DNA of 59,286 bases, filler included. It is 7 parts of 7 records of this genome, joined end to end, with 100 filler letters (N's around TTAATTAATTAA, not from the genome) between each part and the next. Parts side by side here need not be neighbours in the genome. Positions count along the whole stretch, not along the records: positions 52,369 to 59,286 come from SRR31156797_7714; 6 more parts are not named here. The stretch is one strand, 5' to 3'. The notes under the pieces were generated by a model. That model did no database searches and was not told the DNA's origin. It saw only the letters and a list, made by a program, of their open reading frames with translations. Each line of letters begins with the position of its first letter. The stretch's first letter is position 1. Made by a program: the position numbers and the translations under genes. Below, in pieces: positions 1-59,286 of this stretch.

Positions 1-1
1 C

Positions 2-26
2 CATGAAGATCATGAAGGACATGAAG
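2..26. repeat. Short tandem repeat (CATGAAG x3, 9-nt period)
   Basis: ccatgaagat-catgaagga-catgaag read directly at the window start. Confidence 0.6.
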
Positions 27-86
27 GGGGGATGACGGTCCGCCGGTATTATCGGTTTTCCCCCGGTTGACGGGCTGAATGGTTAC

Positions 87-133
87 AAAGGGGCATGGGC
101 AGACCCAAATGGGTGGCCCATGCCCCTTTTTTT
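87..133. terminator. Intrinsic terminator hairpin, possibly bidirectional
   Basis: AAAGGGGCATGGGC...GCCCATGCCCCTTT followed by a T run; lies downstream of the minus-strand amidohydrolase. Confidence 0.75.
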
Positions 134-206
134 ATCCGAGTTCCTGGCTGGCTATGATGAATTGAGCACGTTTCCTGTTAAATCGATAATTCTGGTGTGG
201 ATATTT

Positions 207-1394
207 CTAATCGTTCAGGAAGTTCATTGCCAGGTTGGAGAACAGGGCCACGCCCCGGGCCAGGATATCCTCGTCAATGGTGAATTCCGGATGGTGGATG
301 GATTGGGTCAGGCCCTTTTCCTCGTTCCGGGTGCCCAGGAAGAAAAAGGTGCCCGGCACCTTTTCCTGGTAGAAACTGAAATCCTCTCCCCCCATGGAGG
401 GCCGGGGGATCTCCCCGACCTTCTCTTCACCCAGGATGTCCACGGCCACCTTTCGGACAAACCCGGTCAGGCTGTCATGGTTGACCGTGGCCGGATAGAG
501 GTCGGAGAACTCAAACCCATGGTCGCATCCCAGGGCTTTGGCCACCCCTGCCACGATCTCTTCCATGCGTTGGGGCACCGTCTCCCGGGTCTTACGGGAA
601 AAGGATCTCACCGTGCCGGACAGGGTGGCCTCGTGGGGAATGATGTTAAAGGCCGTGCCGGCCTGGAGGGTGCAGGTGGAAACCACCACGCTGTCCAGAG
701 GATCCACTTCCCGGCTGGCAATGGTCTGGAGGGCCGTGACCACGTGGCTGGACGCCACAATGGGATCCACGGCCCGGTGGGGAATGGCGCCGTGGCCCCC
801 TACCCCCTTGATGGTGATGTCAAACCGGTCCATGGCCGCCATCACAGGCCCTGCCGTGACGCCCACCGATCCGCTGGGCAGCTCGGGCCAGACGTGCAGG
901 CCCAGGATGGCATCCACCCTGGGATTTTCCAGGACCCCCGCCTCGATCATTCCTTTAGCGCCCCCCGGCCCCTCTTCCGCAGGCTGGAAGATGAACTTCA
1001 CATTGCCCCGTAAGCTGTTTTTCAGTTGGGACAGGATCTTTGCCGTTCCCAGCAGCATGGCCGTGTGCCCGTCATGGCCGCAGGCATGCATCCTCCCCGG
1101 GGTTTGAGAGCTGAACGGGAGGCCCGTCTTTTCTTCAATGGGAAGGGCGTCCATATCCGCCCGGAGGGCGATGGTTTTGCCGGGCTGTTCGCCCCTGATC
1201 AGCCCCACCACCCCGGTGCCGTTCACCTTTTCCGTGACCTCGAGGCCCCATTTCTTCAAGCGGTCCGCGATGGTGGCGGCGGTTTCAAACTCCTTGAACC
1301 CCAGCTCCGGGTGGCGGTGAAAATGGCGCCTGAGCTCAATCAGTTCGCTTTCAAATGCGCGAACCTTTTCTTCTATTCTCTGTTTCAAAATCAC
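207..1394 (-). CDS. M20D family amidohydrolase (hippuricase/aminoacylase-like)
   Basis: Motifs RRHFHRHPELGFKE, ALRADMDALP, MHACGHDGH, FQPAEEG, GGEDFS, HHPEF. Confidence 0.92.
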   Translation of the reverse strand: MILKQRIEEKVRAFESELIELRRHFHRHPELGFKEFETAATIADRLKKWGLEVTEKVNGTGVVGLIRGEQPGKTIALRADMDALPIEEKTGLPFSSQTPGRMHACGHDGHTAMLLGTAKILSQLKNSLRGNVKFIFQPAEEGPGGAKGMIEAGVLENPRVDAILGLHVWPELPSGSVGVTAGPVMAAMDRFDITIKGVGGHGAIPHRAVDPIVASSHVVTALQTIASREVDPLDSVVVSTCTLQAGTAFNIIPHEATLSGTVRSFSRKTRETVPQRMEEIVAGVAKALGCDHGFEFSDLYPATVNHDSLTGFVRKVAVDILGEEKVGEIPRPSMGGEDFSFYQEKVPGTFFFLGTRNEEKGLTQSIHHPEFTIDEDILARGVALFSNLAMNFLND

Positions 1395-1439
1395 ATTCTC
1401 CGATACACCGGGCCGCGGCGTTTTCTTGCTGCGCCCGGA

Positions 1440-1474
1440 AAAGAAGGCGCCCTGCCGAAAGTGGCAGGGCGCCT
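1440..1474 (-). terminator. Hairpin/terminator between symporter and amidohydrolase
   Basis: 12-bp stem AGGCGCCCTGCC/GGCAGGGCGCCT followed by TCTTTT on the minus strand. Confidence 0.55.
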
Positions 1475-1494
1475 GTCATTGAACAACAGGCCTC

Positions 1495-3009
1495 TTAATT
1501 CGCGTTCCGGGCCTGGTGGTATTTTTCAAGGTCTTCCGCATCCACCGGGATGTGGGATTCCTCCACAAACTTGTAGACATGGTCGGCATCGTGGGCCCGG
1601 GTGACAAGGCTGACCAGGATCAGCACGGCAAAGTTGCCGAAAAGTCCCCAGATGCCCGAGTGGATGTCATGGAAGGACACCCCCGCGATCACGATATAGA
1701 AGTTGATGGCAACCCCCGTGATGAACCCGCAGATGGCCCCCTGTTTGGTGGCCCGGGGCCAGAAAAAGGTGGTGAAGATCAACGGAAAAATCTGGACGAT
1801 GGCGCCATAGGCCCCCAGGAGCAGGGCCACCAGGGACTGGGCCCCGAACACCGCCACATAATAGGCCACGCTGCAGAACACGACAATGCCCACCCGGGTG
1901 ACAAACATGGCCTTTTTGTCATCCATATCGGGATTGATCAGCTTCTTGTGAAAATCCAGGGTGTAGATGGAGGCCGCCCCGTGGGTGATGGTGTCGGAGG
2001 AGGACATGGCCGCAGCCAGGGTGGCCGCTGCCACAAACCCCAGCAGGATGGGATGGAGCCCCAGCTGGGTGACCATGTAGGGCAGGATTTGGTCCGCGGA
2101 CTCAAGGGTGCCGTAGGGCACGATGCCGATGCCCGCAAACCCGATGAACAATACCGGCACCATGAAGATGGCAAAGGTGGGATAGAGGGCCACGGTTTTT
2201 TTCAGGGTCTTTTCCGAATCCGAGGCATAGGCCTTCATGAACAGGTGGGGCCACATGGTGAACCCGAGGATGGAGACCACCAGGGCGGAGGAGTATTTGG
2301 CCCAGGACATCTTGCTGCCCATGAGCAGGTGCTGGGGATCGGCGGCCTGGATGGACTGGAACATCTCGGCAATGCCGCCATGGAACTTATGGGGCAGCCA
2401 CAGGCCCAGAACCCAGGCCATGGCCAGCATCAGGACCCCCTGGAGCACGTTGGTCCAGGCAACCCCCCGGACCCCGCTGGTGAGGACGTATACCAGCACC
2501 ACGCCGTAGGCCAGGAGGGCCCCCAGCCAGAAGGGAATGGTGCCGTTGGTGGTGACATTGAGCACATAGGCCATGCCCTTGAGCTGGAGCGCAATGTACT
2601 GGATGAAAGCAAGAATGCTCACCACGGCGATGAGCCCGGACAGCACTTTGGACTCAAACCGGTCGGAGATCAGCTGGGCCTGGGTGATGTAGTGGTACCG
2701 CCGGCCCATGCGGTAGGCCTTGGGGCCCCAGACCAGCCAGCTCAACAGGCCCATGGCGCAGTAGGCCATGATATAAAAGGAGGCCGCGCCCTTGGAGTAG
2801 GCCCAGCCCGGTCCCCCGAGAAAGGCAAAGGCGCTGAAGATGGCGCCCCCCATGAGAAAGTACATGGTCACGCCGTTCAGGCTGCCGTCGGCCGCGACAA
2901 ACTCGTCCACGGAGTCATCCTTGGCAGACGCGCCTGCCCGGATGCCGACAAAGGTAACGATTCCCAGGTAAAGCAGGATGATGATGCATACGATAATGGT
3001 ACTTGACAT
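1495..3009 (-). CDS. Sodium:solute symporter (SSS, YhjB/PutP-like)
   Basis: Many transmembrane segments; FSAFAFLGGPGWAY, GVRGVAWTNVLQG, AAAMSSSD. Confidence 0.9.
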   Translation of the reverse strand: MSSTIIVCIIILLYLGIVTFVGIRAGASAKDDSVDEFVAADGSLNGVTMYFLMGGAIFSAFAFLGGPGWAYSKGAASFYIMAYCAMGLLSWLVWGPKAYRMGRRYHYITQAQLISDRFESKVLSGLIAVVSILAFIQYIALQLKGMAYVLNVTTNGTIPFWLGALLAYGVVLVYVLTSGVRGVAWTNVLQGVLMLAMAWVLGLWLPHKFHGGIAEMFQSIQAADPQHLLMGSKMSWAKYSSALVVSILGFTMWPHLFMKAYASDSEKTLKKTVALYPTFAIFMVPVLFIGFAGIGIVPYGTLESADQILPYMVTQLGLHPILLGFVAAATLAAAMSSSDTITHGAASIYTLDFHKKLINPDMDDKKAMFVTRVGIVVFCSVAYYVAVFGAQSLVALLLGAYGAIVQIFPLIFTTFFWPRATKQGAICGFITGVAINFYIVIAGVSFHDIHSGIWGLFGNFAVLILVSLVTRAHDADHVYKFVEESHIPVDAEDLEKYHQARNAN

Positions 3010-3018
3010 GGCTCTTTC

Positions 3019-3288
3019 CTAATACTCCTGTTTGTATTTTGTGTAGGTGCCGATAAAGATGAGCACGATCCAGAGGGCCACCCAGAACATGTTAAAGGGC
3101 ATGCCCAGGATCATGGGGGTGAAATGGTTGGCCGCAAGGTAGACGGGCCAGATCTGGGACAACACACAAAGGGTGAAATACAGGGTCCAGAACAGCACCC
3201 TGGCTTTGAACACCGGCGTCGCGTCTTTCCTGAGAAACACCAGGCCGATTCCTATTTTCTTCTCTTCTTCCACGTTTTTTTCCTCCAC
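3019..3288 (-). CDS. Small 2-TM symporter partner (DUF3311/YhjC-like)
   Basis: 89 aa with PMILGMPFNMFW, directly upstream of the SSS gene, the usual arrangement. Confidence 0.7.
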   Translation of the reverse strand: MEEKNVEEEKKIGIGLVFLRKDATPVFKARVLFWTLYFTLCVLSQIWPVYLAANHFTPMILGMPFNMFWVALWIVLIFIGTYTKYKQEY

Positions 3289-3429
3289 GTTTCCTCTGTT
3301 ATAGTTTTACTTCTCCTGAACCGTTTTACGATGGGGCTGCTCCGAAAACCGGCATGCCCGGAATCGCCGTAAAGACGCTCTTTGGGGTGAGCCCCCCCTG
3401 CTATGGACCGATAAAAAACAGGCAAAATC

Positions 3430-3445
3430 GCAAATTATAAACCAA
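3430..3445 (-). promoter_or_regulatory. Possible sigma-54 -24/-12 promoter for the symporter operon
   Basis: Minus strand TTGGTTTATAATTTGC has GG-N10-GC spacing, but the match to TGGCAC is weak. Confidence 0.3.
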
Positions 3446-3574
3446 AGGCAGTAATTCAGCAGGCAGGTAAAGTCAAGGAATTTATGGGAACAGGGGGGAT
3501 TCGGGAAGCACGGGCGTTGAAAAAGAGTCCGTGCTTCCCGGATCGTTTGTTTTTGGAGGGGGCATGCTTCTTCC

Positions 3575-3829
3575 TTATTCGGGGGGCTCCAATGGATCCA
3601 GGCGGCAGGGAACGAACCGGTTCCCTACCCGTTTCAAGGGGTGGGTCAGGCGATCCTTGGAATACTGGTGATACCGCACATTCAAGCCCTTGCGGCAGAC
3701 ATAGCCGCGGCTTCTCGAGTTCTTCTTGTCCGGTTTTACCTTGACCATGCGATCGTCTTCAACAAGCACTTCAAGACCACAGTTCTGGGCCCACCGGACA
3801 CATCCGGTTTTATGCCAGGTACCTATCAT
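3575..3829 (-). pseudogene. Truncated N-terminal Fe4S4 domain of a molybdopterin oxidoreductase
   Basis: KTGCVRWAQNCGL...RGYVCRKG...DRLTHPLKR; second Cys of CxxCxxxC is Trp and the ORF ends after 84 aa. Confidence 0.75.
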
Positions 3830-4012
3830 GCCTTCTCTTGGTGGTTTATGTTTTATCTGAGGTATGGGAGTCTTTTTTCAAAAGAGGTATAAATGACAAA
3901 GAATAGGCCCCCATAGCCATGAAACTGGCAGGCAAACACGTTTTGAAGCAGATCACGGCGGGGGACCGTAATGACCTCGGCAACGGTACGGTTGACGATC
4001 TGCGGGGCGGAA

Positions 4013-4028
4013 TGTTTCACGTGAAAAG
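4013..4028. promoter_or_regulatory. parS-like palindrome
   Basis: TGTTTCACGTGAAAAG is a 14/16 match to the parS consensus TGTTTCACGTGAAACA; intergenic. Confidence 0.5.
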
Positions 4029-4246
4029 ATGGCGCCCCGCCGATTCCGGCGATTTCGCCCAGGAAGTAATTCTTGACTAATTTTTTTGAGCTTATAGATT
4101 AGGGGGCTGAACACATCGGCATGTGTTTGTTGGCGCAGGACCTCGGAATGTTTGCAGTCTAATTGATACCTGCTTCCCCTGCCATGACAGGAAACTGGAT
4201 TGATTGGGGAAGTGATAACTTCGGCAGCAAGGACAGGGTGACCACC

Positions 4247-5026
4247 ATGAGATATGAGGGCCAGATTTTCAGACCGTTCAGTGAGGCAAACAGTTACATT
4301 CTCCAGTGCACCATCGGGTGTTCCCACAATGGGTGTTCGTTTTGCGGCATGTACAAGGACAAGCGCTACCGGGTGCGTTCCCTTGAAGAGATCAACCGGG
4401 ATATCGAGATGGCAAAGGATCATTACGGGGACCTGGAAAAGGTGTTTCTTTGTGACGGGGACGCCATTGCCATGGAGAGCGACCAGCTGTTGGAGATTTT
4501 GCGGCGGCTTTACGCCACCTTTCCCTCCCTCCGTCATGTGGGGGCCTATGTGGGGCCCCAAAGCACCCTCGGAAAGAGCATGACCGAGCTTTGCGCACTG
4601 CGGGCCGGCGGCCTCACCAAGGCCTATCTCGGGGTGGAGACCGGAGACGGGGAGATGTTGAAACAGATCAACAAGGGGGTGACCGCAGAGGAGATGCTGA
4701 CGGCCGGCACGAACCTGGTGAACGCCGGAATCAACCTGTCGGCCATGGTGCTGCTGGGCCTTGCCGGTGATGACAAGGCGGTCCGGGAACGCATCGCCAT
4801 TGCCACGGCCGAAATGTGCAACCGCATGAAGCCTCGCTATCTTGCCGCCCTGACCGTGACCCCGGTGCCCGGCACCCGGCTGTTCATGGAGATGGAGAAG
4901 GGCCGGTATGTGTCGCCCGATGCCTTTTCCACCCTGGAGGAGATGAAGACCCTGTTTGAGCATATTGACGCCGATAACATGAAATTTGTGGGGGTTCACG
5001 CCTCCAACTATCTGCCCATCAACGGC
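4247..5026 (+). CDS. Radical SAM protein (3' truncated by contig end)
   Basis: MRYEGQIFRPFSEA...GCSHNGCSFCGMY (Cx4Cx2C), YLGVETG; ATG at 4247 preferred. Confidence 0.85.
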
Positions 5027-5126
5027 NNNNNNNNNNNNNNNNNNNNNNNNNNNNNNNNNNNNNNNNNNNNTTAATTAATTAANNNNNNNNNNNNNNNNNN
5101 NNNNNNNNNNNNNNNNNNNNNNNNNN
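5027..5126. other. Artificial contig linker
   Basis: N44-TTAATTAATTAA-N44, giving stops in all six frames. Confidence 0.98.
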
Positions 5127-6060
5127 TGTTGCCGTTTATGCGCGGGAATGCTTGGCTCAGCTTCAAGCCGATACGGGTATTGAATACGACCAAGCAGCGC
5201 GCGGGATTCTGCACGTCTATTCCGACAGGAGGGAATTCGATCAGGCCGTGCCTAAGGCCAAGCTCATGTCCGAATTGGGTTGCGTTCGCGATGTTCTGAA
5301 TGTCGATGGCTGTATCGACCGGGAACCGGCGCTTGCTGCGTCACGAGGCAAACTGGTTGGTGGTACTTTCAGCCCAGATGACGAAAGTGGCGATGCCTAT
5401 CTTTTCACGTCTCGGCTGGCCAATATATGCCGCCAGATGGGAGTTCAATTCCGATACCGGACAAATGTTTTGCGTTTTGTCGCCGGCAAAGACCGGATCC
5501 TGGGCGTCGTAACCGAGGGTGGAACCCTCACCAGCGAAGATTACGACATGTTCGTTGTGGCTTTGGGCAGTTTCAGTCCGCTTCTTCTCACCCCCCTCAA
5601 GATCAATCTACCGGTCTATCCGGCCAAGGGCTATTCGGTTACGGTTCCTGTGCGTGATGGCGATTTGGCGCCGCATGTGGCGCTTATCGACGATGAACGT
5701 AAGATTGTTTATTCACGGCTTGGCGATCGTTTACGTGTCGCGGGAACCGCCGAATTTGCGGGATATGACCCTTCACTTCGCGATAAGCGGGCGCGCTCGA
5801 TTCTGAGTGCGGCAATGGATCTGTTTCCACATTGCGGTGATGCAGAATCCGCCGAATTCTGGGCAGGGCTTCGTCCGACGACACCGGATAGCGTCCCTGT
5901 GATCGGGGCTACCCGATTTGGCAATCTGCTTCTCAATACTGGTCATGGAACCCTCGGCTGGACCATGTGTGCTGGCTCTGGGCGGGTGATTGCCGATTTG
6001 GTCAGTGGTGAAAAACCGGAAATCGACCTTGAAGGCCTAGGGGCTGACCGCTTCGCGTAA
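5127..6060 (+). CDS. dadA: D-amino acid dehydrogenase (5' truncated)
   Basis: PVYPAKGYS, RLRVAGTAE, WAGLRPTTPD, LNTGHGTLGWTM. Confidence 0.9.
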
Positions 6061-6225
6061 AGAGATCCCAGGCGAATTCTGGTTTTCTCTTCCCCGATTT
6101 TGTTTGTGCTCTCGGTTTTTTTGCACTCCTTTAGGGTGGAATTGCCCTGATCTTCTTTGATTTATCCGACAGCTTTCCTCTTTTCGGGTGGTTTTTTGCA
6201 TGTGATTTTCCCAAGCCCTCCACGC

Positions 6226-6266
6226 TTGACGAAGTGTTTTGATCGGGTATAGAACATAACAAGAAC
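6226..6266 (+). promoter_or_regulatory. Sigma70 promoter overlapped by an alphaproteobacterial LexA (SOS) box
   Basis: -35 TTGACG at 6226; GAAC-ATAACAA-GAAC (GAAC-N7-GAAC) at 6252-6266, upstream of imuA. Confidence 0.85.
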
Positions 6267-6300
6267 ATTTGGAAAGTGTTCAGATAGCTTCCTGATAAGG

Positions 6301-7152
6301 ATGACCAAGCTGGAGGCTCTGCCCGCCATGTCCCGGTTAACTGAAGTTTATCGGCCCGGTCCGGCCGGTCTCGAAGAATTGCGTGCCCGCATTCGGCGGC
6401 TGGAAAGCCATCATCCGGAAGCGGGCAGTGACGGTCCTGGAGTGCTCACCTTAGGGATGCCGGGTATTGACGAGGTTTTACCCTGGGGTGGTTTGCCGCG
6501 CGCTGCCCTGCACGAAATATTGGCTGGAGGCAAGGGCGGCGCTTCTGCTTTCTGCGCAGGTCTTTTGGGGCGGCTGTCTGGTGATGGCGGGGTTGTTTTG
6601 TGGTGTCGTCGCGAGCGCGGCCTTTACGGACCTGGGTTAGCTGTCTTCGGCCTGTCTCCGGAACGCCTGATCCTGGTCAGTGCCCGTAGCGAAACCGACG
6701 TTCTCTGGGTTCTGGAGGAAGGTCTGCGTAGCGGTAGTCTGGCAGCGGTTCTGGGCGAAGTCGATACCATTGGTACGACGGCGGCACGGCGGCTGCAGTT
6801 GGCGGCGGAAAGTGGTGGCGTAACGGCCCTTTTATTGCGCCCGGCTCACGGCAAGATAGAACCCGGCCCCGCGGTGACGCGATGGCGCATCACCCCTGCC
6901 CCCAGCACCGTGGCTGTGGACCGCCCGGGCGTCGGCCCGGCTCGCTGGCGAATCGATCTCTTGAAATGCCGGTCCGGTACGCCGGGAGCGGTCCGTTTGC
7001 AAAACACCATGTTCGGGGGCTCACGATCCTGGCTTGTGGAATGGCGTGATGAAAAAACGGCGAGTGGTTTCGCTATGGTTGCCGACCTTTGCAACCGACC
7101 GGTTGAGCAGGCAGTTGACGACGGAGAAGATACAGCCCGGATCGCGGTCTGA
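6301..7152 (+). CDS. imuA: ImuA, RecA-like mutagenesis accessory protein
   Basis: LPWGGLPRAALHEI, LWVLEEGLRS, ARRLQLAAE, TRWRI; precedes imuB-dnaE2. Confidence 0.9.
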   Translation: MTKLEALPAMSRLTEVYRPGPAGLEELRARIRRLESHHPEAGSDGPGVLTLGMPGIDEVLPWGGLPRAALHEILAGGKGGASAFCAGLLGRLSGDGGVVLWCRRERGLYGPGLAVFGLSPERLILVSARSETDVLWVLEEGLRSGSLAAVLGEVDTIGTTAARRLQLAAESGGVTALLLRPAHGKIEPGPAVTRWRITPAPSTVAVDRPGVGPARWRIDLLKCRSGTPGAVRLQNTMFGGSRSWLVEWRDEKTASGFAMVADLCNRPVEQAVDDGEDTARIAV

Positions 7153-8656
7153 GTATCCTGTTCTGGCCACGGTGACCGCGGCACACGGAGGCATGCGCAT
7201 TGCCGCAGCCAGCCCTGCAGCGCAGGCGGGGGGCGTTATGCCTGGAGTTCCCTTGGCGGATGCCCGTGCTTTGTTGCCTGGTTTGCGTACCGTCGAAGCT
7301 GATCCGCAAAAAGATGCCCGTGCTCTGGATTCTCTGGCTGTCTGGTGTGGACGCTACACGCCGTGGATCTCTGTCAATGCTGATGCCGGCGGAGCCGGTG
7401 CGAGGGCCATCTGGCTCGATATTACCGGTTGTGCACACCTGTTCGGTGGCGAAGAGGCCTTGCTGAAAGACCTTGTTTCGCGGCTTTGTCGCTTAGGGTT
7501 TGCCGCTCGTGCCGCTATTGCCGATACACCCGGTACGGCCTGGGCTGTGGCCCGTTTTGCCAATTCGGGCAAAGGTGGCGTTGTCATTGTGCCGCCTCAC
7601 CGCCTGCGCCGGGTTTTGGCACCGTTGCCGGTGGCGGGGCTGCGGCTTGATGCCGCCACGATTGAGGGATTGGGGCGGGTTGGCCTGCGCCGCATCGAAG
7701 ATCTTCTTGAACAGCCTCGGGCTCCTCTTGCGGCGCGTTTTGGTGAGGCGGTCATCAGGCGTCTAGATCAAGCCCTGGGTAAGCGAGGCGAATCCCTTTC
7801 ACCACGGGTGCCGGTCCCGCCCCTGATGGCACGTCTGACTTTTCCCGACCCCATTACCCGGGCCGACGATATTGCCGGGATTATCCGTCAGTTGCTCGAC
7901 GATCTCTGCTGCCAACTGGACAAGAACCAGCAGGGTGCACGACGGCTCAATCTAGTGCTTTATAGAACTGACGGAACCCACACCGACTTACGTATTGGTA
8001 CCAGCCGAGCGGTGCGCGATTCCGATCATTTGGAACGGTTGTTCCGGGAAAAAATCGAAACCATAGATCCCGGCTTCGGGATCGAAATAATGGTCCTTTC
8101 CGTGCTGGCAAGCGATGCGCTGGAGGCCGTTCAAATCGATCTGGAATCGGAACGGATCGATCATGCCGAAGGCTTGGCACGGCTGGTGGATCGGGTCGGA
8201 AACCGCCTGGGTACCGACCGCGTATCACGCTTCGCGGCGCGGGCCAGCCACATTCCGGAAAAGGCCTGCTGCGAAATCCCTGCCCTGACCCCTGCCCCGG
8301 CGATTCCGTCCGAGGCCTTGAAGGACGGAGAATTTCGTCCGGCACGTCCAAGACCCATTTATCTGCTGCCCTGGCCGGAACCCATCGAAGTGATGGCGCC
8401 GGTTCCCGATCATCCGCCGGTAATGTTTCGTTGGCGTCGGCATCAGCACCGGGTGATGCGCGCTGATGGTCCCGAACGCATCGGCCCTGAATGGTGGTTA
8501 CGGGAACAGCCCTTTGATGCGGCTTTGAATGAAGCTGTGACGCGCGACTATTATCGGGTCGAAGACGCCGAGGGGCAGCGCTTTTGGCTTTACCGAGAAG
8601 GGCTTTACAAGCCCGGCTTGCCACCGCGTTGGTACATGCATGGAATGTTCGCATGA
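7049..8656 (+). CDS. imuB: ImuB, inactive Y-family polymerase
   Basis: RVVSLWLP, LDITGCAHLFGGE, GPERIGPEWW, RDYYRVED, WYMHGMFA. Confidence 0.92.
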   Translation: MKKRRVVSLWLPTFATDRLSRQLTTEKIQPGSRSEYPVLATVTAAHGGMRIAAASPAAQAGGVMPGVPLADARALLPGLRTVEADPQKDARALDSLAVWCGRYTPWISVNADAGGAGARAIWLDITGCAHLFGGEEALLKDLVSRLCRLGFAARAAIADTPGTAWAVARFANSGKGGVVIVPPHRLRRVLAPLPVAGLRLDAATIEGLGRVGLRRIEDLLEQPRAPLAARFGEAVIRRLDQALGKRGESLSPRVPVPPLMARLTFPDPITRADDIAGIIRQLLDDLCCQLDKNQQGARRLNLVLYRTDGTHTDLRIGTSRAVRDSDHLERLFREKIETIDPGFGIEIMVLSVLASDALEAVQIDLESERIDHAEGLARLVDRVGNRLGTDRVSRFAARASHIPEKACCEIPALTPAPAIPSEALKDGEFRPARPRPIYLLPWPEPIEVMAPVPDHPPVMFRWRRHQHRVMRADGPERIGPEWWLREQPFDAALNEAVTRDYYRVEDAEGQRFWLYREGLYKPGLPPRWYMHGMFA

Positions 8657-11600
8657 CCGCCTATGCCGAGCTTCAAGTTTCCAGTAATTACAGTTTTCTG
8701 CGTGGTGCTTCACACCCCGAGGAACTGGTACTAGAGGCCGCTGCCCTCGGCCATCCGGCCATTGCCATTACGGATCGAAACACGCTTTCCGGTGTGGTGC
8801 GGGCCCATATTGCCGCTAAACGGGCGGGCATCAGGCTGGTTGTCGGTGTCCGGTTGGATTTGCAGGATGGCCCCGGCTTTCTGTGCTTTCCCAGAGATCG
8901 TGCCGCCTATGGACGGCTGGCCCGGCTTTTGACTGTCGGCAAGCGCCGTGCGCCGAAAGGCGAATGTCATCTGACCATTGCCGACCTGCTGGCCCATGGT
9001 GTAGGGCAAATTCTTGTCGCCCTGCCCCCGGAAGTCCTCGATCCATCTTTTGCCGCCACCCTTTATACTCTAAGAAAATACTTTAAAAAAAATATCTATC
9101 TATCTGTGAAATATTTATATAATGGGGATAATTCCTTGCGTTTGGCCGATCTGGCCACACTTTCCCGGGAAACATCCGTTCCCTTGGTTGCTTCCAACGA
9201 CGTGCACATGCACGCAGTGGCACGCCGCCCCCTGCAGGACGTCCTGACCTGTATTCGCGAGCACTGCACTCTTCGCGAGGCCGGCTTCCGATTGTGCGCC
9301 AATGCCGAGCGCCACTTGAAGGCGCCTGCCGAAATGGCCCGGTTGTTCAAGGATTGTCCGCAGGCCGTGTCGCGCACGACTGAAATTGCCGAAGCTTGCA
9401 CCTTCAGTCTGGACGAGTTGCGCTATGAGTACCCGATCGATCCGGTACCGGGCGGGCTCAGTCCGCAAGAGGTGCTTGCCCGATTGGCCTGGGCCGGCGC
9501 TGACGAATACTTTCCGGACGGCCTATCGCAAAAGGTACAAGCTCAGATCGAGCACGAACTGAAGCTGATCGCCGAGCTTGATTACGCGCCCTATTTTCTG
9601 ACGGTGCACGATATCGTGCGTTTCGCCCGTGGGCGTGGAATTTTGTGCCAGGGTCGGGGCTCGGCGGCCAATTCGGCGGTGTGTTACTGCCTTGGCATCA
9701 CGGCGGTGGACCCCAGCCGCATTGATCTTCTGTTCGAACGGTTTATTTCGGCCGAACGCAACGAACCGCCGGACATCGACGTCGATTTCGAACACGAGCG
9801 CCGTGAAGAAGTGATCCAGTACATCTATGAAAAATATGGCCGCGAGCGTGCCGGTATGACGGCGACCGTGATCACCTATCGTACCAAAAGCGCCCTTCGC
9901 GAAGTCGGCAAGGCGATGGGGCTTTCCGATGATTCTATCGTTGCCTTGCAAGGCGCTGCCTGGCGCCGGGCCTGGGAGGAAATCAAGGATTCCGATATCC
10001 GCGAATCTGGTCTGGATCCGACCGACGGTACGGTCCGTTTGGTCATGGAACTGGCCGGCGAGTTGCGCGGTTTTCCCAGGCATCTGTCGCAACATACCGG
10101 TGGCATGGTTATGACCAAGGGGCCTTTGTGCGAGGTCGTGCCGATCGCCAATGCGGCCATGGAGGATCGCACCGTCATTGAATGGGACAAGAATGACCTC
10201 GATGCGCTTGGCATTCTCAAGGTGGATGTGCTGGGGCTTGGCATGTTGACCTGCGTACGCAAGGCCTTCGAACTGATTGAGCGCCATCACGGGCGCAAGC
10301 TTACTTTAACCTCCGTTCCGGCGGGGGACGAGGCGGTTTACGACATGCTGTGCGAAGGCGATTCCGTAGGCGTGTTCCAGGTAGAAAGCCGAGCCCAGAT
10401 GACTATGTTGCCGCGCCTTCGGCCACGCTGCTTCTATGACTTGGTCATCGAGGTCGCGATCGTACGTCCCGGCCCCATCCAGGGCAACATGGTGCATCCC
10501 TATTTGCGCCGTCGTCAGGGACTGGAAGAGGTGGCCTTTCCGTCAAAAGATCTTGAACAGGTGCTTGGCAAGACCTTGGGCGTGCCGTTGTTCCAGGAAC
10601 AGGCCATGAAAATCGCCATTGTCGGAGCCGGTTTTACACCGTCTGAATCCGATGCCCTGCGCCGGGCTATGGCCACTTTCCGTCATTTCGGAGAAATCCA
10701 CCAGTTTCAAACCCGCTTCATCGACGGCATGTTGGCGCGCGGATACGAACGTGATTTTGCCGAACGTTGTTTCAAGCAGATCGAGGGGTTTGCCGATTAC
10801 GGTTTTCCCGAGTCCCATGCCGCCAGTTTCGCATTGCTGGTCTATATTTCGGCGTGGATCAAGCGGCATTATCCGGCCGCTTTCGCGGCGGCACTTTTGA
10901 ACAGTCAGCCCATGGGATTCTACGCGCCGGCCCAGATCGTGCGCGATGCCCGCGAGCACGGCGTCAAGGTGCGCCCGGCCGACGTCAACCTAAGCGACTG
11001 GGACTATACCCTTGAAGACGGCGATGCCGATGGCAATGCTGCCGTTCGCTTGGGACTGCGACAGGTTAAGGGCTTTGCAGAGACGGATGCGGCAGCCCTT
11101 CTGTCGGTACGGGATAGCGGGTATCGCGATATTCACGAGATATGGCGACGGGCGGGTGTTGGCTCGGGGGTTTTGGAAACGTTGGCACGCGCAGATGCGT
11201 TTAACTCTCTCGGTCTGGACCGACGACCGGCGATGTGGGCAGTGCGCGGGCTTGGCGAAGCGCCCTTGCCGCTGTTTGCTGCCGCTGAGGCGCGCGAGAA
11301 TTCACGGGAACCCGATGTTTCCCTGCCCGACATGGCGCTGGGCGAGAGCGTTAGCGACGACTACCGGTCGCTCAGGCTTTCGCTCCGGGCTCATCCGGCT
11401 GGTCTGCTGCGCGAGGATCTGAATAAGCAAGGCTTCCTGGCCTGTTCGCGATTGATGCGGATGAAGCATAGCCAAGTCGTGCGTCTTGCCGGGTTGGCGA
11501 TCACGCGCCAACGGCCGGGCAGCGCCAATGGGGTTATATTTGTTACGCTTGAGGACGAGACCGCAATTGCCAACCTGATCATTCATAACGGTGTTTTCGA

Positions 11601-11835
11601 ACGTTTTCGCAAGGTTACGCTTGGTGCCGGTCTGATGGGTGTTCAGGGCCGTGTACAGCGCCAAGATACGGTCATCCATGTGTTGGCCGAAAAATTGTTC
11701 GACTTGACGCCGTTGCTGGGAAACCTGGTCAACGATGCTGTTCTTGCTCCCCAATCGGGCCGATTACCACGTGGCCGCCGGGCAGCGCGAGACACCGGCG
11801 TGCCGCTGAAACCGGAAACCCACGATTTTCACTGA
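8653..11835 (+). CDS. dnaE2: Error-prone DNA polymerase DnaE2 (ImuC)
   Basis: YAELQVSSNYSFLRGASHPEEL PHP start, GRGSAANS, PPDIDVDFEH, YGFPESHA, C-terminal HDFH; ATGA overlap with imuB. Confidence 0.95.
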   Translation: MTAYAELQVSSNYSFLRGASHPEELVLEAAALGHPAIAITDRNTLSGVVRAHIAAKRAGIRLVVGVRLDLQDGPGFLCFPRDRAAYGRLARLLTVGKRRAPKGECHLTIADLLAHGVGQILVALPPEVLDPSFAATLYTLRKYFKKNIYLSVKYLYNGDNSLRLADLATLSRETSVPLVASNDVHMHAVARRPLQDVLTCIREHCTLREAGFRLCANAERHLKAPAEMARLFKDCPQAVSRTTEIAEACTFSLDELRYEYPIDPVPGGLSPQEVLARLAWAGADEYFPDGLSQKVQAQIEHELKLIAELDYAPYFLTVHDIVRFARGRGILCQGRGSAANSAVCYCLGITAVDPSRIDLLFERFISAERNEPPDIDVDFEHERREEVIQYIYEKYGRERAGMTATVITYRTKSALREVGKAMGLSDDSIVALQGAAWRRAWEEIKDSDIRESGLDPTDGTVRLVMELAGELRGFPRHLSQHTGGMVMTKGPLCEVVPIANAAMEDRTVIEWDKNDLDALGILKVDVLGLGMLTCVRKAFELIERHHGRKLTLTSVPAGDEAVYDMLCEGDSVGVFQVESRAQMTMLPRLRPRCFYDLVIEVAIVRPGPIQGNMVHPYLRRRQGLEEVAFPSKDLEQVLGKTLGVPLFQEQAMKIAIVGAGFTPSESDALRRAMATFRHFGEIHQFQTRFIDGMLARGYERDFAERCFKQIEGFADYGFPESHAASFALLVYISAWIKRHYPAAFAAALLNSQPMGFYAPAQIVRDAREHGVKVRPADVNLSDWDYTLEDGDADGNAAVRLGLRQVKGFAETDAAALLSVRDSGYRDIHEIWRRAGVGSGVLETLARADAFNSLGLDRRPAMWAVRGLGEAPLPLFAAAEARENSREPDVSLPDMALGESVSDDYRSLRLSLRAHPAGLLREDLNKQGFLACSRLMRMKHSQVVRLAGLAITRQRPGSANGVIFVTLEDETAIANLIIHNGVFERFRKVTLGAGLMGVQGRVQRQDTVIHVLAEKLFDLTPLLGNLVNDAVLAPQSGRLPRGRRAARDTGVPLKPETHDFH

Positions 11836-11853
11836 GCTGTACAACTGTATCCG

Positions 11854-12627
11854 TCAAAGCGTCTGCAGAATCAGGTTGATCCCGATCACGCTAAGCATGA
11901 TTAGCAGAACCCACTCGAAAGTTTTTTGCGGCACATGGTTCCTGAGCAAACGCCCGATCGCCAGCCCAACCATAAGGGGGAAGATCGTCAGAGCCGATGC
12001 GGATAATTCCGTCCGGCCGAGAATGCCGTCGAAGGCGAGACTGATATACAGAACCGCCATGCCGCTAAGGAAAAACAACGCAACGGCCGCCACAAACAGA
12101 TCCTTCGGTACGCGCAATGCCACCAAATACATGGCTAAAAGAGGCGCATAGAAATTAGAAACCCCACCAAGAAGTCCCGCCGCAAAGCCCATTCCAATCC
12201 CTACCTTGCGTTCGGCCGAGGCCGGAATGTTGGGGTGTGAGGGAAAAACACGGCTAACGACAAAGGCCAGGACAATCCCTGCCAACAGACGGGCCACAAG
12301 TCTTGGGTCAACTTCCACAAGAAGCTTGGCGCCGAAGAGGGTGCCAACGACGATTGCGGCGAGAACCGGCCAGAAGCGGCGAACCACCAACCCATGGTGA
12401 CCGCCCTGGATCGCCTGCCAACCATTTGAAGCGAGTGCCGGCACCGACATGAGGGCAATGGCCATAGCCGGCTCTGTAACCGTTGCGATCAACGGAACCG
12501 CAACCAAGGGAAGCCCAAGACCAAGGACCCCCTTTACCGTGCCGGCAACGAGAAACGCTGCTGTGATCACGAGTGCACCCCAGCCAGGCACGCCAATCGC
12601 AGAAAAAAGGCCTGAAAAATCAGTCAT
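11854..12627 (-). CDS. TauE/SafE (TSUP) family membrane protein
   Basis: AGTVKGVLGLGLP, about 8 TM segments; start could be 12642. Confidence 0.8.
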   Translation of the reverse strand: MTDFSGLFSAIGVPGWGALVITAAFLVAGTVKGVLGLGLPLVAVPLIATVTEPAMAIALMSVPALASNGWQAIQGGHHGLVVRRFWPVLAAIVVGTLFGAKLLVEVDPRLVARLLAGIVLAFVVSRVFPSHPNIPASAERKVGIGMGFAAGLLGGVSNFYAPLLAMYLVALRVPKDLFVAAVALFFLSGMAVLYISLAFDGILGRTELSASALTIFPLMVGLAIGRLLRNHVPQKTFEWVLLIMLSVIGINLILQTL

Positions 12628-12793
12628 TTGAAATTTTTCCACGCATTCGCGGCGGAAGAACCGGTAACATCTTACAACAGTTGATCATTTCGCATTCCGG
12701 GTTGCGTCGTCCTGAAAGACACAATATTTGGGGGCGTAGTCTGTCTATTTCCGCCCGTTCAATATCTGGCTGTCTAAGAAAGTGGTGACTCCA

Positions 12794-13252
12794 ATGTCAA
12801 CAATCGCCCAATTCGTTCATGCTTTATTTGCCGTCATTTGGGTCGGTGGAATGATGTTCGCCTATGCCGTTTTGAGGCCTGTGGCCGCGGAAATGGAACC
12901 ACCTCAACGGCTGATGTTGTGGCGTGGCGTATTCAGGCGTTTTTTCATTTGGGTCTGGCATGCCATCGTTTTGTTGCCGCTGACGGGCTATGTACTTCTT
13001 TACGACACGTTCGGTGGATTTAGCGGGGCTGGACTGCACATCCATCTGATGCAAGCTACCGGCTGGCTGATGATCGCGATCTATCTATGGCTGTTTTTCA
13101 GTCCTTACAGAACCTTTCAACAAGCGGTTGACGAAGAGAACTGGCCGCTTGCCGGTACTCGTCTGGGTACCATCCGGCGGACCGTTGCCGTCAACACGGT
13201 TCTTGGGATGATTACTGTTGCGATCGGTGCTTCGGGCCGCTACTGGGGATGA
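12794..13252 (+). CDS. CopD-like 4-TM membrane protein
   Basis: HALFAVIWVGGMMFAYAVLRP. Confidence 0.7.
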   Translation: MSTIAQFVHALFAVIWVGGMMFAYAVLRPVAAEMEPPQRLMLWRGVFRRFFIWVWHAIVLLPLTGYVLLYDTFGGFSGAGLHIHLMQATGWLMIAIYLWLFFSPYRTFQQAVDEENWPLAGTRLGTIRRTVAVNTVLGMITVAIGASGRYWG

Positions 13253-14025
13253 TGACAAGCCGGGAAAAGCCGCCGGTCGAAGCGGACCTTGTCCGCCAAA
13301 TTGAGAGCCTGACTCCGCTTGTCTGGCCGCCCGCGGAAACGAAGGAACTTTCCGGTTGGATGATGGCGACCGATCGCGGGATATCCCGCCGCGCCAATTC
13401 CGTCCTGCCGAATCGGTGGGACGGAAATTCGGATATCGATCAGGCCGTCGATCGGGTTGAGAAGCACTACCGGTCCCGCGGATTGCCTCCTTGTTTCAAG
13501 ATTACGGAAGCATCGATGCCGGCCGAATTGGATGGGTGTTTGGCCGAACGGGGATACCGTACCGAAGGTGCAACCGAAGTTCTGGCGGCACAACCCAAAG
13601 AGCTTGCTGGCAACAACGGCGTTCAATACCAGATCGAAAACCTATCCCAACCAACTGGCCATTGGGCGAATGGCGCCGGCCTCGGAGATGGTACGGAATC
13701 TTCTCTGGCAAAGCTGCAAATCATCCGACAGATAAAGGAACCGAAAACCTATTTGTTGGCTATGGATCAATCGGAATCCGTCGGTGCCGCCGTTGTTTCA
13801 CTGGCCAAAGGATGGGCCTGTATCTCAGGACTACACGTATCCGCCCAGTGGCGCGGCAAAGGCATCGGGCGTTCCCTGATAGTTGCGTCGGCTGTTTGGT
13901 CGATGGAAAACCAGGCGGAATCGATTTTTCTGCAGGTCGAAGTCGACAACCCTCGGGCCCGGTCTCTTTATGAACGCCTCGGTTGGCGGTACATCTACAG
14001 ATACCATTATCGAACAGCGGCATAA
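13249..14025 (+). CDS. GNAT acetyltransferase
   Basis: SRRANSV; WRGKGIGR acetyl-CoA loop; LQVEVDNPRARSLYERLG. Confidence 0.85.
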   Translation: MMTSREKPPVEADLVRQIESLTPLVWPPAETKELSGWMMATDRGISRRANSVLPNRWDGNSDIDQAVDRVEKHYRSRGLPPCFKITEASMPAELDGCLAERGYRTEGATEVLAAQPKELAGNNGVQYQIENLSQPTGHWANGAGLGDGTESSLAKLQIIRQIKEPKTYLLAMDQSESVGAAVVSLAKGWACISGLHVSAQWRGKGIGRSLIVASAVWSMENQAESIFLQVEVDNPRARSLYERLGWRYIYRYHYRTAA

Positions 14026-14045
14026 CGAGTACTTGGTTCAAGACA

Positions 14046-14747
14046 ATGGCAAAAACGGAAGGCGCTTCCATGACGCGGGACGATATAAAAATCATCAATA
14101 AATCACGCCGCTATGACGGCTACTTCCAGATTGACCGATATACCGTTCAACACCGGCTGTTCGATGGCGGTTGGACGCAGCCTTTCGAACGGGAAATTTT
14201 CGAGCGCGGTCATGCGATCGTCGTTCTGCTTTACGATCCGGACGAAGACGTCCTGGTATTCATCGAGCAGTTCCGGATGGGAGCCTTCGCTGCCTTGTCC
14301 TCCCCATGGTGGGATCCCGAAGCGTCACCCTGGTTGATCGAGTGTGTGGCCGGGATCATCGAAGACGGCGAGATGCCCGAATCGGTGGCGCGAAGGGAGG
14401 CGGTCGAGGAAGCGGGCTGCGAAGTCACTGAACTAGAACCAATTCATCGAATTCTGGCCAGTCCCGGTGGATGCAGCGAGTCGGTCCATCTTTTCTGTGG
14501 GAGAACCGACGCCTCGCAAGCTGGAGGCATTCACGGACTCGATGACGAACATGAGGATATTCGCGTTCTAAAAGTACCGGTATCGGAAGCTTTTGATTGG
14601 CTGGATCAAGGAAAACTTATGCATAGCGCGACGATCATCGCACTGCAGTGGTTCCGCAATCATCATATCCAAACTCGAGACAAATGGTTGTCTAACGACA
14701 ATAGTATAGTCCGTTCCCTGAAACCCGGTAACGACACCCAAGAATAA
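14046..14747 (+). CDS. nudF: ADP-ribose pyrophosphatase (Nudix)
   Basis: REIFERGHA, EQFR, Nudix box AGIIEDGEMPESVARREAVEEAG, GGIHGLDDEHEDI. Confidence 0.88.
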   Translation: MAKTEGASMTRDDIKIINKSRRYDGYFQIDRYTVQHRLFDGGWTQPFEREIFERGHAIVVLLYDPDEDVLVFIEQFRMGAFAALSSPWWDPEASPWLIECVAGIIEDGEMPESVARREAVEEAGCEVTELEPIHRILASPGGCSESVHLFCGRTDASQAGGIHGLDDEHEDIRVLKVPVSEAFDWLDQGKLMHSATIIALQWFRNHHIQTRDKWLSNDNSIVRSLKPGNDTQE

Positions 14748-14832
14748 ATCCCGCTGGTTGGGTCTTGAATCGCCGGTGTCCGGTTGCCAGTTTTCCGGAA
14801 GAACATTTTCCATAAATGGATGGTAGATAACG

Positions 14833-15834
14833 ATGAAAATCCGCAATGGATTTGTTGAAACCATTGGCGACACTCCGCTTATAAAGCTGAAACGGGCTTC
14901 CGAAGAAACAGGTTGTGAGATTCTTGGCAAGGCGGAATTCCTGAACCCGGGTGGCTCCGTCAAGGATCGGGCCGCCCTGTTCATCATCCGGGATGCGGAA
15001 GAACGGGGTCTTTTGAAACCGGGCGGTATCGTTGTCGAGGGCACTGCGGGCAATACGGGTATCGGGTTGGCCTTGGTTGGCAATGCCCGCGGCTATCGCA
15101 CGGTCATTGTCATTCCGGAAACTCAGAGCAAGGAAAAGAAAGACATGCTGCGCCTCTGTGGCGCCGACCTGCGGGAAGTCCCGGCGGTTCCATATAAAGA
15201 TCCAAATAACTACATCCACGAGTCTGGTAGATTGGCCGAGGAACTGAATGCGTCAAATCCGCAAGGCGCTGTCTGGGCCAACCAATTCGACAACGTCGCA
15301 AATCGCCGAGCCCATTTTGAGGGCACTGGCCCCGAGATCTGGGAACAAACCGATGGCAAAGTGGACGGTTTTGTTTGCGCGGTAGGAACGGGAGGGACAC
15401 TTGCTGGCGTTTCCATGTTCTTGAAAAAACAAAATAGTGATATCTCGACGGCAATCGCTGACCCCATGGGGGCAGCGCTTTACAACTACTACACGCGTGG
15501 AGAGTTGAAATCCGAAGGCTCTTCAATCACCGAAGGTATCGGTCAAGGTCGAATCACGGCCAATCTGGAAGATGCGCCGGTGGATCATGCCTTCCAAATT
15601 CCGGATCAGGAAGCCCTTCCAATCGTCTTCAATTTGTTGAAGGAAGAAGGGTTGTGCCTTGGTGCTTCTAGCGGAGTGAATATTGCCGGTGCTATCCGGC
15701 TGGCACGGGAATTGGGACCAGGAAATAGGATCGTCACCATCTTGTGCGATTATGGAACCCGGTATCAGAGCAAGCTTTTCAATCCAGCCTTTTTACGTGA
15801 GAGGAATCTTCCAATCCCGGAATGGCTGGTCTAG
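14833..15834 (+). CDS. cysK: Cysteine synthase (O-acetylserine sulfhydrylase)
   Basis: KAEFLNPGGSVKDR PLP motif, EGTAGNTG, VGTGGT, ILCDYGTRY. Confidence 0.9.
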   Translation: MKIRNGFVETIGDTPLIKLKRASEETGCEILGKAEFLNPGGSVKDRAALFIIRDAEERGLLKPGGIVVEGTAGNTGIGLALVGNARGYRTVIVIPETQSKEKKDMLRLCGADLREVPAVPYKDPNNYIHESGRLAEELNASNPQGAVWANQFDNVANRRAHFEGTGPEIWEQTDGKVDGFVCAVGTGGTLAGVSMFLKKQNSDISTAIADPMGAALYNYYTRGELKSEGSSITEGIGQGRITANLEDAPVDHAFQIPDQEALPIVFNLLKEEGLCLGASSGVNIAGAIRLARELGPGNRIVTILCDYGTRYQSKLFNPAFLRERNLPIPEWLV

Positions 15835-15886
15835 TGCTCTTTATATTGTGACCTTTGTCGTGTGTCTCTTTTCAGGGAGGAAATGA

Positions 15887-16759
15887 ATGAATTTCGTCAA
15901 TCCTGATGCTTTGGTTGACAGCAAGTGGCTGAATGATCGACTTGGACAGGATGGCATCGCAGTCGTCGATGCAACGTGGTTTCCGAAACATTCGCCACGA
16001 AAGGCGCACGCAGAATTTTTGGACGCTCATGTACCCGGTGCTGTTTTTTTCGATATCGACGATATTGCGACTCCCGGTACAGATCTTCCACATATGCTCC
16101 CAGATGCAGCCCGATTTGCTGCCAAGATAGGTGCTCTTGGTATTGGTGACGGCGATCATGTCATTGCCTACGATGCTAACGGTGGCGCTGCTGCCGGCGC
16201 GCGGGCATGGTGGATGTTTCGGGCGTTTGGCCATTTGAAGGTCTCGGTACTAAGTGGTGGCTTAAGTAAATGGAAGAAAGAAAACCACCTGATAGAGAGT
16301 GGGCAGCCGTCGCCGATACCGAAATCGTTTACGGTGCGGACCCAAGATGGACGTTGCAATCTGGAACTGGTTCGTAACATCGACCAGATGATGGCGAATG
16401 TTAAGTCCGGTGCCGAACAAGTTGTGGATGCCCGGAGTGCCGGACGGTTCGCCGGAACCGCTCCTGAACCCTGGCCGGTCATTAAGGTCGGACATATCCC
16501 CGGAAGCCTGAATCTTCCGTTCAATTCATTGATGGATTCGGAAAATTCCGGGGTCATTCTTTCGGCCGATGAGATAGCGAACGTCATAAAAGCAGTCGGG
16601 ATCGATCCGGAAAAACCGGTCATTGCGACATGCGGGTCGGGGGTGACGGCAGCTATCATTTCTCTCGGGCTATATCTGATCGGTCAAAAGGGAGCTGCGA
16701 TCTATGACGGGTCATGGTCGGAATGGGGAAAACGCGAAGATACACCGGTCGAGACTTGA
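15887..16759 (+). CDS. sseA: 3-mercaptopyruvate sulfurtransferase
   Basis: HVPGAVFFDID, DARSAGRF, GHIPGS, TCGSGVTA, YDGSWSEW. Confidence 0.92.
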   Translation: MNFVNPDALVDSKWLNDRLGQDGIAVVDATWFPKHSPRKAHAEFLDAHVPGAVFFDIDDIATPGTDLPHMLPDAARFAAKIGALGIGDGDHVIAYDANGGAAAGARAWWMFRAFGHLKVSVLSGGLSKWKKENHLIESGQPSPIPKSFTVRTQDGRCNLELVRNIDQMMANVKSGAEQVVDARSAGRFAGTAPEPWPVIKVGHIPGSLNLPFNSLMDSENSGVILSADEIANVIKAVGIDPEKPVIATCGSGVTAAIISLGLYLIGQKGAAIYDGSWSEWGKREDTPVET

Positions 16760-16794
16760 TCGTCGGTGTTGGCCGCGCTAAAGCGGATGCTGCT

Positions 16795-17458
16795 ATGAGA
16801 AAAAATAGGACACCCAGCAAGGAAACCTTGCTTGTTACCGCCGGTCGGCATTCCAAAGAAAACCACGGGATTGTCAATCCCCCTGTTTACCATGCCTCTA
16901 CCGTCACTTTTCCAACGGTGGCCGAACTCGAGGCTTCGAACGCAAATCCCTTTGTCGGCGTTCACTACGGTCGTCAGGGAACGCCGACAACCTTTGCTTT
17001 TGAAGAAGCTGTTGCCGAATTGGAAGGTGCCGACGGTGCTGTTATCCTTCCTTCCGGTTTGGCAGCAATTGCCTGCTCACTTATGGCATTTCTGCGATCT
17101 GGCGATCATGTGCTGATCACAGACAGTGTATATTTTCCGACGCGTCGTTTCTGCGAAAGTGTTCTCAAGGGTTTTGGCGTTGAAACGACCTATTACGACC
17201 CGCTGATTGGCGCCGGTATCGATCAATTGATCAGGCCTGAAACCAAGGTGATCTTCGTCGAAGCACCGGGATCCCTGACGTTTGAGATGCAGGACATACC
17301 TGCTATCGCTGAGGTTGCTCGTTCCCACGGCGCCAAGGTTGTTATGGACAATACGTGGAGTGCCGGGCTTTTTTTTCAGCCGTTCGAACATGGGGTGGAT
17401 GTTTCAGTTCAGGCTGCCACGAAATTTGTTGTCGGCCATTCTGATGCAATGCTGGGAA
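16795..17458 (+). CDS. metC: Cystathionine beta-lyase (3' truncated)
   Basis: VNPPVYHAST, YGRQGTPT, DNTWS, QAATKFVVGHSD. Confidence 0.9.
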
Positions 17459-17558
17459 NNNNNNNNNNNNNNNNNNNNNNNNNNNNNNNNNNNNNNNNNN
17501 NNTTAATTAATTAANNNNNNNNNNNNNNNNNNNNNNNNNNNNNNNNNNNNNNNNNNNN
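17459..17558. other. Artificial contig linker
   Basis: N44-TTAATTAATTAA-N44. Confidence 0.98.
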
Positions 17559-17708
17559 CTTGGCATGGCCGATATGCAGGTAACCATTTGGTTCAGGAGG
17601 AAAACGGGTAGCCACCCTTCCTTCGTATTTTCCTGTTTCATTATCTTTATCAATAATCGCGGTAATAAAATTCTTACCTACATTGGACTCGGTTTTATTG
17701 TCTGACAT
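17559..17708 (-). CDS. glnS: Glutaminyl-tRNA synthetase, N-terminal fragment
   Basis: NFITAIID...[17 protein letters not shown] (HIGH motif). Confidence 0.9.
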
Positions 17709-18100
17709 TTATCTATAATCCTTGATTTTTTTATCTTTCAGCTGCCCGGACTATTCCCTGCAGGCAAGCATTATTCACTAAGAATCTTATCTGAATACGA
17801 GAATTTATGCCTATGGTCAAATACCCTATAGTGAACAGTAGACCTGATTTTTATCCTTTGCTGAAAAGTTTCCATATGCGGAGCAAAACCATTAAGAGAA
17901 CAATGTCAAAATACTGAAAGCACTCTTAAAAAAATTGTTCATGATCTATTTTTCTGTTAAGGTGCTGAAAGCTTAACTGCATCGGATTAATTCATGCCAA
18001 AGAACATGAAATAAAGAGTAAGCCCGGAACCTCAGGGGAAAAATTTCTTCCGGCTTACCGCGCAAACATATATGCCAACTTTTTTTAAGGAGTCGCGATA

Positions 18101-18559
18101 ATGAATGTAGAATTGGCCAAACCTTTTATCAAGGCAACCTCGGACATCCTGACAATGATGGCCATGATTACGCCTACAGCGGGTAAACCGTTTGTGAAAA
18201 AAGGTAATGTCGCCAACGGAGATGTAACGGGCATAGTCGGCTTTACAGGATCAGTAAATGGAAGCATCTCAATTACTTTTGAAAAAGCCTGTGCCGCTCA
18301 GATTGTAAGAAACATGCTCGGCGACGACATTCAGGACATCATTCAGGATGTAAAAGATGCTGTCGGCGAAATCACCAACATGGTTTCCGGACAGGCAAGA
18401 GCAGGACTGACTGAAATGGGATACAAGCTTCAAGGCTCTACCCCCACCGTCATCATGGGCGACAACCATACCATTGCCCACGTAACAGCCGGTCCGGTAA
18501 TGGCAATTCCATTCACCACAGATCACGGCAATTTCACCATCGAATTCGGCTTCGATTAA
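18101..18559 (+). CDS. cheX: Chemotaxis phosphatase CheX
   Basis: GDVTGIVGFTG, DAVGEITNMVSG (ExxN), PTVIMG. Confidence 0.9.
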   Translation: MNVELAKPFIKATSDILTMMAMITPTAGKPFVKKGNVANGDVTGIVGFTGSVNGSISITFEKACAAQIVRNMLGDDIQDIIQDVKDAVGEITNMVSGQARAGLTEMGYKLQGSTPTVIMGDNHTIAHVTAGPVMAIPFTTDHGNFTIEFGFD

Positions 18560-18562
18560 AAG

Positions 18563-18600
18563 ATTAAGCCCGGCAGCTTTCGCTTCCGGGCTTCTTAATT
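18563..18600. terminator. Bidirectional terminator between convergent cheX and the cyclase gene
   Basis: AAGCCCGG-cagctttcgctt-CCGGGCTT stem with AT-rich flanks. Confidence 0.65.
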
Positions 18601-18603
18601 ATC

Positions 18604-20943
18604 TTATTTCTCTGAAGAACCATCCAAAGTTAACTGCACCTTTACCTGATTACGCCCGGCCCCCTTAGCCGCATACAAGCCTATATCCGCAGCCTTGAGC
18701 AACTGCTCCAACGTCTTCGTATGTTCACTATATGTAGCCACACCGATACTTACGGTAATATTCAATCCCCCGGAACGGGTATTCATTTTAGTGGATTCAA
18801 TTTCCGCACGCAGCCTTTCAGCGACCTGAGTCGCCCCTTCAAGTCCGGTATCAGGAAGAAGAATAGAAAACTCCTCTCCACCAACCCTTCCGAAGGCGTC
18901 AATATTACGCAATATTTTAAGCCCTGTTTTTGAGAGACCTTTCAAAACATCATCACCGGCATCATGCCCGTACATATCATTGACCGTCTTAAAATAATCG
19001 ATATCCATCATCAACAGGGAAAGCTCACGTCCATACCTGCGGGTTCGCTCTAGAGCCTCTTCCGCGCTCTCCATAAAAAAACGGCGATTACTTAGTCCGG
19101 TCAAAGAATCAGTGGTAGCCAGCTTGCGCAACTTGTCTTCTGCTTCCTTGCGCTCGGTAACATCCCTGAATGTTCCTACCACCCACCATTGCTCATCCTT
19201 GCGCAAAGGTGAAAGAAGAACTTCAGCAGGAAAGACATCGCCCCCTTTGCGGCGGACGTTTACGGTGAAAGACCCGTAACTGGAAAGCAAACCGTCAATA
19301 TAATTTTCACCAGCTTCAGATGTTTCCAGCGAAAGATTGTCCTCCGCAAAGAAACAGCATTGCAAACTTTCTCCGAGCATTTCATCGGCCCTGAACCCAA
19401 AAATTTTCTCCGCTGCAGGATTCCAAAAATGAACCAACCCTTTTTCATCCATCAGTACCAAAGCATCCTGAACAGAGTCACTTATGCTTTGAAGCATGTC
19501 TTCACGATCCTGCAGGTCCTGCAAGGCCTTTTTCTGAGTACTGATATCGGATGTTGCCCCGCGGAAACCGGTTACAACACCTTCAGCATCAAAAACCGGG
19601 ACTCCGTTGAATTCAAGCCATATTTTACGACCGTCACGGTTGACGAATTTAAAAATCAACCCGTTAAAACTATTCCCAAACTGGGCGGCGTCCAAAAATT
19701 CCTTGCGCACATCCCATGAAGATTCCTCATCGACAAAATCAAAAGGGGAACGACCGATAAGTTCTTCAGCACTGTACCCCAGAACATCCTCGGCTCTACC
19801 GGTAACAAAAACAAAACTCCCGTCAGGTCCTGTCTCCCAAATAAATTCCCCGGCAGCATTAGCCACGTCCATGAATCGCTTCTCGCTGTCCTCCAGAGCC
19901 ATGCGAATATCCTCACTGGCAACGGTTATGGAAGTCTGCCGCCAGAACAAATAACCGAGCATTAAAACGAGAAATGCCAATAAGATAAGCATGATATTGC
20001 GACGCGGAACAACCAGAGCGTCATGGGGAACTCGGGAAACAACCTTCCAGCCCTCACTGAAAACAACATCCTGACGCAAGACATAGTGAAAAGAGTTACT
20101 ATTTAAAGAATCGAAGGTATAAACTCCGTCCGGACCTAAAAACTGTCCATGATTCTTACCGTTTATTTTATTCCAGACCTCAGGAAACTCCTGCTCTATA
20201 AGACCTTCCTTGGGTTTGAAAAGAAATTTCCAGCTATACGTTTCATCCGGGCCGACAATCCAACCACCATCATCATTAACAAGATAGATACCACCAAACG
20301 ACTCAACCCCGGCTTCATTGAAAATCTTAAAAAGCTTGTCCCCGGAAAAATTGATAACTAGGTAACCTGGCTTCATACCGTCCGTGTAAATTTTTTTTAC
20401 AATCCTGATTACAGGGGTATAGGGAACGACCACCCTCCCGAATTCCATGTTCAAGTCAAAACGGGAAATATAGACCTCATCTTTCAGTTTTGCTGCTTCC
20501 TTAATATATCGGCGGTCACTTTTGTCCTGTAGATAATTTCCCGAGACCCGAAGCGGTCTCCCCGCATCAATATTAACCCTGACCAACTCCATCCCCTGAG
20601 AAGAAAGGTAACGAAGCTGGACACACCCCTTGCATCGCGAGCCGAATACGGAAAACAGTTCCGCGATACGTTCACGTTTAGCATAAGAATCGCCCGGTCC
20701 TGCCAATTGTTCCTCAACCAAACCACCAAGAATTGCAGTATATTCAATGTCGGATTCAAGCCAGGAATTAAATGCAGAGATATTACTTTTAACCAGATCA
20801 ACTTCATGATTCTCAACAATACTGAGATACTGGGTCCGCTGAGTAAGCAAGGCCCATGCTGAAACGGCAAGAATAAGCACAGCGACCAAGGAAAATCGCT
20901 TGATAAAATATGAAAACACACTGCTTGATTTATTTATTTTCAT
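18604..20943 (-). CDS. Membrane sensor diguanylate cyclase (Cache-like, 2 PAS, GGDEF)
   Basis: Two TM helices around a periplasmic domain with LQDKSDRRY; two PAS domains; TDSLTGLSNRR; RNID I-site; GGEEF. Confidence 0.9.
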   Translation of the reverse strand: MKINKSSSVFSYFIKRFSLVAVLILAVSAWALLTQRTQYLSIVENHEVDLVKSNISAFNSWLESDIEYTAILGGLVEEQLAGPGDSYAKRERIAELFSVFGSRCKGCVQLRYLSSQGMELVRVNIDAGRPLRVSGNYLQDKSDRRYIKEAAKLKDEVYISRFDLNMEFGRVVVPYTPVIRIVKKIYTDGMKPGYLVINFSGDKLFKIFNEAGVESFGGIYLVNDDGGWIVGPDETYSWKFLFKPKEGLIEQEFPEVWNKINGKNHGQFLGPDGVYTFDSLNSNSFHYVLRQDVVFSEGWKVVSRVPHDALVVPRRNIMLILLAFLVLMLGYLFWRQTSITVASEDIRMALEDSEKRFMDVANAAGEFIWETGPDGSFVFVTGRAEDVLGYSAEELIGRSPFDFVDEESSWDVRKEFLDAAQFGNSFNGLIFKFVNRDGRKIWLEFNGVPVFDAEGVVTGFRGATSDISTQKKALQDLQDREDMLQSISDSVQDALVLMDEKGLVHFWNPAAEKIFGFRADEMLGESLQCCFFAEDNLSLETSEAGENYIDGLLSSYGSFTVNVRRKGGDVFPAEVLLSPLRKDEQWWVVGTFRDVTERKEAEDKLRKLATTDSLTGLSNRRFFMESAEEALERTRRYGRELSLLMMDIDYFKTVNDMYGHDAGDDVLKGLSKTGLKILRNIDAFGRVGGEEFSILLPDTGLEGATQVAERLRAEIESTKMNTRSGGLNITVSIGVATYSEHTKTLEQLLKAADIGLYAAKGAGRNQVKVQLTLDGSSEK

Positions 20944-21034
20944 AAAAATAGGTATCCCGGACGTAAGTTCATTGCGAGCATGGCACAAACCGATCTGATG
21001 TTTCTCAATTGAAATGCACTGCCACAATAAAATA

Positions 21035-21358
21035 TTACATTATTTCGGAATCACGTTCAACGTAATTGGCAAAACTACGAATTCTCTGGGCAGTGCGCAC
21101 TGAAATACCGAACCGCTCAGCCACTTGTGCCGGGGTAGCCCCTTGATCATATGCCTTGAGAATACGTTCACGCAACTTAAGCTTTTGCAACTCATCCAGA
21201 TCAGGAACTGAAACCCTTGTACCGCCCCAGCAATACATCAAACGCTCCGCAGCCTCCCGGCCCAGCACACTGATCAACCCTTCGGCTGACATTGCCCGCC
21301 TCCCATCCATATCAGGAAAAATCCCAGCTCCCGTAACTGACTCCTCCCCCATCTGCAC
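21035..21358 (-). CDS. Mor/C-family (Mu-like) transcription activator
   Basis: LGREAAERLMYCWGGTRVSVP plus C-terminal HTH VAERFGISVRTAQRI. Confidence 0.75.
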   Translation of the reverse strand: MQMGEESVTGAGIFPDMDGRRAMSAEGLISVLGREAAERLMYCWGGTRVSVPDLDELQKLKLRERILKAYDQGATPAQVAERFGISVRTAQRIRSFANYVERDSEIM

Positions 21359-21412
21359 ACTCCTTTACGTTTTTAATTTCACGACAAAAGAAACAATGAC
21401 GGGACACTTTCT

Positions 21413-21535
21413 ATTACCAAAAAAACCCATTTGCAAGCCATTTTATAAAATAATAATACCAATTGGTAAAAAACATCAAAAAACAGAAACTGACTAAGGA
21501 CAATTACCTTAAAAAAGTATACCTATTATTACCAA
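21413..21535. promoter_or_regulatory. Candidate operator array in the divergent Mor/repressor intergenic region
   Basis: Perfect palindrome TACCAATTGGTA at 21457-21468; ATTACCAA half-sites at 21413 and 21528; ATTACC at 21503. Confidence 0.5.
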
Positions 21536-21544
21536 GGAGGAAAC

Positions 21545-22189
21545 ATGGGTTTTTATAATGACACAGTCGAAGGTTTGCGAAACATGATTGGCCAGAATCG
21601 CAAGTATGCCAACCCGACACAAATGGCCAAGGCATGCGGAGTGGCTCCTAACCAGATAATCCGCTATATCAAGCAGGAACGCGGTAAACACATCCAAGTG
21701 CTGGCACGGGTTCTTGACGAGGTCGGCGCCCGAATTATTTTTCCGGAAGGTAAGACCACAAACGGGGATAATTTCTGTACCCCCCCAAGAGCGCTTGCTC
21801 GGGCAGACCGGGACGGTGAAAAACTGAATATTGACGGGAAAGCCCAAGACCTGCTGGCTTTCAACATCAATTGGATGGCAGAGAAAGGAACTCCTGATTC
21901 CATGAAACTGCTGACTGTTACCGGCAATGCCATGGCCCCGCGCATTGAGGACGGCAACCACGTGCTGGTGGATGAATCGCAGAAAGATTTTTTTGAAGGG
22001 CGAATCTACGCTGTGCGCATTGATGAAGAAATCCTGGTGCGGCGGGTGGCAAGAGAACCGGGCAGAATACTCCTCCTCTCCGAAAATCAAGAGATTTCCC
22101 CTGGCCCGATAATCCTTGAAAACAACAACCCTGCACACAACTGGGCCCCCATAGGCAGGGTCGTCTTTGTAGCTAAAGACCTTCTTTAA
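21545..22189 (+). CDS. CI/LexA-like repressor: HTH plus degenerate S24 peptidase domain
   Basis: N-terminal HTH PTQMAKACGVAPNQIIRY; C-terminal VTGNAMAPRIEDGNHVLVD...LVRRV...LLSEN...IGRVV. Confidence 0.8.
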   Translation: MGFYNDTVEGLRNMIGQNRKYANPTQMAKACGVAPNQIIRYIKQERGKHIQVLARVLDEVGARIIFPEGKTTNGDNFCTPPRALARADRDGEKLNIDGKAQDLLAFNINWMAEKGTPDSMKLLTVTGNAMAPRIEDGNHVLVDESQKDFFEGRIYAVRIDEEILVRRVAREPGRILLLSENQEISPGPIILENNNPAHNWAPIGRVVFVAKDLL

Positions 22190-22374
22190 AGATAACAATT
22201 TCATGATTTTCAAAAAAAAAGCTATCACGCTGTTGACAGTTTTTAATAATGACTTACTTTCATTCAATCCCTGCGGCAGGATTCTTTTTCCTACTAACTC
22301 ATGAAAGGTCGCAGCGGTTCACAGGCCAAAAGCCTGAAAGCAAAAAATAGTATCGAAATATTGGAGGAAAACTG

Positions 22375-22659
22375 ATGAAACTTAAGCCGTTAGCAGACCG
22401 TGTTCTGGTCAGACGCCTTGAAGTGGAAGAAACAACCGTTGGCGGAATCATTATCCCCGACTCTGCAAAAGAAAAGCCCCTCAAAGGTGAAGTCATTGCT
22501 GCCGGTCCCGGCAAACTTGATGATGGCTCCAGAATCGCTCTGGGTGTTAAAGAAGGCGACGCCGTTCTTTTCGCTAAATACGCAGGAACTGAAATCAGCA
22601 TTGAAGGCGTAGATCACCTGATCATGCGCGAAGACGACATCCTCGCAGTTGTAGAATAA
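22375..22659 (+). CDS. groES: Co-chaperonin GroES
   Basis: [10 protein letters not shown]...[13 protein letters not shown]...MREDDILA. Confidence 0.97.
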
Positions 22660-22739
22660 TCGGACTGCTCCGGTAATCGCACATACGAACAGCCCTAAGG
22701 CTGAATAATTAAATACATTTCTTTATTCTAAGGAGATAA

Positions 22740-22946
<207 letters not shown>

Positions 22947-23046
22947 NNNNNNNNNNNNNNNNNNNNNNNNNNNNNNNNNNNNNNNNNNNNTTAATTAATT
23001 AANNNNNNNNNNNNNNNNNNNNNNNNNNNNNNNNNNNNNNNNNNNN
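22947..23046. other. Artificial contig linker
   Basis: N44-TTAATTAATTAA-N44. Confidence 0.98.
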
Positions 23047-23091
23047 GAATAAATTCTCGCTGAACCAGCATCTTGAAGTTACTTGAGTATA
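23047..23091. repeat. End of an ERIC-like intergenic repeat/MITE
   Basis: GCATCTTGAAGTTACTTGAGTATA resembles the ERIC terminal repeat as recalled (CTTGAAGTATGACGAGTATA) and sits at a contig break. Confidence 0.45.
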
Positions 23092-23133
23092 AGCTGCTAT
23101 AGTTAAATAAGCTTCAATAACAAAGAGAAAGTT

Positions 23134-25164
23134 ATGGCCATCAGCAAGCTGTATCTAATCACTATATTATTATGTTGCTTTTCTGCCTTCACCGTAGCTC
23201 AAGAGAAAGTTGTTCATCTCGTTACGGGAGAAAGAAGTCCGTACATTGCGAATACCTACCCAGAATACGGTTACGCCTATGATGTGGTAAAAGAAGCATT
23301 TTTAAGGCAAGGATATCGTGTCAAAGTTACCTTCTATCCATGGCCTCGCGCTAACAAACTTATAGAACAAGGCAGAGCCGATGGCATTATGCCCATTCAT
23401 ATAGGTTCGCCTCTAGACAAATCTATCATCGTATCTGACCCATTTCCCGGTGATACAATAGGACTACTTAAACATAAGAACACCAAATATCAGTATCCAG
23501 AAGAGCTTACATACCGCCGACTCATCGATACGCTTAAAGGGCAACATATTGGCATCGTGCGGGGCAGTAATCTGATTCCTGAAATTGAAAATTCCGACTC
23601 CATTAACTTTGTAGAACTGAACCGTGACCTCCAAAGCATGGATATGCTTAATGCTGGCCGAATAAATTTCTCACTTATCGACAAATATACTGCAGCCTAC
23701 TTAATGATCGAAAACCGACCGCAGTACATTGGTCAATTAGAGTTTCAGCAACCGCCTATCGCCGAAATGCCATTTCATATAGGCTTTTCAAGCAAATTCC
23801 CAAACTCAAAGCATTTGGCTGAGATTTTCAACTTTGGTTTAAACCAAATAAAACAAGATGGAGTGCTTCAAGAAATACAAGCCAAACATGGATTACTTCC
23901 CCCTATACCCGATTCAGACAAAATCCACCTTACCATTGGCAGCATAAACAACGCCGATATGCGAATAATGCAATCCCTTAGTTCAGAGTTTGAGAGTAAA
24001 CATACCGATATAAAACTTGAATGGCGGGTTATGGATGAAGTGACATTACGCCGACGACTTCTCAGTGATCTCGCTCTTTCTGATGGGAAATACGATGTGA
24101 TGGTCATTGGTAACTATGAAGTGCCAATTTGGGCGAAAAACGACTGGATAATTCCACTGACAAATCTAAAAGAAGACTATGACGTGAACGATATATTTCC
24201 CTCTCTTCGAGACTCTTTATCTATTGATGAAGAGCTCTATGCTCTCCCTTTTTATGCCGAAAGTATCATGACCTATTACCGCAAAGACTTATTCGAAAAC
24301 GCTGGAATAGAAATGCCGGAAAGTCCCACTTTTACCGATATTCAGAACTTTGCCAGAAAGATTCATGACCCAGACAAAGGGGTTTATGGTATTTGCTTGC
24401 GAGGAAAACCAGGCTGGGGAGAAAACATTGGGATCATTACCAGTATCGTCAATGCTTTTGGCGGGCGCTGGTTCAATGAACAGTGGGAACCCCAATTAGA
24501 CTCAAAAGAATGGAAAGATGCGGTGAGATATTACTATGATCTGGTTATACAATATGGTCCACCTAACGCTGCGAGAAATGGATACAATGAGAACCTAAAG
24601 CTTTTCCTCAATGAACAATGTGGTATCTGGATCGACGCAACCGTTGCGGCTGGCCAACTTTATAATAAGAAACTAACACCAGTGGCAGATAAAGTCGGAT
24701 TTGCGCCTGCCCCTACACAAAAAATCACATCAAACTGGATGTGGACTTGGGCTCTGGCAATACCGGAATCATCTAACCGAAAGGAAGCCGCATTAACCTT
24801 TATCCAATGGGCAACATCGAAGAACTACATAAGAAAAGTCGCTGAAACGACAGGATGGACATCTGTGCCTTCTGGTACCCGCCAATCGACATACAGTTCG
24901 GCTCAATACAAAGAATCCGCTCCGTTTGGGGTATTTGTTGAAAGTGCCATCAACCAAGCTTTTTCAGAGAAAAAAGCCACCACCGAGACTGTACCTTACA
25001 AAGGCATACAATTTGTCGGCATTCCTGAGTTTGTTTCATTTGGCAGTCAGGTAGGGCAAAACATAGCGGATATGCTTCGAGGAAAATTGTCTGTTGATGA
25101 CACCCTGTCAAAGTCTCAACAGGAAGTACGGCAGCTCATGATGGCTGCCGATTATTTGAAATAA
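23134..25164 (+). CDS. Fused double periplasmic solute-binding protein (family 3 domain plus SmoE/MtlE-like polyol-binding domain)
   Basis: Signal peptide; domain 1 has FYPWPRA and FNFGLNQIKQDG; domain 2 has LTIGSINNADM, YALPFYAES, GICLRGKPGWGEN, PYKGIQFVGIPEF. Confidence 0.8.
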   Translation: MAISKLYLITILLCCFSAFTVAQEKVVHLVTGERSPYIANTYPEYGYAYDVVKEAFLRQGYRVKVTFYPWPRANKLIEQGRADGIMPIHIGSPLDKSIIVSDPFPGDTIGLLKHKNTKYQYPEELTYRRLIDTLKGQHIGIVRGSNLIPEIENSDSINFVELNRDLQSMDMLNAGRINFSLIDKYTAAYLMIENRPQYIGQLEFQQPPIAEMPFHIGFSSKFPNSKHLAEIFNFGLNQIKQDGVLQEIQAKHGLLPPIPDSDKIHLTIGSINNADMRIMQSLSSEFESKHTDIKLEWRVMDEVTLRRRLLSDLALSDGKYDVMVIGNYEVPIWAKNDWIIPLTNLKEDYDVNDIFPSLRDSLSIDEELYALPFYAESIMTYYRKDLFENAGIEMPESPTFTDIQNFARKIHDPDKGVYGICLRGKPGWGENIGIITSIVNAFGGRWFNEQWEPQLDSKEWKDAVRYYYDLVIQYGPPNAARNGYNENLKLFLNEQCGIWIDATVAAGQLYNKKLTPVADKVGFAPAPTQKITSNWMWTWALAIPESSNRKEAALTFIQWATSKNYIRKVAETTGWTSVPSGTRQSTYSSAQYKESAPFGVFVESAINQAFSEKKATTETVPYKGIQFVGIPEFVSFGSQVGQNIADMLRGKLSVDDTLSKSQQEVRQLMMAADYLK

Positions 25165-25250
25165 ACGTTCTGTAGCCGCTTATTTAACTCCATTGACCAA
25201 TGAAAATTTTTATTTTCAGCACAGATATTCTCGCAAAAATACCGGTAGAA

Positions 25251-25709
25251 TTAGAACATCGTATTATTATTTGCAGACTTTTCTGGTACAGGTTGACTCA
25301 CATCCCAGTGTTCCACAATCTTTCCATTGTCTAATCTAAATATGTCGACAATAGCAACTCCTTTTTCCCCTGGGGCTCTTACCGCATGAACATGAAGAAT
25401 AACGTAATTACCATCGACAAAACTGGCTTTGATTTCACTATGGGAATCAGGATATGTCTCGCGTAAAAAGGTAACGAATCCACGAAAGCCTTCAGGTCCG
25501 TCAGCGGCGTTAGGGTTATGTTGGATGTAACTATCACCGACGAATTTCAACGCCGCATCAGCATCCTTTTTATTGAGTCCAGCTTCATAGAAATTAAGAA
25601 CAGTTTGACGATACTGCTCTTTTACGGAAAGTTGTTCAGCTGAAAAAACAGGAACACTAAAATTTAAAAATAAAAAAGACAGCAACAAAGTCGTTAGCAT
25701 CTTACGCAT
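25251..25709 (-). CDS. Secreted SnoaL-like (NTF2 fold) protein
   Basis: Signal peptide; YIQHNP, VDIFRLDNGKIVEHWDV. Confidence 0.85.
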   Translation of the reverse strand: MRKMLTTLLLSFLFLNFSVPVFSAEQLSVKEQYRQTVLNFYEAGLNKKDADAALKFVGDSYIQHNPNAADGPEGFRGFVTFLRETYPDSHSEIKASFVDGNYVILHVHAVRAPGEKGVAIVDIFRLDNGKIVEHWDVSQPVPEKSANNNTMF

Positions 25710-25884
25710 ATTGAGTTCCTCAAGGTTAATAATCAATAACTAGCATTATCAGCGCTAACATTGATAACAGATACATTTCACATCGGATATATTGATACTC
25801 ATTATTAATGAGTGGGTGCAGTGTGCCACCTGAAATCGAAAATTGTAAGTACGTACCTTTAGGTAAGTATGGCAACCTCTTAAA

Positions 25885-27234
25885 TTATTGACGATTGAAA
25901 TGCTTAACCCTATTTCGACCAGAATTTTTTGCCATATATAGCGCCGTATCAGCATCCGATAACATATCTTCAATAGATGATTGATGAGTTAAGAAAGAAA
26001 CACCAATGCTAACGGTTAGCTCAATCGATTTGTCGTTATATTTTAAAGGTGACTTGCTCACTAACTCTCGTAATTCATTCGCAATTTCTATTGCTTTATC
26101 ATTTTCAATTCCTGCAAGGATAACCCCAAACTCTTCTCCCCCTAAGCGACCAAATATATCGGTTTCACGAAAGAACTTGCGGCAAATATCCACAAAATGC
26201 TTAAGTGCTTCATCACCTACCACATGACCATAAGAATCATTGACTTGTTTAAAATGATCGATATCCAACACAAGTAAAGAGAGCGAGTAATTGTTTGAAA
26301 GGTGTGTTTGAATTTCTCTTGCCGCTGCACCTAGAAACTGCCTACGATTCCAAATAGACGTAAGAGGATCGGTAGTTGCAGCAATAAATAGTTTTTCTTG
26401 ATACACATCTCTGTCGTGATAATTTTTAGATAGGAGTATGCGTGCAAGAGTAACAGTCACTGCCATTAACGAAAGTAATATTAGTATTACATAACCTGTT
26501 ACATCATCTGATATTTTAGGTGTGTACCAGTACAGATTGGAAATTGGAGTGCTAGTATCAACACCAGCTAGCAGCATAGAATCATTACTCTTAACATCAT
26601 TTGATGTATAGAGGATCGGCAATCTAAATTTCTTACTCAAATTGACTAAATAACTTTGATTTAATTCAACCGCCAACAACAAAAAAGAGTTGTCTATGAT
26701 GTTCCCTTTCTCCTCCTCTCGAAAAGGCTCTAGAGACACCAAAAAAACACCTCCGTTAAGCTTAGCGAAGAAGGAATCGTTAACTTTAACGATGTTTCGA
26801 CGCTCATTCATCATGACCCTTTCTAGAACAGACGAAGAGAGCACTGAAGTAGGTGTTAATTTATTTTCTACCTCACTGGATTCAGCTAATATTTCAACAT
26901 CTTTATTTTTATCAATTAAGATGACATAACTAAGACCATAAGTTGGTATTAAATAGTCTTGATAAGTTGCTTCTATCCACTCTTCATCACGATTCTTAAC
27001 CGTCGAATCATAGCCTTCATCCCAATACGAGTAATCTACATTTAGTTTATAAAGACTATCTTTTTCTATATTAAACGCTATTTCCACACGGCTATGAACA
27101 TCCAGCAAAGATTTATCATCTAAAACCGTCATAAAAAATAAAATCAATGCGGCAATAAGAGTAATTACAATAATGATAAGCCAAGTTACCATCGATATAA
27201 CGGCTCTTGCAGAAAAATAACGTTGGTTATACAT
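25885..27234 (-). CDS. CHASE4-like sensor diguanylate cyclase
   Basis: DYSYWDE periplasmic motif; TDPLTSIWNRR; RETD I-site; GGEEF. Confidence 0.85.
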   Translation of the reverse strand: MYNQRYFSARAVISMVTWLIIIVITLIAALILFFMTVLDDKSLLDVHSRVEIAFNIEKDSLYKLNVDYSYWDEGYDSTVKNRDEEWIEATYQDYLIPTYGLSYVILIDKNKDVEILAESSEVENKLTPTSVLSSSVLERVMMNERRNIVKVNDSFFAKLNGGVFLVSLEPFREEEKGNIIDNSFLLLAVELNQSYLVNLSKKFRLPILYTSNDVKSNDSMLLAGVDTSTPISNLYWYTPKISDDVTGYVILILLSLMAVTVTLARILLSKNYHDRDVYQEKLFIAATTDPLTSIWNRRQFLGAAAREIQTHLSNNYSLSLLVLDIDHFKQVNDSYGHVVGDEALKHFVDICRKFFRETDIFGRLGGEEFGVILAGIENDKAIEIANELRELVSKSPLKYNDKSIELTVSIGVSFLTHQSSIEDMLSDADTALYMAKNSGRNRVKHFNRQ

Positions 27235-27257
27235 AATTATCTTATTCCATAAATAAT

Positions 27258-28832
27258 CTATTGATTATTTAATTCTATTAATGGTTTGGGAGTGAAAAAT
27301 TCCAAATAATCATCTAGCAGCAATGGTTTGCTAAAAAAATACCCTTGCAAATAGTTACAATGCATATCTTCCAATATTTTAATTGTCGCCTCATCCTCAA
27401 CGCCTTCAGCAACAACACTACAATTCAATGATTTAGCTAAAAAAATCATTGAGCTCACGATAGAGTGATTTGAGTTATGCGTGTTCATATCACTAACGAA
27501 CGAACGGTCAATTTTTAATTGCGTTAAGGGAAGATCTTTAAGTAGTGAAAATGAGGAATATCCAGTACCAAAATCATCTAAGCTGAAGGAAAAACCAATA
27601 TTAGATAATTTTGTCATGATAATAGCCGCTTGTTTCAAATCTGTCATCATAGCACTTTCCGTTATTTCAAACGTTAAACGGCTTGGGTCTAATTTTGTCT
27701 TAACTGAAAAGTCACTCAGACAGGAAAGTAACTTGCTATTATGTAAATCTTTGGTGGATAAATTGATATGTAAGCATCCGTCAAATCCATTTTCATCTAA
27801 AATTTCAATATCGTGAATTGCTCTTTTTACCACCCAACAAGTAATATCGTGAATTAACGTACTTTGCTCTGCGATTGGAATAAACTTATCCGGAGGTATA
27901 TACGTACCATCAGGCTGCTGCCATCGGATCAATACTTCTGCTCCATGAACTATCTTGGTTTTACTTTCAATAATTGGTTGATAACAGAGACTAAATTCGT
28001 CATTTTCTATTGCGCATTGGAGCTTGTTAACGATGTCCAGATGTTCCAATATATTTTTATTCAAATCCTCAGAAAAAATCTTCCAGTTGCCCTTACTGCT
28101 TTTAGAAGCGTATAACGCTTGCTCAGCCTGCTGAATGAGATCGTCTGAACTTTTAATCATGCATGGGTATATACTGATACCGATACTAACGCCAACTATA
28201 AAATTCTGATTCTGAACTGAAATAGCCTGAGAAAATAATTTCTGTACCGTGTCTATATCCTGCTCTAAAAGGGAGCTATCACTTCCTTTTCCGACAATTG
28301 CAAACTCGTCACCACCCACTCTAAAAAGTCGGCAATAGGAAGGAAGTGCTTGTGAAATACGATTTGCAACTTGCTTTAAAAGCTCATCGCCAAATGAGTG
28401 ACCAAAAGCGTCGTTAAATTGCTTAAAGTTATTTAAATCGACCAGTAGTATGTGAAATGGTACTGCTCTATCAACTAAACGTTCAATCGACTTAGTAAAT
28501 GAGTATCTATTTTTTAGGTTGGTAATACGATCATGAGTGGACTGAAACTCCTGAAAGAGAATACTATTCAACGAATAATTTGTAACTAAAAAGACAAAAG
28601 CACCACCGCTTAATAGTAAAACACTAAAGGCCAAGTAGGCATTACTGAACTCTTCATGCTGCCAAATATAGATAAAAGAACCAAAATACATCAAAAGAAA
28701 TGAGATAATCAGAATAAACAGAAGCTTCCATCCGGAATCTTTTGTTTTATCTAAAATTCTTTTAGTTGGCCATAAACTGAATGCAAGTAGTACAAAACCC
28801 ACAAAAACTGAAAATAACGTAATTAACTTCAT
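27258..28832 (-). CDS. Membrane GGDEF-EAL protein
   Basis: 3 N-terminal TM segments; GGDEF; EVLIRW; EITES; DDFGTGYSS; VAEGVE; LQGY. Confidence 0.9.
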   Translation of the reverse strand: MKLITLFSVFVGFVLLAFSLWPTKRILDKTKDSGWKLLFILIISFLLMYFGSFIYIWQHEEFSNAYLAFSVLLLSGGAFVFLVTNYSLNSILFQEFQSTHDRITNLKNRYSFTKSIERLVDRAVPFHILLVDLNNFKQFNDAFGHSFGDELLKQVANRISQALPSYCRLFRVGGDEFAIVGKGSDSSLLEQDIDTVQKLFSQAISVQNQNFIVGVSIGISIYPCMIKSSDDLIQQAEQALYASKSSKGNWKIFSEDLNKNILEHLDIVNKLQCAIENDEFSLCYQPIIESKTKIVHGAEVLIRWQQPDGTYIPPDKFIPIAEQSTLIHDITCWVVKRAIHDIEILDENGFDGCLHINLSTKDLHNSKLLSCLSDFSVKTKLDPSRLTFEITESAMMTDLKQAAIIMTKLSNIGFSFSLDDFGTGYSSFSLLKDLPLTQLKIDRSFVSDMNTHNSNHSIVSSMIFLAKSLNCSVVAEGVEDEATIKILEDMHCNYLQGYFFSKPLLLDDYLEFFTPKPLIELNNQ

Positions 28833-29209
28833 ATAGTTAGGTTACCAAACACACGACAACTCATCTCATTTCATAAATTTCAGTGATAAAATTTACTTTG
28901 TTAATAATGTTTTTCAATGATCGAAATCGGCCTCTTAACTTTCGTTTTTGTAAATTATTGATTCACGCATACAGAAAATCCAATAACTCACAGTTCTATC
29001 AATAAAAGAAGCTAAATCAACAAGTAAAAACCATACTTTAAAGGTAGTTTGTTTTCGTGAGTTCAACAATAATGATATTTGAGAATGATAATATGTTGGA
29101 GTTATAAAAACGATGAAGTGAATAATACAATTTCCGCAGTACATCATTACCTTCTTCTATCAAAGCCAATTCAAAATATAAAACGACTGTCTATTTGATA
29201 AAAGAGAAC

Positions 29210-29950
29210 CTAACTGAATGCCTGCCAAATAAGCCTTAATGCTAACACCGTTAACACAACATTGAACACTCGATTGAAATAGACATCGCTCATTTTCTTC
29301 ACGAACTTCAGCCCAACCCAGGTTCCTAGTGAGCCGGATAACACCATGAGTATGAGTAGTGGTAACCAGGGGATAAATTCAAAACCTGTAACACCAAAAA
29401 CAGCGAGTTTAGTAATATGTTGTAGCGTCATGGCGAAGGCGAATGTCGCTATAGTGGTAAGCCTTGCAACATGAACCTGTTTAACAAAAGCTCCCACTAA
29501 CGGTCCTGATGCTCCAACAAACAAGCCAACGAAAGAGGTAATTAAGCCTGCGGCAAATACGCCAGACTTTCCTAACGCAACAGAAGGTATCTTCGGTCCC
29601 CAGCATAGAAATAAAATAAAGCCAGCAATAGAGAGGTACATGACCTCGGGAGGAATAGAGACTAAAACAAAAAAACCGATTACCGAACCAGCAAATACCC
29701 CCGGAGCAAAGGTAGATATTAAATACCAATCGATGTGTTTCCAGCTCATTACAGCTCTGCCACCATTGGAACCTAGCTGGATAAAGCCGTGGAGTGGAAT
29801 GATGATTTGGGGAGGGATTACCTGAGCCATGACGCCTAACATCATGACACCACCACCTGCGCCAAAACTCGCTGTAAACAGCGAAGTAAAGAACGCAGTG
29901 ATGGTAAGAAGAGCAACAATACTCTCAGAAAAACCATTGAAAAGAGAAAT
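29210..29950 (-). CDS. TauE/SafE (TSUP) family membrane protein, probable ATT start
   Basis: The frame stays open 35 codons upstream of the ATG at 29845 and encodes TM1 plus FGAGGG; ATT at 29950 lies 7 nt after GGAG. Confidence 0.75.
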   Translation of the reverse strand: MSLFNGFSESIVALLTITAFFTSLFTASFGAGGGVMMLGVMAQVIPPQIIIPLHGFIQLGSNGGRAVMSWKHIDWYLISTFAPGVFAGSVIGFFVLVSIPPEVMYLSIAGFILFLCWGPKIPSVALGKSGVFAAGLITSFVGLFVGASGPLVGAFVKQVHVARLTTIATFAFAMTLQHITKLAVFGVTGFEFIPWLPLLILMVLSGSLGTWVGLKFVKKMSDVYFNRVFNVVLTVLALRLIWQAFS

Positions 29951-30000
29951 ATTCGCTCTCCGGTATTATGTATTTAGATTAAAACGAGTGGTTAAATCGC

Positions 30001-30834
30001 TTATTCAAGCAACATCAAACCCGCACCTGTGTTTGAAATTGGGATGTGATAATTGCTGTGCTTTACTTCCAATGTAGGATTCAACACACCGCGCATACCC
30101 AACCACATATTCAGTTCAGGACCTTGTGAACCACCTTGTTCCACCAAATCTCGGACAGAAAACTTAGTCAGCTCTTCAGGTTCATTAACGATTTTGTCCA
30201 TACAATAAAGATCGAACTCTTTGTTGATGAAACCCGCACGTTCGCCATCTAACTGGTGAGACAGACCACCGGTTCCCAGTACAACGACTTTTAAATCTTT
30301 GTCGTAGCTACGAACTGCATCACCAATCGCTTTACCAAGGTCATAACAACGCTTCGGTGAAGGCATTGGGTGTTGTTCAACGTTAATACATACCGGAATT
30401 ACTTTAATATGATCGTATTTATTACCCGGCCACATCAGCTGCATGGGTACTGTTAAACCGTGGTCAACTTTCATTTCCTGACAAATCGTAATATCAAACT
30501 CATTGTCCACCAGCTCATTACAGATATGCCAAGCCATCTCTGATTCACCATGAATGGTTGGAATCGGTTTAATGCCCCAACCTTCATCAGAGTTGTGGTA
30601 CTCCTCCGCAACACCAATAGAGAATGTCGGTTTCTTATCAAGGAAAAACTCCAAACCGTGGTCGTTGTAAAAGATGATAGCAACATCTGGCTGCTTCTCA
30701 CCAAGCCATTCGCGAACAGGAGGGTAAGCATCGAAGAATGATTTCCAATAAGGGGTCTGCTCTATACCTTGATCGATCGCTTTGCCGATTGCTGGGATAT
30801 GTGATGTGGTAATTCCACCTAAAATCTGTGCCAT
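30001..30834 (-). CDS. ligB: Protocatechuate 4,5-dioxygenase beta subunit
   Basis: TTSHIPAIG, YNDHG, DHGLTVP, GTGGLSHQL. Confidence 0.88.
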   Translation of the reverse strand: MAQILGGITTSHIPAIGKAIDQGIEQTPYWKSFFDAYPPVREWLGEKQPDVAIIFYNDHGLEFFLDKKPTFSIGVAEEYHNSDEGWGIKPIPTIHGESEMAWHICNELVDNEFDITICQEMKVDHGLTVPMQLMWPGNKYDHIKVIPVCINVEQHPMPSPKRCYDLGKAIGDAVRSYDKDLKVVVLGTGGLSHQLDGERAGFINKEFDLYCMDKIVNEPEELTKFSVRDLVEQGGSQGPELNMWLGMRGVLNPTLEVKHSNYHIPISNTGAGLMLLE

Positions 30835-30838
30835 GTCC

Positions 30839-31192
30839 TTATCTCCCTGCATCCACTAGTTTTTGTTTAAACTCTTCCAGAGTCACGCCAGTTTGAAGCG
30901 CACCGATGTCCTGCATGTTCATACCCAACAAACCAGCGAATTTCGCCAGATAATAGATATTGCCACCCAGTTCAATCATCTTAAGTACGTCACGATCTCG
31001 TACTGCCTGCTTTTGTTCTTCCGTTAAACCAAAGCGGTCACAATAAGCCATTTCATCTTTATTAAACTCTTCACGAGCACTTGCTTCATTGAAGGTGTAA
31101 CACATTTTGTTCAACTCGTATCCTTTCCGAGCCATACCACCATCAAAGAAGGTAGTACCTGGTACAGGGACTTCATTTTTTACGTATGCCAT
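30839..31192 (-). CDS. ligA: Protocatechuate 4,5-dioxygenase alpha subunit
   Basis: PGTTFFDG..ARKGYELNKMC, GGNIYYLAK. Confidence 0.9.
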   Translation of the reverse strand: MAYVKNEVPVPGTTFFDGGMARKGYELNKMCYTFNEASAREEFNKDEMAYCDRFGLTEEQKQAVRDRDVLKMIELGGNIYYLAKFAGLLGMNMQDIGALQTGVTLEEFKQKLVDAGR

Positions 31193-31201
31193 AACTTTCT
31201 C

Positions 31202-32071
31202 CTAATCCCAGTAAAGCTTGATAGGGTTATCAATCAACAATGCTTGTTGCAGTTCTGCTGTTGGTGCAATTTGTGGAATCACATCCACTAGATGACCATC
31301 GTCCGGCATGTGAGATTTCATATTAGGGTGTGGCCAGTCTGTTCCCCAAAGCACTTGTTGTGGGAAGTTTTCAACCAGATATTTAGCAAACGGAACAACA
31401 TCGCTGTAGTCTGGCTGAGTGAGTGTCAAACGTTCCGGACAGCTTACTTTGGTCCAAATTTGAGGGTTATCCGCCAATAACTGGGCGAACTTCTGGAAGT
31501 CAGGGTGATCGACACCGAGCGCCACATCTGGCCGACCCATGTGGTCGATAACAATCTGTGTATCAAGCTCAAGCAAGAACGGCGCGATATCGTCAAAATC
31601 AGGCGCTTCAAAGTACACGACGATATGCCAGCCAAGTGGACGAATTTTTTCAGCAATAGAAAGGAATACCTCTTTCGGCGTGCTGTCCACCAAGCGTTTA
31701 ACGAAATTAAAGCGAACACCACGCACACCTAGGTTATGCATATGTTGCAGCTCTTGTTCGGTAATATCTGGGGATACTACTGCGACACCACGAGCTTTGT
31801 CTCCTGCATACTCAAGAGCATCAAGCAGAGCTTCATTGTCTGTACCGTGGCAGGAAGCTTGTACGATAACATTACGGCTGAAACCTAAATGATCACGCAG
31901 AGCAAATAACTGATGCTTGGAAGCATCACATGGGGTGTATTTACGTTTCTCTGAGTATGGAAACTCGCTCGCCGGACCAAACACATGGCAATGTGCATCA
32001 ACAGCACCTTCCGGTGCTACGAATTTAGGTTTACTCGGCTGAGGATGAAACGGTAGATAATCTTTATCCAT
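31202..32071 (-). CDS. ligI: 2-pyrone-4,6-dicarboxylate lactonase
   Basis: DAHCHVFGP, VQASCHGTDN, RFNFVKRL, LWGTDWPHPN. Confidence 0.9.
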   Translation of the reverse strand: MDKDYLPFHPQPSKPKFVAPEGAVDAHCHVFGPASEFPYSEKRKYTPCDASKHQLFALRDHLGFSRNVIVQASCHGTDNEALLDALEYAGDKARGVAVVSPDITEQELQHMHNLGVRGVRFNFVKRLVDSTPKEVFLSIAEKIRPLGWHIVVYFEAPDFDDIAPFLLELDTQIVIDHMGRPDVALGVDHPDFQKFAQLLADNPQIWTKVSCPERLTLTQPDYSDVVPFAKYLVENFPQQVLWGTDWPHPNMKSHMPDDGHLVDVIPQIAPTAELQQALLIDNPIKLYWD

Positions 32072-32131
32072 TTTACTTCGTCCTTTTGTTATATCTTTTT
32101 ATATTGTTTGGTTTAGGGTGTTACCCTTAGA

Positions 32132-33199
32132 TCATCGCCCAAAGACAACACCATCAAACAATTTGCGAGCGGTTCTTAGAATCGCTGCACTTTTCACGTT
32201 ATTATTTTCATCTAGCTGCATCACCACACTTAGCTCTCCAGTGGGATGCTCGACACTCAATGTCATCTTTTGACTCACAGCAAAATCAGCATAACGATTC
32301 GCCGGTGAGCCTTCGAGTAAACAGGCGGTTGCGACACTGACTGCGCCCAAAACGCCAATGGCATCATGGCAGCGGTGCGGAATGAAAGTTCGTGTATTGA
32401 GAGCGCCACCATTTGCCGCTTTACTCACGATACTCATTTTAGGAACCGACAGCGCTGTTACGTCGCCTAAGTTCATCAAGCTTCCCGCTTTCAATCGAAG
32501 CTTTTCTAACTGCTCTCTCAACTCTCGGTTGTCTTCTAACTCCTGAGGAGTCTCATCACCGTTAATACCCAGCTCTTCAGCAGCAACCACAACCACTGGC
32601 ATTCCGTTATCAATCAGAGTGACGTTCAAGCCATTAATCTGGTCAACCGCATTACCGGTAGGGAGCAGAGATCCACAACTGGAACCCGCTGTATCTTTAA
32701 ACTCGATTTCTATCGAACTTGCGGTACCCGGTACGCCATCGATTCTGGCATCACCACGGTAGCTGACTTTGCCTTGCGGAGTTGGAACCTTGCACACTGC
32801 AAATTGCCCAGTGTTTTCCATATAGACAGACACTTTTGTCATGTCTCCAGTGATAGTAACCAGACCTTTTTCAATCGCAAACGGACCGACTCCCGACAAA
32901 ATATTTCCGCAGTTTTGCTTGTCGGTCACAATGGCCTGATCAACAAACACCTGTAGAAAAAGATAATCCACATCTGCACCTTCGCGCTCAGAAGGTTTAA
33001 CTACCGCCACTTTAGAAGTTAATGGATTAGCACCTCCTAAACCATCAATCTGTTTTACATCTGGGGAGCCCATCACTTCTAACAGGAACTCATCACGTTC
33101 AGATTGTGATTGAGGTAAATCCGACGCAAGGAAATAACCGCCTTTAGAGGTACCTCCTCGCATCCATAACGCTGGCACAGATAGTGGAGTGTTAGACAT
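32132..33199 (-). CDS. ligU: 4-oxalomesaconate tautomerase (PrpF/FldA family)
   Basis: [38 protein letters not shown]. Confidence 0.9.
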
Positions 33200-33869
33200 A
33201 TTTCAGTCCTTCTTTTTCTAAACGACCACGCATGTCATACACGTCAAGACCAAGTTCACCATTGGCGAAACGCACACGCTTCGTTTCTTCAAACGCTTCT
33301 CGAGCACGCGCTGCTTTTAATACTTCAACCGCTTCTTCACGGCGAACAACACACACACCATCATCGTCTGCAACAATCACATCACCCGCGTTGACCACTT
33401 CATCAGCACACACAACAGGTACATTCACTGAACCCAATGTTGCTTTGATCGTGCCTTGGGCGAAGATATGCTTTGACCAAACAGGGAAGTTCATACCTTT
33501 GAGTACTCTCACATCACGAACACCGCCGTCGATGATCAAACCAACCACACCACGCGATTGAGCCGAAGTTGCCAGAAGATCACCGAAGAAACCGTGATTT
33601 GAAGGCGAAGTCGGTGCAAATACGAGAATGTCACCCGGCTTACACTGCTCAATAGCAACGTGAATCATCCAGTTGTCTCCAGCGGCACCAGAAATCGTAA
33701 TCGCTGAGCCAGCGACAGCTACGTCGCTATAGATAGGACGCATATAATCCGCTAATAAGCCTTTACGACCTTGAGCTTCATGAACCGTTGCAACGCCACA
33801 TTCCGCCAAACCTTTAATGGTTTCTTCATCAACTCGTTCAATGTTTTGAACAACAATATTGTTACTCAT
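33192..33869 (-). CDS. ligK: 4-carboxy-4-hydroxy-2-oxoadipate aldolase
   Basis: [35 protein letters not shown]. Confidence 0.92.
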
Positions 33870-33881
33870 TGCCTATTCTCC

Positions 33882-34910
33882 TTAGCGTGTCTTCTTGAGC
33901 TGTTTATCCAGACGGCTGAATACTCGCAGAGCATTGCCTGAGAAGATTTGTGCTTTTTCGTCTTCGCTCAGTTTCGTGTTGGCATCGATATAACGTTTGG
34001 TGTCATCAAAGTAGTGCCCTGTTTCTGGGTCAATCCCACGCACTGCACCAATCATTTCTGATGCAAACAGAATGTTTTTCACTGGCAGCAAGTCCAGCAA
34101 CAAGTCGATGCCTTTTTGGTGATAAACGCAGGTATCAAAATAGATGTTATTCAGTACAGACTCTTCCAGTGGCGGTAAGCCCATGTCCTGCGCTATACCA
34201 CGGAATCGTCCCCAGTGATAAGGAACGGCACCACCACCATGCGGGATGATAATTTTCAGCTCAGGGAAATCTTTAAATACATCTGACATTAAAAGTTGTG
34301 AAAATGCGGTGGTATCAGCGCCGAGGTAATGTGAACTTGTTGTATGGAAGCAACAATTACAAGCAGCACTCACGTGAATCATGGCTGGAACGTCCAGCTC
34401 TACAAGCTTTTCGTAAAGAGGATAAAAACTGCGGTCAGCTAAAGAAGCATCCTTCCAGAAACCACCAGTTGTATCCGGATTCAGGTTACAGCCAATGAAT
34501 CCCATTTCCTCAACACAGCGGACAAGTTCTGGAATTGATTTGCTCGGTGTAATACCCGGTGACTGCGGCAATTGAGCCACTGGGGCAAAGTTATTCGGGT
34601 ATAAATCACATACTCGGCGAATCAGTTCGTTTTGGTGTTCAGTCCAGAAACGGCTGGTATGTTCATTTCCGATATGGTGCCCCATCCAACTCGCACGAGG
34701 AGAGAAGATAGTCAAATCAGTACCGCGTTCTTGTTGTAAGCGCAACTGATTGCTATCAATACTTTCGCGAATTTCATCATCGCTGATATGTATCGTGCCT
34801 TTCTCGCCTTTAAATTTTGGATCGGTTTTTAGGGCTTCTTTCTGCGCCTCTCTATACGCTCCTACCTGAGGTGGGGTCGTAGTGTAATGTCCATGACAAT
34901 CGATGATCAT
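33882..34910 (-). CDS. ligJ: 4-oxalomesaconate hydratase
   Basis: MIIDCHGHYTT, FSPRASWMGHH, PHGGGAVPYHWGR, FASEMIGAV. Confidence 0.92.
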   Translation of the reverse strand: MIIDCHGHYTTTPPQVGAYREAQKEALKTDPKFKGEKGTIHISDDEIRESIDSNQLRLQQERGTDLTIFSPRASWMGHHIGNEHTSRFWTEHQNELIRRVCDLYPNNFAPVAQLPQSPGITPSKSIPELVRCVEEMGFIGCNLNPDTTGGFWKDASLADRSFYPLYEKLVELDVPAMIHVSAACNCCFHTTSSHYLGADTTAFSQLLMSDVFKDFPELKIIIPHGGGAVPYHWGRFRGIAQDMGLPPLEESVLNNIYFDTCVYHQKGIDLLLDLLPVKNILFASEMIGAVRGIDPETGHYFDDTKRYIDANTKLSEDEKAQIFSGNALRVFSRLDKQLKKTR

Positions 34911-34929
34911 ACTTAGTTAGCTCCCTTAT

Positions 34930-34960
34930 TCACTAAGCAAAATGGTCACTAAGTAAAATG
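34930..34960. repeat. 16-nt tandem direct repeat in the ligJ leader
   Basis: TCACTAAGCAAAATGG followed by TCACTAAGTAAAATG. Confidence 0.6.
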
Positions 34961-35085
34961 ACCAACTTAATGCGTAGGGTCACAGTATTCACATTGCATT
35001 AACTTTTTTCCATTTCAATTTACAACAACGTTATTGAGTTTTGATATAGTGATTTATATTGAGACAATAGTTATTAAGTTTAGCC

Positions 35086-36306
35086 ATGGACAAAATACCC
35101 AATCTCCGTCATTTGGTTGCGTTTGTTGCTGTCGTCAAAAATGGCAGCATAAACAAGGCTTCCGAAAGTATTTTTCTTTCTCAGCCAGCGATCACACAAG
35201 CGTTAGCAAAAATTGAGAAGCAGTTAAAAGCAGCCCTGTTTGAACGAAAGACAGATGGTATGAGCCTGACCAACGAAGGCCAGCTATTTCATTTTCGAAT
35301 CGAGCGTGCACTGGATATTCTGAGCAACGCAATTAAGAAAGGCTATCACCTTGATAAGAAGGGGCCTGCCCCCTCAAACCCCAGTTTATTTGCAGTCACA
35401 ACCACGCAACTAAGAGCGCTGGTTGCCGTTTCTGAAGCACAAAATTACTCGGCAGCCGGACGAAACATTGGTGTATCGCAGTCTTCCCTTTATAGAGCAT
35501 GTAAAGATTTTGAAGAGTACCTTGGCACCGTTTTATTTGAAAAAACCAGTTTAGGTGTCAGCCCAACAAAAGCAGCGCAAAACCTCAGTCGTGAAATAAA
35601 GCTAGCATTTAATGAGATATATCAAGGAATTGCAGAGATTAATGCGGCTAATAATGTCAGCTCAGGTAACATTATTGTTGGTAGCCTTCCGCTGGCACGA
35701 ACTTGCATACTTCCTCAGGCTATCAATGAGTTTACAGAAACACATCCCGACTTTAACGTCAGTGTTATTGATGGTCCATATGAGGATCTTCTCGACCATT
35801 TACGCCGTGGCGAACTGGATATCATCGTCGGAGCACTGCGATTTCCGGTGCCTTCATTTGATGTTCACCAAGAAACACTGTTCTTCACATCAAATGTCAT
35901 TATTGCGCGTAAGAATCACCCCCTCATGAACCAGAGAACGCCAGTAACACTCGATGATTTGTGTAAATTTGGCTGGGTTATATCTCGTAAGAATACCCCT
36001 GGCAGAACCATGTTTGAGCAAATATTCACCCGTAAAGAACATGCGCTACCTGTACAAATCATTGAGGCCAGCTCTCAAATGCTAGTAAGGGAAATCTTGG
36101 CCGGCAGCGACAAACTCACGATGTTACCCAAGCACCAAGTGCACCGTGAACTTAGTGACCAACTGTTTGATATTATTGATTATGATACCGAGCAACAAAA
36201 GCGAGCGATTGGTATAACCATTCGTAAAAGCTGGCAAGGTACCACCTCTCAGGAAGCTTTCATTACCACTATCCGTAATTTAGGACTGTCACTCACTGAC
36301 CTATAA
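35086..36306 (+). CDS. ligR: LysR regulator with duplicated HTH (LigR/GalR type)
   Basis: Two HTH blocks (NLRHLVAF...SQPAIT and TTQLRAL...SQSSLY); 406 aa; divergent from ligJ. Confidence 0.82.
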   Translation: MDKIPNLRHLVAFVAVVKNGSINKASESIFLSQPAITQALAKIEKQLKAALFERKTDGMSLTNEGQLFHFRIERALDILSNAIKKGYHLDKKGPAPSNPSLFAVTTTQLRALVAVSEAQNYSAAGRNIGVSQSSLYRACKDFEEYLGTVLFEKTSLGVSPTKAAQNLSREIKLAFNEIYQGIAEINAANNVSSGNIIVGSLPLARTCILPQAINEFTETHPDFNVSVIDGPYEDLLDHLRRGELDIIVGALRFPVPSFDVHQETLFFTSNVIIARKNHPLMNQRTPVTLDDLCKFGWVISRKNTPGRTMFEQIFTRKEHALPVQIIEASSQMLVREILAGSDKLTMLPKHQVHRELSDQLFDIIDYDTEQQKRAIGITIRKSWQGTTSQEAFITTIRNLGLSLTDL

Positions 36307-36333
36307 TAAAAAAAGATAGCTTATCCACCGTTA

Positions 36334-36354
36334 GCTATTCAAAAATTGAATAGC
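36334..36354. promoter_or_regulatory. Palindromic LysR-type binding site upstream of the ligC operon
   Basis: GCTATTCAA-AAA-TTGAATAGC, containing T-N11-A. Confidence 0.55.
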
Positions 36355-36449
36355 CAATACTAAATTCCTATTTTCCCCTCATCTTTACACCTGCTAATTT
36401 TTGTTAACAGAAGTTTAAGGACATTTAAAAGACTAATAAGGGAGCATGT

Positions 36450-36944
36450 ATGCCAAAAATTTCACGCTTAGCCTTTATTGGTTTTGGTCATCACGCTGAA
36501 TCTATGCTCAAACAGGGACTAAACCGCCCCGATAGAGTAATTACAGCCTTTGATCCTGGTGCATTAGAAGCGGAAACATGTAAAGAACAATTAGAACGTT
36601 TCATCGTTTGTGGTGTTCAGGGGTGTTTCTCAGTGGCAGACGCGGTAAACAGCGCGCATCTGGTTGTTCTCTCAGACAGTAATGCTGACCTGAAACCGTG
36701 GGTTCTAGAACTTAAAAAGTATATACAGCCAGGTCAAATCGTCGCGGATTTAAGAGCAACCGAAGAAGCCAAAAACCAATTAAAAACGGAAGTCGAAAAC
36801 CTAAAAGGTGTTTATTTAGAAGGTGTGCTGAGTAAACAAGATGATTTAATCGCAATAGACAGCAAGCAAATCAGCCAGTTTAAAGACATTTTTAAATCGT
36901 TGGAGTTCTCACCAAACAATATGGCCTTTAACGAGTCAGTATAA
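36450..36944 (+). CDS. Stand-alone Rossmann-like NAD(P)-binding domain protein
   Basis: LAFIGFGHHA start, VITAFDP, SVADAVNSAHLVV; only 164 aa; GGGAG RBS. Confidence 0.6.
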   Translation: MPKISRLAFIGFGHHAESMLKQGLNRPDRVITAFDPGALEAETCKEQLERFIVCGVQGCFSVADAVNSAHLVVLSDSNADLKPWVLELKKYIQPGQIVADLRATEEAKNQLKTEVENLKGVYLEGVLSKQDDLIAIDSKQISQFKDIFKSLEFSPNNMAFNESV

Positions 36945-36995
36945 ATTTCAACGACAAACAGAACCCAAATTAACCGATTAGCAAAAGGATGATTT

Positions 36996-37946
36996 ATGAA
37001 TATTTGTGTGGTTGGTGCTACAGGCGCATTCGGTACGAAACATTTAGAAGCCCTAGGCAACATAAACGATATCGAAGTGACAGCTCTGGTTGGCACGGAA
37101 GCAGACAAAATGGCGGCACTTGGAGATAAGTACCCAACTGCAACTATCTGCGACAACCTGACGACAGCGCTACAACTCGACACCGTTGACGCCGTGATCC
37201 TTGCGACACCAACTCAACTGCACGCAAGTCAGGCTATTGAGTGTCTGGAAGCGGGTAAACACGTTCTTGTGGAAATTCCAATGGCAGACAACATTGAAGA
37301 TTCTCGTCGCTTAGTGGAAACCGCTAAACGAACTGGTTTAACTGCAATGGCTGGTCATACTCGTCGTTTCAACCCAAGCCATCAATGGATTCACAACAAA
37401 ATTGAGGCGGGTGAGTTACACATCCAACAAATGGATGTTCAGACTTACTTCTTCCGCCGTACGAATACCAACGCAAAAGGTGAGCCAAGAACCTGGACCG
37501 ATCACCTGCTATGGCACCACGCTTGCCACACTGTCGACCTTTTCCAATATCAGGTGGGTGAAGAGTCGAGCCAGCTTCAGGCTATGCAAGGTCCGATTCA
37601 CCCAGAACTTGGCATCGCGATGGACATGAGTATCGGTATGAAAGTCCCTTCAGGTGCAATTTGTACTCTGTCTCTTTCGTTTAACAACGATGGTCCATTC
37701 GGTACTTTCTTCCGCTATATCTGTGAAGAAGGGACTTATATCGCTCGCTACGATGACTTGTTTGACGGCTACGATAACCAGATAGACCTATCGGGTGTTG
37801 CGGTTTCAAACAATGGTATTGAGTTAATTGACCGCGAGTTCATCTCAGCAATCAGGGAAAACCGTGAGCCTAACTCATCGGTTGGTCAGTGTTTAGGTGC
37901 GATGGAAACACTGCATAAACTTGAACAGTTACTTGAAGGTAAGTAA
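36996..37946 (+). CDS. ligC: 4-carboxy-2-hydroxymuconate-6-semialdehyde dehydrogenase
   Basis: GAFGTKHL, KHVLVEIPMA, GHTRRFNPSHQ, WTDHLLWHHACH. Confidence 0.9.
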   Translation: MNICVVGATGAFGTKHLEALGNINDIEVTALVGTEADKMAALGDKYPTATICDNLTTALQLDTVDAVILATPTQLHASQAIECLEAGKHVLVEIPMADNIEDSRRLVETAKRTGLTAMAGHTRRFNPSHQWIHNKIEAGELHIQQMDVQTYFFRRTNTNAKGEPRTWTDHLLWHHACHTVDLFQYQVGEESSQLQAMQGPIHPELGIAMDMSIGMKVPSGAICTLSLSFNNDGPFGTFFRYICEEGTYIARYDDLFDGYDNQIDLSGVAVSNNGIELIDREFISAIRENREPNSSVGQCLGAMETLHKLEQLLEGK

Positions 37947-38108
37947 CGAAGAAATACAAAGCCCAAGAAAACGCAGCTAAAGGGGGAACAGTATTTAGCT
38001 GCATAAGAAAAAATTAGTGGGATCACGCATAACTATAACCCACAGAAAAATAACGCCGCAGCTATGCAGGCTGCGGCTTTAAACCAATAACAATGTATGG
38101 ATACGAAC

Positions 38109-39143
38109 ATGAAGAAGCTAACTACCCTAACCTGTGCTTGTGCACTAGGCGCATTGATGTCAACCGTAAGCGCACAAGCTGCAGATGTTACACTACGTTT
38201 TGGTCATTTCTGGCCAGCGGTATCTGCTACTCACAAAGAAGTTTTCGAAACTTGGGCTAACCAAGTTAAATCGGATTCAAATGGAAGAATCAACGTCGAG
38301 ATCTACGCAAGCTCTATGCTGGCGAAACCACCTGCGCAGTACGATGCTGTTTCTCACCAAATTCTCGATGTCACCGCTACTGTTCAAGGTTACACCGCAA
38401 ACCGTTTCCCATTAACTCAAGTTGTCGAGCTACCAGGTGTTGTGAAAAATGGTGTCCAAGGCTCTTGTGTTATCCAGTCTCTTTATAGCGAAGGGCTTAT
38501 TGCTTCAGAATACAAAGATACCAAGCCACTATTCTTGTTCACTCATGGTCCAGGCATGTTGCATACCAAAGGGAAACGAGTTGAGAAACCTGAAGACTTA
38601 GCGAACCTACGTATTCGTCGCCCGACCTCGGTTGTCGCAAGCCTGCTTGAAAAGTCTAAAGCGCTACCTGTAGGTATGCCTGCACCAAGTTCTTATCAAT
38701 CAATGCAACGCGGTGTTATTGATGGCGTTGCTTTACCTTGGGAAGGTGCAACAGTATTTAAAATCAACGAGCTAGCTGATAATCACACCGATATTGGTGG
38801 TCTATACACGCTTTCTTTCATCGTAACGATGAACAAAGACGTCTATAACCGTCTTGATTCAGATCTAAAAGCGGTTATCGACAAAAATTCAGGTATGGAA
38901 TGGTCTATCAAATCAGGTGAATCTTTCGACCGCCTTGACGACAAAGGTCTGGCTGAAGCTAAGAAGTTAGGTCATGACATTGTTGAAGTTAGTGAAGCCG
39001 ATATGAAAGCGAACTGGAAACCAATGCTAGACGAAGTAACCAAAGAGTACATCAGTGGTTTGGAAGCTAAAGGGCTACCAGCTCAAAAAGTTTATGACCG
39101 AGCTTTAGAATTGTCTAGCGGCACTTGTGCCAACCCAGCTTAA
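38109..39143 (+). CDS. dctP: TRAP transporter substrate-binding subunit
   Basis: Signal peptide; LRFGHFWP, LRIRRP, YQSMQRGVIDG. Confidence 0.88.
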   Translation: MKKLTTLTCACALGALMSTVSAQAADVTLRFGHFWPAVSATHKEVFETWANQVKSDSNGRINVEIYASSMLAKPPAQYDAVSHQILDVTATVQGYTANRFPLTQVVELPGVVKNGVQGSCVIQSLYSEGLIASEYKDTKPLFLFTHGPGMLHTKGKRVEKPEDLANLRIRRPTSVVASLLEKSKALPVGMPAPSSYQSMQRGVIDGVALPWEGATVFKINELADNHTDIGGLYTLSFIVTMNKDVYNRLDSDLKAVIDKNSGMEWSIKSGESFDRLDDKGLAEAKKLGHDIVEVSEADMKANWKPMLDEVTKEYISGLEAKGLPAQKVYDRALELSSGTCANPA

Positions 39144-39165
39144 GCATTGATTGGGGAGTTATCTT

Positions 39166-39741
39166 ATGACTGTACTCAAAAACTTCATCAATCGAGTAGC
39201 TTACACAATGCATATTTGTAGTGGGATTCTGCTGATTGGAATGATGTTAGTCACCTTAATAGATGTAGTGACACGTACAATTTATGGCTTAACCGACGGG
39301 AGCATTGCACTCACCTTTATCGGTGGTGTAGAGCTGATAAAGTATGGCCTGTTATTCACCATACTCTTCACTTTGCCTCAGTCAGTGGGTAACTCCCAAG
39401 TCATTGTTGACCTGTTTACTGAAAAAATGTCTGAGAGGATGAAGGTTTATCTCGAATCCTTTTACATTCTCGGTTTCGCATTACTTGGAGCCGGTATGAC
39501 CTACCGTTTCTATTTGGCTATCGAAGGCGCTGCACTTAGCGGTGAAACCACTCAAGATTTGATGATTCCAATGCCTTGGATTTATCGTCTGGTGGTATTC
39601 GCAACCACAGTGCTGACTTTACGATGTTTGATTCTAACTTGGGACTTATTACGCACTGAACATGCTGGCTCTTCATCAAAGAGCGCAAGCAAACCTTCGT
39701 CGTCACACTCGTCTCACCATCAGCATAAAGAGGTGTTGTAA
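39166..39741 (+). CDS. dctQ: TRAP small permease
   Basis: 4 TM segments, VIVDLF, IPMPWIY; TAATG overlap with dctM. Confidence 0.85.
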   Translation: MTVLKNFINRVAYTMHICSGILLIGMMLVTLIDVVTRTIYGLTDGSIALTFIGGVELIKYGLLFTILFTLPQSVGNSQVIVDLFTEKMSERMKVYLESFYILGFALLGAGMTYRFYLAIEGAALSGETTQDLMIPMPWIYRLVVFATTVLTLRCLILTWDLLRTEHAGSSSKSASKPSSSHSSHHQHKEVL

Positions 39742-40328
39742 TGGATGCATCAATGATCGGCTACATCTGTATTGCCGTTATGCTGGTTTTAATCGGCTTC
39801 CGTGCGCCTATCGCGCTTTCTATGGCCGTAACAGGGTTTGTTGGCTTCGCTTCGATTGTTGCGTTCCAGCCTGCTGTCGCGATACTGGATAGCGCACCGT
39901 TTGACGCACTATCAAACTACAGCTTTAGCCCAATTCCTATGTTTATACTCATGGGTGTATTTGCTTCTAAAGCGCGCATGTCTCAAGAGCTATTTCATGG
40001 AGCGAAAACCATGTTTGGTTCCTGGCGCGGCGGTATGGCGTTAGCCGCGGTAACTTCCTGCGGTATCTTCTCTGCTATTTCAGGCTCTTCACTGGCGACA
40101 GCAGCAAGCATGTCTCGAGTTGCTCTGCCAGAAATGAAAAAGAATGGCTACTCTGCAGGATTAGCCGCGGGTACACTCGCTGCCGGCGGTACTTTGGGTA
40201 TTATGATTCCCCCATCGATTGCATTACTTCTATACGCACTCATCACTGAGCAATCGGTAGGCGATATGTTTATCGCGGGTGTCATTCCCGGCTTACTGGG
40301 CTTGGCGCTGTACTGCGTTGCTGTTGCC
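39741..40328 (+). CDS. dctM: TRAP large permease (3' truncated)
   Basis: PIPMFILMG, ISGSSLATA, GTLGIMIPPS, MFIAGVIPG. Confidence 0.9.
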
Positions 40329-40428
40329 NNNNNNNNNNNNNNNNNNNNNNNNNNNNNNNNNNNNNNNNNNNNTTAATTAATTAANNNNNNNNNNNNNNNN
40401 NNNNNNNNNNNNNNNNNNNNNNNNNNNN
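40329..40428. other. Artificial contig linker
   Basis: N44-TTAATTAATTAA-N44. Confidence 0.98.
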
Positions 40429-40716
40429 CGGGATACTGCGGCCCGATACGGCGGTGAAGAATTCGTGGTCATCCTGCCCGGCACGCAACTCGAAGGCGCC
40501 AAGGCTGTGGCTGAACAGATACGGGCCTTTTTTGAAGCCAAAAAATGGAAGCAAAAAGACACCGGCCGTTCCATAGGCGCGGTCACTATTTCCCTGGGCG
40601 TGGCCCAATACAGGCATGGAGAAACTCCGGCCAGTTTTATAAAACGGGCTGATGAAGCTTTGTATTTTTCAAAGAATCACGGAAGAAACAAGGTCAGCAG
40701 CGAAATCGATCTGTAA
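40429..40716 (+). CDS. Diguanylate cyclase C-terminus (5' truncated)
   Basis: gcc cga tac ggc ggt gaa gaa ttc = ARYGGEEF; TISLGVA; RADEALYFSKNHGRN. Confidence 0.88.
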   Translation, partial: RDTAARYGGEEFVVILPGTQLEGAKAVAEQIRAFFEAKKWKQKDTGRSIGAVTISLGVAQYRHGETPASFIKRADEALYFSKNHGRNKVSSEIDL

Positions 40717-40875
40717 CGTTGCATGATTGCCTGATGAGGCGCAGTCCAATAGCGCCGTTTTTGCCTTTCTCTCTTTTAGACCATTAAAAAATATTAATAT
40801 ATTTAAAATATTACCTGTTGTATCCACCTAAGGCTCCACTGATTTCCCTTAATAATTTTAATGCGCTTTTCCGCC

Positions 40876-40927
40876 TTGACAAACGTTTGTTTAAGGTTTA
40901 CTCTCTTATTAAACAATCGTTTGTTTA
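40876..40927 (+). promoter_or_regulatory. Promoter with two TetR-type operators
   Basis: TTGACA at 40876 overlaps palindrome ACAAACGTTTGT (40879-40890); second copy TAAACAATCGTTTGTTTA at 40910-40927. Confidence 0.75.
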
Positions 40928-40938
40928 GAGAGGCCGAC

Positions 40939-41604
40939 ATGAATGATAACCAAAGCCGACAAAAAAACGAGCCAGACAGCAAAACACGCATCCTCGAAAC
41001 CGCCACAAGACTCTTCGCACACAAAGGCTTCGACGGCGTCGGCATGAGGCAACTCGCCCGGGAAGCCAACGTCAATCTGGCCATGATTAATTATTTCTTT
41101 GGATCGAAAAACAAATTGCTGGAAGAAATTCTCAGCGATTTCTACCAGGGACTAATGCAAATCATGAGAGATAGCGTCGCCGGAGACGACCCGCCGCCGG
41201 TTAAACTTAAACGCTACCTGGTCGCCGCGGCCGGATATGTTGCCGCCAATCAGGATCAAGTGGTGATAGCCATAAGCCACCTGCCTCTGGATAGTCCTGA
41301 AATTAGAGACTATAAGGCGGATTATGTTGAAACGGCCATTAAAATAATGAGAGAAGGCCTGCTTGACGACTTGACCAAGGAACTGCAAACCGATATCCCC
41401 TTATTAATCATTGGCCCCATGATCATAGGATCGATAGTCTCCAATATCCTGCTCAAACCCATATTATCAAAATTCGGCGAATTTTCTTTCGACCAGTCAT
41501 TTTACGAATCGTATCCGGAAATCATTTCCGACCTGGTAATGCATGGAGTTATGGGACTGGTCAATAAACAGGTTTCGCCCGAAGCTGAAGCCCCAAAACT
41601 ATAG
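40939..41604 (+). CDS. TetR/AcrR family regulator
   Basis: RILETATRLFAHKGFDGVGMRQLAREANVNLAMINYFFGSK. Confidence 0.92.
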   Translation: MNDNQSRQKNEPDSKTRILETATRLFAHKGFDGVGMRQLAREANVNLAMINYFFGSKNKLLEEILSDFYQGLMQIMRDSVAGDDPPPVKLKRYLVAAAGYVAANQDQVVIAISHLPLDSPEIRDYKADYVETAIKIMREGLLDDLTKELQTDIPLLIIGPMIIGSIVSNILLKPILSKFGEFSFDQSFYESYPEIISDLVMHGVMGLVNKQVSPEAEAPKL

Positions 41605-41615
41605 AGAGGTTCAAA

Positions 41616-44096
41616 TTGTCTGAATTCAGAAAAAATCTTGAATTGCTTTTTGAAAAATTCGGCAGCCTGGTCTTCCGGCATAGATGGATCGTGATAATTC
41701 TCACCCTGGTTCTGGTCGGCCTTTTAGCTTCACAAATCAGGAACATACAATTCGACACCTCCACCGAAGGCTTCCTGCATGAAAATGACGACGCCCTTCT
41801 CACCTATAACGAATTCAGAAAACAATTCGGCCGAGATGAATTCATAGTCATCGCCATAGAATCCGACAATATTTTTTCCCACGAATTTCTTCAAAAACTT
41901 AAATCATTTCACGACGACCTCGAAAATGAGGTTATCCATTACGATGAAATCACCAGCCTCGTAAACGCACGAAATACAAGGGGCGAAGAAGACCGACTCA
42001 TTGTTGAAGACCTACTTGAAAAATGGCCCGAAAATGAACAAGCCCTGACAGACCTGAAAAAACGGGTCATAGCCAATCCCCTGTACCGTAACCTGCTCAT
42101 ATCTGAAGATGCAAGGTTCACAACCGTGGTTGTCAAGAGCAATACCTATTCCAGCATTGGTCAAAAAGACGACGACCTGTTTGAAGGTTTTGAAGACTCC
42201 GCAACACAGGAAGAAGACCCGTTAAGCTCCGACGCACTTGAAGGTTTTTCAGAAAAAACAGAACCCGACGGCGACGCGCCTTTCCTGACCGATGCGGAAA
42301 ACACGGCCCTGGTTTTATCCGTGGAAAAAGTAGTGGAAAGATATGATGGTCCTGATTTCAAACTGAAAATGGCCGGTTCGCCAGTTGTTACATGCATGAT
42401 TAAAAAATCAATGATGAACGACATGCAGACCTTTGTAAAACTGGTCATTCTCACTATCGGCCTTTGCCTTTTCATCATGTTTCGGCGAATTTCAGGCGTG
42501 CTTTTTCCCCTTATCATTGTGGCCATGGCCCTGGTTTCCACCCTGGGCCTGATGGCCCTGTTCAACGTGTCGGTCAAACTGCCGACCACTGTGCTGCCCT
42601 CATTTATTTTGGCCGTGGGGATCGGCGCTTCGGTTCATATTCTGGCAATCTTTTATCAAAATTTCCAATTGACCAACGATCGGGAAAAATCCATCTGTCA
42701 CGCCCTGGGGCATTCCGGCCTGGCCATTGTCATGACTTCCTTAACCACCGCCGCCGGCCTGGCCTCTTTTATCGGCGCGGCCATAGCCCCCATATCCGAC
42801 CTGGGCGTCTTTGCCAGCACCGGCGTTCTTCTGGCGCTTATTAACACAATAGTATTGCTGCCGGCTTTTCTGGCCGTCACTCCCGTAAAAATCAAAAAAA
42901 ACAAACCGTCCGATTCAACCGGCTTCTCATTGGATAGAATTCTTGAGGCTTTTGCCTCATTTTCTTACAGGCAGGCCAAACCAATCGCATGGGGCGCGGC
43001 CCTGGTCATCCTTTTATCCCTCATCGGCGCCTCCAGGCTTTCATTCAGCCATAATCCACTCAAATGGCTTCCGGAAAAAATGCCGGTCAGAATAGCCACG
43101 GAAATAATCGACCGGGAACTCAAAGGCACGATAGCTCTCGAAGTTGTAGTCGACACCGGCCGGGAAAACGGTCTTTACGATCTTGAAACCTTGAACAAGC
43201 TTGAAAAACTCGATGCCGACGTCAGCAAAATCAGCAACGGTCGCATTTTTGTCGGCAAGACGATCTCACTGACCCAAATGATTAAGGAAATAAATAAGGC
43301 TCTCAATGAAAACAGGGAGGATCATTACCTTATCCCACAGAATCAGGAACTGATTCCGCAAGAACTGCTGCTTTTCGAAAACAGCGGCTCCGACGATCTT
43401 GAGGATGTTGTGGACAGCCGGTTCAAGCTGGGCAGATTTACGATAAAAGCTCCCTGGGAAGACACGATCGAATACATACCTTTTATTAAGAACATTAAAA
43501 ATAAATTTTATGAATACCTTGGAGAAGACGCCGACATAACCCTCACCGGCATGCTGCCCCTTCTATCCAGGACCATATTCGCCGCTATTCAAAGCACCAA
43601 GCAAAGCTACATCATTGCGGGCCTAGTAATAACCTTGATGATGATTCTTCTTATCAGCAACATTAAGGCGGGGCTTATAAGCATGATTCCCAACCTGCTG
43701 CCGATTATTCTGACCCTGGGGCTTATGGGCTGGCTGGACATGCCCCTGGACATGTTCACCATGATGATCGGCAGCATAGCCATCGGCCTGGCCGTCGACG
43801 ACACCGTTCACTTTATGCACAACTTCAGAAGATACTTTTTTGAAACCGGCGATGTTCGTGAATCCATCCGGCTGACCCTGCTTACCGCGGGGCGGGCCAT
43901 GCTGGTAACCAGCATTGTGCTGTCCATCGGTTTCTTCATCTACATGTTTGCATCCATGAACAACCTATTCTATTTCGGACTTTTAACCGGCGTGACCATA
44001 ATCTGCGCCCTGTTGGCCGATTTCCTGGTCGCTCCGGCCCTCATGGTTATTTTTACTCCCTCTTACAAAATTAAAACACAGGAGGAAAACTCATGA
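41616..44096 (+). CDS. MMPL/RND family transporter
   Basis: Two repeats of TM-periplasmic-5TM; MTSLTTAAG, SIAIGLAVDDTVHF, GRAMLVTS; TTG start. Confidence 0.9.
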   Translation: MSEFRKNLELLFEKFGSLVFRHRWIVIILTLVLVGLLASQIRNIQFDTSTEGFLHENDDALLTYNEFRKQFGRDEFIVIAIESDNIFSHEFLQKLKSFHDDLENEVIHYDEITSLVNARNTRGEEDRLIVEDLLEKWPENEQALTDLKKRVIANPLYRNLLISEDARFTTVVVKSNTYSSIGQKDDDLFEGFEDSATQEEDPLSSDALEGFSEKTEPDGDAPFLTDAENTALVLSVEKVVERYDGPDFKLKMAGSPVVTCMIKKSMMNDMQTFVKLVILTIGLCLFIMFRRISGVLFPLIIVAMALVSTLGLMALFNVSVKLPTTVLPSFILAVGIGASVHILAIFYQNFQLTNDREKSICHALGHSGLAIVMTSLTTAAGLASFIGAAIAPISDLGVFASTGVLLALINTIVLLPAFLAVTPVKIKKNKPSDSTGFSLDRILEAFASFSYRQAKPIAWGAALVILLSLIGASRLSFSHNPLKWLPEKMPVRIATEIIDRELKGTIALEVVVDTGRENGLYDLETLNKLEKLDADVSKISNGRIFVGKTISLTQMIKEINKALNENREDHYLIPQNQELIPQELLLFENSGSDDLEDVVDSRFKLGRFTIKAPWEDTIEYIPFIKNIKNKFYEYLGEDADITLTGMLPLLSRTIFAAIQSTKQSYIIAGLVITLMMILLISNIKAGLISMIPNLLPIILTLGLMGWLDMPLDMFTMMIGSIAIGLAVDDTVHFMHNFRRYFFETGDVRESIRLTLLTAGRAMLVTSIVLSIGFFIYMFASMNNLFYFGLLTGVTIICALLADFLVAPALMVIFTPSYKIKTQEENS

Positions 44097-44914
44097 TAAA
44101 TAAAAAGATTCAAAGCATGCCTTTCATATTTATTATATGCCTGCTTACCATAGCACTGGTCCCTGCTCCTGCTTCAGCCGACGATGAAAAGGCGCGAAGC
44201 ATCATGGTCAAAGTCGATGCGCGAGATGACGGAGACAACTCGGTCGCGGACATGAAAATGATTCTTATAGACAAGAATAATGACAAGCGGGTCAGAACGA
44301 TCAAATCATTCGGCAAGGACAAGGGCGAGGATTCGCAACGGCTGATGTTCTTCCTCGATCCTGCGGAAGTCAGGGACACTGCTTTTCTGACTTACGACTA
44401 CGACGATCCTGATCGAGATGATGACCAATGGATGTACCTTCCCGCCCTGAAAAAAACAAAGAGAATAGCTTCCAGCGACAAGAGCAGTCCCTTCATGGGA
44501 TCGGATTTTTCATATGCGGATATGACCAAAATGGCCATAGAAAATTATCACTTCAAACTGATCAAGGAAATGGACGTTGAAGGCCGTAAAACCTGGGTCA
44601 TTGAATCCATCCCCAAGACGGAACGCGTTTTAAGGCAATATGGATACAAGAAATCCATTCTTTTTGTCAGGCAGGATATCTTCATGGTGATTAGAGCCGT
44701 TCACTGGCTTCGTGAAGGCGGAAGGATCAAATACATGCAAATCAGAAAACTGGAAAAGATAGACGGGATTTGGATGGGAACCGACCTTTTGATGAAAACT
44801 ACAAAAAACAAGAGAACTCTTCATAGCACGGTTCTCAAGTTTAATAATGTTAAATTCAACCAAAACTTGAGCGAAGACATGTTTACGACCAGGCGCCTGG
44901 AAAAAGGACTGTAA
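44093..44914 (+). CDS. LolA-like outer-membrane lipoprotein-sorting family periplasmic protein
   Basis: Signal peptide; FFLDPAEVRDTAFL, DDQWMYLPALKKTKRI, FMGSDFSYAD, FTTRRLEKGL. Confidence 0.85.
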   Translation: MINKKIQSMPFIFIICLLTIALVPAPASADDEKARSIMVKVDARDDGDNSVADMKMILIDKNNDKRVRTIKSFGKDKGEDSQRLMFFLDPAEVRDTAFLTYDYDDPDRDDDQWMYLPALKKTKRIASSDKSSPFMGSDFSYADMTKMAIENYHFKLIKEMDVEGRKTWVIESIPKTERVLRQYGYKKSILFVRQDIFMVIRAVHWLREGGRIKYMQIRKLEKIDGIWMGTDLLMKTTKNKRTLHSTVLKFNNVKFNQNLSEDMFTTRRLEKGL

Positions 44915-44982
44915 ATTTACTATCGGCTACTCAGTATGCGAATTTAACGGTTAACGAGCATGCAAGACGCTGGTGCAATCCA

Positions 44983-46467
44983 ATGAAAAAAGTATTATCC
45001 CGGACACTATCCGCTAAAAGGCTCCTATCACCTTTTTTATTACTGGCCCTATGTTTCTCATATCAACCTTCCCTGGCCCAGTCCCCCGGCTCGCCGCCGG
45101 AGCCGGGACTTGAGGAAGTCCTTGAAGGGTTTGATACAACCGAACAGCCTACGGAATTGGACAATGTCCTTGAGGGATTTGAAGACCAGGAAAAAGGTGA
45201 ACAGGCTGAGGGAAAAGAAAGCGCTCCAGGCGAGGAGCCCTCAAAACTCAGGTTCAGCGGTGAAATAAGTTTCAGCGGAATTTACAATTTCAGTCACGAC
45301 GCAACTGCCGCGGGAAGAACCGATCACAGGGGCTTTTCCCGTTTGCGACCCCGAATCGATCTGGAACTTGAAACGCGCGGATCAAGCAGGTGGAAATTAA
45401 AAATCGCAGGATATACCTACTATGATCTGGCTTACAGCTTTAATGGCCGGGATAAATATACCTCGCAAATGCTGGATGAAAATGAAACCGAAACCGAACT
45501 GGAAGAGGCCTGGTTGTCCGCGTCCCTGTCATCCGCTTTTGATATTAAAATCGGCCGCCAGATTTCCGTGTGGGGCAAATCCGACAACATCCGGGTTGTT
45601 GACGTGCTTAATCCTCTTGACCTGAGAGAACCCGGTCTCGTGGACATCGAAGACCTCAGGCTTCCGGTAGCCATGACCAAATTGGATTTCTACAGGGGCG
45701 CCTGGAACCTGAGCGCGCATTTGATGCACGAATTCAGGCCCAATAAAACCCCTTCGTACGGCAGCGACTTTTATCCCTTCAATACACCGCCGCCTCCTGA
45801 AGACAAGCCTGACGATTGGAAGGACGATCCGGAATTCGGCCTGGCCCTCAAGGGAATCTTCAGCGGGTGGGACATCTCCTTTTTCCTGGCCCAATATCAT
45901 GACAGGCAGGCGCATCTTGAAACCATAATGACCGCGTCCGGAATTCCGCAATTCAAGCGCTGTTACAGCCGGCTTCAAATGTTAGGGGGTTCAACCAATG
46001 TCGCCGCCGGCAACTGGCTGTTTAAAATGGAAGGCGCCTACATAAACGGTCTGGAATATCTGAATTTGCCCGGAGAAGAAAAAGCAAGACTGGATCTGCT
46101 CTTTGGACTCGATTATTCCGGATTCACAAATACGACCATCACTTTTGAAATAGTAAATCGCCGCCTGCTCGATTATGACGACCGACTGAAAAATGCGCCC
46201 GATGTGGTCGAAGAAGATGACATCCAAAGCGTTTTCAGGCTGACCAGAACATTTTACAACGATTCCCTTGAACTGACCTTTCTGGCCTCAACATACGGCC
46301 TGACCGGAGAAAACGGTTCGCTTCAACGTTTTACACTCGAATACGACCTGACGGATAAATGGACGGTCACGGGCGGAGTAGTTCTGTACCAATCCGGCGA
46401 CAAACCTTCGTTCAGCAGCATCAATAATAATGACAGGCTTTATTTCGAAATAAAATATGCTCTCTGA
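44983..46467 (+). CDS. Outer-membrane beta-barrel protein (DUF1302-like)
   Basis: Signal peptide; ELEEAW, KIGRQISVWGKSD, DVLNPLDLR; alternating C-terminal strand LYFEIKYAL. Confidence 0.75.
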   Translation: MKKVLSRTLSAKRLLSPFLLLALCFSYQPSLAQSPGSPPEPGLEEVLEGFDTTEQPTELDNVLEGFEDQEKGEQAEGKESAPGEEPSKLRFSGEISFSGIYNFSHDATAAGRTDHRGFSRLRPRIDLELETRGSSRWKLKIAGYTYYDLAYSFNGRDKYTSQMLDENETETELEEAWLSASLSSAFDIKIGRQISVWGKSDNIRVVDVLNPLDLREPGLVDIEDLRLPVAMTKLDFYRGAWNLSAHLMHEFRPNKTPSYGSDFYPFNTPPPPEDKPDDWKDDPEFGLALKGIFSGWDISFFLAQYHDRQAHLETIMTASGIPQFKRCYSRLQMLGGSTNVAAGNWLFKMEGAYINGLEYLNLPGEEKARLDLLFGLDYSGFTNTTITFEIVNRRLLDYDDRLKNAPDVVEEDDIQSVFRLTRTFYNDSLELTFLASTYGLTGENGSLQRFTLEYDLTDKWTVTGGVVLYQSGDKPSFSSINNNDRLYFEIKYAL

Positions 46468-46539
46468 TGAAGCGCCACAACAGAGAAGTAAAGCAACATT
46501 CGAGTCTAATGTCTGTCCAGAAATGAGGAGTTTTTTCCA

Positions 46540-46639
46540 NNNNNNNNNNNNNNNNNNNNNNNNNNNNNNNNNNNNNNNNNNNNTTAATTAATTAANNNNN
46601 NNNNNNNNNNNNNNNNNNNNNNNNNNNNNNNNNNNNNNN
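46540..46639. other. Artificial contig linker
   Basis: N44-TTAATTAATTAA-N44. Confidence 0.98.
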
Positions 46640-46753
46640 TAAAGGATAATATATCATTGGTTTATCATAGATCGGGATAATTTGTTTGGAGATACTCTTT
46701 GTAATTGGGTATAATCTTGTTCCGGCTCCACCGGCTAAAATAATTCCTTTCAT
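46640..46753 (-). CDS. rfbA: Glucose-1-phosphate thymidylyltransferase, N-terminal fragment (not in ORF track)
   Basis: Manual translation: [38 protein letters not shown]. Confidence 0.92.
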
Positions 46754-46766
46754 ATGTTTGTAATTT

Positions 46767-47732
46767 TTATCTCATCCAGGTTTCCAAAGTTCCTGTTTTG
46801 ATTAATTCATCAAAATATTTTATTGTTTTTTCTAATCCTTCTTTAAGTTCTATTGTTGGTTCCCATCCATCCAATACTTCTTTAGCTTTTGATATATCTG
46901 GTCTTCTTTGTGTTGGATCATCAGCAGGCTGAGGTAAATTAACAATTTTAGATTTAGAACCCGTCATTTCAATAACCAGGTCAGCTAATTGCTTTATTGT
47001 AAACTCCCCCGGATTTCCTACATTAATTGGACCTATCACATCAACACCTGTATTCATCATTCGAATCATTCCTTCAACAAGGTCATCTACATACTGAAAG
47101 CTACGGGTTTGGCTACCATCACCATATATTGTAATATCTTGATTCTGAAGCGCCTGAATAATAAAATTTGATATCACACGTCCATCATTAGGATGCATAC
47201 GTGGTCCATAAGTATTAAAAATCCTGATTATTTTAATATTAACTTTATTCTGAATATGGTAATCCATAAATAAAGTTTCGGCACATCGTTTTCCTTCATC
47301 ATAGCATGAACGTCTCCCAATTGGATTTACATGTCCCCAATATTCCTCTGTTTGCGGATGCACTTGAGGATCACCATACACTTCTGAGGTAGAAGCCTGT
47401 AAAATTTTAGCTTTAATTCGCTTTGCCAAACCAAGCATATTAATAGCACCCATTACACTTGTTTTTACAGTTTTAATTGGATTAAATTGATAATGCACGG
47501 GCGATGCAGGACATGCCAGATTATATATTTCATCAACTTCAACATAATATGGTGTGGTAACGTCGTGCCTTATAACCTCAAAAAATGGGTTATCCATTAA
47601 ATGCACAATATTTCGCTTATCACCGGTAAAATAATTATCAAGTGAAATTACTTCATAACCATCATTCAATAGTCTTTCACATAAATGTGATCCAACAAAA
47701 CCGGCTCCACCTGTAACAAGTGCTTTTCTCAT
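46767..47732 (-). CDS. UDP-glucuronate decarboxylase (UDP-xylose synthase) family SDR
   Basis: [36 protein letters not shown]. Confidence 0.92.
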
Positions 47733-47829
47733 ATATTCAAATTTTTCTAAAAATAAGGAATTTTTAGCAGTACAAAGAAACAAAAAAGACTGCTATTGCT
47801 AACAGTCTTCCTTGTAAAATAACAGTTTC

Positions 47830-48231
47830 TTATTGTCCAACGGTAATTTTCCATTCACCATCAACCTTCACAAAATTAGAGTTTGCAGGTTCAGTAGTTC
47901 CATCACCGTACTCTACTTCTGCTTCAACAACACATGAATTTCCGTCTTCTGACATTGTTTCTTTGATAATTTTAATGTTTTTAACGCCACCTTTTTGCTC
48001 TAGCTGACCAGCACTCATCTCAAACATTTTTTTGAGCTTTTCACGGTCTTCAGCAGAAATCTCTTCTCCTTTGGTATCGATCTTATCAATTACATAGTCA
48101 TAGTCCCCTGAAATCATTTTATCGTAAATTTTCTTTTGAATATCTCCAGGTGTTTCTGATCCACCACCACATGACATAAAAATTGCTGCCGCAGCAACTA
48201 AAACTGTTAAAAGAATTGCAAATTTTTTCAT
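47830..48231 (-). CDS. Small lipoprotein (DUF4878/NTF2-like)
   Basis: Lipobox IFMS-C; KGGVKNIKI...YGDG...KVDGEWKI. Confidence 0.75.
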   Translation of the reverse strand: MKKFAILLTVLVAAAAIFMSCGGGSETPGDIQKKIYDKMISGDYDYVIDKIDTKGEEISAEDREKLKKMFEMSAGQLEQKGGVKNIKIIKETMSEDGNSCVVEAEVEYGDGTTEPANSNFVKVDGEWKITVGQ

Positions 48232-48241
48232 AAGCATAAAT

Positions 48242-48871
48242 TTAGTTTGAATAATATAAAAAAATGGTTTTTAAATTTCGTGTCCGCAGTATAGTTTCCG
48301 GAAAGATAATTGGTTTTCTTTTAGGAAACAATAAAGTATCCAAATATCCATTTGTAATTTCAACATTAACTGTATTATACGCGTGATATAGTAGTTCTGT
48401 ACAATAAATTTTTGATGTGTCAAATAAATCATATCCGTCGTCAAACTCAATCTTTTGGCTATACACCCTCTCCAGGTATTCAGACAGCTTCGACATTTGC
48501 AATTCACTCAGTTCTATCCTATATATTCCACCTTTTGATGCTCTATTGCGTGACCAAAACAATTTAACAGGTTCAAACCTAATTGTATTATCCATTGTAT
48601 TATCTCCAGGTTCTACATGCACCACTCCCACTTCACCGTCTTTCGTTTTATGAATAACGCCAACATGTGAATATCGACTACTACCATCAATGGCCATTAC
48701 AGCGTAACTTTCTGCACTTACTCCCCTTCTGAAAATAACATCCCCCTCTTTCAAAATTGGCATTTCTTGTATATCTGCATACTGAATAGCATCAGAATTC
48801 ATTAAATTTAAAAATAATGGTGATGTTTGAAAAGAGATGAATAATATTACAATCAGCAACCAATAGTACAT
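48242..48871 (-). CDS. Permuted papain-like NlpC/P60 hydrolase (YiiX/YebB, C92-like)
   Basis: LKEGDVIFRRG; YSHVG (His) precedes IYCTEL (Cys); IFPE; hydrophobic N-terminus. Confidence 0.85.
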   Translation of the reverse strand: MYYWLLIVILFISFQTSPLFLNLMNSDAIQYADIQEMPILKEGDVIFRRGVSAESYAVMAIDGSSRYSHVGVIHKTKDGEVGVVHVEPGDNTMDNTIRFEPVKLFWSRNRASKGGIYRIELSELQMSKLSEYLERVYSQKIEFDDGYDLFDTSKIYCTELLYHAYNTVNVEITNGYLDTLLFPKRKPIIFPETILRTRNLKTIFLYYSN

Positions 48872-48959
48872 ATTCCCGTTATCAGAACCATAAAATTAGT
48901 AAAAAATGCAATCTATCTAAGACCATTCAATTAATTAACAATAAATTAATAGAGAAACA

Positions 48960-49682
48960 CTATGACTTGAAACCCAAATAAAAGGGTTCGACTAATCTTT
49001 TAAATTTATCACTGTACTGGTGTCTGCCAAATTCTTCAATAATTAGTTCTTCTTGGTCTATAGATATTTTAATTCTACCAAATTGAAGCAGGATTCTGTG
49101 GGGATTCTTATTGGGAGTAGGTTTAATATAAGTTATTCTTTGAAGGAATAATGACTCGTTTTGCGCAATTGAAATTGCAGAATCTAATTGTTCTGAAGGT
49201 AATATCAAACTAAAAATACCATTATTCTTTAAAAGCTTTTGCGTATAAAACATCAATTCATTAATCTCTAAAGATGCTGAATGCCTTGCAATTGCTCTAT
49301 TTTTGTCTTCTCCAGGGTTTTTAGTTTTATAAAATGGAGGATTACAAATAATTAAATCGTACAATTCATTTGTTTTTTTAGCATAATCAATAAATGAGCC
49401 TTTGATTACTTTAATTCGGTCTTTCCATTTACTTTCGACTATATTCTCATTAGCCTGCTCATACGCGTTTTCTTCTATCTCTAAGGCAGTAATATTTACT
49501 CCCTGGCTTCTCTGAGCAACCATTAATGCTATTAATCCGGTACCTGTTCCAATATCTAAAACGGTTCCTGTTTCCGGCACGTTTGTCCAGGCACCAAGCA
49601 AAGTACCATCAGTCCCTACCTTCATGGCTGTTTTATCTTGCTTAACCAGAAACTCTTTAAACTGAAACCATTGATTACCCAT
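48960..49682 (-). CDS. yfiC: tRNA1(Val) A37 N6-methyltransferase
   Basis: FQFKEFLV, AMKVGTDG, LDIGTGTG, NPPF, ARH. Confidence 0.88.
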   Translation of the reverse strand: MGNQWFQFKEFLVKQDKTAMKVGTDGTLLGAWTNVPETGTVLDIGTGTGLIALMVAQRSQGVNITALEIEENAYEQANENIVESKWKDRIKVIKGSFIDYAKKTNELYDLIICNPPFYKTKNPGEDKNRAIARHSASLEINELMFYTQKLLKNNGIFSLILPSEQLDSAISIAQNESLFLQRITYIKPTPNKNPHRILLQFGRIKISIDQEELIIEEFGRHQYSDKFKRLVEPFYLGFKS

Positions 49683-49684
49683 AA

Positions 49685-50464
49685 CTAAAATTTTTCGAAA
49701 ACACCTAGGCCAAATATAGCAAAGTCATATTTTATGGGATCATCATTATCAAATAAACGTAAAACTTCTGTTACTTCCTCTACTGCTTTCCAGTCATTTG
49801 ATTTGCGTTTGAGTAAGTCAAGCTTCCGTGTTACCCTACCAGTATGGACGTCTAAGGGCAGAAATAATTCAGAAGGACTAATAAAATCCCATAATCCAAA
49901 ATCAACTCCACGATTGTCTTGCCTTACCATCCATCTCAAATACATATTCAACCTTTTAGCACTAGAGCCTTTTGCCGGAAAAGCTATATGTTTTCTTGTC
50001 CTACCCGGATCATGCTGTTCAAAGAATTTAATGTGAAAGCTATTAATTAATTGATACATATCAGAAGACTGATAATAAATTGATTTAAATAATGCTCCCA
50101 GGGTTTTATATTCGTTCACCAAATAATTTAGTGATTTAATAAAATAAGATAAATCATCTGAATTAAAGGTTCGATATACAAATTTTTCAAATCTTTTTAA
50201 GTCTGTATTATTGTGATCTTTTACAAATTCATATGGAGAATAATCCATTAACTCCATCATTTCGAAACCTTTCTTAAGTATCTGTGGACGCTGACCCCAA
50301 GCGATAGTAGCAGCTAAGAAACCAGCAATCTCAATATCCTCCTGTCTGGAGAAATAGTGAGGAATTGCTATTGGATCATTTTCGATAAATTGCCTTTGAT
50401 TATATTGAAAATATTTCTCATCCAGAAATTCTTTTATCAACAGAAATGATGTTTCGTTTGTCAT
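49685..50464 (-). CDS. TIGR02757 (DUF2400) family protein
   Basis: FIENDPI, IAWGQR, SAKRLNMYLRWMVR, PLDVHT, DPIKYDFA. Confidence 0.88.
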   Translation of the reverse strand: MTNETSFLLIKEFLDEKYFQYNQRQFIENDPIAIPHYFSRQEDIEIAGFLAATIAWGQRPQILKKGFEMMELMDYSPYEFVKDHNNTDLKRFEKFVYRTFNSDDLSYFIKSLNYLVNEYKTLGALFKSIYYQSSDMYQLINSFHIKFFEQHDPGRTRKHIAFPAKGSSAKRLNMYLRWMVRQDNRGVDFGLWDFISPSELFLPLDVHTGRVTRKLDLLKRKSNDWKAVEEVTEVLRLFDNDDPIKYDFAIFGLGVFEKF

Positions 50465-50529
50465 TTAAATAAATAGTTTTCTCTTTAGTGCAATTTTACT
50501 TATTTTTGAAATCTTACAAAAGTAAATTT

Positions 50530-51186
50530 ATGGCTGAAGCTGTAGCACCAATAGTTTTATTCCTGAAAGGAATTATCATCGGATTAGCTGTATCGGTTCC
50601 AATGGGTCCGATTGGTGTTCTTTGTGTACAGAAAACAATTAACAAAGGTCGTTTCTACGGTATGCTTTCCGGATTTGGCGCTGCCTTTGCAGATACGCTT
50701 TTCGCAATAGTAGCTGTATTTGGTTTAACTGTCACCAAAAATTTCTTTCTTCAGTATAGACTAGAATTACAAGTAATTGGTGTAATTGTTTTATTGGTGC
50801 TTGGTACTAAAATATTTTTTAGTAATCCAATCACTCAAATTAGACGAAGAGCCAGAAATAAGCAGGGTGGTGTTTTTGGGGATTTTATTTCGGTTTTTTT
50901 CCTTACACTAAGTAATCCATTAACAGTAATATTTTTTGGAGCTTCCATTGCAGCAGTAGGAATTGATGATTCTGAAAACTATTTAGCTTCACAATTAATT
51001 CTGGTTGGAGGAATAAGTGCCGGAGCTACAAGCTGGTGGATATCCTTAACTTCTCTAGTTAATGCCTTTCGTCATAGATTTAGACTCAAACAACTATGGT
51101 GGATCAACAAAATTTCTGGAGGAGTTATCATTGTGCTAACGGTTATAGGAGCAATAGTACTAGCTATTAAACACTTGATTAATTAG
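50530..51186 (+). CDS. LysE family translocator
   Basis: [22 protein letters not shown]. Confidence 0.85.
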
Positions 51187-51844
51187 CCTCTTTTTTTATT
51201 ACTACTCCGTCTTTCAATTCAATTTTCCGATCTGCAAGCTCAGCTAATTCTTTATCGTGTGTCACAATAATGAAAGTAATATTAAACTCATCTCTCAAAT
51301 CAAAAAAAAGTTTGTGAAGCGATTCTTTATTTGCTGTATCCAAGTTCCCACTGGGTTCATCTGCTAAAATAACTTTCGGCTTATTAATTAACGCCCTTGC
51401 AACGGCAACTCTTTGCTGCTCCCCACCTGACAATTCAGAAGGCTTATGTGATTGCCTGTCTTCCAAACCCATTCGCTTTAATAACTCTAGAGCTTTTGGC
51501 TCAATAGATTTATATGATTCACCTTTTATTAATGCAGGAATACAAACATTTTCAATAGCTGTAAATTCAGGTAATAGTTGATGAAATTGAAATACAAAAC
51601 CAATATTATCATTTCTAAACCTCGCCAATTTTTGCTGCTTGAACTCAAAAGGATTTACTTCATCATAATACAATTCTCCTTTATCACCGCTATCTAAGGT
51701 TCCTAATATCTGCAATAAAGTCGTTTTCCCTGCTCCACTAGGGCCGACAATGGTAACAATCTCACCTTGTTTTATATTAAGATCAATTCCTTTCAAGACA
51801 TGTAAATCGCCGTAATATTTATGTAAATCTTTTACTTGTATCAT
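51179..51844 (-). CDS. lolD: ABC ATPase, LolD-like
   Basis: [35 protein letters not shown]. Confidence 0.8.
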
Positions 51845-51909
51845 AACTTCAATTAATATACATTGAAAATAGGTTCTAAAAGTAATGCAAAAATAAGAAT
51901 TTAACATAT

Positions 51910-51943
51910 AAAAAAACCCCGAAGACAATCCTCGGGGTTTTTG
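51910..51943 (-). terminator. Intrinsic terminator after secDF
   Basis: AAAAAAACCCCGA...TCGGGGTTTTT. Confidence 0.8.
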
Positions 51944-51958
51944 AATTATACTTTAAAG

Positions 51959-52268
51959 TTAGGTTCTTCTTACTCCTTTAAGCGCACGCTTTTTCTCATC
52001 AGCTTTTACAGTATCATAAACAACCGGAGTTGCAATGAATAGTGATGAATAAGTACCGACTACAACACCAACAAGCATTGCAAAGATAAATCCGCGAATC
52101 ATTTCACCTCCAAAAATAAAGATGGTAAGCAAAACAACGAATGTACTTAACGATGTACTAAACGTACGAGCCAATGTACTGTTCAATGCTGTGTTCATTA
52201 TTTCCTTACGCTCACGTTTCTTGTATAGGTTGAGATATTCACGAATACGGTCAAATACAACCACGGTA
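51959..52268 (-). CDS. secDF: SecDF/SecF C-terminus (5' truncated)
   Basis: TVVVFDRIRE, TLARTFSTS, GTYSSLFIATP. Confidence 0.9.
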
Positions 52269-52368
52269 NNNNNNNNNNNNNNNNNNNNNNNNNNNNNNNN
52301 NNNNNNNNNNNNTTAATTAATTAANNNNNNNNNNNNNNNNNNNNNNNNNNNNNNNNNNNNNNNNNNNN
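52269..52368. other. Artificial contig linker
   Basis: N44-TTAATTAATTAA-N44. Confidence 0.98.
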
Positions 52369-52398
52369 ATCTAGGTTCGAATCCTAGTCACCCAGCCA
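52369..52398 (+). tRNA. 3' part of a tRNA (T-arm, acceptor strand, CCA), probably tRNA-Gln
   Basis: CTAGG-TTCGAAT-CCTAG T-arm, then TCACCCA-G-CCA. A72/G73 fits Gln, but the anticodon is not in the contig. Confidence 0.8.
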
Positions 52399-52408
52399 TA
52401 GCATACAT

Positions 52409-52443
52409 AAGGCCCTCAGCGTTCTTGCTGAGGGCCTTTTTTT
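52409..52443 (+). terminator. Intrinsic terminator after the tRNA
   Basis: AAGGCCCTCAGC-GTTCTT-GCTGAGGGCCTTTTTTT. Confidence 0.88.
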
Positions 52444-52483
52444 GTTTTTGGAATGATGGTGTTTCCCTACTCCCTGACACCCA

Positions 52484-54327
52484 TCATGATTCTATAAGTG
52501 TATATTCGATGCGTGGGGGATAGACGGTGACCATGCCCGAGAAGGGGGAACTCAGGTGTAAGGTCAGGCTGGCAAGCGCCTCTTCCTGTTCCGGGCTCAG
52601 TTTATCGTTCAAGGGATCTTTCAATTCAAAGCTGATGGTGTCGTTTCCAATGATTACCGGTGGGATGGCGGTGGCATCCATGGCAAGTTCAAAGGGGGCT
52701 TGGGGATCCTGGTCCTGGGTGGAAGCGCTGAAAAATGCGTAATATGCTTCAACGCCTTTGATTGCAGTGATCTTTGTCAAAGGCGCTTTTTCCTGGGCGG
52801 CCTGCAGCACCTGGACCGGCTCGAACTCCCCGGATCGGGTGAACCACAATGCAGTTTTCCGGGCGGACTTCAATAATAGCCAATAGGGTTGGGCTGCCAG
52901 GGTGATTGAGTCACTCAACGGAATCCTGATCCAGGTGCATTCTCCCAGGGTGGTTGAATGGACCCGGGCTTCCGCGAGCTTTTTGCCGGAGGGTTGACCG
53001 TTCCAGTCTTCTTGCAGTTGAACCAGCAGTTCGGTTTCCTTTGCCAGGTTCATGATGCCAAGGGCCAGGCCATTGATGCTTACAGCCTTGTCCGGTGAAA
53101 CCTGTTGCGCGATCCAGCGATCCGCTGTGACGCTGATACCGGTTCGAAGAGAGCTTGTCAGGGGTTCCAGGGCATTGCCAACGACATGGGATGGCTCCCC
53201 CCCCTAAGCTTGCTTCGGTTTTCAGGTGGGCCGATAATACTTCGGCGTCCTTTGGGAGCTGTATAATGACTTCTTCCGTCTTCAATGCATTGCCGGAAAA
53301 GCGGGCGATTGTTTTTTCCCTGGAGGATACGCCCTGGTAAGGGAAGGAGGATTGTTGGCGTATCAGGGTATAGTTGATCATAAACTGGGTTGCGTCAAAG
53401 TTGCACGGTGCATCGGATTCAAACACAAGATCGATGCCGATGGTGCCGGGGATTGACGGTAGTTCTTCATTTTCTTTGGCTTGGCGGAAGACGGTTCTGA
53501 AATGCTCGTTTAAATAGCGGTTCAAAGCTTTGGCCAACTCCTTACCTGTTTTTTTTGTCTGCCGGGACCGTATCTGCCGGGTCGGCGATTTCACCGGGGA
53601 CATTCCAGAAATACTCGATGATCTCGTTGGTTTCTCCTGGCTGGACCGGCGACGCAATGCCCATGCGCGGACCGGTGGGATTGCTTTGTACGATTACGGA
53701 TTGCAGATGTTTTGTTTCAAGATTGACATGCGCCTGGGATTTGTCGAGCACTTTTATGGCGAACTTTGCACAGATAAAATCCTCGATTTCCTCATTGTTA
53801 GAGACAGTGTGCGTTGCTTCCCCGGCAATGGCTTCACCATCCACGCGATACAGCTCAATTTTATCAACATCCACTCCCCAGTCACTGGCAATGAGAAAAT
53901 CCCCATTCACGGCATTTTTACTTTTGTCCATTGGCACTGTCTCTTTTTCTGCGCTCGCCATGGCAAGGAATGGGGTATAAGACTCGGCTTCCAATGATTC
54001 TTTCGACACCTCAAAAAAAACATCTACGATCGCCTTTATTCCATTTTTTTTAATTCTGCGGGGTGCGTCGAAACTGACGATAACGGCACCGTCGGGCCCA
54101 TTGGCCTTTGAGGCCTGGATGGGACTTGCATTGTCCAAGGCGTCATATTCCTGGGGAGTAAAGAAACCCTCAAGGGCGCTTGAATCCGGGTTGACGTCAA
54201 TGCTGTCGGCATACCCGCCGGTGGAAAACTGCAAATTGACTACATGACGATAGACGACCAGCGGTGGTATTTCCACTGCTGAGGTGATTTCCCATGTGGT
54301 GTCGGTATCGGCAAGTATGATATCCAT
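52484..54327 (-). pseudogene. Unknown beta-rich protein 'D' (~613 aa if repaired) split by two homopolymer frameshifts
   Basis: ORFs 53542-54327, 52911-53657 and 52484-53053 join into one frame if A8 (53549-53556) and G8 (53197-53204) are each shortened by one base. Confidence 0.7.
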
Positions 54328-54401
54328 GTACCACCCATTATTATTACTTTTTATTAAGCATCGAGGCCCAGGTCATCCTGACGAAGATGTTGGCCCGCAA
54401 A

Positions 54402-55570
54402 CTACCTGGGCCTTCTCTTAAAATCGTTGTAATCCCGTTTAAAGACTTTGAAATTCCTGTCAAAGCTATTGACCTCATTGCTGAATTTCGAATAGGTGGT
54501 GTCAAATTTTGCCAGTTTACTGTCTGCCGCGGCCAATTTTTCCTCAAGGGCGTTAGTCTTAGTAATGAAGTCCTGGTATTTTCGTGAAAAATCTTCGGCT
54601 TTCAATTGTTCAGCCGCTTGAACAATGGCCCGGACATCCCCTATTTCGGCAAACTTGGTATCCACATTGCGAGTAATATCGGTGCGAACATGCCCCATGA
54701 CTGCCAATGAGCTCATTTGAGTGGTTGAGACATTTTTTACGGCCATACCAAGGGCGGAAAACAAGAGCTGCCGGGTAGTAAACGGCAGGCCTTCCATACC
54801 GGTGGAGAGGAAATTATTCACTTGTCGCCGGGCCACTTTTTTAGCTGCCGACGCCCCCACCAACCCGGCCTGTCCCGAGGCATAGCTGTTCAACCGGTTG
54901 ACCATGTTGTCGAGAAGCTGGCCTTGGTCGGTCATTTGGTCCTTAAACCGGTTGAAATCATCGTTGATGGTGCAACTCTCGTCAAGGCGTGTGAGATATG
55001 CCTGGTACCAGGGCACAATCCAATCCTTGACACGAACTTTCAGCACTGTCGTGCTCTCCACCGCATGGCCCCACCGGGAGGGTTGATCCTCTTCGTGCAA
55101 ATAGGCGGTGACGAGGGCATGGATGGAAGACCAGGCATTATTCGGGGATGGCGGATTGATGGAGGCCGCCAACGCCTCACTCCGGGTGCGGAAATAGATA
55201 TCCATGGCCTGGCGCAGCGCCACACTCCCATTTGCCTGGTATTGCACACAAGATTATCCAGTCCCGCGACATCATCATAGGGGGTTGAGGCTTCAGGATC
55301 AAGGGCGCGCAGGGCGGAATCCAGGGCCAGTTGCTGGGCGTAGGTAAGGTTTTCATAGGTGGGGCCGGTGAGTTTGGTCTTTGCCTTTCCATTGATATCC
55401 GTTTGTGCCGTGACAATGCTGCCATGGCGTTTTTCAAACCCCACATGGGTTTCCGGGGCTCCCCAGCTGGTGGCAAGGGTCAGGGGCTGGTTTGCCCTGG
55501 GCCGGTTTTTCCGGGTATCACGCACCTCCGCAGGTGATAAGGATTCAGGTTTTATGTAGGATTTAAGCAT
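54402..55570 (-). pseudogene. Unknown Ig-like/helical/coiled-coil protein 'C' (~389 aa repaired), frameshifted
   Basis: ORFs 55040-55570 and 54402-55247 join with one added base near 55247; paralogous to B. Confidence 0.65.
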
Positions 55571-55591
55571 TCACGCCAAGCCTTTCCCAGC

Positions 55592-57216
55592 TTATTGCTT
55601 GTCAACCTTGGTCAGTATTTCCGTTACCTGGCCCCGGATGTTTTCGATATTGCCCATCAGTATATCCCGCTGGGGCACATTGAATTCGACAATCTTGTTC
55701 TGCATATCCGTCATGGTGCCCAGCACCTGATCTCCAATGGTGGACGAGCTTTCTTCCAGGGTGGTGACCGAGCCTTTCAAATCGCTTACATCTTCCCCCA
55801 GGGTATCGAGGCCTGACATCTTGATGGCCTGGTCCATGACAGTGGTGAACCCCGGTTGCCTGACTCCCCCCTCCCCGCCTGCACCGGCACCGGAATATTG
55901 CAGGACGTTCCAGGCCTTTTGATTGCCGAGCCCATAGCTCACGGTCTCTTTTGCCTGGGCCGCCACCTCGGGCTCGAGGGGGATGTCTATCTGCTCCACC
56001 GCTTTTCCAAAGGCGTTCAATATCTTGTTTTGATGGATGACCCCGTGGGTGGACTGCACCTCGTCCTCCAATGTGATTTTCATGCCCTCCAGGGTGACGT
56101 AGATGTCCGGGTCCACCCATTTGATCAACCCGTCGACAATGTCCGCCACCTCAAGCTGGTCATCTTCAAAATACCAGTCGATCCAGGGGCCGACCCAGTC
56201 CTTGAACGCGATCTGGATCGCGCTTGCGGCGGACTTGGAGTCGGGGGTGGTCGGGTCGCCGTCTTCCTTGGCGATGCCCACCACCGTGGAGCGGTAGTAC
56301 TTCCAGTTACCGGCGAAATTGATGCCCCCCTGCCAGCGGGCGGCCTGATTGCCCACATAATAGGCATCGGCAAAGCGGTGCATGAATACCATGTTGCCGC
56401 GCTGGTACACTTTCTTCATTTCATTGTAGACGGAGGTGGCGATGTCGTCACCGGCATTGGGGGCGATATTCAATGTCTGCTCCACGGTCTGATCGGTGGC
56501 CTGGACCACGGACTTGAAAAAGCCTTCCACCTGGGCTTCGTCTTCCTCACTCAGCTCCTGCGGGTGCTCCGAGCTGATCCGCACCCGGCGATGGCGTTGG
56601 CATCAGTGCGTACGGAAATGGAATGGCCGTCAATGCCCGACCGCGTATCAAATCCGTCAAAGGGTTTCAGCTTGCCCCAGCTGATGATGAAGTCCACCCA
56701 CGGGCGATTGGCCGGTACGGCGCCGTCCAGGGTTCGCACAGTCGCGGTAAGCACTGCGCGCTCCCCAAGGTTGTAGGCCTCCCGGGTGGTTTCGAGCTTG
56801 ACCACGTACTGGTCCCGCAGGGGCTGAACAGAGGCTTTGAACGGGTTGTACTCTTCGCTCACAAAGGTATCCAGCTCATCCTGCTCCACCACATCGGTTT
56901 CTTCCAGCCGGGTCACACGGCCTGACAAGGTGTCCGTGGCGGCACTGTCCCCGGCGTCCCCCACAAATTCTTCCAGGGCCTCGATCCGGCCCCGCAACGT
57001 GTAACCGGCGCCCTGTTCGAACCCGATGAAGGTTTCAACGTCTTCCACCCTGTTATGAACGGCCGCCAATTCATCTGCCACTGTTTTCACACTGGAGACA
57101 AGGGTATTCCGTTCTTCGTGCTTGATGAGGTCCCCCTGGATTTTTTCAGCCAGGGTCCCCATTGCCGTAATCGCGTCCTGTAAATCCTGAAAAGCCATGA
57201 TCATTTGTAACGCCAC
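55592..57216 (-). pseudogene. Unknown coiled-coil/Ig-like protein 'B' (~541 aa repaired), frameshifted
   Basis: ORFs 56551-57216 and 55592-56584 join as ...TDANAIA-RVRISSEH with one added C near 56587. Confidence 0.7.
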
Positions 57217-57929
57217 AACTCCCCCGCCCCGTTAGCCCGGGTGGCCACCCACAACATCCGGTCCCGGGTTTGAACCATGGCGGTCACAGCGCCTGTGGGC
57301 GCTCCCGGACTGCTAACCCAGGGCCCCGGGGCCGTAGGATTGGCCCCGGCCGTATCGGCGGGATCGGACCGGGAGGTCAACAGGTTGTTTTCCAGGCCCA
57401 GCCAAGAATGGTAGGCGGGCCGCAACCGCAGCACCTCCCCCGGGGGAATGGTGCCCTGGCAGGCAATCCCGGGAAGGGGGAACCCTTCCCCCGAGTCATA
57501 CAATTCCAGAACGGGATCCACCGTGGCATCCCGCTGACCGGGAATGGCGCTGATCCCCTCGATATACAGGGTCAGGGGCGCGTCTTCCAGCCCGTCATTC
57601 TCAAAATCCCACCGCATCAGCGGTCCCACAAGGTTCAACGGCAGCCCTGCTCCATCAAAGGGCGCCCCCCGAACAGCGAAGGGTTTTCGGACCGTCACCA
57701 AAGGCGCGTATTCTTCAATGGAAAAGGACTGTTTCCGTTGGAGACGCCGCCCGTAGATGGCCCCTTTGGGATCGTCGTTTACGGCGATAAACCCGCCCAC
57801 CCCGATAGGAGTAATCCGTGTGCCGGTAAATAACACTCTTGGTTCAAAAACAGGATCAGGGGCCTCGGGCAGCATCCCCTCTATCAAAGCCCTCAGGCCG
57901 GCCAGCGATTCATTGCTTATAATATCCAT
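57201..57929 (-). CDS. Unknown protein 'A', possibly a chimeric or truncated remnant
   Basis: GAGGA RBS upstream; Pro/Gly-rich beta character; ends after one propeller-like blade (AVTAMVQTRDRMLWVAT...ELWRYK) and overlaps B. Confidence 0.55.
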   Translation of the reverse strand: MDIISNESLAGLRALIEGMLPEAPDPVFEPRVLFTGTRITPIGVGGFIAVNDDPKGAIYGRRLQRKQSFSIEEYAPLVTVRKPFAVRGAPFDGAGLPLNLVGPLMRWDFENDGLEDAPLTLYIEGISAIPGQRDATVDPVLELYDSGEGFPLPGIACQGTIPPGEVLRLRPAYHSWLGLENNLLTSRSDPADTAGANPTAPGPWVSSPGAPTGAVTAMVQTRDRMLWVATRANGAGELWRYK

Positions 57930-58730
57930 CCGGTTCAGTCTTCCTCACATGCGTATAAGAGATTTAACAAATCCTTTGAGAAGGCCGCCCCACTATGGCC
58001 TTCCTCTTTCCCGGACACCCGCGAAAAGTTTGCAATAATATCGACAATTGAACCCGCTACAGCACGAGTAATCTTTAACGCTTTCGCAAAACTAAAGACT
58101 CAGATGGGAACGTCAATCACATTGACAGGAATGACTTTGGATTTTGGTTTGTTTAAATGTCACCTTAGCATAGGGCCAAACCCGAAATACCCCCTGACAA
58201 GCAATTAGTTATTTAAACACGATTACCATTTAGTAAACAAAGCAGCTTCACGATTACATCATTTCGTCAGAAAACCACGCTACATTTTCAACGTTTCCAT
58301 GGTTCCCCACACCTTTTTTTTCCATCCCAAGCCCACACATATGCCCTTTGATCACTTTAAAAAACGATTCGCTATTTTGCAGATGAAATTTTACAAAAAC
58401 AAACAACGTCCACCAGAATTTCAACCGAGCATCAATGATGCCGGCCCGGCATCCGCATTCAAAGCCCCACTTTCCAATCTTTCCGTGTGACAAAACATTT
58501 ATCGCCCACTTCCGGAACAACCCCTTAAGAATTCAGAACTTTTCTACAAAAATCGATCTTACGCCATGACCTTGACCCCCTGACAGATGAAATTTACAAT
58601 TGCGTTATCATCAATCTTTATTTATAACAGCCCGGCGCCCCCGCAAAACCGGTATGCCAAAACAGGTTGTGCGGAAGTGCGAACAAATGAAAATTAATAT
58701 AATAAAGGACACGAACAGGAAAAATTAAAA

Positions 58731-59129
58731 ATGGCAAGAAGATTAAGAAAATTAACGGACTCACGGAGAAAAAAAAACAAACAAAAAGCAGCCGCGAAAA
58801 AGCTCAAGCCAGTTGAACCGAAGGCTGTCGAAACAACCACGGAAGCGCCCGTCGAACCCCCAAAGGATGCCGAGCCGCTCCCAAAGACAGACACAGCCAA
58901 AAACGCGACTGAAGAAGTTACTGAAGAAGTTGCCGAGGAAATTACCGAAGACACAAAATTTCACACTGCAAAAGAGGCCGCAGAAATGCTGGGCATATCC
59001 GCAAAACAAGTTACAGCTTTCATTCAAGATAAAAGCCTTGCAAACGCCTTCAAAAAAAGCGGGAGATGGCAGATCCCCGACTCAGACATCCAGACCCTCA
59101 AAAAGAAGTTACAAGAGCCCTCCGAATAA
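58731..59129 (+). CDS. Excisionase-like (HTH_17) DNA-binding protein with a long charged N-terminal tail
   Basis: FHTAKEAAEMLGISAKQVTAFIQ...KSGRWQIPDSDI; basic then acidic low-complexity leader. Confidence 0.75.
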   Translation: MARRLRKLTDSRRKKNKQKAAAKKLKPVEPKAVETTTEAPVEPPKDAEPLPKTDTAKNATEEVTEEVAEEITEDTKFHTAKEAAEMLGISAKQVTAFIQDKSLANAFKKSGRWQIPDSDIQTLKKKLQEPSE

Positions 59130-59286
59130 AAATTACATAGCGTCTCAAGCTACTGTGCCGTCATCAGACCCCCAAAGACACACATTAGCTTGAGACCAAC
59201 CCTTCATTATCCCCAGCCACAGCCCATACCTGTCATTCGCAAAAAGTTAAATTTGCGGCATTTGTGTAAAACAATATTGTTTTTCA

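Follow-up and report, generated by a model that had tools for sequence, protein, structure and literature searches.

A decayed locus that very probably represents the distal end of a head-less contractile tail-like gene cluster

RESULTS

Four co-directional genes lie between a truncated tRNA and a divergent HTH gene

The window, that is, the whole 59,286-nucleotide stretch of DNA that was analysed, consists of seven contigs chained via N44-TTAATTAATTAA-N44 linkers. The locus described here occupies its own contig of 6,918 bases (positions 52369-59286; GC 43-59%). The other contigs are unrelated and N-linked, and because the linkers join contigs, the sequence left of 52369 is no true neighbour of the locus, whose host is very probably a Desulfobacterales-like bacterium. 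The following features were annotated.

52369..52398, plus strand: 3'-terminal 30 nt of tRNA-Gln(CTG), truncated by the contig end
52409..52438, plus strand: strong hairpin terminator of 13 pairs (8 of them GC) followed by a T run; it separates the tRNA 3' end from the D stop
52484..54327, minus strand: D, pseudogene in three reading frames (tblastn pieces in frames 1, 2 and 3)
54402..55570, minus strand: C, pseudogene and paralogue of B, with one frameshift and about 130 codons deleted in frame near the N-terminus
55592..57198, minus strand: B, pseudogene with one frameshift (residues 1-204 in one frame, 205-542 in another)
57201..57929, minus strand: A, chimeric 242-codon ORF in which the start of gene 1 is fused in frame to the middle of an 828-aa propeller gene
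57930..58730, no strand: divergent intergenic (promoter) region, in partial synteny with the intact locus
58731..59129, plus strand: HTH_17 DNA-binding gene (Pfam HTH_17 E 1.5e-6; phrog_10045 E 1.1e-8)

The original prediction described four genes running in one direction at 52484-57929, and all four are indeed present there on the minus strand; B, C and D are not whole genes, however, as detailed below. The operon was also said to converge on a tRNA 3' end. This tRNA is real, though cut: the related loci L001 and L004 contain three intact tRNA-Gln(ctg) genes, and the fragment is identical to their 3' ends at 30/30 positions. ARAGORN and Rfam gave no tRNA match at 52369-52398, because the contig starts inside the gene and leaves only the T-arm and acceptor end. 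At the other border, the HTH_17 gene faces away from the operon as described, and it is 61% identical to the HTH_17 gene lying divergently before gene 1 in the relative G001. Since it is a conserved neighbour of the intact operon, this gene is probably a regulator rather than the excisionase-like factor first suggested. In and around the intergenic region, window positions 58267-58130 and 59225-58519 align to positions 4859-4998 and 3887-4616 of locus L013, respectively; the promoter-like sites within 57930..58730 are consensus matches only.

Intact relatives encode a head-less contractile tail

Four Desulfobacterales genomes contain intact relatives, each with a head-less contractile-tail operon of about 31 kb located between a divergent HTH_17 gene and tRNA-Gln(CTG). 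The operon begins with gene 1, the sheath, two small tube-sized genes, the tape measure and large variable proteins, and continues with the hub, spike, PAAR, gp25, gpJ-like wedge, 828-aa beta-propeller protein, B, C and D. In G001, these assignments come from the sheath (PF04984 E 3.2e-13; phrog_279 E 8.6e-35), tape measure (phrog_1272 E 3.6e-16), hub (phrog_177 E 1.6e-8), spike (Phage_base_V E 1.2e-7), PAAR (E 7.8e-12), gp25 (phrog_975 E 5.2e-17) and wedge (phrog_6 E 3.7e-35). The hub is gpD/gp44-like, matching Gp44-like_2nd and Phage_GPD, and the spike corresponds to gpV. The 164- and 162-aa genes of the intact operon could be assigned to no tube family, and no AAA+ ATPase, cap or lysis gene was recognised either, so that the class of the machine is only partly defined. 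In G001 the operon is bordered by the HTH gene and a HAMP/PAS sensor at one end and by tRNA-Gln, a PocR sensor and an FAD oxidase at the other.

Linkage of the homologues to tail genes, which the original prediction had named as the support to look for, is seen both in these genomes and in metagenomes. A sheath gene lies 22-25 kb upstream on the same strand in 4/4 genomes. We also surveyed 80 metagenome loci containing B relatives, counting each gene wherever the flank was long enough. Upstream of B we found the propeller gene in 64/65 loci, J in 29/29, gp25 in 24/24, PAAR in 20/20, the spike in 17/17 and the hub in 16/16; downstream, C was present in 55/57 and D in 20/20. The order and presence of B, C and D are kept across the 80 loci down to 23-30% identity. 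Variation is concentrated just upstream of the hub, where G001 encodes two NHL-repeat giants of about 1,400 aa and 13 of 14 long loci encode proteins of 838-1,035 aa (ending in an M23 peptidase in two and M12 in one); the 14th has smaller ORFs, one of which is an M14 carboxypeptidase. Within G001's phylum, B relatives occur in 1 of 401 sampled genomes, namely G001 itself, in a sample that may or may not include Geobacter. The intact lineage is undescribed, and its machine is of a known kind.

Three deletions and four frameshifts separate the locus from its intact relatives

Breakpoints and borders were mapped with blastn and tblastn. Gene A had been suspected of being two proteins joined near residue 65, and its composition bears this out: operon gene 1 contributes its first 62-64 codons, and residues 158-338 of the 828-aa propeller protein follow. 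By tblastn, the two halves match different genes, with A residues 1-64 matching gene 1 in five loci and residues 62-242 matching the middle of the 828-aa baseplate-position protein in four. At the nucleotide level, window 57930-57745 aligns to L013 5234-5419 and window 57740-57205 to L004 7989-8524. The single propeller blade noted at the end of A is weak in the window itself (Reg_prop at aa 211-231, E 0.13); for the intact 828-aa homologue, the Reg_prop match has E 3.3e-22.

Between its HTH_17 and tRNA-Gln borders, the window is short of 22,316 bp relative to G001 and 21,751 bp relative to G002. The absence of any sheath, tube or baseplate gene had been attributed to deletion, and this account holds: both borders of the intact locus are kept, and the roughly 22 kb that carries these genes in relatives is gone. 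A ends where a second deletion, of 1.47 kb, meets the start of B. A third has removed a 393/396-nt segment of C relative to L004/L001, so that tblastn recovers C as residues 1-17, then about 139-249, and then 244-514 in a different frame. Microhomologies are found at all three junctions (GCGCATT, in the relatives; AATG; and GAGGT, in C), and the large deletion is in frame, producing a clean fused ORF.

The point lesions comprise one frameshift in B, one in C and two in D, two of the four lying in 8-base homopolymers. One nucleotide is missing from B at 56586, where a B relative in run X2 (90-95% identical) has an extra G, and one from C at 55245; compared with L001 and L004, D has gained one base in an A8 run at about 53549 and one in a G8 run at about 53197. 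Intact counterparts are the rule elsewhere. Of 17 B homologue matches, from MAGs of Desulfobacteraceae and Desulfobulbaceae, 16 are single ORFs of 497-542 aa (best 88% identical); the intact B homologues measure 528-542 aa and the intact D homologues 568-621 aa. Frames of at least 0.8 times full length were found among metagenome relatives for A in 40/41, B in 67/68, C in 48/48 and D in 30/31, versus open-frame fractions in the window of 0.30, 0.63, 0.53 and 0.38, respectively. The locus is an ordinary pseudogene remnant and is no longer able to make the machine.

RNA-library contigs from marine sediment that are 90-95% identical to the window carry the G missing at 56586 and diverge into unlike sequence exactly at 55521/55529, 57205/57211 and 57734/57744. 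These positions are the window's three deletion junctions, and a close intact relative exists. The dN/dS between the window and L001 (0.21-0.30) is similar to that between intact loci (0.18-0.27), which indicates that most divergence is older than the decay. The dN/dS values, which show no relaxed selection, fit a recent decay of the locus without being positive support for it.

B, C and D are predicted to form peripheral, fibre-like parts

B, C and D match no sequence family in Pfam, PHROG, NCBIfam or the PDB. No piece of A-D scored above the cut-off for any Pfam family or significantly against any PHROG, in agreement with the earlier remark that the four genes contain no recognisable enzyme motif. 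C is a paralogue of B, the two sharing 21% identity over 277 aa (E 6e-12); the B family has 246 representatives at E <= 1e-3 and the D family 26 homologues. Three of the four genes represent unnamed protein families, which in intact copies always lie at the outer end of the machine's gene cluster.

In the AlphaFold model of the intact B homologue (pLDDT 85.1), residues 27-128 and 451-536 are long helices, and residues 131-209 together with 300-334 make up an Ig-like sandwich, which superimposes on invasin with Z 9.0 and rmsd 1.6 over 91 aa. For B, these long helices and this sandwich correspond to the coiled coil and Ig-like module proposed for B and C from their sequences. B also matches a fibritin PHROG weakly (E 0.0028). 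When residues 1-215 were modelled as three copies, ipSAE reached 0.85 (best of 3 controls, 0.00) with contact agreement of at least 87%, partner pLDDT of at least 80 and contacts in register; this mark was reached by 21/30 proteins solved as one-chain pairs and 0/23 solved as single chains, a calibration that used two copies rather than three, and tests of this kind can give high scores to coiled coils. Both B and its paralogue C may form a parallel trimeric coiled-coil fibre or strut bearing an invasin-like Ig domain.

D, described from its sequence as beta-rich, is so in its model (pLDDT 80.4), which predicts a multi-beta-sandwich protein with a carbohydrate-binding-module-like jelly roll. 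Residues 385-545 share this jelly roll with phage phi812 baseplate chains (e.g., 9euf_0; Z 14.7-14.8, rmsd 2.7-2.9, 146-149 aa), the Bxb1 tail tip (Z 12.7) and the Douge central fibre (Z 12.6), with rmsd 2.7-3.7, 146-155 aa aligned and 5-12% identity across the three, although only one of D's several domains is matched. The fold is common, with CBM6/35 modules and PHR domains reaching Z 7-10 among the same matches, and its occurrence in D and phage tail proteins shows no shared function. The 828-aa protein has a propeller similar to the sensor domain found in Bacteroides hybrid two-component systems (4a2l, E 8.7e-21). This sensor domain binds glycans.

In the intact machine, B, C, D and the propeller protein could together make up the outer portion of the baseplate that binds the target. 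B, C and D probably serve as fibres or in receptor binding rather than as cargo, a role suggested by common predicted folds (Ig, jelly roll and coiled coil), gene position and one oligomer model.

In layout, the intact operon most closely resembles a Mu/P2-type tail or R-type tailocin

The layout of the intact operon is closest to that of Mu/P2-type tails and R-type tailocins such as R-pyocin and diffocin, with which it shares a sheath, tape measure, gpD/gp44-like hub, gpV-like spike, gp25, gpJ-like wedge and fibre-position genes placed last, and no recognised AAA+ ATPase. The best solved sequence relative of its wedge is diffocin TRI-2 (8v3w, E 1.2e-6). Unlike these systems, the intact operon includes a PAAR gene and the two NHL-repeat giants, its gpI position is taken by the 828-aa propeller protein, a lysis cassette is not recognised, and B, C and D lack sequence relatives in the PDB, Pfam, PHROGs and 50,697 phage records.

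Like Afp/PVC-type extracellular contractile injection systems (eCIS), the operon is a contractile tail cluster without a head that encodes PAAR and large proteins of a non-structural kind, and Pvc3, Afp3 and Pvc4 are remote relatives of its sheath (E 7.8e-5 to 2.2e-3). It differs in having no AAA+ ATPase (Afp15/Cis15) among 20 G001 operon ORFs (Pfam E <= 0.01), separate hub and spike genes in place of one VgrG-like Afp8, and no Afp13-like fibre. With no ATPase recognised, the intact operon is closer to a tailocin-like, tail-only cluster than to an Afp/PVC-type eCIS. Among eCIS, the Geobacter sulfurreducens GSU0972-0992 cluster, as tabulated in PMC10599522, also has, in this order, protein D, spike, wedge, hypothetical genes and an NHL-repeat protein, and an AAA+ ATPase, GSU0972, is listed for it.

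DISCUSSION

Taken together, the region is very probably what decay has left of the distal end of a gene cluster for a head-less, contractile machine resembling a phage tail; in a broad sense, such a machine is a contractile injection system. The original prediction of a remnant of a tail or contractile-injection machine was largely right, and its eCIS component fits less well than a tailocin-like, tail-only layout. We propose that gene 1 (at codon ~62) became fused to the propeller gene (at codon ~158) through a single deletion of about 22 kb, which would have taken out everything needed for building sheath, tube and baseplate. Later decay would then have included the 1.47-kb deletion that removed the propeller, the 0.39-kb in-frame deletion that struck C, and the four 1-nt frameshifts in B, C and D.

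It is hard to credit that the lesions are artefacts of a chimeric or error-laden assembly of an organism with an intact operon, even though the source assembly is fragmented and of very mixed GC (32-61%), two frameshifts lie in 8-base homopolymers and the contig ends are repeats (a tRNA on one side, words of depth 134-166 on the other). A separate Logan assembly of the probable source run reproduces all 6,918 bases of the contig identically at word depth 90 and shows neither an alternative joint nor an indel at the lesion sites; both assemblies were built from the same reads, examined as contigs only, and so are not independent. Moreover, the other two frameshifts fall outside homopolymers, the three junctions lie at short microhomologies as in real deletions, the large one is in frame, and neighbouring contigs of the window carry whole genes. 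It is possible that the sample also contains a rare intact variant, that the A8/G8 runs include a consensus error, or that the organism has an intact second copy elsewhere. We also considered whether the locus is what remains of an ordinary Mu/P2-like myovirus prophage, with B, C and D as its tail fibre genes. Such tails share the gene order from sheath and tape measure through hub, spike, gp25, J and the I position to fibres, the hub domains and structural genes best match phage families (PHROG tail families for the latter), and the HTH_17 gene and tRNA border suggest an integrated element. This origin is nevertheless very unlikely: the G001 operon is directly flanked by the HTH gene, sensors, tRNA-Gln and FAD oxidase, no capsid, portal, terminase or integrase family occurs among 25 G001 ORFs scanned, B has no tblastn match in the phage records, no relative could be confirmed among IMG/VR viral contigs in a pattern scan, and PAAR genes are present in every locus with enough flank.

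The original prediction spoke of a fibre or cargo end, and of these the fibre is the more likely. Payload genes of eCIS usually lie at the 3' end of the locus, as do B, C and D in this operon, and none of the three belongs to a recognised structural family; they could accordingly be effector or toxin genes like the 3'-terminal genes of Afp/PVC loci. We regard this as unlikely. Whereas payloads typically vary, strict conservation and synteny characterise B, C and D, and no enzyme or toxin domain is found in them, which makes cargo a less likely role than fibre. The predicted long, in-register trimeric coiled coil of B and the best matches of the D jelly roll, to phage baseplate and tail-tip proteins, also point away from cargo, and the variable slot of these loci lies elsewhere, upstream of the hub.

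The remnant locus and its surroundings

The window is made up of seven contigs split by six identical linkers (N44-TTAATTAATTAA-N44, at 5027-5126, 17459-17558, 22947-23046, 40329-40428, 46540-46639 and 52269-52368), and the adjacency of genes across these linkers is meaningless. The GC content of the contigs ranges from about 32% to 61%, and they may come from different organisms. The whole locus under study lies inside the last contig (52369-59286), which has 6,918 bases and a GC content of 43-59%. The contig to the left of 52369, which has 33% GC and unrelated housekeeping genes (including SecF, LolD-like and TIGR02757-like genes), was ruled out as genomic context because an artificial linker is the sole join. 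The genes of the locus are as follows:

57929-57201, minus strand, open reading frame (ORF) of A, 242 aa
57216-56551 and 56584-55592, minus strand, ORF pieces of B
55570-55040 and 55247-54402, minus strand, ORF pieces of C
54327-53542, 53657-52911 and 53053-52484, minus strand, ORF pieces of D
58731-59129, divergent from A to D, HTH_17 gene (E 1.5e-6)

The original prediction described A to D as a four-gene operon without a recognisable enzyme, converging on the 3' end of a tRNA and facing away from an HTH gene. The arrangement is as described, but B, C and D are each broken by frameshifts. None of the A-D pieces matches a Pfam family above cut-off or gives a convincing PHROG match, in agreement with the lack of a known enzyme family. 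The contig starts with the final 30 nt of a tRNA-Gln(CTG), identical at 30/30 positions to three intact copies in relatives and followed by a strong hairpin terminator, so that the operon does converge on a tRNA 3' end; the fragment was undetected by ARAGORN and Rfam, the latter giving no match on the contig. The HTH_17 gene is divergent, as had been claimed. The stretch of the window from the HTH gene to the tRNA is devoid of sheath, tube and baseplate genes, and none was found among 42 ORFs scanned on the other contigs.

Those other contigs carry some gene clusters of their own. One contig has LigA/LigB ring-cleavage dioxygenase genes clustered with those of two amidohydrolases, PrpF and an RraA-like aldolase, and next to the cluster is a LysR regulator (30001-34910, minus strand, and 35086-36306, plus strand). 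The cluster resembles a pathway for the 4,5-cleavage of protocatechuate or gallate. Three c-di-GMP signalling genes are spread over two contigs: PAS-GGDEF, CHASE4-GGDEF and GGDEF-EAL (18604-21027, 25885-27234 and 27258-28832).

Relatives carry an intact contractile-tail operon

With the C-terminal piece of B as query, we obtained 17 proteins, 16 of them 497-542 aa long and the best 88% identical; the named relatives belong to Desulfobacteraceae and Desulfobulbaceae metagenome-assembled genomes. The window's two B pieces align end to end on the single ORFs of these relatives. For comparison with intact operons we used four loci from Desulfobacterales genomes, adding the upstream 20 kb for one genome, G001. 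All four genomes carry a sheath gene 22-25 kb upstream of B, with both genes on the same strand, in keeping with the earlier proposal that homologues would adjoin tail genes. The G001 operon is laid out in the table below.

Genes of the intact G001 operon, in order on the plus strand (L013 and L004 are its two sequence parts)
1, gene 1, 365 aa, no family
2, sheath, 360 aa
3-6, 164, 162, 424 and 199 aa, no family
7, coiled-coil tape-measure-like protein, 1,151 aa
8-9, two NHL-repeat proteins, 1,409 aa (L013 13810-18039) and about 1,373 aa (L013 18080 to L004 2454)
10, 127 aa, no family
11, gpD/gp44-like hub, 366 aa, phrog_177 E 1.6e-8
12, gpV-like spike, 211 aa, Phage_base_V E 1.2e-7
13, PAAR, 131 aa, E 7.8e-12
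14, gp25 (sheath initiator), 183 aa, phrog_975 E 5.2e-17
15, gpJ/gp6-like wedge, 601 aa, phrog_6 E 3.7e-35
16, Reg_prop beta-propeller protein, 828 aa, L004 7512-9998
17-19, B 535 aa, C 531 aa, D 621 aa

The sheath assignment is carried by PF04984 and PF17482, both above cut-off, and by phrog_279 (E 8.6e-35). For the baseplate core, several Pfam scores fall short of the curated cut-offs, and the PHROG scores are strong. The 164- and 162-aa genes that follow the sheath have the right size and place for the inner tube protein; for neither did a sequence family turn up in Pfam, PHROGs, NCBIfam or the PDB, and PDB sequence searches with gene 1 and the 164-aa gene gave chance-level matches only. 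The propeller of the 828-aa protein has its nearest sequence match in Bacteroides hybrid two-component systems, whose periplasmic sensor domains it resembles (4a2l, E 8.7e-21); such a domain is unusual for a protein in a baseplate position.

On its gene-1 side the operon has an HTH_17 gene and a HAMP/PAS sensor as neighbours; past D there are tRNA-Gln(CTG), a PocR sensor and an FAD oxidase. The HTH_17 gene is divergent and precedes gene 1, its product being 61% identical to the window's HTH_17 protein, and the tRNA follows D on the opposite strand. G001 has two identical tRNA-Gln(CTG) genes 5.4 kb apart (L004 15256-15329 and 20710-20783), which enclose a 291-aa gene and the genes of a PocR/PAS sensor and an FAD/BBE oxidase; such a repeat would explain why the window contig breaks inside the tRNA.

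Three deletions and four frameshifts separate the window's locus from the intact operon

The window's HTH gene and part of the intergenic region beside it are syntenic with G001 (59225-58519 aligns to L013 3887-4616), and the lesions begin within gene 1. Window 57930-57745 corresponds to codons 1-62 of gene 1, and 57740-57205 to codons 158-338 of the 828-aa gene, so the suspected fusion of two proteins in A near residue 65 is real. This first deletion removed 22,316 bp relative to G001 and 21,751 bp relative to G002, another of the Desulfobacterales genomes with an intact operon; its join is in frame, at a GCGCATT common to the relatives. The proposal that sheath, tube and baseplate genes had been deleted from a tail locus is supported. 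A second deletion (1,471/1,463 bp, with AATG microhomology) took codons 339-826 of the 828-aa gene, leaving one propeller blade and a stop codon just before the start of B. A third removed 393/396 bp of C in frame, with GAGGT microhomology.

Frameshifts account for the remaining damage. B has a -1 shift at 56586 and C a -1 shift at 55245, while D has a +1 shift in an A8 run at about 53549 and another in a G8 run at about 53197, placing the window pieces of B, C and D in different frames relative to the intact loci L001 and L004. Homopolymer runs in D could suggest programmed frameshifting or phase variation, an explanation we rejected: homopolymers of such length are absent from L001 and L004 at both D sites, and D is open over at least 0.8x of its full length in 30/31 other loci. 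The corresponding counts for A, B and C are 40/41, 67/68 and 48/48, against window open-frame fractions of 0.30 for A, 0.63 for B, 0.53 for C and 0.38 for D.

We also considered how far the lesions belong to the organism rather than to the assembly. A separate Logan assembly of the sequencing run that is the probable source of this DNA gives a contig identical over its 6,918 bases, at word depth 90 and free of any alternative joint. It derives from the same reads and is therefore not independent, and support for the lesions is seen as contigs, in which rare variants would not show. The marine-sediment RNA library X2 yields contigs of a relative 90-95% identical to the window; they have an extra G at 56586 and leave the window sequence exactly at 55521/55529, 57205/57211 and 57734/57744 to continue into unlike sequence. 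The extra G and the continuation past the junctions indicate that this relative has neither the B frameshift nor any of the three deletions. X2 coverage falls within window 55390-57919 and takes in A and B in part, with short stretches of C and D; because the library is of RNA, possibly with DNA, and the contigs are those of a relative, depth was not taken as evidence of expression.

Values of dN/dS between the window and its closest relative (0.21-0.30) resemble those of intact-versus-intact pairs (0.18-0.27), which indicates that most of the divergence is older than the decay and that the decay is recent. Taken together, the locus is very probably a non-functional remnant of a contractile-tail operon. 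It illustrates the loss of a costly machine in steps: a single large deletion flanked by microhomology came first, and minor lesions in each of the remaining genes came after it.

A conserved distal module and a variable slot

To place the module among other sequences, we used a profile of B, which retrieved 246 representatives (50%-identity clusters) at E <= 1e-3 and 127 at E <= 1e-30. Proteins of G001 were compared by tblastn with 80 metagenome loci carrying B relatives of 23-76% identity; each per-gene count takes in only loci with enough flank, and the reach was 10 kb upstream of B, with the sheath region lying beyond it. A propeller gene is directly upstream of B in 64/65 of these loci, and farther upstream J was found in 29/29, gp25 in 24/24, PAAR in 20/20, spike in 17/17 and hub in 16/16, in line with the predicted linkage to tail genes. 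Downstream of B, C was present in 55/57 and D in 20/20. Propeller, B, C and D thus form an invariant distal module across 84 loci (4 genomes and 80 metagenome contigs). Among 401 sampled genomes of G001's phylum, B occurs in one, which is G001 itself.

What lies just upstream of the hub differs from locus to locus. In G001 this slot is filled by the giant NHL proteins, between the tape measure and the hub, and in 13 of 14 long metagenome loci by a protein of 838-1,035 aa, two of which (L054 and L091) have a C-terminal M23 peptidase and one (L032) an M12 peptidase. At the fourteenth long locus, L052, the slot is occupied by smaller ORFs, which include an M14 carboxypeptidase. The slot is a possible place for variable payloads.

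Predicted structures of B and D

B and C are paralogues, and D is unrelated to B. By sequence, the three have no Pfam, PHROG, NCBIfam or solved-structure relative, and the B and D profiles matched no PDB chain at E <= 1. In the model of B (pLDDT 85.1), helices at the N-terminus extend to residue 128, and the model further shows an Ig-like sandwich, a confident alpha/beta core at 218-440 and C-terminal helices. Its Ig part resembles invasin/intimin domains (Z 9.0, rmsd 1.6, 91 aa aligned); Foldseek searches of the B model against PDB and BFVD returned Ig-like domain matches only, none at E <= 0.001. A wide VIA search with the core (aa 218-440, pLDDT about 95) gave no convincing match, the Z of about 7-8 being in the tool's common range, as is true of the matches to everything in B outside the Ig part.

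Three copies of B 1-215 were modelled together with an ipSAE of 0.85 versus 0.00 for the best control, a contact agreement between runs of at least 87% and partner pLDDT of at least 80. Contacts between the same residues point to a parallel in-register coiled coil. The mark was reached by 21/30 proteins whose solved form is a pair of one chain and by 0/23 whose solved form is a single chain, in a calibration made with two copies, not three. This supports a trimeric fibre-like stalk as the putative form of B.

The model of D (pLDDT 80.4) is nearly all beta. Residues 385-545 form a jelly roll whose best matches are phi812 baseplate chains (Z 14.7-14.8), followed by the Bxb1 tail tip (Z 12.7) and the Douge central fibre (Z 12.6); many carbohydrate-binding modules also match it, at Z 7-10. 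Searches of ESM Atlas with B and D returned unnamed clusters (best scores 0.76 and 0.84) and no lead, and no chain of Afp13 or Pvc13, the tail fibres of Afp/PVC-type systems, was among the fold-search matches listed for the two models.

The original prediction had placed these genes at the fibre or cargo end of the machine. Mu and P2 tails encode their fibres after the J-like and I-position genes, the place that B, C and D take in this cluster. Gene position, strict conservation and the lack of enzyme domains favour fibres over cargo, and together with the models they incline us, by a small margin of belief, towards a peripheral fibre or receptor-binding role for B, C and D. The cargo half of the proposal is the less likely one for proteins so conserved and free of enzyme domains.

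Relation to known contractile systems

Judged by its gene sequences, the intact cluster would work in the manner of a contractile phage tail. Its sheath, gp25, J, hub, spike and tape-measure genes make it a member of the broad contractile phage-tail-like class. The window's own locus is a remnant, not a working member of these machines. Within the class, one expects extracellular contractile injection systems (eCIS) of the Afp/PVC type to carry an AAA+ ATPase (Afp15/Cis15), whereas the intact cluster is without a recognised one: no AAA match at E <= 0.01 was found in 20 operon and 5 flanking ORFs of G001, and none by NCBIfam or PHROGs in the 17 G001 ORFs scanned. There may be an ATPase that is very divergent or encoded elsewhere. 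The sheath has only a remote match to Pvc3, Afp3 and Pvc4 (E 7.8e-5 to 2.2e-3); other solved phage-type tail sheaths match it at E 2e-5 to 1.7e-3, and TRI-2 of diffocin matches the wedge at E 1.2e-6. A tail-only cluster without capsid, portal or terminase, as judged from the operon and about 5 kb on each side, is a feature that the G001 operon shares with R-type tailocins. A passage of PMC12210884 describes phages and R-type bacteriocins as having fibres and a tape measure and no ATPase, and the intact cluster fits the composition given in that passage. Other contractile systems have also been reported: PMC10553843 places eCIS in some sulfate-reducing bacteria and other Desulfobacterales, and in a table of PMC10599522 the Geobacter cluster GSU0972-0992 comprises an AAA ATPase, sheath, tubes, protein D, spike, wedge, hypothetical genes and an NHL-repeat protein. 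Compared by gene list, the layout of the Geobacter cluster is like that of the intact cluster but with an ATPase.

We likewise weighed and rejected membership in an integrated prophage. The 25 ORFs scanned in and around the G001 operon, with about 5 kb of flank on each side, gave no match to families for capsid, portal, terminase or integrase, nor to any for AAA+ ATPases or lysis; the flanks scanned thus hold no integrase or head family, and no holin or endolysin family occurs among the operon ORFs. The HTH_17 gene is also found beside the intact G001 operon, B is absent from 50,697 phage records, and IMG/VR yielded no confirmed B relative.

The window locus itself is ordinary gene decay. The machine of the intact lineage is of a known kind, in a variant that has not been described and that carries three conserved distal proteins without a name. 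In the literature searched, we came across no account of the B, C and D families, nor of a baseplate protein with a propeller in clusters of this sort. If B, C and D are target-binding parts, they would determine what the machines attack, and swapping them would retarget the particles. CIS clusters of related composition were excluded from one survey, according to a passage of PMC12210884, and a lineage without an AAA+ ATPase may, on that account, be under-counted in surveys. A more far-reaching and improbable reading is that the propeller with B, C and D would be an undescribed target-recognition apparatus. The contractile machine bearing it would be widespread among bacteria of soil and sediment, tipped by PAAR and devoid of the ATPase. 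Its predicted parts would be a glycan-sensor-type propeller, two paralogous trimeric coiled-coil/Ig fibres and a carbohydrate-binding-module-bearing beta protein, and current eCIS surveys may filter such a machine out because it has no ATPase. On the same improbable reading, the window would be a natural "fibre-only" deletion, with the gene-1 promoter still driving the fused A and the B-D fragments, which might be kept for another use, for instance adhesion or decoy binding.
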